Assembly: GCF_964204645.1 (NCBI RefSeq)
Contig: NC_134032.1
Coordinates: 11,086,275 to 11,150,274, forward strand
Length of the DNA: 64,000 nucleotides
From: Tubulanus polymorphus
Lineage: Eukaryota > Animalia > Nemertea
Direction: 5' to 3'
The notes beneath the pieces are model-generated. The model saw nothing but the letters and a program-made list of their open reading frames with translations, was not told the origin of the DNA and did not search any database. Numbering within the stretch: the stretch's first letter is position 1; each line of letters starts with the position of its first letter. This document shows, in pieces, positions 1 to 64,000 of the stretch. The position numbers were made by a program, and so were the translations under genes.

Positions 1-462
1 GGTTTTCTCAATGCACATCTCTATACAAATACATAGTAAAACACCTCCAATATACTGCCATACTCTCTATACCGCCAAAATCGTTCTGCACTGACGTGGG
101 CGGTATATTGGGGGTTGACAGTACATGAATTTACAGAAAATGCCTATCCATGCATGATAAAATGCTGAGAATCATCTGAAAATCTTATGTTAGTGGATTT
201 CAGATCTCCATATCCTTGGTATAAGTACTGTCACCTCAGATAAGTCTATGCCATTACCCGTCAAGAAAGTACCGGAAGAGGACATTGAAACATTCCGAGG
301 ACATTGAAACATTCCTGAAGCATAAGTGAATCATCTCTCTTCATTCCCAAAGCAGCAGGCATTGTAGTCATAAGGGCTGGACAAGTCTGGGACGAACAGC
401 AATTAAAATGACAAGAAATGATAATACTGATATGTGACACTTTATTTTAAGTCGGTATATAT

Positions 463-1920
463 TTACAATGACAACATTGTTGCTATCGCATAACGCTTCT
501 GTACGGCAGTGGGATTTAGGAAACCACCGACTTGATCAGGATTTTCCTCTTGTGCTAATAACTGAACCTCATGCAAATAATCATTAGCATCGTCAGATAG
601 CAATATGCATACATTATGAAGCACAAAGCAGCTTGTAATGAACATGAGTAATCGACGTTCATCATGCATGTCTATATACTTCAATCGCCGGAAACGGCCT
701 TTCAAAATGCCAAATGTGTTCTCAATCATCATTCTAGTTGAACTTAACTTATAATTAAAGTCTTTTTGCATTCTGGTGAGATGGCCATTGTCTTTGAATG
801 GAACCATTAAAAAAGTGTCCAGCTCATAGGCAGAGTCTCCCAACAAATGCGAATTATCAGGGAAAGTGGCATGTTTGATTGCAGCATCACTTTGAATATC
901 CCTATAAAGGTTACTGTTTTTGAACACACGCGAATCGTGACAAGATCCCGGCCATCCGACAGTAATATCCGTGAACATATATTGATGATCACATATTGCG
1001 CAAACGTTAATACTGTGACATTTTTTCCGGTTTATGTAAATTTCCTGATCTTTGATAGGCGTCTTTATAGGGATATGTGTCCCGTCTACCGCCCCAATCA
1101 CTTTAGGGAATTCTTGAGCAGCTGCGAAACCATCCCAAACTTCTTGGATCCGGTGTCCTGTCGGCCATTTGATGTAGTTTTGCATCATCTCTCTGACAAG
1201 TATTCGTGAAAGGAGCCCTGGAAATAAAATGCATATTTTTGGTCAAATTTTGGAATAAAGCAAACTGGACGAGCTAACCTCCAACCTCATTTGGACTAAT
1301 TGGGATCGGTGTTAGATATGATTTTGTTATAGGCATGGTTGAACTCAAGATGAACAGAGGACTATATATAACTATTACCTACCAACTATGTTGAAAACGG
1401 TGGCTTCACATACTGCAAATGCATCTGCAACTCTGATGAGTGGAACTTGAGTTGCTGCGAAGTATAAGAATATTAGCGCTTGTTTATCCACACGAATAAT
1501 CTGATCTGGTTTTTCATATTTATTCTTTATCCGTGGACCAAGATCTTCCATCAGTTTTTCGAAAGCAGTCGGCATCATCCTGAAAAATAAAAATACCACT
1601 ATCATTTTATCAAAATCACATATCACTTTTGGAAACCTATTTTTGTGAAGAACGAAATCCTACCTGAATCGCATCTTGAACTCAAGCGTGTTAAACCGTG
1701 GCACGGTCTCCTCCACAAAACCGGATGTGCGAGGAATTTTCCTCAGTTTTGTGTGCTTAGGTAGGTGGTTTAGTATTCCACTAGTCCTAGACTGTCCGTT
1801 AATGGATCTATCCAAAAGCATATCATAATTGCTCAATGACGACATACACGAGTCGACCGGTTTCAGTAAATCTGAAAACAAAACCACGAGGGCTGGCTTT
1901 TTCTCCAACGCTTCGGCCAT
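463..1920 (-). CDS. PIF/Harbinger (HARBI1-like) DDE transposase, 3 exons, apparently intact (~402 aa)
   Basis: Motifs GAVDGTHI, GWPGSCHDSRV, LLGDSAY and R..IENTFGILKGRFR in ORF 463..1188. Exons 1920-1664, 1579-1383 and 1217-463 join in frame with GT-AG introns (257+197+755 = 1209 nt). Exon 2 has an HTH-like segment. Confidence 0.88.
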
Positions 1921-2360
1921 ATTTGACACGGCTTGTGTGCTGGTAACTCATTTATCCACGAAGGATACTCGAAATTGAGTACCCTATACTCGGCAGGTAC
2001 CATACCCGGAACTGAGTACGTTTCGATAAATTCGCCTCTAGCGTCGCGGGACTGTGGTGGCCTCGTAGAACATGACGGGCGGCTCCGAGAACAAACAAAA
2101 CTTTATACACATTATAACGGATAAAAACAAACCAGTCCGTCCTTGGAGTAGATCAATACAAATTTGAATTAAAGAGCGCACGGAGAAGCCCATTCCTTCG
2201 CTCTCTGATATTTATTTTGTGATTGAAATAACACGACTGTAACACAAATCCTACCACCTGCAGGATTTCCTAAAGCGGGCAATTACAAAAAATGTCTTGC
2301 AAATAGGACCAAAATTATGTGTTAATGTTATCCGTCCGTCAAATTCTGCAAATGTCTCGA

Positions 2361-2434
2361 TTGCCAGGGTTTGATTGCCGCCCGCCGGAGCTCTTGGCGT
2401 GAACTCCGGCAGGTCCGCAATCAAACCCTGGCAA
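2361..2434. mobile_element. Tiny inverted-repeat element (hAT-like CAGGGTT ends)
   Basis: ttgccagggtttgattgc ... gcaatcaaaccctggcaa, 18-bp arms. Confidence 0.5.
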
Positions 2435-2799
2435 GCGAGGATGATTATCCTTAATTTCAATCTGATTATTCTGAAACTTGGAACGTAGTATGGACCAAGG
2501 CCTGCCGAGAGAATCGTTTTATTCTGATTTGTTCTCCTACAGGGGGCTGTAAAATTTTATTTGTGTTATTTCTAAACGATTGCTTGACCAGTCCTTGAAT
2601 TTATCATCCAACCTTCTGAAACTTGTTTCTTGATTAGGCCTATGGACCTTTGAGAAAGGTACGCCGGACAGAAAACGATCACTTTGAAGAATGAAGAAAA
2701 TATCCCGCATCGCTGCCTTGGCGCAGTTTTACGACGTTGGGACTAGTTGCTCAAAAGTTGGTTAAATATAACCAGTTGATAAAAACCATACAGACGATT

Positions 2800-4850
2800 C
2801 AATTTTCAATTTCAATTTATTCATCATAAATCCAAAGTATAAGATTGTGAATGAAGAAAACAACAATAATAACAAACAGACAAAAAACAAAAATGTGTGA
2901 CACAAAGATGTGCACTAACAGAAAAATAATAAAAGGAGAGAGAACTAATACAATGTCTAACATATATATATATATATATACAATATTATTTAAGTGATAT
3001 TTACAAGCCCATGATATATGAATTTCGCAATATTTAAGAAGATTGGTTTATTGGGATTAGTAAAGGCCGAAAGAAAAGTGTCTAGGTTTAGATTTACAAT
3101 ATCATATTTAGTTCTTAAATTATCCTGCAGTTTACAATAAAAAAGAAAATGGGATTCATCGCCGACAGCGTTACAGTGAGGGCAAATACGATTTGGTTGA
3201 GCGATGCCGAGTCTCCTTCCTTTTTCAATTATAAGGTTATGACATGACATTCGAAGTTTTGCTATTGCTGATTTTAGAGAGTGGTCTTTTAAGAATAATA
3301 AATATGGTTCTAGCTGAAATTTAGATTTCATAGTTCTATAAAAGTTATACCGGCTGTGAGTTGGATCATTGATCTCTGAATTCCAAAAAATAAGAAAACC
3401 CTGTTGCATATATTTACATACAATTCTAGTTGATCTGGTTATATTTGGATTGTGCCCTAAATTTTCCCATATATGGTTAAGATTACAGTCTAATAGAATT
3501 TTTTTTATACAAGAAACAAAATTAAAACGAGAGTCTCGGGACGAGGATTCATGCATATCTAACAAACAAAGATAGAGCAGGGAGTTTTGATTATTTTTCA
3601 TGCAATTTAACCAATATTTCACAGAAGATAAAATTATTTCAATGAGTATGGGAAATTGGCCAAGATCTCCAAGGAGAGGTAAAATAGGTGATCTGTTATG
3701 GAGTCCAAGGATATGACGAAGGAAACGGTTAACTACTTTTTGCATTGAGCAAAGTTTGAAGATATCACCTATGTTGTCTTTTATAGTACGATCATCTCCT
3801 TTATTTAGATTTTTAATCAAAGGTGTGACTCCCCAAACTTCGCTACCATATGTAATAATAGGTTTGATGAGACTGTTGAAGAGTTGCAGTTGTTGGATAA
3901 TGCCTAAATTTCTAAAGCCAGGAATTTTTATGAGGTTGAATAATGCTCTAGATCCCTTTTTACCCAATGCATCTTGGAGACTATCCAGTTTACCATTACA
4001 GTGAACAGTAAAACCCAAATAATTATAAGTTTTACAGAAATTTATAGTGCAGTCATTAATCTTAAATTTTGATTCTGTCATACGCATGTTCCTAGCTTTA
4101 CTAAATTCCATTATATTAGATTTTCCATAGTTTACATCAATACCCCATGTGTTACAATATACACCTAGATTATCCAGTGATTTTTGCAGACCTTCAGGTG
4201 TTCTGGATAAGATAACAAGATCATCCGCGTATAGTAGGCATGGGATATTGATGTTCCTTATAGTTGGAGAGTCACAATTATTAAAAGATTTATGTAAGTC
4301 ATTGATAAAGATATTGAAGAGCATCGGACTTAGAATATTACCCTGATGTACACCGATTTTTACTGGAAATTCCTCAGATAGACCTTTGTCGTTTTGGACT
4401 CTGGAAAAGGCACTCGCATACATATTTCTTATAACTTTATAAAATAAACCACTTATACCGGATTTTATCAATTTAATAAACAACCCGTCATGGGGAATGC
4501 TATCAAAGGCACGACTGAAGTCAATAAAGGCGCAGTAGAATTTCTGTTTGCGTTTACTAGTGTTTCTATCGATCAAGTGCTTCAGAGTAAAAAGGTGATC
4601 TGAGGTACGGGAGCCCTTTCTAAATCCAATTTGGTTTGGGTTAAGAATGTTGTTATCTTCCAAGTAATTTACAAGACGGTTGTTCAGAATGCTACAGAAA
4701 AGTTTACCTAAGCAGCTAGAGATAGTGATCCCCCTGTAACAGTTGGTATCACATGGATCACCTTTTTTAAAAATAGCTGCAATAATACCTCGGGACCATT
4801 CTTCAGGATAGGTGCCACTGGATAATACAGAGTTAAAAAGGCTCAAGCAT
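2800..4850 (-). mobile_element. 5'-truncated non-LTR retrotransposon (RTE-X-like LINE), RT ORF 2990..4846
   Basis: QIGFR, FIDFSRAFDS, GVHQGNILSP and YADD RT motifs. C-terminal LRMSCHNLIIEKGR..CPHC..DESHFLFYC knuckle. 3' tail AATAAATTGAAATTGAAAATTGAA near 2800-2825. No endonuclease domain. Confidence 0.9.
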
Positions 4851-5276
4851 AAAGTTTATACTGCACTTAATCATTTCGTTCGAAAGACGATGAACTCATG
4901 ATTGTCACTGTGTCAACTATCCACTGGTTAACTCTAATCAAAATTCTGAGCAACTGATCCTAAGTGTAATCCTAACAGTCGAACAGTGTGTCCTCCCCTT
5001 GTACATTTCATCACTTAGCATGATGAATCTTACTATGTCGGCCGAGTCTTCAAGGCATCTGGTAGGAGGATGAAGAGAAGAGAGACAAAAGACTAACTAA
5101 ATTCTACGAGTATTCGCTGAAAATTAAGTAAAGGAATTTATCTTCATTGTTAATTCGGTGTTCTTTTTTCAGATTTATATTTCCATATAAGTTTATTTCA
5201 ACAATTGCAGACATCTTTTTTTCTAATTTAGTAATTTCATATCATCCAAATCCAGATTCAAGGAAGCGCTGGGTGT

Positions 5277-6680
5277 TTAGTTTAACGTATTGTAACCCAA
5301 CTCTCCATTTCTGGTTCCGACTTGAAGTAAGTTCTGATCGTCTGTAGTTCTGTCACGCGCTAGTTTAGATTGTTCGTCCCAATCTAAAATCAATAACGCG
5401 TACGGGGCGAATATTAACGATTTTAAAACGCACGAACTCTGATATCCTATTACTATACTTAATGCGCCTAACCGAGTAAAATATAATAAAATCAAACCTA
5501 ACGATGTTCCTATAATCAAAGACACGACACACGTAATTGAAATCAGGGCTATTTTAGCGCATCCTTTGATCGCGGCGTTGAATACGGCATCTACATCGAA
5601 TAGGGGCAAACTCGCTCCGATGTAAAGTAGCAAAAATTTCAATTCGGCTTGGACCGATTTATCGCTAGAAAAAACGCGAGCTAAAACAGCGTGAAGCGAA
5701 CATATTAATGCACCAAAAACTACGGCGACCGTCATCGATAAACCTTGATAAAAGAACAAAGCTCGTTTAGCCGTTTGACCGTCCCTGGACGATAACAGGA
5801 AACCAACTCTCATACTACACGCTTCAGATATACCATAAAAGATATTACAGTTAAGATTGATCACTTGCAGTGAGACGTTCAACGCTACAAGTTCGACCAC
5901 TCCAAAAGTACCCGTCAAGAACAGGCCGATTGTCAAACATAGTGTATATGACAATTCGGATACTGTTGCCCCAAGAGCCATACTAGCTACCTCCCATAGA
6001 TTCTTAAATACCTCCATACTAGTTCTGTATAAAGCGACAGTATCTTTGTTAGTTAGATGACATGCTATAGCCATGGCGACCACTGCGTTGAAATAATAGA
6101 TGACCAGCGCTATAGCTGGTCCCAGACTGGCCATACCTAGTACGATAACCATGACGTAACAGACGACTGCGCTGAAAACGTTGTTGACTACTGCTACGAT
6201 AACGACTGGTATAACAATATCCTGTGACATTAGAAAACGCGTTAAAATTTCAGACGCAAAGACAAAAATGTTATCCGGCAATGCCACCATCAGCATCCCT
6301 CCAGCTTCTTCGGCTACGGTTGCATTTTGTCCGAAAAGAATGAAGATTTTGTCAGCAGTGAAATTAATCGGTAGCAAAACTAAACCGGTACAAACCACTA
6401 TCAACAATCCTCTCTGTAACAACAAGAGCGAATAACGATAGTTTTTGGCGCCGAAAGCTTGCGAGAATAATCCTTCCATGCCCATATCTAACGAATACAG
6501 GAGTTCGAAGAACGTGTCCGTCAAAGAAAATGCGGCTTGCGAAATCAAATTCGATTGTCCAACTATTATAGCAAACGTTAGAAAAGGCAAATCGGCTAAA
6601 ACGAGAACGACTATAATCGGCCATGACGTCACGAGAAAAAAACGTAATTCCTCGCATAACCAATCCGGAAGTGCCTTCAT
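5277..6680 (-). CDS. MATE (SLC47-like) multidrug and toxin extrusion transporter, copy 1, intronless, 467 aa, C-tail cut by in-frame TAA
   Basis: About 12 hydrophobic segments. Eukaryotic MATE motifs SQAFGA, LLQRG, LFGQ, RFLMSQ, RVG..L and C-terminal DW. First in-frame ATG is 6680 (the track start is GTG). Confidence 0.9.
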   Translation of the reverse strand: MKALPDWLCEELRFFLVTSWPIIVVLVLADLPFLTFAIIVGQSNLISQAAFSLTDTFFELLYSLDMGMEGLFSQAFGAKNYRYSLLLLQRGLLIVVCTGLVLLPINFTADKIFILFGQNATVAEEAGGMLMVALPDNIFVFASEILTRFLMSQDIVIPVVIVAVVNNVFSAVVCYVMVIVLGMASLGPAIALVIYYFNAVVAMAIACHLTNKDTVALYRTSMEVFKNLWEVASMALGATVSELSYTLCLTIGLFLTGTFGVVELVALNVSLQVINLNCNIFYGISEACSMRVGFLLSSRDGQTAKRALFFYQGLSMTVAVVFGALICSLHAVLARVFSSDKSVQAELKFLLLYIGASLPLFDVDAVFNAAIKGCAKIALISITCVVSLIIGTSLGLILLYFTRLGALSIVIGYQSSCVLKSLIFAPYALLILDWDEQSKLARDRTTDDQNLLQVGTRNGELGYNTLN

Positions 6681-7734
6681 TATCACGTCATTCCTGCTGC
6701 TCGATCAACCTTGCTAAAAAAATGTTACCTTTTTTGTTGTTATTCTAGAGTTAGAAGAACGACTAAATCAGACAGAATAAGTAAAATGTCTCGTCCATTT
6801 TACAATTCTATGTACGCAATGACCTCCAGAAGGACGAGTCTCACTGATCTGCGTTTGATTGACCGTGGGTAACTTGACTATCACATCCTCTACTGCGTCA
6901 GTTTCAGTATAAAACATAATCACCATTCGATCACGATGGCCTCCTGGGGGCGTTAAAAATAATCTTTTAATAAAAATTTGTATTTCTAAAAATTAAATCC
7001 TATTTTCGAAAAAAAAAATAATATCTTTGAAAAAAACAATTTCGAATATTAAAGGAACGTTTATCAAGAATACACTTTTCTATTCAAAAATTCATTATCT
7101 TTTTTATTTCCTCCGGACGCTTCGGCATACACTCCTCCCCGACCGGGTGATAACAAAGCGATACTCACCTTCAGCTTCCACGAGTTGTTACTAGGAATCT
7201 GTCTCCGGTGTGTCCCCTTTTAAAGATATCGCAACTCCGAATAAAAACATCTGTTCCCCGTATACTAATAGCTATTTTTCATCATTTACTTTTGACAACT
7301 ATATCTATCACGGCATCGGATAGTAACCTAAATTATGGGTTTAATCTATGCTATCAAGTTATATAAACGGCGGGAAACCGACGTGGTATCGAAAACTGCA
7401 ACAGCCGTTTCCACGATATCATGATCAGCCGGAAGAGTTATTACCAGCAGACGGGTAACTAGGTGGCCTGATTTCTTGGAATTAGGTAAATCCGAATTGT
7501 GAATGGTAATTTTCATGGTTCGATGGACCAAATATTTCACCCGGATTAAGCGCAAATCCGGATTGAAAAGCAAATGATACTCAAAACTTGAAACTACTGA
7601 CAATTCAATGATAACTAATGAAAATGAAAGTTCAACCATATGTTACTACATATATAGTTATTACATTGAGACCAAATACGAATATTCGCTAAATTAACCA
7701 AACTCTTGAACTACGAAATATGATGTGGATAAAG

Positions 7735-8043
7735 ATAATTGAAAACGGTAAAAAGAATATAAGACCACAAATAGATGGCTATTGATCCTGAAAACTTCAA
7801 AAATGTAGATTAAAATTTGTAAGAATTACGAACTTTTGAATGAGATGAGCAATAATTCAAGTTGAATTATCGGGAAGACGATATCAATGTTTATAACTTC
7901 ACCAGCGCGCATTGTTGCATCAACTTTATGATTGAGTAATATGATAAAAAAACTACGGGGAAAAATAGGGACGAAAAATTCAACAATGCGGACCCGGCGG
8001 GTACCCAAAAAATGGCGCCTGGAAACTGTAAAAAGGCTTATTC
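7735..8043 (+). mobile_element. Dispersed repeat family A, partial copy
   Basis: Near-identical to 56087-56563 (+) and 17633-18104 (-); shared end gggtacccaaaaaatggcgcctggaaactgtaaaaaggcttatt. Confidence 0.8.
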
Positions 8044-8137
8044 ATGGTATCAGATGTTTTTGTCCAGAGTAGATTAGACCAAAACGCTTACCCAAATAAA
8101 TGGTTGCAATGTGACCAAGATGATGAATGTGAAAATA

Positions 8138-8207
8138 CGCGCACTCATCGGGATCGAACCCGGGTCTCGTACGTATCGTACGTACTAACCAGTTTGGCCA
8201 GTGCAGC
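8138..8207 (-). other. tRNA-derived remnant (possible SINE head)
   Basis: Minus strand has A-box-like TGGCCAAACTGG and B-box GGTTCGATCCC; anticodon arm is degenerate. Confidence 0.45.
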
Positions 8208-8929
8208 TTGTATTATACGCGTAATACATAACCAGTTACGCAAGGATTGGGTTTGATGGTAAACTATTTCCGAACAACTAAACCAGAATGACCAGTAAGC
8301 AAATTTTAGAAATTGAGAATCGTTCAGTAAGGAAGTTCAGGCTCACCCAGCAACATTTGAACATTGGCATCGAGTAATGTGTAATTCAAAAAATGCCATC
8401 TCAGCTAGGGACAGCAATCATATTCATATATACAACCAATCTTTCAACGCATACTAAATACACCTATAAATATCACTCAAGACATCGTCTACGGAATTAC
8501 TTAAACAATAGCAATACATTTCTTCAAACGCACACATGCGAACTATCTTTTATTTCTCGCGAAATCCATTTTGTACAAAAATGATTACAATCTAGATGCT
8601 CTGGCCGCATCAACACTATAATTTATTTCAAAAACTCACTAATTGATCGCCTAAACCACAAAATCATGCTTCAACAAATCCTTCATATTTGGAGTCTTAA
8701 CAATATACATACGTGTGGACGCAAGTATTGCAGTAAACAGAATCATAATCGACACCATTAGCATAGTGTATTAATTAAACCCAACGCCATTTTTTATTAC
8801 TTACACCTACATATCCCGACTTAGACACTTGAGGAATGTTCTGATTTAGATCGAACAGGGATGACGGTCTATCAATACGCATAGAACTATCTGACCACTT
8901 TTGCGATATATATGATGATTTTGTGATGA

Positions 8930-9202
<273 letters not shown>

Positions 9203-9774
9203 GCATTAGTTTTCTGTTTCTGGTGTTTTGACTGTAAACTCAGTCTCATTGCCGCGATAGCTGGAACGCTGCCTCCGTTTTTGGCCTCAGAATAGCAAGC
9301 TCAGTCTATCTGCGCGCAATGGCGACTGGAAGGTTGCCTCTTGACATCGGTCTCATTAAAAACTACCAAAAACCTAATGGTGACAATGTAAATAAATCCC
9401 GGTCAAGACCGTATATACGGTACGTAAGTGTACAAACATGTATTCAACGATGAACTTATCTATGTCATTTAATTTTTAGCAACCGACCCTGCGCGGATTC
9501 TCACTTGGGTCACAAGTGTAATCCTAACAGTTGAACAGTGTATCCTCCTCTTGCACATTTCATTCACTTATTAGCATGATGAATCCTGATCATGTTGGCC
9601 GAGCCTTCAGGGCATCCGATAGGAGGACGAAGAGAAATGAGACAAACGACTAACAGAATTTAATGAATATTCGTTGAAAATTTAGTAAATGAATCGATCT
9701 CTATTGTTAATTCAGTGTTCTTTTTTCAGTCTTATATTTCTATTATTAGTTTATATCAAAAATTGCATTTTTTT

Positions 9775-11229
9775 CTAATTTAGTAATTTCTTATCATCCA
9801 AATCCAGATTGGAGGCGCTTGGTGGTGAATTGAACGTACTGTAATCCAACTCTTCAGTTCCATCGCCGACTGGAATTAAGTTCTGATCGTCTGTAGTTCT
9901 GTCACGCGCTAGTTTAGATTGTTCGTCCCAATCTAAAATGAAAAAGGCGTACGGAACGAATATGAATGAATTCAAGACGCACGAACTTTGATATCCCATT
10001 ACAACACTTACAGCGCCTAACCGAGTAAAATACAATAAAATCAAACCTATCGATGTTCCTATAATCAAAGACACGAAACACGTTATTGAAACCAGGGCTA
10101 TTTTAGCGCATCCTTTGATCGCTGCGTTGAGTATGGAGTCTACAGCGAATAGAGGTAAACTCGCTCCGATGTATAGTAGCAAAACCTTCAATTCGGCTTG
10201 GACCGATTTATCGCTAGAAAATCCGCGAGCTAAAACAGCGTGAAGCGAACATATTAACGCACCCAAAACTACAGCGACCGTTATCGAAATACCTTGATAA
10301 AAGAACAAAGCTCGTTTGGCCGTCTTACCGTCCCGGGATGATAACAGGAAACCGACTCTCATACTACACGCTTCCGCTATACCCCAAAAGACATTGCAGT
10401 TAAAATTGATCACTTGCAGTGAGACGCTCAACGCTACAAGTTCGACCACTCCGAAAGTACCCGTCAAAAACAGACCGATCGTCATAGAAAGTGTATATGA
10501 CAATTCGGATACTGTTGACCCAAGAGCCATACTAGCAACCTCCCATAGATTCTTAAATACCTCCATACTAGTTCTGTATAAAGCGACAGTATCTTTGTTA
10601 GTTAAATGACATGCTATAGCCATGGCGACCATCGCGTTGAAATAATAGATGACCAGCGCTATAGCTGGCCCCAGACTGGCCATACCTAGTACGATAACCA
10701 TGACGTAACAGACGACTGCGCTGAAAACGTTGTTGACTATTGCTACGATAACGACTGGTATAACAATATCCTGTGACATTAGAAAACGCGTTAAAATGTC
10801 ATACGCAAAAACGAAAATGTTATCAGGCGTTGCCACCATGAGCATCCTTCCAGCTTCTTCGGCTACGGTTGCATTTTGTCCGAAAAGAATGAAGATTTTG
10901 TCAGCAATGAAATTAATCGGTAGCAAAACTAAACCGGTACAAACCACTATCAACAATCCTCTCTGTAGCAACAAGCGTGAATAACGATAGTTTTTGGCGC
11001 CGAAAGCTTGCGAGAATAATCCTTCCATGCCCATATCTAACGAATACAGGAGTTCGAAGAACGTGTCCGTCAAAGAAAATGCGGCTTGCGAAATCAAATT
11101 CGATTGTCCAACTATTATAGCAAACGTTAAAAAAGGCAAATCGGCCAAAACGAGAACGACTATAATCGGCCATGACGTCACGAGAAAAAAACGTAATTCC
11201 TCGCATAACCAATCCGGAAGTTGCTTCAT
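9775..11229 (-). CDS. MATE transporter copy 2, intronless, 484 aa
   Basis: Paralogue of copy 1 along its full length; C-tail YSTF...DDKKLLN. Confidence 0.92.
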   Translation of the reverse strand: MKQLPDWLCEELRFFLVTSWPIIVVLVLADLPFLTFAIIVGQSNLISQAAFSLTDTFFELLYSLDMGMEGLFSQAFGAKNYRYSRLLLQRGLLIVVCTGLVLLPINFIADKIFILFGQNATVAEEAGRMLMVATPDNIFVFAYDILTRFLMSQDIVIPVVIVAIVNNVFSAVVCYVMVIVLGMASLGPAIALVIYYFNAMVAMAIACHLTNKDTVALYRTSMEVFKNLWEVASMALGSTVSELSYTLSMTIGLFLTGTFGVVELVALSVSLQVINFNCNVFWGIAEACSMRVGFLLSSRDGKTAKRALFFYQGISITVAVVLGALICSLHAVLARGFSSDKSVQAELKVLLLYIGASLPLFAVDSILNAAIKGCAKIALVSITCFVSLIIGTSIGLILLYFTRLGAVSVVMGYQSSCVLNSFIFVPYAFFILDWDEQSKLARDRTTDDQNLIPVGDGTEELDYSTFNSPPSASNLDLDDKKLLN

Positions 11230-12169
11230 TATCACGATTTCCTTCCTGTTGCTTGATCAACGTTGCCTTTTTGTTGATAATCTCGAGTTAGAAGTACGAA
11301 TTATCCTAAACCCGGCAGTTTCGTCTTTTCTACAACTCTATACGTATCAACCAGATGGTCGTCGTTTCACTGGTGGCTTTATTCAGTATGAACATCTCGA
11401 GATGCATATATCGTGGTGTCTGTCGTTTCTGGACGCTCTCGGCTCGCTTCGGCGTTGGCTCTTACACGTTGTCAACTGTTAGCAGAATACTTAACTTTAC
11501 TAACAACTGCAAACTTGAGTGTGTGTGTGTGGTGGTATCTTCGATAATTTTGGGGAACTGTAATACAATAAATAACCAGTTAAAAAAGCTTTAGGTAGAA
11601 AGTGACGGATCATTTGTGAGTAGTCAAAACCAGATCAGTTGATATTATATAATCATCTTTGTACTAAATTTTATTAATTATGTACGTGTCATAAAAGTAT
11701 TCTACTTTGACAATAAAGTTTATATATATTATATAATGAAAGGTTTGCGAATAAACAGGTTTGATATGACGTAGAAATTGACAAAGACTGTATGTTCTTT
11801 TTGGTATTAGAAATTAAAAATATTAAGTTTCTCGGTTTTGCTATGATAAACAAATATTTAATGAAATAAGAGTAGTAGGCCTATGGGGAAAAGTTACCAA
11901 GTTAATATAAAGTTGACTCACTTGTGATCAAAACGAATAAGCACTTACGCGAGGATTTAGCTGAAGATATCTTTTATTTGCGAAGTACTAAACCAGAATG
12001 GCAATAGGCAAATCTATAGAAATCGAAAATCGTTCGTGAAAGGTCATAGTTTTCTACGTTTAGGCATGTTGCGGCAATAACCATAGACTCTTTCGTTTGA
12101 GCAGGGAGGTGGGAGTGAATTTGAGTATTAACTAACAATCACAATTGATAACTAACAATCACAATTGAT

Positions 12170-12812
12170 AGAACACTATATCCGTGTTGACGCGATGTAG
12201 TGAGAATTCCACAATTATAACGAAAAAGTCCGAAAATGAAACTTCGAGATAGTAGTTTATTTCAACGTTTCGACTATATCCTAATAGTCATCTTCAGGAA
12301 TAATGAGAATTTAATTGAAAAATTATGAGATATATATATACAATCCAGAGACAAAGAGACTAATTCAAGTAATCAGAGATGATACAAACTAAAGGAAAAT
12401 TAACATAGAAACAGTTACACGCTAAAATAGATGAAGAGAAGCAAACTAAGGGGTAATTATAAACAACAATAGTGAGTATAAATATAAATTAGAACTTGAA
12501 ATCAGTAGTAAAAAGACAAATTGTGGGCACTTAAATTAAAACAATGGTGAATACAAGTTGAGAGACTAAAATAGATGAGAGAACAAATAACAAATAATCA
12601 AAGGGGAATCAAGTGTTGAGTTTAACCAGTTTACAGAGGAATATAGATATAAGTTTATTATGGGGTGAAAAACCATTGTTAAGGTTTACAACGTTGTTCG
12701 AATTTTCAATTATTAATGCAGATTCCAAAATATGTCTTTTAGTTTTATCGCTGCAAGGGTAAATTAATTCAGCATTAGCGAAATCAAAATTGTGTGAAGT
12801 CTGAGTTGCTAG
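12170..12812 (-). mobile_element. Penelope-like element 3' remnant (GIY-YIG C-terminus plus hammerhead-bearing end)
   Basis: Minus strand translates to SHNFDFANAELIYPCSDKTKRHILESALII..NLNNG. Downstream lies CTGAAGA-stem-GAAAC at 12262-12300. Confidence 0.75.
12262..12305 (-). ncRNA. Minimal type I hammerhead ribozyme core
   Basis: uuauuc-CUGAAGA-U-GACUAU(loop)AUAGUC-GAAAC-GUU-gaaauaa: catalytic boxes, 6-bp stem II, bulged stem I and self-complementary AACGUU. Confidence 0.6.
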
Positions 12813-12849
12813 TCATGTACTTCAGACTTCACACAACGTCCTTCGAAAA

Positions 12850-13300
12850 AAAAAACGAGACAAAATGAACAGAGAACTAGAACAAAAAACTAACACTATT
12901 TCTATTATTATTACCATATTAAGTGCTCTGTAGAAGCAATAGTTATAGGGTTTTATATGTATAGGAAAAGATAGTGTGTGAGCACGATAGCGCACACTAG
13001 ATGTGTGCTGGTGCGCACACTGAAGGCAAGTGGCTCAAATTACAAGGAGGGAGTATGTTGATAAGAAAGAGCAGCATTGAGTAACTATATTTAAAATGAA
13101 AGGACTTTTAAGGGATGGTGAGTGTAGTCCAGGAGGGAGTAGAATGGAAGTAGCAGGGATAAGGCATACCAAATAGGGAGAGGATAGAAGCGGGTAAAAG
13201 ATTAGTTTTCAAAACGTCTTTAAACAGTTAAGACTATCAATAGATCTAAGGTTGGATGGTAATCCATTCCAGATAAAAGGTCCTGAAAATTCAAAACAAA
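12850..13300 (-). mobile_element. CR1/L2-type LINE 3' end remnant
   Basis: Minus-strand FSGPFIWNGLPSNLRSIDSLNCLK matches the G..WN.LP...R C-terminal motif; short (TAA)n-like tail. Confidence 0.55.
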
Positions 13301-13368
13301 GTCAGCTCTCTTGTATCATTGTGATATATTTGACCTCGTTTATTTCAACAATTTCAGACATCTTTTTT

Positions 13369-14823
13369 CTATTTTGATAATCTCCGATCGTCCAAATCCA
13401 GATTCGAGGAGACGCTGTGTGTTGAATTGAACGTACTGTAATCCACTCCGGTTCCATCACCGACTTCAATTAGGTTCTGGTCGTCTGCAGTTCTGTCACG
13501 CGCTAGTTTAGATTGTTCGTCCCAATCTAAAATCAATAAAGCGTACGGAACGAATATCAACGAATTTAAAACGCACGAACTCTGATATCCTATTACTATA
13601 CTTAATGCGCCTAACCGAGTAAAATATAATAAAATCAAGCCTAACGATGTTCCTATAATCAAAGACACGAAACAAGTTACTGAAATCAGGGCTATTTTAG
13701 CGCATCCTCGAATAGCAGCGTTGAATACGGCATTTACAGCAAATAGAGGCAAACTCGCTCCGACATTTATTAGCAAAAATTTCAATTCGGCTTGGACCGA
13801 TTTATCGCTAGAAAATCCCCGAGCTAAAACAGCGTGAAGCGAACATATTAATGCACCCAAAACTACGGCAACCGTCATCGATATACCTTGATAAAAGAAC
13901 AAAGCTCGTTTGGCCGTCTTACCGTCCCTGGATGATAAAAGGAAACCGACTCTCATACTACACGCTTCAGATATGCCATAAAAGATATTGCAGTTAAAAT
14001 TGATCACTTGCAACGAGACGCTCAACGCTACAAGTTCGACCATTCCGAAAGTTCCCATCAGTAACAGGCCGATTGTCATAGAAAGTGTATATGACAATTT
14101 TGATATCGTCGTTCCAAGGGCCATACTAGCTACCTCCCATAGATTCTTAAAGACGTCCATACTAGTTCTGTATAAAGCGACAGTATCTTTGTTAGTTAAA
14201 TGACATGCTATAGCCATGGCGACCACTGCGTTGAAATAATAGATGACCAGCGCTATAGCTGGCCCCAGACTGGCCATACCTAGTACAATAACCATGACGT
14301 AACAGACGACTGCGCTGAAAACGTTGTTGACTATTGCTACAATAACAACTGGTAAAATTACATTCTGTGACATTAGAAAATGCGTAAAATTATCATAAGC
14401 AAAAACAAAAATGTTATCCGGCGATGTTACCGCAAGCATTCTTCCAGCTTCTACGGCAACGGTTGCATTTTGTCCGAAAACAATGAAGATTTTATCAACA
14501 GTAAAATTAATCGGTAGCAAAACTAAACCGGTACAAACCACTATCAACAATCCTCTCTGTAACAACAAGCGTGAAAAACGATAGTTTTTGGCGCCGAAAG
14601 CTTGCGAGAATAGTCCTTCAATACCCATATCTAACGAATACAGGAGTTCGAAAAACGTGTCCGTCAAAGAAAAGGCGGCTTGCGAAATTAAATTCGATTG
14701 TCCAACTATTATAGCAAACGTTAGAAAAGGTAAATCGGCTAAAACGAGAACGACTGTAATCGGCCATGACGTCACGAGAAAAAAACGTAATTCCTCGCAT
14801 AACCAATCCGGAAGTTGCTTCAT
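13369..14823 (-). CDS. MATE transporter copy 3, intronless, 484 aa
   Basis: Paralogue of copies 1 and 2; carries E>K (TISKLSY) and D>N (FAVNAVF) substitutions. Confidence 0.92.
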   Translation of the reverse strand: MKQLPDWLCEELRFFLVTSWPITVVLVLADLPFLTFAIIVGQSNLISQAAFSLTDTFFELLYSLDMGIEGLFSQAFGAKNYRFSRLLLQRGLLIVVCTGLVLLPINFTVDKIFIVFGQNATVAVEAGRMLAVTSPDNIFVFAYDNFTHFLMSQNVILPVVIVAIVNNVFSAVVCYVMVIVLGMASLGPAIALVIYYFNAVVAMAIACHLTNKDTVALYRTSMDVFKNLWEVASMALGTTISKLSYTLSMTIGLLLMGTFGMVELVALSVSLQVINFNCNIFYGISEACSMRVGFLLSSRDGKTAKRALFFYQGISMTVAVVLGALICSLHAVLARGFSSDKSVQAELKFLLINVGASLPLFAVNAVFNAAIRGCAKIALISVTCFVSLIIGTSLGLILLYFTRLGALSIVIGYQSSCVLNSLIFVPYALLILDWDEQSKLARDRTADDQNLIEVGDGTGVDYSTFNSTHSVSSNLDLDDRRLSK

Positions 14824-17632
14824 TATCACGATTTCCTCCCAGCAGCTGCTTGATCAATATTGCTAAAATACGCTTTTCGATATTCTAGTATTAGAAAAGG
14901 AGTTAAGATTCTAAATTTGTCCTCATTCCGACAGAATAAGTGAAATAATAACCAATTGATGAAACACTATTCCGTGTTGTGACGATACACAGAGAAGTTT
15001 CCTTTCAGATCAGCTGTAAATTCATCCGACGTTTCAATCCTAAATAGTCATCATCATTCAGAACGTGAAATAAATCCTCGGGTAGAGAATTCAAATAGTC
15101 GGGAAATCCATTATAGCAAAAACAGCGCATAACCTCTTTTTCTAACGAGTAACATTTAAATGTTTTGTTGCGTATGTTTTCGGGATCTCATTTCCTGTCG
15201 GCAGGTATAAGGCATAGAGCTAGTGATTAGATTTAGTATAGATTCCTTGATGTCCACGGTAGGTTGTTTTTCTCATTCAACAACTCGTTTAGCTTAAACG
15301 ACTAGTTAGAATTTTGAAACGTTTGAGCAGCCAGAAGGTCACAGGTATTTCTAATTATAAACTCAGGCCCGTTCCGAGCTTTTTTGAGGGCATTTCTATT
15401 TCAAGAAGAAGGGCACTGTTTATCGTGAAAAGAGGGAACATTCCTATTGAAAAAGGACAGATCTTAGATATGAGTGGCCGGGTACATAAATAAATTATTT
15501 GGGAATGGATGCTTTTCATTTTCCGGAAACAACACGAAAATTGTATTTAAATTTCGAAAAATCTTGACCCAAATCTGTTTAAAACTGGCTTTGGAGGGCG
15601 CTAACAAGATTGAAAAAAAATCATAGTGATTTCCGAGTTTCTCGTTCAAATAATTGTTGATTGAAACATATTCTATATATATTCGAACATGCGTCAGGTT
15701 ATATTCTGAATGTACTCAAGCGGAGTTCCTCAAGGAAGCGTGCTTGCTCCGATGCTTTTCGTGAATTATAAAGACAACTTCTGCAAAAAAACAAAAAACT
15801 ACCACACTGATGAAGCTATTTGCGAACGACACGAAATCATACGAAGGTAGGCCTAAGAGTATCATAGGCATGCGAGTAATGTAGCTTAAGGTTTTTCGAT
15901 AAGTTTCTTTATTGAAATGAAATAATCATACATTTTACGAAGAAGGAGCAAAGCAGACGTTTCCGCTGTTGAACATTAAGGGGCAACACTTGCGTTTTCC
16001 CGGGCAGTCGTTATCGCTGTGGCAGCTGTCAATACCGTTAGCGATCAGATTAGCGGGGAACGGACATTTACCAGGTTTACCGACTGAAAAAAAATGTCAT
16101 TCGCATAGAAATTATATCGACTAAATGCAAACAAAAAATCTCCGTTTAGAGACCCTTCAACTTCGAGGCCAATTCAAGAAACCATTATCACTTAACTGCG
16201 TGTTTTGATCGTAATCGCTCGGAATCAGAATCAATCGGGTCCTGTTCGCGATCCCTATTCATTTTGTTATTTGAATTCGTATCACTTAAGTGTTGTTTTG
16301 TGAATATTTGTGTGTATAGGCCTATGTGTAACATTTTTCCTCCATATACCATAGAAATGGTTGGAGTGTTAATAAATTCGTAATTCATAATTCATAATTC
16401 AACGAAGACGGGATAACGAAAATCCCCCCCCCCCCGAAATCAAAACAAATCGTGTTTGAAATAAATAATTATGATAATCAATTATTATGCAATGTGATTA
16501 TTAAACTTATCTAGAAGCGACTGTATGACAGAATATTCGCCAACCACTGATGGATCTCACTTACCATACATACAGCGTGCCTCTTCACATAGTCCGCCCT
16601 CGCACCACGGATGGAATATCCTACACTCATGAGACTCTTCACAGTTCACACCCTGTTCATCAAACATTCACATAAATCAATACATCTCTCAATTGCTTTT
16701 GTCCCCATGCTATTTATTCTTATATTCAATGGAAACTATTTTCTTGACATTTTCTTCAACATATCAATAGAAAGGCCGAATAGGCATAAGTTTTTGAAAA
16801 TGACCCCTCTATTGATATACACAAGGTGTGTATAGACCTTATTCTTAGCGTAAACCAGGCGTAGGTCTACTCACCTCGCATGTAGCTGTTTTACCATGAA
16901 TAGCGGCCGCTTCTAAACTGACTATACCTAACTACAACGAGTAAATAAACAGTAAAGAATTGATATACAAATCCTTTCAAACTATATGTTAAAAAATGAA
17001 AGTTATCTAATCACGATAAGGTAAATTATATTTTTTTTCGTAGAAAAACATTTGTTTCATCTTTAAACTTACGGCCAGTAATAAAACCGCGAATGAAAAC
17101 TTCATTTCTGAGACCATTTTCGTGCCGTCTGCTGCTTGTGTAGTTGCTGTCTGTGATAGTGATATCGACTCTCGTTCTGGGGTCGTTTTTAATGTATTAA
17201 CTTAAGATAAACACATTTTATTTCAATCAGTATCAGTTTCACTGATGGCAAATTCCCACAGTGCGACTGTTTATCAAGATCCATATTAACAACCCCAAAC
17301 ACCTCATAGAACGGAATGTCAGAAATGTCGGAAAGAGGATCCATAAGATAAATTTCTAGATAAAATCATAAAATCGTATAAACTGCATCTTAATGTATCT
17401 GCAGCGGGGAATCAGTTGCAGATGACGATTTTAAACTTTCTCTTATTTAGAAAAAGGTATCTATACAATTTGCGGCAGTGTTTTTGTTATAGTTTCGGCA
17501 GTGTTTTCAGGTCCGTACTGCACAGTGGTGTCAGATCTTGACCGTCAAGTGCTGCCCCTATATATATCAGTGGCGGTAGATACGTGAACTAACTTGGCGG
17601 CACAATATACTTACTGTGGCATGCGTGTAATC

Positions 17633-18104
17633 AATAAGCCTTTTTACAGTTTCCAGGCGCCATTTTTTTGGGTACCCACCGGGTCCGCATTGTTGAATTT
17701 TTTGTCCCTATTTTTCTCCGGTTTAATATTTTTATTTCGTTCTTATCTCTGGATTTGATTAAGATAGAAACAAAGTAAAAATATCGATGAACTCGGCTGA
17801 TAATAAACTTTATGATATCACTCATTTATTAAGTTAATGCAACAATGTGCGCTGGTGAAGTTATAAACATTGATATCGTCTTCCCGATAATTCAACTTGA
17901 ATTATTGCTCATCTCATTCCAAAGTTCGTAATTCTTACAAATTTTATTCTAAATTTTTTAGTTTTCGAGATCAATAGACACCTTTATGTGGTCTTATATT
18001 CTTTTTACCGTTTTCAATTATCTTTATTATTTTTTAAGTAATTGCGAGTCAAACTTCCAAAACACGTTTTCCCGGGTCCCCTGCGTGCATCTTTATATCA
18101 GGAA
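17633..18104 (-). mobile_element. Dispersed repeat family A copy
   Basis: Reverse complement of 56087-56563. Confidence 0.8.
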
Positions 18105-18129
18105 ATTTCACAATTTCACCGGCCCCTAC

Positions 18130-21100
18130 TTTGTTGAAAATCTATGTTTTAAGTAACCATGGAAATAAGGGCACCTAGGTTTTTGAAAAACAATTATGGC
18201 AGCCCACAATCGCAGATTAGCAGTAAACATATCAGCAATTGAATTTCTTGTCTGGATATATTCTTTCAATAGAAAGGTCACCTTTTGAAGAGTAATACTA
18301 TTGGTGTGATCTTTTCAATACAAGTTTGTTCTGTGAAATGCTAAAACAAGCAGATCTAATCATACTGGGTTCTATCTTATGGGCTTCGATAAGTTCTGAG
18401 ACTGAATACTTCTCAAGTAATTTTAGGCATTTGATTTCTAAGATACCATATTCATTTTGGGTTGATATATAAACCAAACCATCTGGACTACAGGCTAACT
18501 GTGGAAGATCTATGTTCACCCAGAGACATGTCTTTGTGACAGTATATGTTGGGTTGATAGCAGAGTATAGACTAAGAGCCCTGTCCTCGATGTCATTACC
18601 TCTCTTCATATAATAGGTTGTCACAGTATCAATGCTCCAAACATTTTTCTTCAGGTAGTTTTTGGCACGGATAAAAACGGGTTCAAGTCCAGTATAGCGT
18701 CGAATAGTTCCCCGCTCAAAGATACATTTATAGAAAAGGGGTTATTCGGCTGCGACCGATTCTACTCATCGACAATGTCTACAACCCCGATTGTCGACCG
18801 ATTCTACTCGTCGACAATGTCTACAATCCTGATTGTCGACCGATTCTACTCGTCGACAATGTCTACAACCCCGATTGTCAACCGATTCTACTCGTCGACA
18901 ATGTCTACAATCCTGATTGTGAAAAGCAACTGACGGAAGCACGCAGCTCCTCGATCCCAGCCACTCTATATAAGGGTAATCCACGCACACACGCAGCCCC
19001 TCGATCCCGGCCACTCATTATAAGGGTTGTTCTAAATCGACGAAACGAATCCTCGAAAATCTATTGAACACGAAAGCACAGCTACATTTCAAACTCAGCG
19101 TGTTTATTTTAGCAACTAACGATGCTGCACTATGCCATATAATGCCGGTTTGCTACAAATATGAAAATATATATAAGTAATCAATTCAATTTATGCAAAG
19201 AAAACTAACCCACAGCAAATCTAAAAATTCGTTACTTACAATTACTTTAGCTCCTCGAGCAAGTTTCTACGAAAATGACCAATGCTCAACTGTGAGATAT
19301 TCAATATATACTGTATATATAATGTACTAGACTTAGTAACAACAAAGCATGGAGAGGTTCAATGAAGGGTTACAAATCCTACAGTACTAAAGCTAAACTC
19401 GACTACAATAAAATTCTATAGCAGCAAACCGGACTTCAATTTACAACAAGGGTAATCCACGCACACACGCAGCCCCTCGATAGCAGCCACTCTATATAAC
19501 GATAATCCACGCACACACCCCCCCTCGCTCCCAGCCACTTTATATAAGGGTGATCCACGCACACACGCAGCCCCTCGATCCCGGCCACTCATTATAAAGG
19601 GCCATCCACGCACACACGCAGCCCCTCGATAGCAGCCACTCTATATAAGGGTGATCCACGCACACACGCGGCCCCTCGATCCCAGCCACTCTATATAAGG
19701 GTGATCCACGCACACACGCAGCCCCTCGATAGCAGCCACTCTATATAAGGGTAATCCACGCACACACCACCCCTCGATCCCAGCCACTTTATATAAGGGT
19801 GATCCACGCACACACGCGGCCCCTCGATCTCGGCCACTCTATATAAGGGTAATCCACGCACACACCACCCCTCGATCCCAGCCACTTTATATAAGGGTGA
19901 TCCACGCACACACGCGGCCCCTCGATCCCAGCCACTCTATATAAGGGTAATCCACGCACACACCATCCCTCGATCCCAGCCACTTTATATAAGGGTGATC
20001 CACGCACACACGCGGCCCCTCGATCCCAGCCACTCTATATAAGGGTAATCCACGCACACACGCAGCCCCTCGATCCCAGCCACTCTATATAAGATTGTAT
20101 AAACATGATTGTAGACATTGTCGACGAGTAAAATCGGTCGACAATCGGGGTTGTAGACATTGTCGACGAGTAAAATCGGTCGGCAATCAGGATTGCAGAC
20201 ATTGTTGACGAGTAGAATCGGTCGACAATCGGGGGTTGTAGACATTGTCGACGAGTAGAATCGGACGACAATCGGGGTTGTAGACATTGTCGACGAGTAG
20301 AATCGGACGACAATCGGGGTTGTAGACATTTTCGACGAGTAGAATCGGACGACAATCGGGGTTGTAGACATTGTCGACGAGTAGAATCGGCCGACATTTA
20401 GGATTGATAGATCTCTACTTTTACCTGTTCTGGAGTTGAGCCGCACGTCCTATGGCGTAATGTCGTAAGATTCAATCAGTCCAATATTGGCGGATTAATT
20501 CCAAATACCAGTCCAATGTGATAAGTCTCTGCTGGAACTATTTAATGCTATAATGGACTTAAGCCTAAAAACGCTAGTGGACAGTTCCTTTTCAACAGCA
20601 GACCATAACAAAACAGTTTCTTTTGCGTGGGATGCAGTCATCCTGACATAACGGAATGGGAATGCCAATAATCGCTGGATGATTGTTTCACAGTGCCCGG
20701 AATCATAACTGCATGAGCAGGTCTGGGGTCAAACTTAATTATTTCTTTTTTTTTGCGTGTCGCTGTATACAGCTTTATTAATACTTGCAGGTGCTTTTGT
20801 TTTGCTGCGTTTCTTCCACTGGCAGGGTACCGAAGTACATGCTGGGGATTGTGTTCCAACACGGTCGTGGCATAATAATAAAGCTGCAACATGGCTACAG
20901 CGAGATAAAGCCAATGCTTTACAATGGCAACTTGCATCCTTAATTGCTCCACTAATCTTAGACATAGATACAGTTACCGAATACAGAAGTTTTTTCATAG
21001 ATGCATTGACTTTCCCCTTGAAAAACACAATATCGTTTGAAATTTTAACAAAGACTTCACTAACAAAACGATTTCACATATTGTCTACCCCTGGTAAGCT

Positions 21101-21400
21101 GCTTCTGTGTTGGTAAGGAAGAGTAAGATGTGTCATCCTGGTCACTGTCATCGTCGACTGTACTGGAAAATGACGGGAGAGATTCAACTAGCCAGTAATA
21201 AACGTGTTCATAGTTGAATGATTGGGGTAGTACTCTGGCTTGAACTCACTCCAGCCTGTTATCGGTATGAGTGTAGGCTGAATTGTCGTATTTGCTGATT
21301 TGTTTTGTTCTAGCATCTTCTTTTCATACCATTTTCCCTTATCAATCTTGATGTCCCGCGATCTGTTTGCCAAATGCTCTAGCAGCCTCACATCTGCAAA
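18130..21400 (-). pseudogene. Decayed SWIM zinc finger + YqaJ (lambda-exonuclease-like) gene, typical of the ISL2EU transposon accessory ORF
   Basis: CHCKALALSRCSHVAALL..CTSVPCQW (20735..21028) and LACSPDGLV..GILEIKC (18298..18624); frameshifted and split by a repeat insertion. Confidence 0.75.
18750..20395. repeat. Foldback-like minisatellite cassette: inverted arrays of a 42-bp unit around an array of 48-50-bp units
   Basis: 42-bp unit accgattctactcgtcgacaatgtctacaaccccgattgtcg occurs about 4 times at 18755-18920 and about 7 times inverted at 20109-20395. About 13 copies of ccacgcacac..cctcgatcccagccactctatataaggg lie at 19450-20092. Confidence 0.9.
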
Positions 21401-21590
21401 AAAATAAGAAAATACACAATTTAGGATGTTTGCAATTGTAAAGAAAAATGTTGCTTTTTAATGAGGGAAATCAAAATATTCATATAAAAATTTTCAATAA
21501 ACCTTGGCTTTGAGTGTACAATAAGTATATTTGTTATTGTGATGGAATATGTCCATCAGTCGTTTTCTGTGTTGTAACTGGAGGGTGCTG

Positions 21591-22050
21591 CCACAGGCAC
21601 TTGAATATGGGCTTTGATAATGGATAAGTATTTGATAATTCACCAGCGATACGTTAATCCTACTTTGATAGATCCGCCATGTTTTATAATAAATTTACCC
21701 ATGATGCAACGCGCGGCCGTCGTTTAGCTATACTATACAGAAAGGCTGGAAACGATCCTATCTCCGTAATGCTTAAATCTACCCGCAGTTATCGGGACAG
21801 CCGAACACTGCCGATGATTGCCGAAGTACGTCCTTAGTGTCAATTTTAACCCTGATATATAAGGAGCGCCCATAATTTCAATTGTAGATGATTTTTTGGA
21901 AACATTGACACTGTTTTAGCTCCATTAAAGATTTTAAATGGCAACAAAATTGATTTTTGAAAATTCGCGATGCCTCTTCGGGATTGCTGTGACGTCATCT
22001 GTCCCGATAACTGCGGGTAGATTTAAGCATTACGGAGATAGGATCGTTTC
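21591..22050 (-). mobile_element. Truncated copy of the 33516-34139 palindromic element
   Basis: Near-identical arm and reverse-complemented spacer; second arm cut at 22050. Confidence 0.85.
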
Positions 22051-22054
22051 CTAT

Positions 22055-24033
22055 GGAAGACCTCAGACGACATACGAGATATGAGATATAACATACGAGA
22101 TATGAGATGCAACATACGAGATACGACATATGACATACGAGATACGACTTATTTACAGTCCGTCCGCTAGCGCCACCGCAGTGTATGTTTTTTCAATATT
22201 TACTGCATATAAATCGTTTAACATGGTGACGCGTACAGTCATCGTCAATTATATGAAAACCAACATAGTCAACATTTTACTCAAACCAGAAATAGATTTC
22301 TTTTGGATAATGGACACCTGGACCGGACACAACGATATTAGGCCATACTGTGAACACCCTGGACTAGGCGCGCCGGCCGTTCCTCTCCCGCGGGCGACGA
22401 AAAGTTTTTCAAATCACAAAACTAAAAAGATATCAAACTGTTCAAGTTCATAATATTATGCTATTTCTTGTCTTCCTTTGGTCTGAAAACGGCCTGGTGT
22501 TCAGGAGCCGGGGTTCCGGTTACTCGATGCCTGCAGAAAAAATAACTACTGTTCACCGCTCGCCGTAACCGCCGGCTTTTCTGCATCAGAAATCAAAATT
22601 CTAAAAAAAACTCCGCAGCCGGAAATCCCGCCCCCCTTGTACCCCTCCTCCGCTGTTTGACACCTCTGCCTGAGTTCTTGAATCCCAAACAACCCGGGAA
22701 CCCGCACATCACCCTGGTATCCAGATTAAGAACTCCCGTGCTCTCTCTCAAGGTTTGAAATCCCCAGCTAAATTCCATCCCTATCGAGCTACCGGGGTAG
22801 ACTGGTGAGTCCACTAGACCAGCCGTTGAGAGTCGAGACTGGCCAGTTTTCGCTAACTGTCAGGGCAGTATGCGGCACTGTCTTTCTGAAGCCATAGTTT
22901 GGGGTCCTCCCCTGAAAATTTGTTCAATTTAGGTACTTGTGTATTCTGAAGGCTTTTTGGCTATCTTTCTTTTCCGACATCTTTCATGAAAAGGGCCAAT
23001 GGCTGAATCTGAATAACTTTCATAATCGGAGAATCCAATTTAAGATCATTCTTATCAATTATCATGGCCAGTTTTAAAACTGTTTATTGACAAAAGTACA
23101 GGAACCACATAAATAAGTCTTCAGCAAAACACAACAGCTCTTACATTTGTAAAGATAAGAGATCCATGGAAATATCAAGTAACATTTCTTTAGACAGGGA
23201 ATTAGCGGAACACCGGAACGTTGCTCGTATGGTGTGTTTGCACCCGTCGCAAAAAACGTCGTGATAAACGAAATCAGCTGGACTAGGGCCAGGAGCTGAG
23301 AGTGATACAATGGAACTCCATTCTGATATTTAATGAATAATTCATTCAATAAATTTATGATATCTTTAGTATTCTTAATTTATGTCCATGTTTCAATTCA
23401 TTTGTTGAAATCATAGTACACTAAACAGATTCCGCGTGTGTCGGACTTTTTTTTAAACTCTTTGGTCATCGGCATTCGTAATATACATACATCTTTCATT
23501 CTTCATCGAAAACCCTCGATCGAACGCGAAGTTTAAACCCTTGACTAGGCGCAATTCTTACTGACCACCAATTTGAAGGGGCCATGGCTAACTCTTTTTG
23601 AGGGATTTTTGTACACTAAAAAATGGAATTTGAGGCGTTTTTGGTGGATTTAGGGGCTGTAGCCCCGTATTTGGAGCCAACTCGAATCACCGGACCATCG
23701 GTGTCTCACACTACTAAGAGTGGCCGCCCACTGATGTCACAGCGAGAAGCCGGTCCCCGGGAGTGGTTGATCGAATATTTTTAAATGTTTTTCGTTTCAA
23801 ATGAAACGTTTTTCGCATATTGATATTCATAGTTAATGTATACGCCACTGCCTGCGCACGTGTCGTAGTATACGCCACAACGCCGAGTAGATGTTGAAAA
23901 ATATACACTGCGGTGGCGCTAGCGGACGGACACCCGTACTGTAAATAACGTATGTCATATGTCGTATCTCGTATGTTGCATCTCATATCTCGTATGTTAT
24001 ATCTCATATCTCGTATGTCGTCTGAGGTCTTCC
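22055..24033. mobile_element. Non-autonomous TIR element (~150-bp TIRs, GG termini, AT TSD; ISL2EU-like)
   Basis: at|ggaagacctcagacgacatacgag ... ctcgtatgtcgtctgaggtcttcc|at. Confidence 0.8.
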
Positions 24034-24879
24034 ATAACACAGTATATAGCCACGCACTCATCCACCACGGGCGTGCATATAAATTCCCCACCTATTCAAT
24101 TCTGTTCTACCAAATCATCATATTGTGTTACAACGCGCTGGCGGGTGGAAAATCGGACATCGCCGAAAAAGAAAAAAAAGTCGGAATTTTGTATACCCGA
24201 TCGTATCGTCGGAATTTCTTCACGCAAATCGGGAGGATTCCGAATAATTCGGGAGGGTTGGCAGCCCTGAACCATGGTTTAACAATGTCTATATGGGTTC
24301 TGAAATATCTGCACAAGAAGCATCTCAAAAAGTTAGTTATTGAATCTTAACTTAATTGTAGCAAAGCCATTAGTTATTAGTAATTGCCCTAGCTCTATTC
24401 AAATTGGCAGTTGAACAATATTTATATACTCGATTTATATACTCTTGCTGAATGCATAGAACAGAATACCTCCAATACTTTGCATTAAATGTAACATTTG
24501 AGAAAATAACCAATTTGATAATGTCTTGAAACCTCTTAAAGACAAGACAAAGGTGGCAAAACTAGCCATCTTGTAAAATAATGTTAATGAAAATTATATC
24601 AAAGACTGTTTATTTAATCTAATCTTTAGCTTTCCAGATTGAATTTGTGGTTTTATCTCCGGTTATGATGTTTTTATGTTTGAGACTTTTTTGAAATACG
24701 GGTCACGTTTTTGTAAATGACTGGGGCACTTTCTCCAGTACATGGATACCTGTCATTTATGTAGTTGTGGAGATAAAATGACATGTTCATGTCAATTGTT
24801 CATAAAACATTGATTTATTAAGGTCCTACCGAATAAAGTTGAGCTTTTTGTTGATAAATGAGATGTCCTCAATCGATGT

Positions 24880-25890
24880 CATTTGAAAAGTTGACATGAT
24901 CACGAAGGTACAGAGCCGCAACTTTCAGCGACCTTGACACCATCATGATGGATTCATATTTCATGAAATATAACAAAGTGTCGGTTATATTGACCTCATG
25001 AATTGTCAAATTCATAATCTTAGACTAGTCCAATTTTCGGTTTTTTATGGATCAAAGTTTATAATTCTGTGTGTATTTTTGTTATTTTCCTATTGATGCA
25101 AATTGTATAAATCAGCTGTAGTGGAAATGTATCGTAGATAAAGACTTCTAAATACCTTACATGTAACTTTGTTTTAAGTTAGTACAATTTCATACATAGT
25201 AATAGAAATAAAATTACTATTAAAATTTGAGAAAATAAGCTAAAAGTTAATATGATATGTGAGAATAAAATGATGTAAGAATGTAAATCAGATTGATTAC
25301 TTAATCCTACGCTTTCCAGAGTGTTTGGCCAGGTTTATCTTTGGTTTTAGTGCGGGAGCCATGGACTCACGGTTTAAGAGTCCATGGTAGTGGGCCATAG
25401 AGGTTTCTGTTTTATAGTTTATGGTTGGACCATGGGCGTATAAACTCTCGTTTATAGTTTATACGCCTATGGTGGTTGGACTAGTTGTTTTTGAAAGTCC
25501 GTGTTTGAGGAGCTTACATTATAATTCCTCGAGCACAAACCTGGCATTTTGTATAGTTGTTGTATGAGAATAAATATGATTGATTTTGAAATTTGTCATT
25601 CGTTTAGTTAAGCAACAAGTGTTACTAAAACGAAGCACTACTAAAAACGAAGACTATATGCACCCGAGAAAACCTACCAGGCAATTTACGTTTCCGGCAG
25701 AGGTGGTACAGATCGCGCCTCAAGTGATGATTTCGAGTATCTTCGGACTTCTTTTTAGTCATGCATAGTTCCAATACCCCAAAGTGCGTAGGTCTTCGTT
25801 TTAGTAGCGCATAGTTTTTAGTAACACCCCATTTCACTGCCCTGCTATAAAATTAAGTGAATTGCTATTCACGGCCGGCCCGTGAATCAT
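24880..25890 (+). mobile_element. Dispersed ~1-kb repeat family B
   Basis: Inverted high-identity copy at ~46800-47790; terminal hairpin ttcacgg-ccggc-ccgtgaa. Confidence 0.8.
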
Positions 25891-27369
25891 TTTCACGAAC
25901 CCCAGGGCTTCCTTCGGTTATCTGAGTTAGTCGACTATAGTCGAACTAAACGAAACCGAATCTCCGTTAGTCGGAACTATATTCCGGAAATAGTTCGAAA
26001 ATCAAGCGCATTCGGTTATTAGTTCAGACCACTAGTCGACTAGATACGAAAACCGAATTTGGCCCAAAACCGACATATCTGGTCAATCTATAGACTGCGC
26101 ATGAGTGGTCGTGGTAGGATTATTCCTGCTCGCATTGAGCATGAACTATACCGAAGACCGGGGTCAACTAAAATGATATCGAGATACCGCAGAGATGCCA
26201 CGACCACAATTTGGGTTCACCTTTAACTCGTGTTAATTCTGAGAGGAAACTGATGGCTCATTCATGATTAGGAGAATTTAGAAAATGTTCTGAATAATAT
26301 ACACAGAACACCCAACAGCTCGTGGCCGTCCAATTCTGCAATAGTCATACAACTCATCTTCCTATCTTCGGTCCAGTGCCGCGTAGCCTTTTCCATGTGA
26401 CAAACTCCGATCGGAGCGCTTTTGAAGGGTATCGTTAATGAAAAATCAATTGTTTGCCCTATTGTAAAGTTCAGTAACAGCATGGTTGATTCGGTCCAGT
26501 GAAATTGCTGAACAGATTGCCCCGGTGACGTCATCATAAAGAGGAAACCGTACATCGTGCGAAGCCTACATCATTACCATAGTTAAAACAACTTTGATTC
26601 CCTCAATAAACTACGTACAAAGCCTGTTATGCTGAAGAATAATTCGAAGCCAAGCCTACATCTTGTAAATGGTAAGTTTTGCACCCATGGCTTCTGTCGC
26701 GTGTGATAGTAAATGACAAGTTGGAAAGACTCTTCTCCAGTTGATATTACGCTTTTATTTTTCTACTTGCTTATGGCTGTTCCAGTTCCGGTGTTCTGTC
26801 TCTTTCTGTCTCTCCCTCTCTTTTTCTCTCTCTCTCTGTTTCAGGGACCTCCCTTATATAGGCACTCGCGAAACTGCCACGAAACTGCCACGTCGCAGTA
26901 CTGCCACGTCGCGCGAGCACCAACTATATGAATTCCCTTTTATTATAACAGCAACTGTTTAAATTTATTAATTCAGTGATTATAGTCCCTGGTAGCAAGT
27001 GAAACTAATGTGAAAACCATATGCTGATCTGATATTAAAATAATGATTTATGGAGAACTGGCGACCCAAAACTGAATGGTTTTCACGGCTGAATTAGTTC
27101 GGTTCAAACTGAGTTTATCAATGACACCAGGAACTATGAATTTGCTCTAAACCTATAGCTGCTGTTACACATAAATTATTGAATGACTATAACTTTCCTG
27201 ATACGTGGCTAAGCCGTAATGTGGTCAAACACAGGTATACCAGACCCTCGAAGTTCGTAGATGCCCTGATTATCTTTTTTGATGTATGAAATATGCCATT
27301 GGTGGGCCAGTTGATCTAACACTGGTTGCTTAACAATATGACGTCACGTGCACGCGAATTCCATAGGAA

Positions 27370-27800
27370 GTCATAATTCGGATAATTGCGTCAACCTGAA
27401 CAATGGTTTTTCCCCTCATAACCAACTTATTTCTAAATTCATCTGCAATTTGGTTAAACTTAAATGTTCCTTTTGTTCCCCTTTTCTCGCCCTCCTTGTT
27501 TTGTTATAATTTAATTTACTCAATTACTGTCACTCTCTCAACTTTGAATCACTTTTGTTTTAGTTAATTACACCTTAGCTGAATTCGCTCTTAATTACTT
27601 TATCTATTCAACTTAATTATGTCTCTATGTTCTGGTATATATATAAATATTTCTACTTCTTGTTGATTCAATATTCCTGAAGATGACTATTAGGTTTAAG
27701 TCGATCAACGTCGAATGAATAAAAACACATCAGCTATACAGGAAACATTTTTCGGACTTAATTTTTCGATTTATCAGTGTGGGATTCTCAACTATATCCA
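27370..27800 (+). mobile_element. Penelope-like 3' remnant, same family as 12170-12812
   Basis: Translates VNLNNGFSPHNQLISKFICNLVKL; degenerate hammerhead ctgaagatgact..agtcgatcaacgtcgaat at 27677-27716. Confidence 0.7.
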
Positions 27801-28197
27801 TAGGAAGTCACAGGAGCTAAAAGTGATTTGATGTAGAAAATATTCTCAAATCCACAGATAATGAAGTTGATGTTGTTGATGATCATATCGGGTTTGCTGG
27901 TTACCAGTGAGAATAAAAGCGCAGCAGAACCAAATATTTCTGGAAACAGGGGTACATATATATATTCCATGAATTTCTAAAAACAAATTCAATAAAAAGC
28001 GCGTAAAAAAATTCATGTCGAAAATGGTAAAATGGCAAAAGTTATAAGATCGCCTGTCACAATTTATAAATTTGTGTAATTTCAGATTTTGAGGATGAAA
28101 ACCCGGGCGCACTTGATCCCGATTCAACTTCAGAACTGGGAGTGTTCGCAGAAAACTCGGTCACGATTTCCGCAACTCGAAAACAATCCCGAAAAAG

Positions 28198-28438
28198 GTA
28201 TTTTTGGTTTATAACAGCGAGTTTTTATTCTGTTTTACAAGTTCAATAAAAACGGCCTTTTGTCTATTAACAGAAATTCAGATTGAAAAGAGAGGAGTCG
28301 ATAAGAATGGGTGTTGGTGAAGGGGACATATCGGTTTATGAGTACTGACAAAAGTTGTTGCCAGAAAACTATGGGAAGGTGTTGTTTATAGCGTTTATTT
28401 TCTGATTCTTGAAACAATTAATTTTCAAGTCGAATAAA
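28198..28438 (+). pseudogene. Frameshifted paralogue of the six-Cys peptide gene; signal-peptide exon missing
   Basis: Intron 28198-28273 resembles 32645-32730. Exon reads EIQIEKRGVDKNGCW* and, in a shifted frame, VKGTYRFMSTDKSCCQKTMGRCCL* (TAG 28389-28391). AATAAA at 28433. Confidence 0.8.
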
Positions 28439-29875
28439 AGCAATAACATGCAGTCAACAAACCCGCTTAATTCGGATTTTGGTCTATAGAATATATTATA
28501 TTCAGAAAATATTTGCAATGCATTTTTTCGGCAATATACAAAATGATTTTTAATCCGGATTTCTCGTAAACCGGATGAATTTTGTTGGCCCCAAATGATC
28601 CGAATTAAGCGGATTCTACGGTATAATGTAATGTACAAAACCTCATTTCTAGTTGAGCTTTTTCAATTTTTGAGCCCACTTGAAGGAGGGGGACCCAGCG
28701 TTGAGTTCACTTTCGGTTTGTCGTCTGTGAAGTTTTCGACACGCTTTGTTTGATTGCCTTTCTATCAATTGATTGATACAAACCATAGGGACATATCATC
28801 AGCCAAATAAAGACTGGCTTGATCAGAATCAAAATTGCCGGTCTGTATGTATAATCAGCAAGTGATTGAGCCCAAAGTTCATTAGAGGTGTACCCTTAAG
28901 ATCGCTAGAGGAGCGCCCAAAAGATCGATAAAGGAGTGGCCAAAAGATCGCTAGAGGTGTGCCCATAAGATCGCTCACGTGATAATCATCTCTATTATCA
29001 ATAACCAAACTTGTCAATCAGTAATTGATACAATCTGGCAGTTTGGCGATACTCCCAGACCGGGTAGAAATGTCAGTGAATACCAGCGATTATTTTGTAA
29101 TTAATTAATTCTTAGGCCTTTTGACACAGAGAGACTCAGAAAGTTATTCTGATTCTACATCTCTCTGTGACGACATCACGATTTACATACACAGGAATCT
29201 CACTCTTTTTTCATCCGCTGATATTCACAATTCCCTCGAAGCTTATAAAAGGGCGAAACACAACAGACATCTGTTTTGTAAAAATATCTTGGGCGGTGTA
29301 ATAGACCGAAGGATTCGCGGCAGGAGACGATGCTGATAAGCATACATTGATTACCATCTCTTGCTATACGCAATAGTCGTCAAAGGCGATGATAGTTTAA
29401 CATTTCACTACGTTTGCCTTGAGCGCGACTGATGGAACTGTTCGATCGTTTACCAGCAGATTTCAAAAGCAATCATTCGAAAAACGCACGTGACATGAGG
29501 GTTCGTTGAAACAATAATAAACATGAAAAGATGTACTTGTTTATTGCGGGTGGGCGCATTTTAATTTCAATATTTAAAAAAAGAAACGTTTCTAGTAAGC
29601 TAAGTAATCTATAGACTTGAGGCGGGAGGGCGCATTTTGTTTCCATGGATGTTTGTTGGTTTATTTTCTAATGCGGACGGTATTTGGAAGGAGGAACACG
29701 ATGCGCCTACATGTATCATTTTTGACCTCGTTGGCCTAATAAACTCGTTAAAAATGTATTTATTTAACAGATGCGAACGTTTTATTTATTCAGGATATTC
29801 AGGTTCATACATATTCAATATCAGTGAAAAAACTAAATCTCCTGAATAAACATATATTCAGGTATGTATCATAAT

Positions 29876-31267
29876 GGTGCGGTTTCTGAAATTTTTCTCA
29901 ATTTCCGGAATCATTTAAAAATTTCCGGAAAAATCTAAGGAGGGGTCTTACAATTTAAACAAATAATTCCAAAATTTTCCGGAAAATTCTAGAAATCTCA
30001 TTATCGCAGGGGGGTCACTTGGAATTCCGGGAAATACATTCCGGATTATTCTGGAAATTTCCGGAAATCTCATTCCAAAAATTGTTGTGTTAAAACAAAT
30101 TGTTTTTTTGCTGGGTTTTTTTTTGGGGTTAGGGTTTAGTGTTTAGAGGGCTAGGTTTTAAAGGGTTAGGGTTTAGGGGGTTAGGGGGTTAGGTTTTAGA
30201 GGTTTAGGTTTGAGGGTTAGTTTTAAGAGAGTTAGGGTTTAGGGGGTTAGGGTTTAGTGTTTAGAGGGTTAGGTTTTAGAGGGTTAGGGTTTATGGGTTT
30301 AGGGGGGGTTAGTGTTTAGTGTTTAGAGGGTAAGGGTTTAGTGTTTAGAGGGTTAGGGTTTAGTTTTTAGAGGGTTAGGGTTTAGGGGTTAGGGTTTAGT
30401 GTTTAGAGGGTTAGGGTTTAGTGTTTAGAGGGTTAGGTTTTAGAGGGTTAGGGTTTATGGGTTTAGGGGGGTTAGTGTTTAGTGTTTAGAGGGTAAGGGT
30501 TTAGTGTTTAGAGGGTTAGGGTTTAGTTTTTAGAGGGTTAGGGTTTAGTGTTTAGAGGGTTAGGGTTTAGTGTTTAGAGGGTTAGGTTTTAGAGGGTTAG
30601 GGTTTAGGCGTTAGTGTTTAGGGGGTTAGTGTTTAGTGTTTAGAGGGTAAGGGTTTTAGTGTTTTGAGGGTTCAGGGTTTAGAAAGTTAGGTTTTAGAGG
30701 GTTAGTGCTACTGTTTCCTACCATTTTATACGTACTATTCGTCTCAAAATCGTTTGAAATGTCCTGAGAAGCTCCAAGTTATGTACAAAAATGCTTCCAT
30801 CGATTTGGCATACATTTAGGGAAAAGCTGTGATGCTTTCAAAAAAGAACACAGTTCTAAATAAAGCGTTAATAAAACGCCATTTTATTAATTAACATTCA
30901 CACAAAACTTTGTGTTAAAACTTTGTTATGGTATCCAGGTGACCCATTAAATCTGGAACCGTCCGGAAATTTCTGGAAAAATAATTCTGATTTTCCGGAA
31001 TTCTGCGGTACCCCCCCCCCCCCCCTCCGTGCCGTTACGCGATCAGCTTTCTGGAAAAGCAATTCTATTTTATTCTGGAACGTCCGGAAATTTCTGGAAA
31101 AATAATTCTGATTTTCCGGAATTCCGCGGTAAATCCGTGCCGTTACGCGATGAGCTTTCTGGAAAGATCCGGAAATTTCTGGAAAAGCGATTCTATTTTA
31201 TTCTGGAATGATCCGGAAATAGTCAGAAAAACGATAGTAAAGTATGAAAAATGTCAGAAACCGCACC
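29876..31267. mobile_element. Non-autonomous TIR element with telomere-like core and nGAAn arrays; AAT TSD
   Basis: aat|ggtgcggtttctga ... tcagaaaccgcacc|aat. Confidence 0.8.
30125..30707 (+). repeat. Degenerate interstitial telomere-like array (TTAGGG/TTTAGGG/TTTAGAGGG/TTTAGTG)
   Basis: Directly visible, ~580 bp. Confidence 0.92.
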
Positions 31268-31861
31268 AATCTCGTATGTATCTATGACAGATATTAGCAA
31301 ACGCATTTTTCAAAGTTTCCCGAAATGAAAATCAACACCATTAAAGCATTTGCCATTTAAAAGGGATTTTTGAGGAATAAAAGAGTCGTAGGGACCCTGT
31401 ATAAGACACCGAGGAGTTAAAGAACTGTTCAAGTTACTCTTAAAAGTTTCAACGTGCAACCAATAATCAACCTGTGTAGGAAATGTCATTAATGTTAGAT
31501 GTTAAAATACAAGAAAGTATTTTACGGCCAACCCTAATAGAGTTCATATCAACTGTTGGAACTTGCATGAAATGAACTACTGCTGGCAACTACTGGTAAC
31601 CCTTTTGGGCCGACAGAGAATACTCAATTCTTAATTCAGCTTCATTTCATCATCCGTATTTTCAACGTACCGTATTCAGAATTTGTTGATGTTTGTCATT
31701 ATTACCTTTTTGACCCAAAAGAGAAAATGAGGTTGAATTGTTATTCGGGGTATTTAGATTAATACTAGATTTTTAGAAAATGAATATTTCAACTGGGGAT
31801 TGAAACTGCTTAAAAATATTCAATTCTAAAAGCCACTTACGATCAACGGACCAACTGACTG

Positions 31862-31923
31862 TATATAACTGATCAATTTTTATGGGTTGATAATTGTTCT
31901 GAAGCTGATCACAAACTCATCAG
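31862..31923 (+). promoter_or_regulatory. Candidate TATA box and short non-coding first exon of the peptide gene
   Basis: TATATAA at 31862-31868; strong donor CAG|GTAAGT after 31923; acceptor TTTCAG ends at 32573, one base before the ATG. Confidence 0.5.
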
Positions 31924-32574
31924 GTAAGTGCATGGGCTACGAGTGAGGTAAGAAAATTCGTTATCCATCGAATCAAAGTTCTACAATAAAAAGTAAAGAA
32001 CAGAAGCTGCCGATTTTAAATTGTTTCCCGACTTATTTCTTAAAGATTTGAAAATTTCCAATGAATGAGTCTAAAGTGTATAAAATGTGTTTGACATGAA
32101 CAGTGCTGACCACTGTACATAAAACTGACTAGGGAAACGGTGAAATGTGACAGTAACCGTGATCATACGGAGACCATTTGGGTCACACTGGCCCTCCCCA
32201 GACCCGGGTCAAATTAGGCCAATGGTTTATTATTGAGCGTGTTCATGCGCAAATCACTCAGTCAAAAATGATGCGGCAAGATGAGATGATGATTTAGGAG
32301 GTGAGGTGAATAGTTCGCGTCGTCACTAATTGCCATTCACACACAATCATTTCACCCTTGCTAAAATTTGGGATATGGCCTGTTCGATGTTTTTGGTACG
32401 GACCTAATTAGCACCGGTCTGAACGATTGATCCATCACTGGCTTCATCTGGCACGGGCCTAATTTGGGTAGATTACTGGGACATAACTAAAGGATTAAAT
32501 CGACAATTATAGTATAACTATCATAGTGTAATAGTTACCTAATAACCATTAAACATTTCTAATTCACTTTCAGA

Positions 32575-32852
32575 ATGTTTACTAAAACTCTGTTCATCGC
32601 GTTGGCCTTGTTTATGGTCGCAGGAGCTGCCGCGGCTACTGAAGGTATTTTTCTCGGTTTATAACAGCCGTTTCCAACAAAGTTTTTATTCCACAAACAT
32701 AAATCAAAGTGGCGTTTTATCTTTTTACAGAAATTCGGATTGGAAAGCGAGGACTTTCGTGTATTTGTAATGGGAAATCTGGTACATATTGGGTCATGAG
32801 TTTAAACCCGAAATGTTGTTCTTCAATTTTGGGACAATGTTGTCCTAATTAA
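32575..32852 (+). CDS. Secreted six-Cys peptide precursor (63 aa), APETx/BDS beta-defensin-fold toxin-like; exons 32575-32644 and 32731-32852
   Basis: Spliced translation MFTKTLFIALALFMVAGAAAATEEIRIGKR/GLSCICNGKSGTYWVMSLNPKCCSSILGQCCPN*. Signal peptide, KR processing site, phase-1 GT-AG intron, AATAAA at 32892. Confidence 0.88.
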
Positions 32853-33515
32853 GATTTCTGTTTCTGATATTTCGATAATAGTAATATTTCGAATAAAAAA
32901 ACAGATACAATATCTCTATTCTAGTTTTCAGCTGTTTTTTGTTTAAGCATTGGCCCAGGGCAGAATGCATTCACTTTCAGTGCGTCGCCCAGTTTTCTTT
33001 TCAACACGCTTTGGCGGATTTCGTGAACACCAATCTACCGGCGTCCCTTGACACCAGCTCAACAACTGACTAGATCAGATCTAAGTTAACCGATTTGCAG
33101 CCAATTGACTGTCCATATATATAATGTTTGCATGAATTAGTAGGTACATTTCTGCGTGGTAGTGGGCTCTGAGTGTCAAGACCGCCGCCGGACAAAAGCG
33201 GACTTTAGAAAACGACATAGTTTTTCGATCCCAATTTACAAATGATTTTCGAAATCATTCGTAGGCATTACAAAAACATCCATTTGGATCGCTATTTCTC
33301 AGCCAGAGATGGCTAGTCACGGCCAATCCTTCTTCCGTGGTCTAGCTCCGATCGGACCCAACGCTGATGATTCAAAAGAAGCCTACTTTTTTAATGAGTG
33401 GTAAACTACAATCCTGGAAGTGTTAGTGTTTCCACAGTAATCTCCGTCCTCGGGTGTATCGGTGCCTCTGAATATTGTACAATCAATAGCAATCGCCAAA
33501 ATTCTATACTTCGGA

Positions 33516-34139
33516 CCACAGGCACTTGAATATGGGCTTTGATAATGGATAAATATTTGATAATTCACCAGCGATACGTTAATCCTACTTTGATAGATCC
33601 GCCATGTTTTATAATAAATTTACCCATGATGCAACGCGCGGCCGTCGTTTAGCTATACTATACAGAAAGGCTGGAAACGATCCTATCTCCGTAATGCTTA
33701 AATCTACCCGCAGTTATCGGGACAGATGACGTCACAGCAATCCCGAAGAGGCATCGCGAATTTTCAAAAATCAATTTTGTTGCCATTTAAAATCTTTAAT
33801 GGAGCTAAAACAGTGTCAATGTTTCCAAAAAAATCATCTACAATTGAAATTATGGGCGCTCCTTATATATCAGGTTTAAAATTGACACTAAGGACGTACT
33901 TCGGCAATCATCGGCAGTGTTCGGCTGTCCCGATAACTGCGGGTAGATTTAAGCATTACGGAGATAGGATCGTTTCGTTTCCAGCCTTTCTGTATAGTAT
34001 AGCTAAACGACGGCCGCGCGTTGCATCATGGGTAAATTTATTATAAAACATGGCGGATCTATCAAAGTAGGATTAACGTATCGCTGGTGAATTATCAAAT
34101 ATTTATCCATTATCAAAGCCCATATTCAAGTGCCTGTGG
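33516..34139. mobile_element. Palindromic (foldback) element, ~210-bp arms and ~200-bp spacer
   Basis: ccacaggcacttgaatatggg ... cccatattcaagtgcctgtgg; arms near-perfect. Confidence 0.9.
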
Positions 34140-37100
34140 TGCTGCCCTCTCTCACTTGAAAAATACAGAACAATAGGTGATTGTGTTTAAATCTTTTGTC
34201 CGCTTTTTTAATGGTTTTTGGGCTCTCGGAGTCGATATTTGGAGGAAAATTCTACTGTAGAACAGGCAGAATAGGACCTCGTTACATCTGGTGGCAGCGT
34301 AGTGGGATTTGATTGTGAAAAAACCAGTTGAAATTGAGTTGAAGCGGTGAACACGTTTTTCTCCGTTTAGTCTGTGTACGGTTACTTTTTGTGTGTACTT
34401 TACGTTCTTTTTACCTACTTCGTAATTCCTAATGTCTATTTATTAATTGATGAGACCTGTTTTTCTTGGATATTTTGCTTACTTTTTGGGGTACATACCT
34501 CATTTATGTCTTAACAGAATGCCAAAAATCGCGGACAACAACTGAATATCCGATATATTTCCAGTTCTGTACCAATTAGATGGATTGGCAAAAAGACTCC
34601 TTAAGTCCAGTTGAATGAGAGAGAAAATCCTCCATTTTGTCAAATTTCTTGGATTTGAACATTGTTACCATGCCTACGCCACCCTGATTTAGTTGTTGAG
34701 ACCCCACAAGAAAAATAACTTCATTTCGTAGGCATGGTGACAATGTAAAAATTCAAGAAATTTCACAAAATGGAGGATTTTCTCTCTCATTCAACTGGAC
34801 TTAAGGAGTCTTTTTGCCAATCCATCTAATTGGTACGGAACTGGAAATATATCGGATATTCAGTTGTTGTCCGCGATTTTTGGCATTCTGTAAAGACATC
34901 AATGAGGTATGTACCCCAAAAAGTAAGCAAAATATCCAAGAAAAACAGGTCTCATCAATTAATAAATAGACATTAGTTCATATTTAGTATTATTTTAGTG
35001 CCTGTTTCCCCTAATTTTATTTGCGGTCCTGTATTTTCTGTGTCATTTATATAATAGAATAGTAATTATGTCTGGATGTTGAGAATGATGTGTGTGGTGA
35101 GCCCTTGGCCTGGCCTATGTCACCAACGGCCGGAGCTGCACATCATGACCTCCTGGTTAGTGGGGAGGGTAACCTCTCGTCAAAACCAAAACGTGGCCGC
35201 CCAACGAAGACGAAAGCGGAAAATTTAAAAACATCTGAGGATTCCATCCTTCAGCGCCTGACTGAAGTAATGGAGAGGGTCGTGACAAGAGATGCACCCA
35301 TCCCAAAAATGCACAATATTCAGGCGCCCAAGCCCTATACCATGGGACACAATTTCCGCGTTTTGCTCGAAAGGTTTGACCTGGCTCAGATTAGTTCTCT
35401 CATCGACGGGAGCGAACAGCGTAAATCACACCTGATGATGCGACTTGACCATGGGGCATACCAGGCTGTCTTGAACCTACGTCTCGACTCGAGCCTTTCG
35501 TATGATGATTTCTGTCGGCGGCTATCATCCCGTTTCCAGCAAACAAAGACTGTGGATGACTTTAAGATGTTGTTGAAAGGGAGGGACCAAAAGACCACAG
35601 AATCTGTGGAACGCTATGCTGACGAGTTAGCAGAACTGGCAAGGAACGCGTACCCTGGCATTGCTTTCGAGCTACAGGACGAATTGGCCAAATACCAATT
35701 TCTTACAGGTAATAGCCTACCCGTCTCAGCGAAGTAGTCAATGTATGCGGCCCAGCCAAGTTTGCTGGCTGCAGCAGTCGCTCAAGCACGGACTCTGGAA
35801 ACAGCGAGACGGTTGACTGAGGGCATGACTCATAAAAAAAAGAATCCGTTAACCAGACCCAGCTCGACTCGAGTAGCTCAGCCATAGCCAAACAATTCGA
35901 CGACTTGAAATCGATGATGGGAACGCTGATGACTCGAGTAGGCCATTTGGAAGCAGTTGTCTCTGGTAATGGCAATCGTTGACCGCCTGCTGATGACAAA
36001 TGTTGGCGTTGCAGGGATGCAGACCACCCCAAAAACTTGTGCCCACGAGTTAAATGCTATAATTGCGGGTGGAGTGGTCACTATTCAAGTAACTGCCACC
36101 TACCTAAGGGAAACCAGGGAAACGAGAAGCAGGGTTTTCAGGGGGGCAAGGGAAACCCCATCAGGAAATAGTCCCCCCTGTACCGCTGTATATACCCCCC
36201 GCAAGGCATAGGAAAAACGGATGAATATGGCAAATGGCCTAATGTGCGATGCAAGTAGAGATGCACCTATTGATGGTTCCCATCAAAATAGCCCCACCAC
36301 CGTGAGACCATCAAACCATATTCAAATGATATCGAGACCATCAAACCATAAGGAAACGACACCTCTAGATGGATATGTGGTTGCTGGCCCGGCAAGTGAT
36401 TCTAGTGGAAATACACCTACCGATGGTCCATCCTACTAGAACCATCACTGTTCGACCACAACAACATACCCAAAGTATAGAAGAAAATCGACGTGACCCT
36501 TCGGAGAACAGTGAGGCTCCCAGTCCGGCTATGGAAAACACTTGTCACAAGTTGCGCGACACCAAGGTTCAACCAACAGGAACGTCCAGATCGACGAGCT
36601 TAGTTACAAACATCGGAACAGTGAGGCTCCACGCCTCAGGTCTTTTCTGTGATGCCGTAGTAAATGACCGTTCGAAAGCGGTGGTACTCCTGGACACTGG
36701 TGCCTCCTGCACCATCATTAGAGGCTCAGTATGGGACTCTAGTAGCCCGACGGGTGAAGCCGCTGCACTAAGGCCAATGGAAGGAATCGTGACAACAATC
36801 GCTCAGCCAATGGAGTTACATGGGTTTTAGCTGAGGTATGTCTTGAGAGTTGGAACTGAAGAGAATTTCATGTCCCATTGATCCGCAGCGAGGATTTGGC
36901 CCAAGACTGCTTACCCGGAAGTGATTTCTTCGAGAAATATGGCTGCAACATAGATTACCGTAACAAAGTGCTCCGCTTCGGAAGCCTCAGCAAGGTGCCT
37001 GTCCGCCAGAGCCCCAAACGCGCGAGTGCTTGCAGGGTGCTTGCTTCATCAGTAAGAGCCAAATCATTCCAGCTGGATCCGAGGTGGTGGTAAATGGATA

Positions 37101-38032
37101 CATGAAACTGACTTATGCTCATAATAATTCGACCTCAGGGATGATCAGCAGCTGTGGACGGAATAATTTCTGCACTGGGAAAACGCTGGTCGTACCGGAG
37201 GCAAACCAGATACCAGTTCGGCTAGCTAACTTCTCGGATGAGGCTTGTAGAGTCGACAGGGGCCAGACTATTGGTCTATTCTGCCCCCTACAGTCAGTTG
37301 ACATTATGACTGTCGACGACCATGCTCAAAACCCATCAACTCCAAAAATCCAGCTGCAGGATGGTTACAATACTGAATTCATGGACCTCTTGAGAGAATT
37401 GAAAATCAACCAGCTTGAAATCCCCACTGACATGAAAACACAGCTTGTTGCCATCATACGGGAGCGCAAGTCAGTATTCTCGATTAGAGACTTTGACATC
37501 GGTCCAATAGATTCGCTTGAATTCGAGATTGACACCGGTGACCACCCACCAATATAACAACATCCCCTTCGGCTACCCCCTGGTAGGAGAGCTTTTGTTG
37601 AGAGGACGACCAAGGAGCTTTTAGAACATGACTTGATCCGGCCATCCACCAGTCCGTGGTCAAGCCCAATAGTTTTAGCGAAAAAGGCCGATGATTCCCT
37701 GCGCCTATGCTGCGATTACCGCCGACTCAATGACGAGACAGTCAAAGACTTGTCACCCGTTAGGTAGAATAGACAGTACCCTAGAGGCTTTATCAGGTGC
37801 GCCCTGGTTCTCGTCCCTCGATTTGACCAGCGGATACTGACAGGTCCCGATAAAGGAATCAGACAAACATAAGACCGCATTCACGACTGAAAACCATCTA
37901 TTTGAGTGGAATGTCATGCCGTTTGGAGTCTGTAATGCCCCGGCGTCATTCAGCAGACTGATGGCGATGGTACAGGATGATGTTGCATGGAAAACATGCC
38001 TTATCTACCTGGATGATGTAGTGGTGTAGTCA
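34140..38032 (+). mobile_element. Decayed Ty3/Gypsy LTR retrotransposon (LTR end, tRNA-Leu-type PBS, gag, protease, partial RT)
   Basis: GTTACA|tc|TGGTGGCAGCG PBS at 34289; gag 35090..35737; CYNCGWSGHYSSNC knuckle at ~36055; LLDTGAS protease; SPWSSP, DYRRLN, MPFG and YLDD motifs with stops; truncated just after YLDD. Confidence 0.9.
34429..34976. mobile_element. Second foldback element (~250-bp arms, ~48-bp loop) in the Gypsy leader
   Basis: ttc|ctaatgtctatttattaattgatgagacc ... ggtctcatcaattaataaatagacattag|ttc. Confidence 0.88.
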
Positions 38033-39194
38033 TGATCTACCAACCCATCTGATGCGATTACCATGTTGAGCATTCTCTGATACCCGGGCTATGAAACTAA
38101 TTCAATTCACATGGGGGTGTTTATGTTTTAGCTCATGCTATGTTTGAAGACATTGAGTATCATCAAGAATACGATGATCAATGGTTGAAATCAATTTGGG
38201 TGGCAATTAATACATATTTAGAAGACAGTGCTGTTCAGGTAGGTCGACTACAACCCACACTAGATGTTAATGCAGTTGGCTTTAGATCTCTAAATATGTA
38301 ACCCAAAAAAACCGAGTTCACAGTTCTGTGTCAGATATGAGTCCAGTTTTTTCATGAAAAAGTTTTAACTCCATTAATCAATTTCATTTCTTAGTAAATT
38401 TACTTTATCTTGAATCCTTAAAAGAGTTGATCTTTTTTTCTGAAACTGAACTAGAGTTTTTCTGAAACTGAACTAGAGTTGAGTATTTAGAAATATAGTA
38501 ATTTAACTCTAGTTAGGAGGGGGTCGTTAAGGATCATGATCTTTTAGTTATTGCTGTTTTTAGTCTATATGTATGAAAGCATTTGGCGAAACTGATGGAA
38601 TATCGACCAGTTCTTGAGTCGAGAATAGGTGAAGATCCTGACCTCAGACAGTAAGTAAACCCAACTTAAGAGCTAAGTACCGGTAATTTCCTCAAACGAA
38701 TTTTTTTCCAATGATTTTTTGTAGAGACCCGATTCATACAATGTGTTGTGGAGCAATTTTTGTTCATTGGAAGAATGCTAAAGTATTTTCAAACTGAAGA
38801 AGTCTTCAAGCTGTAGCAGCTATTGCATGTCTTGCTGATAATGGTAAGTACATGTACATGTTTCATGTTAGTGTACATGTGCATGTCGAAGTGTACATGT
38901 TTAGTATCAAAAGTACATGTCATTTTGTACATAGTCTATATTGCATGCATGTTTCATTTCGAAAGTATGTCAGCTTACAGAGATTGTGCATTATGTGATT
39001 GTCTTGTACAGTTTATGTACACTGATATAATACATGTGCATGTTTCAGTGTGTAAAGATCAAAAGAACATGAATTTCACATAGAATATTCTACTACAAAT
39101 CATTTCAACAAGGACTCAATACTTAAAGGAAAAAGGTTATCAAAGTTTTCAGGAAATATTGAAGTTTTATTTGAGTTGATCAGTAGATCTATAA

Positions 39195-40528
39195 TCATCC
39201 GAGCATATCGGTATATTCCGGTGTATTAGTATTTTTCGTTGCTATGACGTTCATTACAAATGCCGTCTGCAGACTGACCAGCGCCGCCGGTGCCCCCACG
39301 TATCTGATTAACAGATGATTACCGGATGAGATTCCGGACTGCAGTCCAGATGCTGACAGTTTCTGTAAGGTACAGTATAGTTCTCCGTAGTCAGCCGCTC
39401 GTCCGGTTAAACTAAGTTGTATACCTACACTACACGGGTCTCCTGCTGCATCTACAGCGCCCTCTGCTGGATTCATTAGTAAAACGGCGTAACCTACACG
39501 CTGAAATTATTGATTGTAGATTGTGGAGAAGGGGTTGAGGTAAAAGTTTGTAGGTTGTCTCCGGTATTACTTACCATCTCATCACCAATAGCGTAAACAT
39601 TCAATGTAACTGCTGAATCAGCTGAATGATGAACATAAACCTTCTTGTACGGTTCATCCTTCTTTACATGAATAACTGAGTTTTCAGGTGGAAGACCTGC
39701 AGGTAAAACATAGTGACAGATCATCATACCCAGTCCTACAGTTCTGGACCTAGTTACACAGTTCTGGACCTAGTTACACAGTTCTGAACTCGGTCCCACA
39801 GTCCTGAACTCAGTTCCACAGTCCTGAACCTAGTTCTACAGTTCTGGACTCAGTCCCACAGTTCTGAACTCAGTTCCACAGTTCTGAACCTAGTTACAGA
39901 GTTCTGAACTCAGTTCCGAAGTCCTGAACCTAGTTCCACAGTCCTGAACCTAGTTCCATAGTTCTGGACCTAGTTTCACAGTTCTGAACTCAGTCCCACA
40001 GTTCTGAACTCAGTTCCACAGTCCTGAACCTAGTTCCACAGTTCTGGACCTAGTTCCACTGATATGGATCCAGTTCCACAGTCAGGATCCAGTTAGAGTT
40101 TAGCTATATTATATTGAGGCGTCTAGTGAAATATTCTTACCCGTCTGTTGTGGACAGAGTCGTTGACAGTCTCTGTTCTGTGGATATATTTCGCAGAATG
40201 TTTTCCTCGGTTGCGGCGGGATCGGCCGATGAGGGAAACCTGTATAATACGGGTTCGGAAACTGTGGGGTTTGCTGATAATTGGGCAGATGGGGTCCACC
40301 CCACATTGAACCCCAGTTCGGTTTCTGATTCCAAATATTCCAACCTAAAATTAGAAAATTTGATTATCGGTGTAGTTTTGACTAACACGCAAGGATACAG
40401 AGAAATAAGAATAAATCATACTGACTCTACATCTGTACTTGCTTACCTCTATTTCCATGACTCCAGGGTGGACTTGAGATGGTGTCTCTCATTATCAATA
40501 TCAGCAACAGTAAACTATGAAACTTCAT
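39195..40528 (-). CDS. Nested secreted protein, 237 aa: signal peptide, W/P/Q-rich segment, CUB-like domain; exons 40528-40447, 40344-40141, 39696-39575, 39500-39195
   Basis: Four exons join in frame (82+204+122+306 = 714 nt) with GTAAG donors and AG acceptors. MKFHSLLLLILIMRDTISS signal; DPC..GELYC..ISSGNHLLIRY..AF is CUB-like. Confidence 0.8.
39735..40095. repeat. 20-bp minisatellite (cagttctgaactcagttcca), about 17 copies, in intron 2 of the nested gene
   Basis: Directly visible. Confidence 0.9.
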
Positions 40529-40624
40529 CTGTTAAAAACATTATAAGATATTTAAACGGCTAGAAACCCCTGACATAACCAACGTTAACGACTTATTCAT
40601 AAAACTCAATCACTTTAATACCTG

Positions 40625-40776
40625 GGGCCAGTTGCATAGTCATGGCTTAGACTTAAGACCAGTCTAAGACCAACTTCGTTCTATAGCCAATCTAACAACT
40701 TAAGACCAGTCTTAAGATTTAAGACCACTTTTTGACTTCTTGCCCCCTCTTTGACTCACGACTGTGCACCTGGCCC
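40625..40776. mobile_element. Harbinger-type MITE (GGGCC ends, CTG TSD)
   Basis: ctg|gggccagttgcatagtc ... gactgtgcacctggccc|ctg. Confidence 0.65.
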
Positions 40777-43162
40777 CTGGTCTATGACCTAAGCTCTTTG
40801 ACTTACCGTGAATCTATGATTCAAGTAAATTTAATTCTATGAAACTGGATAAGAGTTGACTGTCACGCATCCAGACTTGTTATGAAGGAAATTACAAACA
40901 TGAATGAGAAATAACTTTAGAATTCAATTTTACGTAGTGTATTTTCCATTATGTTTCTGACATTTTATAAGCCGTTCTCGACCATTAAATAAATTGTTAT
41001 TTCATTTCTACGTGACGACATATTTTCGGAATGTTTTCGTCTCATTGATAGAAACTAATGGATCTTCAATCATCTCAAACTGTAGGTGTTTTAACTGTAT
41101 TTTGCTATTTTTGTAGAGGTAATTCGACGCCAGTGTTTGGTTGAAAAGGTTCATCATAAAGTATTGACAGCGATGCAGGTTCACGACTGTTCTGAGTTAA
41201 TGCAGGAATGTGCTTTAGAAGCCATGGCGACACTCGCTAGCGCAGGTATGTGTTTAACTACTGGCGCCATCTACATCTTACCCCCAGACCCAGTTCCAAG
41301 ATTTAACTTAAGAGTTAACTCATTGAAAATGAACAGATTTCAATTGAGAGTTAACTTACTCAATGACCGTGGAACTGGAGGTGGTTCCACCTTGATGGTT
41401 CCACCTTGAAAATAAGCTTAAAACCTAGGACTAGTTTAAATATATGGAATATATGAGAACCATTTCAAAAATATCAGCCATTCGAGCGTTTGAGACTACC
41501 ATACGATTTTGTATTTTAGAGGGTGGGACTAAATTGTTGATTGACAGCTATGATTTTGTAATTTAGAGGGCGGTACTAAACTTATGATTGATGCTGAGGC
41601 TATTGAACAAGTGATACACACTATGGAAATTCTTCAATTCAGTGCAGGTCGGTTATATTTAACTTATGCTTTGAATAGAGATGAAAAAACAGTTGATTTC
41701 GAAAAATTTTAATTTTGACTCAATAGTGTATCACAGCAACACGATGATTTTTTTTACTTCAGGTATTCAGAAACGTGCTATGGTTGTTTTACAAATATTC
41801 TCTGAAGAATGGCAGTTTCATGATGAACAGTTATTACTGAGTCTAGCATCTGTGTTACAGTCCGTTCTTGATGTATTTTTTGATGATATATTTCTACTGC
41901 AAGAGGTAAGAGTGATGGAGGGAGAGGAGAGAGAGAGTTGGACAGAGAGGGGGAGAGGAGAGAGGGTGTTAGGAGAGGGGAGAGGGAGGGGAGAGAGAGG
42001 AAGAGTTGGGGAGAGGGAGGGAAGAGAAGGGGAACAACTTGTTCATGTTACTCTTCGCAGTGACATTAGCTTTATAGAAAATGACTACTACCAGTTACTC
42101 TTGAACTTCTGTAAAATTTATAATCTAGCTTTCTTTTTGCTGGGGCACTAGAGTAAAAAGGGCTGCAACTGTAACTCACAAAATCATCCTTAAAATCTGC
42201 TCCTGACCTTATTGTTGAATATACAGTGCCCCCTGGTGACGATAGCATTGTTTATTTCAGACGTGTGTTGCTATTCATCTATTGGCTGAAGAAGGTAGCG
42301 TTATTTGTTGGGCTTTTATCGATCAAAAAGTTGAACGAGGACTTTTCAATATATTGGAACAAAAACAGGATTATGCCGGTAAATATATATCTGTTCTACA
42401 TCTCAACTTTCAGAGTGCCACATCCAGTTCATTAATTGACTCTTGAGCAAAACTTTGGTATGGTTTCTGTATCCTAATGTTACCTAAAAACTGTGTTAAA
42501 CCAGGTCCTAGAACTTGAACCAGGTCCTATAACTTAAACCAGGTCTTAGAACTTGAACCAGGTCCTAGAACTTGGTCCTGCTGCCTCTATATGGATATAT
42601 GACCTGTATATATGAAATCCAGTAGTGATTTTGTAAAATTTGTTGATGTTTTGTTGTTGTTTTTTTTTTCAGATTTATTGGAGTATGCTAGTTATTGTAT
42701 TTATATAATAGGATGGGTGGCAGGATTCAATCCAAGACTTCTACTATCGGCGTGTGAACTCGGTTTACTAAAGGTACATGTGCCTGTTATGTATCTGTAT
42801 TACATGTACATGTCACATTCATTATTGATTATATCAAATCCTGACAACTGTTCAGCTGGATGCTAATTGTTTGTTTGCTGTGAGATAACTTTTGAAACTT
42901 TTCCCGTTGAATTACAGACTCCCCTCTCCCCTATTGAATTCATCAGAATGCATCACTTATTTATATCATATCATTATTTACCATCAAAGACAGTCTCATT
43001 TATCAATTTAGTTATTTATTTGTCGTTGGAACTACTTTTTGTTCGGAAGAATATGCGGCTTCACGTATATTCCGCCGTGCTTCACACACATGCGCGCCAC
43101 AAGACTCGCTGCAATGTAATCTGTGCTAGTATATGAAAAGCACGCCTCTCATGTGGTAGCCC

Positions 43163-46100
43163 CAGGGTTCAAAGCGGTCATGGATTTCCTGGAAAGTCAT
43201 GGATTCAAAAATTGTCAAATCCAGGCCCCTAAATGTCCCTAGGTCATGGAAAGGTCATGGAATTGCATTTCCATAAACCCTGTGCATAGGATACAGAACC
43301 CTGACACATGTTTAAAGGCCTATATCCAACAACATGCATCATTGTGTATTCCAGACTGGGACCCACTTAATTGATGAATAATACATATCCTAAGCCCTGG
43401 GGACCTAAGTTACTATAAATTGCACTCTGAATGCATTGACCATTGAAGTATACCATTGAAGAGGTGTGTTAATTATGATGGCTCATTCCTCAATTCAATC
43501 TACTATTGTAAAGGCTTGCAGTCTAAATAATGTTAGTCTTGATAATTGCTTGAATTGTAATGAAATTGGTAATTAGCAGTTAAATTAGTAGCGTTTCAGT
43601 GTTCAGACTCTACTTATGCCTACCTATAACATATATAACTGTGATTAATTTCTAAATGACATAAACTGGGTCTGTTAGAACAATGCATTTCACATGGTTA
43701 ATTTATTAAATATTTCATTCAAAATTGTTTCCTAATTATTAATCTTACAATAGCTCTGAAACTAAATAATAGGCCTAGCAAAACTGGGCCTTTCATTAGA
43801 TATGTATTGCATCTGCATGAGGAAACATCCATCAGAGTTCAGTCCTTAAAGAAATATTCAGTATGCCCGGAAAGTGTAGATTTAAAGATTCCTGGCTTAA
43901 TCATGAGGATTATAGTCCTTGGATAGGAAAAACAAAATCAGAATATGAAGCCAGATGTATGAAATGTCTTCGGAACTTCAGCATCGCAAATATGGGAGAG
44001 GCTGCTTTGAAAAGTCACATTAAAAGTAAACTCCATGTGTCATCGATGACCTTGGCTAATTCAACAAGAGGTATTCCTAACATGTTTTCGAGTAATACAA
44101 CAAGCAGTATTTTGACAGCAAGTAATCGTCAAACATCAAGGTAAGTTAATCATTAATATACAGAATTGTTAATATTTTAAAATTGAATTTATTACAACTA
44201 TGTTAGTTATTACAATTATTATTTTTATTTTGCAGGCCAATAATGGACTCATATATTGCAAAAGATACTGTCCTGAAATCCGAGATAATTCATGCTTTGA
44301 ATATGATAAACAATCACCACAGTTACAATTCCTGTTCTGGAATGAATGACATACTTAAGGCATGCTTTCCAGACAGTCAAATAGCCGAGATGTTTTCACT
44401 TAGTCAACAGAAAGCAGCATATCTAGTTCGTTTTGGTATTATGCCACATGTAAAGGATCTAATGAGACGGAAAATCAAAGACCAACAATACGTGTTACTA
44501 TTCGACGAATCATTGAATCAGCGTACGCAAACTAAACAGTTGGATGTGTTAATTAGGTTCTGGGACCATGATGTAGTAAGGTCTTCGTATTACGGTTCAG
44601 ACTTCATTGGACGAGCGACTGCAGACGATATGCTGCATTCATTTATGGACACATTTGGAGATCTCAATTACTCCAATCTTTATCAACTGTCCATGGATGG
44701 TCCAAATGTGAATTGGAAATTTTATGAATTGTTGCAACAAGAAATTTCAAGTATGTGTAATACTCGAAAGTCTATTCTGAACATAGGCAGCTGTGGCTTA
44801 CATGTCATGCATAATGCCTTCAAAGCCGGCGACCATGCTACTGACTGGGATTTGGAGTCACTTCTTATCAACCTGCGTTATTTGTTCAAAGATGCTCCTG
44901 TCAGAAGAGAAATGTTTACTGAGGTCACTGGTAGTCAGAAGTTTCCATATAAATTTTGCTCTACTAGGTAAGTGAATTGGATTTTAGTTGTTATTAAAAT
45001 ACATGTACTTAATTAGGCAATCCAAATTACCCTGGTTATCAATTATTGTTTTATCTCCTTGCCGTATGTTAGCAGTTAAACTCAACATTTCTATTTTTGT
45101 TTTAGATGGCTGGATAACCTGCCAGCTGCATAACGTGCGATTGAACTATGGCCGTATATCATAAAATTCGTGGAGCACGTTCAAACTTTGAAAAAGGCTA
45201 ACATACCGACATCGAAACCATATTTATACATAAAAGACTTAGCGTCATCTGATATGGTATTGCCGAGACTGCATGCGTATGTATCTATTGCAAAAACAGT
45301 TACACCGTTCTTAACCATCTACCAGACGGACAGGCCAATGCTGCCATTTTTGGCGGAAGACATACATAATGTTCTCCGATTACTGATGAAGCGATTCATC
45401 AAAAGTGATATAATTCGGGAAGCAGATACTCTCACTAAGTTGATCAAGATAGATACAAAAAAGGAATCGAATTATTGCGTTCATTCTAAAATCGACATCG
45501 GATTTATCGCGGAGGCAAAAGTTAAGGAACTTATTGCAGTTGGAAAAGCAAGTCAGCGCCAGTTTCTCGATCTGAGAATGAACACTCGAAAATTTCTTAT
45601 CAGTTTAGTGGATAAAATAATAGCCAAAGCGCCGATCCAATATTCTTTGGTTAGAAATATGGTATGTTTAAATCCGAACGAGCTTGCCGCTAATTGTGAC
45701 CAAAGTCGCGCTCAGTTCAAGAGAATAATAAGTTCATTGTCGAGCTCGAATCATATAGATGATTCGGATTGTGATACCGTGTTAAACCAAATGGACGAAT
45801 TCATCAATAGCGTTTTCGTAAAAACTAAATCGGATTTTGTGAGCTTCAACAAAAAAACAGATCGATTAGATACTTTCTATCATAAACATATGCAATGCAA
45901 TTCATCATTTGATAAATTATGGTCAGTTATAAGCAACCTGCTGTTATTATCTCATGGGCAGGCTTCTGTAGAGAGAGGGTTTTCGGTAAATAAGCAGATC
46001 GAGGTTGAAAACCTAGCTAATGAATCGTATGAAGCTCAAAGAATGATTGTAGACCACATTCGATCCGTAGGGGGTGTGCTGAAAGTACAAATTACCAAGG

Positions 46101-46740
46101 AGTTACTTCTTTCCGCATCTCAGGCATATTCGAAGTACAAGGCCTATCTGGAGAAATGTAAGGCTGATTCAGAAAAAAGTGCTTGGGGTATTAAGCGTAA
46201 AGCCGAATGTGACGAATTGGAGAAATTAAAACGAAAAAAGAAATTGCTTGAAATTGACATCGAGTCGCTCACCACCTCCGCAAATAAGTTTATTGAGCAA
46301 GCAGAACAGGCAACAGCTTTAAAAGATGTTCGTCCACTGATTACGAAATCAGTGTCATTCCGCAAATCGGCCAATGATAAACGTGCAGAAATTAATGACA
46401 TTTCAGAACTTATTGATACAAAACAAGAAGCACTAAAAGGACTTTAAGATGTTACTTTGATATATCAATGCTTTACCGGTTTAGGTTTATGTTAATAAAA
46501 GATTAATCATTTGTCTGCACCATGAAGTATATGAGTATATAATTATGAAATAAAATTAATATTCTAACAAATTAATAATTTGTCTTTTTAACGTTTGTTC
46601 TTTTATAGTTAAGTTTGTCGTTTCATGGTCATTCCTCGGGGTTTCAGATATGAAATTAGGGTTGGAGAGGTCATTGAATTGGGATTGAAAAGGTCATGGA
46701 AAGTCATTGAATCAGATAGGTCATGGAAGCTTGAACCCTG
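43163..46740 (+). mobile_element. Full-length hAT DNA transposon with 6-bp TSD
   Basis: tagccc|cagggttcaa ... ttgaaccctg|tagccc; subterminal ggtcatggaa repeats. Confidence 0.92.
43863..46447 (+). pseudogene. hAT transposase, exons 43863-44140, 44236-44967, 45106-46447; one in-frame TAA
   Basis: BED-type CMKC..H....H, LLFDES, MDGPNVN, CGLH, spliced RW, SVERGFS; TAA at 45131-45133. Confidence 0.88.
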
Positions 46741-46799
46741 TAGCCCAGTTAAAAGTTTTCCAGGAAACTGTATCTGATTCAACTGCCAAGGTTTGTAAA

Positions 46800-47790
46800 T
46801 GATTCACGGGCCGGCCGTGAAAAGCAGTGAATTTAATAGAAGCGCAGTGAAATGGGGGCGTTACTAAAAACTATGTGCCACTAAAACGAAGACCTATGCA
46901 CTTAGAGGTGTAAGAACTATGCATGACTAAAACGAAGTCCGATGAGCTATTGCACTGTATTCAAACACCTCTGCCAATGAGTGTAGGCAATACCAGATAT
47001 AAACACATGCATGTGAAACGTAAATTGGTCGGTTTTCTCTGGTGCATATAGTCTTTTTATTTTTTAGTGCTTCGTTTTAGTAACACTTGTTGCTTAACTC
47101 AACGAATGACAAATTTCAAAATCAATCATATTTATTCTCATACAACAATTATACAAAATGCCAGGTGTGCTCGAGGAATTATAATGTAAGCTCCTCAAAC
47201 ACGTGGACTTTCAAAAACAATTAGTCCAACCACCATAGGCGTATAAACTATAAATGAGTGTTTATACGCCCCTTGGTCCAAACATAGACTCTAAAACAAA
47301 AAAGTCTATGGGCCCAACCTTGGACTCAATTGTCCATGGCCCCCGCACTAAAACCAGAGATAAACCTGGCCAAATACTCTGGAAAGCGTAGGATTAAGTA
47401 ATCAATCTGATTTACATTCTTTACATCATTTTATTTTCACATTATTAACTTTTAGCTTATTTTCTCAAATTTTAATAGCAATTTTATTTCTATTACTATG
47501 TATGAAATTGTACTAACTTTAAAATCACAAAAGTTACATGTAAGGTATTTATAAGTCTTTATACATGATACATTTCCACTACAGCTGATTCATACAATTT
47601 GCATCAATAGGAAAATAACAAAAATACACAAAGAGTTGTAAACTTTGATCGTTAAAACACCGAAAAAAGGACTAGTCTGAAAGTCTAAGATTATGAATTT
47701 GACAAATCATGAGGTCAAAATAACCGATACTTTGTTATATTTCATGAAATATGAATCTATCATCGTCAACTTTTCAAATGACATCTTAAT
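46800..47790 (-). mobile_element. Dispersed repeat family B, inverted copy
   Basis: Reverse complement of 24880-25890. Confidence 0.8.
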
Positions 47791-47966
47791 TATCAAGAAA
47801 AAACCTTAAACCTACAAATTCACTCACTCTGGAAAGCGTATGGTTAACTAATTAATCTTAATTATTACTAGAAAACTAAAAACATTGCCAAATTTTCCTC
47901 GTCTTTAAGAGATTTCTTCAAACATTATCAACTACTTTTTTCACAAATTTTACATTAGAAACAAAG

Positions 47967-48210
47967 CAGGGTCTGATTTAAGCACTAGTCCAATTGCCCC
48001 AGACAAGTATATTTTCATTAGGGCATGAAGGTTATCATTATCACTCATCCACCGGGCTTGTGTAATTCTATGTCTCAAAGCTTTTTCCAAGATTATTGTG
48101 TCACAATCGGACTATTCATGTAGAGCAAGTTGATTTTTGAGGGGGCAAGTGATATAACATATATGCTTGCCCCAAGGTCAAGTGGCATTTATTCCTCAGA
48201 TCAAACCCTG
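47967..48210. mobile_element. hAT-like MITE
   Basis: cagggtctgat ... atcaaaccctg. Confidence 0.55.
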
Positions 48211-50529
48211 CAAACTATTATAAAGGTTTTTCTTCGTGATAATTAGAGATAAATCGAGTATCTTCATATAAATATGGTTTGACTGACGAAGCTGCGGTAA
48301 CTTCTTAATTGTTTTATTCAACTTGATAGTAGATATAAATACAACTCTATATAAAAATCAGAAATTCTTGTCCAGATATTACTGGCCCCACACAGATGCG
48401 GTTAAACTGATAATCAAAACAATGCTAGGACAATTATTCTATGCTGCTGCTATCACCTAAGTGAAATTTTTGCTAAAGAACTTAACAACTGAAAAGTTTC
48501 GACATGAATGATGAAAATGTACATCGTTTTATTCACGCAACAATAATATCTTAATCATCATGCAAGTTCCTAATTTACAAACACGCGAACTGTGTTACAA
48601 TAACAGTCTTCAACAGCATTAAAAAGCATTAAAACTAGAGATGAGAAACTCAGATTCACTCTGGAACTCTTTGTATCAATTAATCATTACTTTCACTAGA
48701 AAACTAGAATTTTGCCTACTTTGCCTTGTCTTAAAGATTTCCAAACACCTTGACATTACATACTAAGTATTCTGACGTTTTTCCTGGCAGCTTCAACTTA
48801 ATTATACAATCGGTAACTAATCAATAACATCAATAACTTAAGTTTATAGCTGTTTTAAATTCTTTCTAAAAAGTAAATGTATGTACCAGATTTTAGATAG
48901 TAAGTTTACCCATGTATAGTAAGTTTACCCATGTATAACAATAAACAGTCACAGCAGTGATTGAGCGCGGCTAGTTGAACGGATGGGTAGATCTTTCATC
49001 ACAGTTATTCATAGCATTCTATCATATCAGTTATCTTTTTAAATGTTTTCGATTTAGTTAAGGTTTATGGTTATTTGTTTTGTTCATTACAATAACTGAG
49101 TTGATAGAATGCTTTGATTAACAACAGAAAAGATCTCGGGTTTTTGCTATACTTAGGGAAGGTTGTTCGATAAATGAAGAACCTTGTTGATAAATATTTG
49201 AAAAAATGCCTTTTCATATAAATAGAATATTAATTTGTTGTTTGTTTGTATTGTTGTTTATTCTATTTATTATTTATTGGTTTTTTTATTTTTTAGAATT
49301 AATTTATGTACTTGTTGTTTGTGGTTATGTATTATTTTTACTCCTCTATTTACAACTGCAGGCATTTTTTCACTGTAAAGTTCTGGGCCCATTTTAAGAA
49401 AGCGCTACTGATTCACTGCCACTCCTTAATAATCATTATACTACCGATTTGAAGGTAAGTGATTATTCACGAGAGCCATCTCGTGATATGGATTTACCCA
49501 TTATAATAAAAGAAGTTCAAACAGCTATAAACAATGTTAAAACGTTAAAAATTAGTCCTAGCTATAACTTTATGCCTTGTTATTCCTAGCTTTACCTCTC
49601 AAATGTAAATAATGGTCTCCTTTCAGATAAAGCTTTAGTTTTCAAATACATAGATATGATCATCAAACAGATTGATGGAGGCTTAAATCGAAATCTACGA
49701 TTTGTTTCAAATTTTTCAAATTGGTTACCTTCGAAAATATCAATGCCATCAAATTTGTACATCTAAAATTCAGCAAATAGTTAATATTTGTACATCAACA
49801 CTGGTCTAATGTTATGTTCTATGTTTCCTAACTATGTGATATCTACACGGACAAATAGCCACAGTTGACTATGTTCACTATGGTAAGTTGGAAGATTAAA
49901 CTCACAATTCATGTTGAAACTATATCTCAGTTTAGGAGTTAACTCAACAGACCTACAAGTCAAAACTAGGCACTCAACACGACCATTTACCCCTAGTGAC
50001 TAACTTAACTTGACTTATCTATCAACCAAGGATCAAAGACCAAATCATGCATTAATGGAGCTTAGCTTTTATTAGACTCTCACATTGCATAAACATTATC
50101 AAATAGTTTCCTTGAAAACACTATATTATCCATCAGACAGGTTTGAAAAAGGTGATAAGCAAAAAAATCAATACTTTACTACAGAAGTCCGCTATTGTCT
50201 TCGCCGCTCCTGGATCTCAGTGTTTTTAAGATGCACTATTATCTATGCTGCTCCTAATAAGATACACTATTGTCTTTGCTGCTTTTAAAACAGTGTTTAT
50301 CCTGAATCAGTGTTTATGAGAGAATCCATTAGCTTTGTCGCTTGAATCAGTGTTTATAAGATTCACTATTGTCTCTGCTGCTCCTGATATAATGTTTTAT
50401 AGAAATCACTGATTGTGGAAGAATCCATCGTTGAGTGATTAATCCGTTGCTGGCTCCTCAACTTCTCATTTGGGCTTCTGCAGTTTTCATCAGCAAATGG
50501 GTCAATCAGTATTCATCTACTTGTAGATT

Positions 50530-51150
50530 TTCTGATGAGTAGTTGATCTCAAGCTGGGTTTTATCTCATAGTTGATATTTAGCTGCAATGATCAAAAGAA
50601 GATATCCTTTAATGACAAAATATTTCAATAAGAATTGATCGTAATAATTTCATGTATATCAAGTTACCTTTTATGATTGCTTGGTTCGTTATCGGTGTGG
50701 ATCATCTAAGTTGGTGGGTTAATGAGTTCGATTCTGTTGGCCTCATCTGTTCGCTGTTCCAGTTGGGCGATTTTGGACGAGTAGCTGATCTCAAGCTGGG
50801 TTTCTTCTTATAGTTGAAATTTAGCTGCAATGATTAAAAGTAGATATCCTGTAATGACAAAATATTTCATTTATAATTTATCGAAATAATTTCATGTATA
50901 TCAAGTTACCTTTTATGATTGCTTGGTTCGTAATCGGCGTGGATCATCTTAAGTTTGTTTGTTGATAAGTTGGATTCTAGTTGGCCTCATCTTACATTTC
51001 ACGTTTGCTGGGTTCAGTATCGGTCGATTTTGGACGAGTGGTTGATCCCAAACTGGGTTTTTCTCATAGTTGAAATTTAGCTGCAATGATTAAAAGAAGA
51101 TATTCTGTAATGACAAAATATTTCATTTAGAATTTATCATAATAATTTCC
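50530..51150. repeat. Three tandem ~250-bp units carrying minus-strand splice signals
   Basis: The gagtagttgatctcaagctggg..ttagctgcaatga block recurs at ~50537, ~50779 and ~51036. Confidence 0.75.
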
Positions 51151-51564
51151 ATAAATAATATACCTAGAATAGCCTACTCGGTTATATTCGTAACACCGGA
51201 CAAATTATAAGCGAACATACGATACTTAGTCCAATGAAATGCTCGCCATTTTGTTTTGGGTTCCACATTGGGTTTTCCCAATGGGCTTTCCCAATTACAT
51301 CAGAAACTCCCGGAATTTCCGGTATCCAACAAACAGCCAATCACATTCAATGTAGCTCAGGTAATGAGGTCAACTCAGATAAATTGATGCGAGAAAATTT
51401 TGGGGGTTTATAAAGTGAGGACCCGTAGGTCGAAAAGTACATCGAGATGAGTCGCAAAAAAAACGGCAACACTTCCGGGAAGGATTGAACTTTTATATAT
51501 TTCAATTCCAAGTATGCAAATTCTCATATATGAAAACGTGCCATTACTTATTGCTAAAAAGCAG

Positions 51565-51691
51565 GGGCCAGTTGCTCAAAAGTTGGTTAAACATAACCGC
51601 CTGTTAAATACCATAGTAACAATGAAATTTCAATTGTCACCATATCAACTATCCACTGGTTAACTCTAACCAACTTTTGAGCAACCGGCCC
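51565..51691. mobile_element. Harbinger-type MITE (CAG TSD)
   Basis: cag|gggccagttgctcaaaagttggtta ... taaccaacttttgagcaaccggccc|cag. Confidence 0.75.
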
Positions 51692-51779
51692 CAGGTTTTT
51701 ACGTGTTTTTCAATCTAGAATAAGTCCCCTACTATAACTCGATCACTATGAAATTTTTGTGGGCTCGAGAACTCATTAA

Positions 51780-52058
51780 CCCTTTCAGTGCTGACTAAGT
51801 AACACCCAAAGTGCTGGAGATAATTTGAAATTTTCTAGAAATTCCGCCCCAATGTGTTGAATAATGGGTATACTGCTATAATGCGTCTACACTGCTGAGC
51901 GGTGTATCGTTAGTTACTAATATTTCACTATGTTTGAGAGGTGCTGCCATCTTTCATTAGAAATTAAACTAATTACGTCAATACACCGCGTTGCGGTGTA
52001 CTAGCAATGTCCATCACCAATTTATACACCGCACTGCGGTGTAGACGCACTGAAAGGG
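51780..52058. mobile_element. piggyBac-type MITE
   Basis: ttaa|ccctttcagtgc ... gcactgaaaggg|ttaa; related inverted copy at 58941-59226. Confidence 0.85.
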
Positions 52059-53479
52059 TTAAGCCAAACCATGACACCAAAATCAACACGATTGGTTCAA
52101 CAGCCAATGTTTGTGCCTTGTTGACACACCCGTACTCTATTCATTTTCAATGAAAACTGCTTCTCCAGACCATTTGCATAGGCAAACCTACAGTTCACCA
52201 AAAATCAACTTACATTTCAAGTTTGCTGGGTTCAGTATCGGTTAAAATGTTCTAAGTTCGTATCAAATATCAAATTACCTTTTATGATGGCTGGGTTCAT
52301 TATCGGAGGATCTCCTAAGTTGGTTGGTTGAGTTTCATCCAAATTGGCCCCTTCTGTGCACTGTTCTCTAATCGGCAGATCTTAGTTGATGAGCTCTCGT
52401 TCGACTTTTTGAGTTGGTGTCCCTTACGATCGTGACACACCTGCCAGGAGCGAAACAGGCGGGAATCGAAGTACAGATATAGTTGTGTGATCGTCGGTCG
52501 ATTTTACATAATTTTTTTTCGATAATTTTACAATATTTGGTCTTTTTTTTCATGTAGTCCGAAAGTTTACAAGGTTGAAGATAATTTTGTCTAATTTTTT
52601 TTTGGAAATCGGAGTACAGATATAGTTGTGTGATCGTCGGTCGATTTTACATCATTTTTTTCGGAATCGAAGTACTTCTTTGTCTTCTTGGGTTTCGTCG
52701 AAGCTGAAATTGAGAAAAAGAAAAACATTTTGTAGTCACACATTTCTTCATCATTAATCCTAATTTACGTGGGTATCAACTTAACTTTCAAGATTGCCGA
52801 GTTCAGTATTTTTTTCGGCATCATCTGTAGTCGCCTTCTAGCATCTTCTTCTTCAACTTCTTGGGAGTCCTGAAATGAAAAAAAGAGAAGAGCGATGAAA
52901 ACCTGGTACGGAACAAAACTAATGTTCGAAAGCTTTTCAGCTCTCCGTCGCCGGTCACATGCCGAGAACACCAGACAATGAGCCAGCCAGGAATATACTG
53001 CCCTCTACACGCCCTCACACAGAACGCGAAAACCAGAATGACAACGCCTCACATTCCCCATCTAACTGCAGGATGTACTGGGCGACGTCAGTAACTGACA
53101 CACCTGTAAAATTGCACGAAACACAAATAGCGCAGTACAACCAGCTTGACCGGGCGAGATTCAGGATCTCAACTAGCACTCAAAAGCGTGACAAGAGACT
53201 TCATCCACTGACCGAGGTTGTCACAAGGACACAATGAAACTAGCACTCACAAGCTGACAAGAGACTTCATCCACTGACCGGGGTTGTCACAAGGACACAA
53301 TGAAAACTAGCAATCAAACTAGAAATCAAAGAGCGTGACAGTAGAATCATCCCTCAGCCGACTCAGAATACCAGAAACAAAGAGCGTGACAGTAGAATCA
53401 TCCCTCATCCGGGCGGTCATAAGGACACAATGAATGCTAGTAGCGTGACAATCCAGTATAACCGCTCCATTTGTATCCC

Positions 53480-53700
53480 GCGCAATCCCACAGATATGCC
53501 CGTCATTGACATCACTCAGCACACTTTGTAGATAGGTGGGGGCAGTAAGGCCTCGTCATCCTGGTTTTCGTGTTCCGTATGAGGGTGTGTAGAGGGCAGA
53601 ATTTCCTGACCGCCTCTTTGTCTGACATCCTCGACACATGACCGGCGAAGGAGAGCTGACGCTTTCGGACATTAGTTTTGTTCCAGCAAACGTTGAAATT
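53480..53700 (-). mobile_element. RTE-type LINE C-terminal remnant
   Basis: VRKRQLSFAGHVSRM..YGTRKPG motif. Confidence 0.6.
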
Positions 53701-56086
53701 TGACAGAGAAATCGGCCCTGAAAAATAAAATGGGTTAAATGCTGAAAAATAGAACGGATTAATAAACACGGAACAGTACAGGACAGCACGGAGATGAACA
53801 GTAACACATAAAACATAAAGACGTCGTTCCGCAGGAACTAGGAGCGGGAGCGCAGCGAAAATCGCCAGGAGAATCCACAGTAGCATGTTCACAGTGTGAG
53901 TGTGCAGAGGTGAATGGCCTATGCTTGTGTACACGTGGTCAGCCGGTGACATATTCAATAGCGTGTATGAATGATATCAACAACTCTGAAAAGCCGCAAT
54001 TGTGTCTCTATTGTTAAATGGATTTACATTGAGAGCTTATAGAAGTTGAATGAAAAGGTTCTACTGCCGGGTTGAATACACGCCAGTAGCCAGCTGAACA
54101 ATATCGTGGAATTTTAATAAGGCCATAAAAATAAATTTCTTTGATTCCCAACAGCTCCCCTCCTAATTTAGCCGCTGCCTGTTTATTTTTCTTAAATTTT
54201 AGAATAATTTATTGAAATCAAAGAATAAAAACATTAACATTTATTGATGAAAACCTCTAGCTTTATTTCTCATAAATGCATAGATACCCCGAAGTGGTGA
54301 CATAAATAATTCCAACTTCAAGGCTAAACAAAAATGATACTTTGTTTCTTCAGTTCATTTCTATAGCTGCCAGGTCTGTTATGGTAAAATAGATCACGAT
54401 TCTTAAAAACAGTAATGTACAAGGTAGACAGGCGGCTGGGTCAACTTTTAAGCTCAGCAGAGCGGAGAAACAAGGTATCAATTTTTTGCCTACGATTTGT
54501 TTTGTTGAAGTGAATGAATTGTTTAACAAATTTCATACACAGTGTACGATCACATGATGTAAGTGGAATGTATTTTATAATTAATCATCATTTCATTCTG
54601 TTATCACAGAGATCCCGTACCTGTAGGGCCATATTCAGGGGGAGAGGGTGCGAACGCTCCTACCCCCAAAAGTTCGAGTTCCGCTTCATATTTTCCATGC
54701 GTTATGTGTTGTTTATATGTCTTACAATTTATGTGGTTGGTATCCTGTCGTTTTGTCAACAATTTTAAATGTTAAATGTTATTCCAATCTGTATAGGCCT
54801 CATCAGTAGTATGCACATGGGTCAAAGATCATGATTGCACGGTGGCATGATGGACCCATTGCATAGAATGATTCTATGCAATGTTTCATCATGGGATTCC
54901 TCAAATACAAATGATTTGAAAAAATAAACGTTTTATTAGTTGCGGATTTTCCACATGAGTCGATCTTAGGTTTTTTAATTGCATAGATAAGTTTTCTAAG
55001 TTTTCTGTGGGTTGGAAGCATTAATGATTACATTGCTATGAGGTGATGATCATCAAATCAAATTTTTAGATTATGAAAAATTATTTAGATTCTGCCATAC
55101 ATGGAAAATTTCAGAAAAGAAATAGCCAGAAAGCCCTCAGAATACACCTTAGAGTGCCTTAAATAAATGAAAAAAATTTTACCTACCCATAGACAGGGCT
55201 GCATACGGCCCAGCCGTCAGATTTTCATAAAAACTCCCTGATTCAATTGAGGGGAGAAATATTAGAATTTTTTGAATCACTTGGAGCACGGATCCTCTGA
55301 AATTCTGCCAAAAACTTCATGCCTACCACTCATGATTTGAAAAAAAAAATTTTTTCTTTAATTTTGATTCTAGATTAAACGGTCAAGTCCATATTTAGAA
55401 TTTCGTTTCTTGTTCTTCTCTGTTTTAGGTTGGCGAGTGTTAAATAGAATTAGGGATTGATTGTAATCAAGGTGAAGGTCAGGATACTCCGATCTGCTAC
55501 GCCTGTCGACATCAGAACGAGGCTATGGTACAGTGTCTGCTTCAACAGGTATATATTGATATATGGAGTATCAGTGACTCCAGTGAAAGAGCCAGCCAGT
55601 CCAGTTTATATCTACTGAAATCCATAAATCACATCTGGCTGAGCTCATTTTCATCTTAAGATCAGTTTTAGTTAAGAACATGCTATGAGTGTCCCTATCA
55701 GACCAATCGAAGAAGCATCTTGTATCTAGATCTTGACTGGAATTAACCCTACACTGATTAATAGCTAGAAATTATCAAATTTAAAGGTTAACTTTCTTTG
55801 AGGTCCAACTGTGAAGTGGTTGTATATATTTTCAGGGTATCAATGATGTACAAACTCCGTTGAAATTAAGTTTAGATTTAGAAGCTCATAATATTACAGG
55901 CAGGCATGCTGCTTCATCATATGGGATTTGATAAAGGTTAGTACTGAACAAATCTTCTAGTTTCACGGTTGTGAGTTAGTTTCAAACTTGATTCGAAACT
56001 ATGAAACCGTATCTTTGAATATTGTGTTCAAGATAAGAATGTTTTGTAGGTGAAGATGTGTTGTTTATTTTGTAGCTGGAATTGTA

Positions 56087-56563
56087 TTTCCTGATATAAA
56101 GATGCACGCAGGGGACCCGGGAAAACGTGTTTTGGAAGTTTGACTCGCAATTACTTAAAAAATAATTGAAATAATTGAAAACGGTAAAAAGAATATAAGA
56201 CCACATAAAGGTGTCTATAGATCCTGAAAACTAAAAAAATGTAGATTAAAATTTGTAAGATTACGAACTTTTGAATGAGATGAGCAATAATTCGAGTTGA
56301 ATTATCGGGAAGACTATATCAAGGTTTATAGCTTCACCAGCGCCCATTGTTGCATTAAATTTATGATTGAGTAATACAATAAAAAAACTAATTATCAGCC
56401 GAGTCCATCGATGTTTTCACTTTGTGTCTATCTTTATCCAATCCAGAGATATGAACGAAATAAAAAATATTAAACGGGGGAAAAAATAGGGACAAAAAAT
56501 TCAACAATGCGGACCCGGCGGGTACCCATAAAAATGGCGCCTGGAAACTGTAAAAAGGCTTAT
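56087..56563 (+). mobile_element. Dispersed repeat family A copy
   Basis: Matches 7735-8043 and 17633-18104. Confidence 0.8.
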
Positions 56564-58371
56564 TAGTTCACCCAATCACCGCTAATGATATGTACAGGGG
56601 CAGCACGTAAGGTTTGTAATATTTCCAAGATCGATTTTGCATACTGTGGCATGCGAGTAATGAAGATTTCACCAAGTCCCGGGTTCGAGTCTGAAGAAGA
56701 CAATATACATATGGTCATCTCATAAGAGTGAAAAAAGCACTGGGTCACCCCAGGGATGGATTTAGGGGTGGTTTGGGGTCCAGACCCTGAGTTCCCAATC
56801 TCAATAAAGGTGCCCTTATCGAGGAAGGCCAGCCCAGGGTTAGCTAAAACCTGCAAATTTGACACTTATCCTTTCGGAATTTGCATTTTTAGGATGTATT
56901 TCTATAAAACTAATAAACAATATATTAACACCAAGGGTGAGTCCCTCCTGGTGGCAGCTTTATCCGAGAAGTGCCTTTTTTCTTCTGGACCCCATGCCTT
57001 ACCCCCTCAGTCACAATAGGACAACTTGGGTTGGGAAGACTTTGGGTTCAAATCTGAGCTTAGACTCGCTACAAACAACTGTCAGAGTTAGACAGAAACA
57101 AGATGAAAACAACGATTTATTTTCTATTTACATTATGGTCAAATATTGATTTATTTTACGATGTTTTTTTTCCTGGCCAGGCACTTGTTTACACAAAAAT
57201 AAAACACGTATGAAAAAAAAAAACACAAATTCCACAAGATTGAGACAACAACGTTCATACAAAAAATCATCATCATTATCAGAACACAAAAATCATTGAA
57301 GTCGTTGAGAGGGAAGACTCTTCCTGAAAACATGGCTGCCACCATGATCCCCCTACGACATGATCATATCGAAACACTCCTTAAATCTCTTCCAGTCGAC
57401 TTTTGTCCCGTAGACTTTAACTTAAGTAGTTAAACCTCTGAAGTTGGGACTTGATTCAGATTTTCCCTCTAAACTTGGACCTATTATAACTATTTTCCTA
57501 TTTTAGAGCCAAACAATGTTTTTGATTGGAGACGGCCATCTTTTAGGAAACGTTTTCAGTGACCTGAATAAATTGTGAACAGAAAAATATTTGACAACCC
57601 AATTTCACAACTATTGGATTCTTGGAGTTTAGTGCCGCGGTCAAACCAGGTTAATTTTTTGTTTATTTAAAGCCCGATTCATTTATTCAATAAAACATTT
57701 AATACAAGTTGATCATCATTAATTACTATTTCATTACAAAATGAAGATTTCCGTTTGCGGAATTTTACACATATACGTTTTTTTTTCCCTTTTACTTTAC
57801 ATCCGCAAGAATTCCTCTCCAATCGAGAAACTTTTCACCGATGGTCTTTTAAAAGTCGCTCCCAGAAATCTGAGATCAAGTTTCAGCGATAGTCACACAG
57901 CAGACGCAGATTGCCTCTCTGCAGACGCAAAGTGCCACTTCACAGCAGATGCAGACTGCCACTCTGCAGACGCATAACTGCCACATGGCAGGCGCAGACT
58001 GCCAACCCGCAGACAGACCCAACTAGACATTACAGACACTGATTTATTAAGCATGATTCAATACCGGTATTTCACAAATTCTTATCGCGCGCGTGACTAA
58101 ACATTTATGTGTCATGAAAAAGACATTCATCGATTCATTATTCTAATAGTGTTACACGAACCGACTGTCCACGAGTTAAATACGGACAATGACAAAGCCG
58201 ATGCCTTCGCGACATTATCGCGAAAAGCCTAGGAAAATATTTTTCTTCCGTAAATTCTTTTCCAGATGTCGTCGATGAGTATTAAATCAGCTCACGTCGC
58301 TGTCGAGTACAACATAATCCGAATTAATCCCTTATAGTTAATCCGCGCACGGATAATCCTGTCGCTCGGTT

Positions 58372-61300
58372 CTAAACGAAGCCGAACGCCTTCGTTTTGA
58401 TGGCGAGCAGTAGTTTAGTTCGTAGGATGTTCTTGCTCGAATACAACGGAATATAGAGTCTAGAAATGCACGTGTTCGCCGTCGGCAGGTGATTGTCGTC
58501 GGCCGGTCGCACGGTGATCGTCGGCATCGGTTGAAACCCTTCCTCGCTCGCCGGCAACGCCGGACTCGACGTCCAGAAGTATACCTGAAATTATTCAACG
58601 TCGAAATTAGCATCGATTGATCGGAGTCAAATTGAACCGAATGAAAAATGGCCACGATTTTTTTCCTACCAGATCTTGTCTTTCTTGATTCGTCATTTTC
58701 TCCACTATCGACCAAAACCAATATTTAAATCGTTGCACTTTGAAACTGGCCTCGCCTACGAAACAAAACCCACAAATTAACGAATGTTTCACCTTCCCAT
58801 CTCCCTAGTAAAGCACGAATTAGATTGATGTACTCTTGTAGATTTATTCACATCTTACAAAACACAATTTTCGACACCTTACTTTAAATTTTTCTCACAT
58901 TTTTATCGTTTTTGACGGATATTTTGCAATTTATTAAAAACCCTTTCAGTGCATCTACACCGCAGGGTGGTGTAAAAAATTGGTGTATAGAATAGACTTT
59001 GCTAGTCCACCGCATCATGGTGTATTGACGTTAATTATAAGTTTTTATCTCTATTGAAAGATGGCAGCACCTGTCAAACATAGTGAAATATAATTAACCA
59101 TACACCGCACCAAGGTGTAGATACATTATTGCAGTGTACCCATTACACAACACACTGGGGCGGAATTTTAAAAGATTTTCAAATTATCTCCAGCACTTTC
59201 GGGCACTTTAGCCAGCACTGAAGCGGAAATCCGTTTTTCACATAAGAATCTGACTTATGACAAAACGCTGTTGAACTCTGCTGTTGAATTTAGTTCACTT
59301 ACCGCTCTCGTCATTAAACGAAGTATAACTGATCAACATTTGAACGTCGATGTCTCCGACGCCGTTCAAGAGCAGACGGAAATCCTCGGCGACCAGACAA
59401 TCGAACGCGTTTCTAGGCAACACGTCGAACACGCCCATTTTCAGATTGTCCAGCGCTTTCTCGGCGTTTTTCACCATGCGGAACTCCGAGTACAGACGCA
59501 CGTAGTCATGCACGTTCTGCGCGGTAACTTCGATGTCGGCGCCACCTGGTAGCAGTTCGATCTGTTCTCCGCCCTAGAAAGCACAGCAGAAAATATGTAG
59601 TAGACCATCACTGAGAATCACTGATGGAGGAAACATAAAAACTTATCCGCGATTATAAGCAAGTTCTAGAGTATTTAAACAAGGTGGCCAATTTCCGCCA
59701 ATGTACAAATCCCCTGATTTTCCCATGTTATGACACAAAATTTCCCCAGTAAATCAAGTGAAATTTCTAAGTTTAAAATAAAATATTACAATTCATTCAT
59801 TTTTCATTGATTCACTTGCCCAATAACGTATGCAAATTCCCTGTGTTTTTTAGGGCCTAACCCAATTCATTTTCAATTGAGTTAACCCCCGGGTTAAAGC
59901 TAATACCAGACTATAAAACTGGCCCCAGGGTTGGTTTTTTGTGCGCAAAATCTCCTTAATTTTGTTCTAGATTTTCCCGATCCCCCCATATTCGTGGCGC
60001 CACCCTGTTCAAACCTGATAGCGACGCACGTACCTCTTCGGGGCCGAGTTCAATACTGAATGTTAAATCCAACGCCGTGAACATCAACGCGGCGTCCTTG
60101 TTGTCCGAGTCGACGATCAACGTTCGCAAACTCTCGTACATCACCGGGTCGAAGAACGCCAGGTCGTGCCAGTGGATCTTGCGCCCGATTATGAATTTGA
60201 TCACATGGCGATTCAGAAACAGCGGACACATTTCGTTCTGCAGTAAACACAGTCCTATCACTCTGAAATATACAGAGGGAAAAAACGTTTGCGAGTTACT
60301 GAATAACGTTTACGCCTTTTACTTTAACTTATAACAGGGTTCCTGCTGATGTTCTTATCCTAAATTCCCTGATCCAGATCTCAAATTCCCTGATCCAAAA
60401 TTCAGATTACGACAAAAAAAGAATCATCGGTCAACCTTCTTAATATGTTCCCTACCAGCTATGAATATACTGCTATGAATATACTCATACTTCCCTTGCC
60501 GTTGCAACTATGAATATTTGTAGCTGCTCACTGTTTGGTATTTGCATTCCGGTGCATAAGTATGGCACAGCATTACATACTTAATAATTGTGCATGATAT
60601 ATTTGTTATTCACTTATTCAACGCTGTAGCCCCCTGGCCTCACGACGCGAGACTTCATAACTAGCGCTTTGTAATTTCAATCGCTCACCTGCCCATGTTT
60701 CTAAATGCGTTCAATCTCTCGAGGCTGTTTTTACCGGGTCTCGGTGAGTAGTAGCCGCGTTTGCCCGGCTGCCAGAACAGCGGACTGCTGTCGTCGAGTT
60801 CGTCGTCGTCGTCGGCCTCGCTGCGCGTCGATCCGGCCTTCTTCGTTTTGCTCGGCGACAAATTGAATATATCGAGATCGAGCAACGCTTCGGCGCTTAA
60901 TTCCCTGTAAATACGTATCAAATCTTACTTAGAGACTCTAGATTCTAGATAAGGGATCATTCATTTATTACGTACGCATAAAATCTGAATTTTTCAACCC
61001 CCCTCCCCCTCTGTAGGCAAAATCATTAAGCATTACAGTACGCAATTGCACTGACCCCTCCCCTAATGCGTACGTAATAAATGAATGACCCCTAATTCAC
61101 TGTAAAGTTTTCTGGACCTCTTCTCTGGAATACTATCCCTAAACCGATTCGTAATTCAACTAGTTTATCAGTATTTCAACGTAAATATTTAAAATTCCTT
61201 AAATTATCGTGATTATCTTTTTTGAAATTTCATGTTGTATTTCTATGTTTGAATGCATTCGCCGATGCAGCATGCGTGTGTGTTTACGTGTGGTGCTTGT

Positions 61301-64000
61301 AGTGTGCATGTGTAAGAGTGAATTTGTATGAATGTCAATTTTTTTCTATTGGGGTGGCACGGCTCCGATAGATCCTTGTGATCTCTGTGTGTAGCCCACA
61401 TTTTCTTGTTATTTTTTCACTGTATATTATATAATATCAATCATGTAATAATGTAACAACCGAATGATAAATAAATACTACTATAGAGAATGAGCAGATG
61501 GGGTAGAGTGGAGAATGGAGAAATGAGAGGGAGGTGGGATAGGGATAGGGAGGGAGAGGGTGAGAGTAAATGGCTGAATGGAAAAGAAAGGCGAAAGATT
61601 GGCAAGAGGGACTTTTCTTTTTCTTCCACACTAGAAATTCTTCTGATAGCTTCACTAGGGCTACCAACCTCTAAAATTTTTTTCAGTACATTTCATCGAA
61701 ATATGAAAGAAAATGTTCAAATCAAACCGTAATCTACGTTAAGACCCTCAGTAACATGTTACATATTTCTACGCATCAAACAAATCGAGGAATACTGAAA
61801 ATCAGGAATAGTTGGCAGCTCTGCCTTAAGCGAGATCGACATCGTTGCTTGCGTACCTTCCATGTGAAGTGATGATATCGACCGCCTCGTCGACTCTGTG
61901 TTTCAGAGAATCCTCCGAGGCTAACAGTAACAACAGCTGAGCTGGAGGTAATTCTAACAACATTCCCGTGATCTTAGCCGCCATCGACTTCGAAAAAAAA
62001 AAATACAAACGTTCAAATTTCAGCATATAATATAATACTTCTTGAATTCCCGCGTGACAAACACTACATAGTGAAATTCCTGAGTCTTTTAAATAATTGA
62101 TTAATTTGAAATCACTCAATTGCATTTTTGAACGAACATCATAAATCTTAACCGGAGGGTTGACACGAGCGAAAGTTAATTGAGTTAACCCCCCGGCTAT
62201 TAAACCAACCACAGGGTTAAAGTTTAAATAATAACCTAAATGATCTATAAAACCAGCTTCAGACGATTCATCCCGAGACTTGCCCCGAACTGTCTCAGAC
62301 ACGACACTTACCGGTTGCAACGTTTGAACTTTCGGGTACAAACGTTTTCCGAGTTGTTGCCGATGCGCCGACAAATGTTCTGTGGTGGAATTCGCGGCGC
62401 TGCTGGCGGCGTCGGTCGTGCCCTCCGCTCCTTCCAACGGCATATAGAACGGCGGCGCGTCGTACGACAACGCGCGTCGCGTTTCGCGGCATCGGTCGCG
62501 ACTTCGTTGGCGTTGTAAGCTGCGCTGGCGTTCGCGCTCGCGTTCACGAGATCGCAAACGCTGAATCAAATCTGTCAAAGAAAATAAACAAACCTTTTTT
62601 CAGAACCCTTACATCCACGCGAATCGTCGCGTTTAAATTTCGCAAAAGTTTCGGGATAAACTTGATAATAACCAAAAGCAAATTCGACTAAGACACCAAA
62701 ATTTCGCATTCCCCAATTTTCAAGAAGAGAGTCAGCATTCCCCGAAAGGAAGAACATATCTGCAAGATGGTGGCCACTTTACGCCAATTTACAAATCCCT
62801 CGAGTTTTCCTTGATTCTCATGAAGGCAGGGTCCAGTTCCACAGTCGTGAGTCACAGTTAAAATTAGCTCATTTATGACGAGTTAACTCTGAGTTCTGAG
62901 TCAAATCTTAACTCACAACTGTGTAGGACTGAATCCAGAATTCCCTGCAGGTAAAAATAAATCAGTAATTCCGGTGAAGCCACTTACTGTATTGAAGCGA
63001 CTTGCTACCGATCAGAACGCCATCCAAACTCGGCAGTTTCTCCGTGGAGAGGATCGCGTTCGCGAGCGCCGTGTAGAAACTGCGCGCGACGCCACTGCCC
63101 TCGCCCGGCTCGTCTTTGAACGTCACTTTCACGCGGTGTACGGCCAGCGGCGGACCGTTCAGGTTCGTGCGTCGGTTGAAGTGGCTGTTCAACTGTTTGA
63201 ACGACTGTTGAATCAACGCTTTGCGATCCCTTTCGACCTAAAATGAAAACATTTGAAAACTATTCAACCAGCCACTTCGAGTGGCTACTAAACCCCCATT
63301 TATGAATTCGCAGAGGTTACCACATTGAAAATTCTAGGTTCAAAATGTTACAACCAATTTATTTTTCTTGCATCATTGCATTGATAAAGAAATGCGTACA
63401 ATTAATAGCATATCTAAATTCCCTGAGTTTACCCGATTTTCTAGGTTATCGGCCATTCTTGTTTTTGATGAAAAATTCTACATTCGATCAAACCCTTGGC
63501 AGGAGGCGAATCTAGTAAATTAAGCAGGGGTCCAGAAGAAAAGTGAAGGCATTTTTCAGAAAAAGCAGCCATGTCATAGGCCACTAGCGGGGTTCCACCC
63601 TCGGTATGAGATATATTTTCAAAGAAATACTTCTGAAAAATGCTATTTTCGCAAAGGATGTAAAATTTGCAGGTTCTAGGGACATTTGTCTCAGGGATGA
63701 AAACGGGCAAATCCAACCGATCTCAGAAAAACTTTAATACCCAGCCTCATAATCATCAACCGCCCCCCCCCCCCAAATTTTTTAATGCATGTACACTGTT
63801 CTCAAGATGATGGAAATGATAGAAATAGGTCAGAAAAGATTTTCATCCCTATTGTCTTGATGAGGCAACCTCAAAGGGAAGGCAGGGGTACAGACCACCG
63901 CTTAAATCCGCCGCACTCGGTTAATTTGTCCACCTACCTCTAGCGTCAAATCTCGTTGTTGCGAGTTGCGTAGTTTTTCCATTTCTTTGCGGAAACGACT
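58372..64000 (-). CDS. UBR5: E3 ubiquitin ligase UBR5 (EDD/hyd), last 9 coding exons (MLLE and HECT); continues beyond the window
   Basis: Exons 64000-63938, 63237-62988, 62571-62312, 61987-61857, 60904-60689, 60262-60034, 59573-59303, 58755-58670 and 58584-58372 splice in frame. [27 protein letters not shown] (MLLE), [13 protein letters not shown], terminal FGFV*. Confidence 0.97.
58941..59226. mobile_element. piggyBac-type MITE in a UBR5 intron
   Basis: Inverted relative of 51780-52058. Confidence 0.7.
60953..61092. mobile_element. Tourist/Harbinger MITE with TAA TSD in a UBR5 intron
   Basis: taa|gggatcattcatttattacgtacgca ... tgcgtacgtaataaatgaatgacccc|taa. Confidence 0.85.

Follow-up and report, generated by a model that had tools for sequence, protein, structure and literature searches.

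A predicted secreted-protein gene nested antisense in an intron of an LRRK2-like gene fragment of the nemertean Tubulanus polymorphus

A 64,000-nt stretch of the Tubulanus polymorphus genome (contig NC_134032.1, positions 11,086,275 to 11,150,274; hereafter the window) contains four minus-strand exons that splice into one reading frame within a single intron of a plus-strand host gene. The reading frame is real as sequence, and it is, by prediction from that sequence, a nested antisense gene, an ordinary arrangement with an undescribed product. The host is likely an LRRK2-like gene. Our somewhat favored reading is that the nested gene is a resident of the LRRK2-like gene and that the window holds a young partial duplicate of both, in which the host exons are starting to decay.

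Table 1. Features of the nested gene, its host fragment and the bordering repeats (positions in the window).
Feature	Position	Strand	Evidence or remark
Nested exon 1	40447..40528	-	ATG, predicted signal peptide, start of arm
Nested exon 2	40141..40344	-	Cationic Pro/Trp/Gly/Gln-rich arm and C78-x8-C87-x3-C91
Nested exon 3	39575..39696	-	Start of C-terminal domain; no Pfam match; single-sequence model pLDDT 56
Nested exon 4	39195..39500	-	C159-x19-C179, stop; no homolog, no Pfam match; pLDDT 37
Candidate polyadenylation signal AATAAA	39166..39171	-	Sequence only
Candidate promoter and non-coding first exon	40806..40969	-	TATAAA at 40969, GTAAG donor at 40806
20-bp minisatellite, 17 copies	39738..40082	.	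Inside nested-gene intron 2
High-copy short repeat, MITE-like	40620..40776	.	Within predicted first intron; basis read depth
Host exon h1	38132..38238	+	Splice phases
Host exon h2	38564..38650	+	Extra T at 38582, frameshift only in window
Host exon h3	38725..38843	+	Two exon halves fused by deletion at 38793/38794
Host exon h4	41117..41245	+	ARM_LRRK2 match; covered by spliced X4 contig
Host exon h5	41567..41647	+	X4 contig, splice phases
Host exon h6	41763..41905	+	X4 contig, splice phases
Host exon h7	42261..42378	+	Splice phases
Host exon h8	42673..42773	+	Last host exon found in window
Truncated, decayed LTR retroelement	35066..38061	+	Retrotrans_gag E 2e-4; 197 loose reads at 38061
DNA transposon with terminal inverted repeats	43163..46740	+	TAGCCC flank on both sides, right of fragment

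The initial annotation had proposed that four open reading frame pieces splice into 237 amino acids, and this was borne out. The exons of 82, 204, 122 and 306 nt add up to 714 nt, that is, 237 codons plus a stop, and the three introns (102, 444 and 74 nt) are all GT..AG, have compatible phases and share the donor GTAAG. All coding exons (39195-40528, minus strand) lie within the phase-1 host intron 38844-41116 (plus strand). When this 2273-nt intron was shuffled with dinucleotides preserved, a spliced ATG-to-stop model of at least 714 nt arose in one of 500 shuffles at both acceptor thresholds; at the strictest acceptor threshold none of 500 matched, and the real model then scores 576 because the acceptor of exon 4 fails that filter. 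The best model on the opposite strand of the host intron is 366 nt. An AG acceptor stands immediately 5' of the ATG, which suggests a non-coding first exon upstream; the promoter and first-exon candidate given in Table 1 is speculative. In addition, AATAAA occurs 24 nt 3' of the stop. The plus-strand open reading frame 40063-40563, which has only a weak TraO match, was rejected as an antisense shadow of nested exons 1 and 2.

Variation in reads and contigs was compared over 38000-39730 (runs X1, X2, X3 and X5) and 40090-41910 (runs X4, X1, X5 and X7), and substitutions were taken from the best-supported 40 of 77 and 40 of 122 variants. Among the variants listed, ten fall in nested coding sequence, and six of them are silent against an expectation of 23% (p=0.013); the other four are conservative (F/L, A/T, I/V and V/A). 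The sole listed indel in the nested exons is in frame and inserts 3 nt close to the stop, ahead of the final codons. This silent-biased variation is modest evidence of a working gene. The contigs of X4 and X7 do not cover nested exons 1 and 2, and contigs cannot show absence. One might suspect that the frame is a silent relic or arose by chance, since every homolog search was blank; however, with the shuffle result, the silent bias, the signal-like start and the polyadenylation signal all standing against it, we consider it very improbable.

The product is probably a secreted protein, as judged from its sequence. The N-terminus is hydrophobic (the 7-residue Kyte-Doolittle average peaks at 4.0, at residue 6), and the best 19-residue window, by hydropathy only, reaches 1.59 at residue 204. 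Residues 19-77 form an arm with five K/R, no D/E, 22% Pro and 19% aromatic residues, and the Trp/Pro/Gln-rich arm quoted in the initial annotation stands as written. Cysteines occur at residues 78, 87, 91, 159 and 179, so that the spacing of the first three, originally given as C-x7-C-x3-C, is corrected to the one in Table 1. Cleavage of the signal near residue 19 would free the mature protein, whose cationic arm would attach to surfaces of negative charge, for example microbial envelopes or mucus glycans; the arm would be held on a disulfide-stabilized beta-rich domain, with the fifth cysteine free to cross-link. The product might act at body surfaces in defense or in mucus with narrow expression, a role we put forward tentatively, and gamete-surface, adhesive or matrix roles may apply instead. 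Wamide neuropeptide precursors carry dibasic sites after their W-G motifs; such sites are absent here, and this candidate was dropped.

Homologs were sought with single exons as queries. None was found for exon 4 among 488 candidates, 1.84 billion representatives and 413 metagenome stretches. Meanwhile, the atlas search was blank for nested exons 4 and 2, and a PDB search by sequence with exon 4 returned only a chance beta-lactamase match. As a control, a conserved UBR5 exon of the window gave best matches of 74-77%, the named ones being molluscs; therefore, the protein collection lacks both this animal and any close relative. The description of the gene as an orphan is thus weak: searches by single exon found no relative, but they are confounded by the poor sampling of the relatives of this animal, and the orphan status may be a sampling effect.

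A CUB-like domain had also been proposed for the C-terminal part, and on the present comparisons it is a lead only. Pfam searches with exons 3 and 4 separately gave no CUB match at E<=1. Of 30 bacterial CUB loci, 27 went into a profile, the other three being short or truncated. Against this profile residues 91-230 scored 0.3 bits, a score equaled or bettered by 68 of 1000 shuffles; in a glocal test the figure was 91 of 300, and hhalign gave a CUB probability of 0.6%. The single-sequence models of exons 3 and 4 are too poor for a fold search. CUB domains and single-CUB spermadhesins (PMC10214685) are extracellular, as the product is predicted to be, and resemble it in a length of about 110-130 residues, in a late cysteine pair and in one strand motif; in contrast, the product has no significant profile score and no evident first cysteine pair, and a long low-complexity arm stands in front. 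A degenerate single-CUB protein of gamete or cell surfaces, like spermadhesins, would account for the domain of about 130 residues, for the C-x19-C pair and for the one strand that both HMMER and hhalign align at the expected CUB position, and it would agree with the enrichment of Drosophila nested genes for testis expression (PMC3814207). Set against the blank Pfam searches and the profile, shuffle, glocal and hhalign scores, such a protein appears unlikely.

A further likeness is to penaeidins and hyastatins (PMC4954822), which share with the product a signal peptide, predicted in the latter, a cationic Pro-rich arm and then cysteines; the arm, which is also rich in aromatic residues, would act much as their Pro-rich domain does. 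However, their six-cysteine array C-x2/3-C-x9/10-CC-x5-CC is absent here, where a three-cysteine motif and a further 140-residue domain are found instead, and the nearest UBR5 matches in this study are from molluscs, not crustaceans.

All eight host exons (38132-42773, plus strand) are phase-compatible. The LRRK2-like assignment draws on one exon, h4, which matches Pfam PF23744 (ARM_LRRK2) at profile positions 521-561 with E 4e-4 and 19 bits, below the cut-off of 26.2. One of eight exons thus gave a sub-threshold match, and single short exons are not expected to pass. The other seven, h1 among them, are presumably placed along the N-terminal armadillo region of LRRK2, which their order and helical character fit. 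In contrast to LRRK2, a ROCO kinase, the fragment comprises eight exons only, and no ankyrin, LRR, Roc, COR, kinase or WD40 exon was found within the window; no further LRRK2 domain turned up in 68 flanking open reading frames or in 87 candidate exons elsewhere in the window, a scan that tests fairly for exons of the kinase, Roc and LRR domains and weakly for N-terminal ones. With host exons as queries, homologs were found in neither the one candidate nor 598 metagenome stretches, a PDB sequence search returned no LRRK2, and a stop-masked six-frame Pfam scan of the host was blank. A suspected loss of the acceptor of h1 was rejected because a good acceptor is present at 38131.

A frameshift and a stop had been noted in the host exons, and both are present in the window; neither, however, is quite what it seemed. 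Neither the contigs of X1, X2 and X3 nor any of five raw X5 reads carry the extra T at 38582. It may be a private variant or a homopolymer error, since variants are lost in contigs and a minority copy can escape a sample of five reads. The TGA at 38797 is a by-product of an internal deletion that fused two exons, not a point change. Contigs of X1 and X2 depart from the window at 38793 and keep the frame over the next 30 letters shown, and an X3 contig joins the window at 38805, coming from different letters; therefore, the window has lost an internal segment. The two ends of the deletion meet in a short run that they share, and four nt more were lost before 38805. Bin-depth arithmetic suggests that X1 also holds the deletion junction of the window, at a depth of about 20-45. 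A separate deletion of 316 nt (38541-38856), in three reads of X5, strikes the same exons.

A fuller, spliced copy of the host exists elsewhere. The 2572-nt X4 contig is confined to exons h4-h6 and is for this reason read as a transcript; it extends 1513 nt 5' of h4 and 705 nt 3' of h6, where the exons of the window supply only about 310 and 219 nt, and it differs from the window at ten listed exon sites. Therefore, segmental duplication is the best reading, and the earlier proposal that a segment of the LRRK2 locus was duplicated is supported, the window holding a fragment only. The nested gene likely also resides in the intact LRRK2-like gene, so that nesting is its normal state. Pieces of X2 and X3 that begin in the undeleted exon continue into the same host intron, and overlapping X2 pieces extend to nested exon 4, a link from intact host exon to nested exon that rests on overlapping pieces, never on one contig or read. 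In addition, a contig of X1, a run which may be the source of the window itself and is hence not independent, crosses nested exons 1 and 2 with non-window alleles, lacks the MITE-like repeat at that site and shares sequence with further contigs that extend into host exon h4. In X5, non-window alleles stand at 0.4-0.9 across nested and host exons alike. At seven of 26 X5 sites the variant is unfixed and yet differs from 0.5 (p<0.01), the window allele being the minority; these sites reflect more than two haplotypes, through a duplicate or pooled animals. Most X5 reads (268 of 453) are 95-99% alike to the window, which is only a few percent from other haplotypes; therefore, the copy is young. 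Depth differences in X5 were discarded as a measure of copy number because they track GC content, and an apparent second copy of the nested gene starting at 38848 proved, by depth arithmetic, to be a 39-nt low-complexity match from elsewhere.

Alternatively, there is no duplicate, and the window shows the sole LRRK2 locus, either as a damaged haplotype or as a chimera of the assembly. The absence of the extra T from all four runs and the repeats that form both borders would agree with this, as would the bubbles in X1, in which two versions at similar depth (24-38 versus 23-34) also fit two alleles of one locus. However, the remainder of the gene is absent from the window on either side, within 38 kb on the 5' side and 21 kb on the 3' side, the fragment runs into unrelated genes, and the X1 contig across the deletion junction, itself deduced, is required by the bin-depth arithmetic. 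Together with the minority standing of window-like alleles in X5 and the separate 316-nt deletion, this makes a sole locus unlikely in our judgment. Under the preferred reading of a resident gene and a young partial duplicate, a small secreted gene would very probably have settled antisense within an LRRK2 intron, and a 4.7-kb piece (38062 to past 42773) would then, with reasonable probability, have been copied recently between two mobile elements, where it is now decaying. The copied host piece could never work at its new site between the retroelement and the DNA transposon, and the intactness of the passenger would be due mainly to the youth of the copy.

The initial annotation went further and proposed survival of the passenger alongside decay of the host. 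Two lesions in 884 nt of host exons predict 1.6 in the 714 nt of the nested gene, and none was observed; this difference is not significant (Poisson P(0)=0.20, Fisher 0.51; about 0.09 for three host lesions by hand calculation), and chance alone would leave the passenger intact in about 10-20% of such copies. The ratio of silent to replacement variants among those listed does not differ between host (5/8) and passenger (6/4; Fisher 0.41). Selective survival is therefore not upheld, and residence in the intron of the intact gene is likely the older state of the passenger. The idea that the duplicate is kept because a second secreted gene is favored, with the host piece decaying beside it, would find some encouragement in the two to three host lesions against none in the nested exons, and in the listed changes of the window from the majority (two replacement and four silent in the nested exons, five and three in the host). 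Given the non-significant lesion difference and the MITE-like insertion within the predicted first intron of this copy, we regard it as quite unlikely. There is an outside chance that the gene is the founding member of an undescribed secreted spiralian defense or adhesive family, with a cationic Trp/Pro arm, a hinge of three cysteines and a degenerate CUB-like domain, residing in an LRRK2 intron and multiplied by repeated duplication of the LRRK2 segment with host exons knocked out independently; the window deletion and the separate X5 deletion strike the same exons.

Nested intronic genes of animals have been treated by Lee and Chang 2013 (PMC3814207) and Assis 2016 (PMC5174743). According to the former, about 9.5% of Drosophila genes lie in nested structures, 71% of them antisense, and the nested genes are fast-evolving and narrowly expressed. 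The present gene resembles nested opposite-strand intronic genes in being a small, multi-exon and apparently fast-evolving gene in an intron of a large conserved gene; it differs in that a host piece and the passenger were copied together. Our literature search, thin on subscription journals, found no paper on a nested gene in LRRK2 or on such a protein architecture. The arrangement is common, and the novelty lies in a single undescribed, predicted secreted protein of a thinly sampled animal; should its arm turn out to kill microbes or to adhere, invertebrate surface proteins would gain a new architecture. The locus also offers a test case for selection on passengers of young segmental duplicates. 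Meanwhile, a search for LRRK2 in the Tubulanus polymorphus genome can land on the dead fragment.

The surroundings of the fragment contain several further features. The retroelement is its left border, past which (38061) other copies continue; the left end (38061-38093) lies in a 33-nt unit that forms tandem repeats in other haplotypes and is a possible breakpoint seed. The DNA transposon on the right is presumably hAT-like, and beyond it lie the 3' exons of UBR5, a HECT E3 ligase (52800-63250, minus strand), one of which served as the control above. Toward the start of the window, three tandem, intronless and closely similar genes of about 480 aa (5277-14853, minus strand) are taken by us to encode MATE transporters, and nuclease and reverse transcriptase open reading frames at 463-4855 (minus strand) are presumably Harbinger-like and LINE-like, respectively. 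A degenerate TTTAGGG/TTAGGG-like array, telomere-like but internal, occupies 30121-30705. Long inverted repeats (33361-34140 and 34519-34970), fold-back-like by eye, separate the retroelement from a two-exon gene for a small peptide (32578-32645 and 32730-32852, plus strand) with a signal peptide, a KR cleavage site and six cysteines. Below threshold, this peptide matches Pfam Defensin_4 (E 0.002; BDS/APETx-type), a family known from sea anemones, whereas UBR5 of the window is nearest to molluscs. It may therefore represent a peptide of defensin or toxin type that is new to the lineage.
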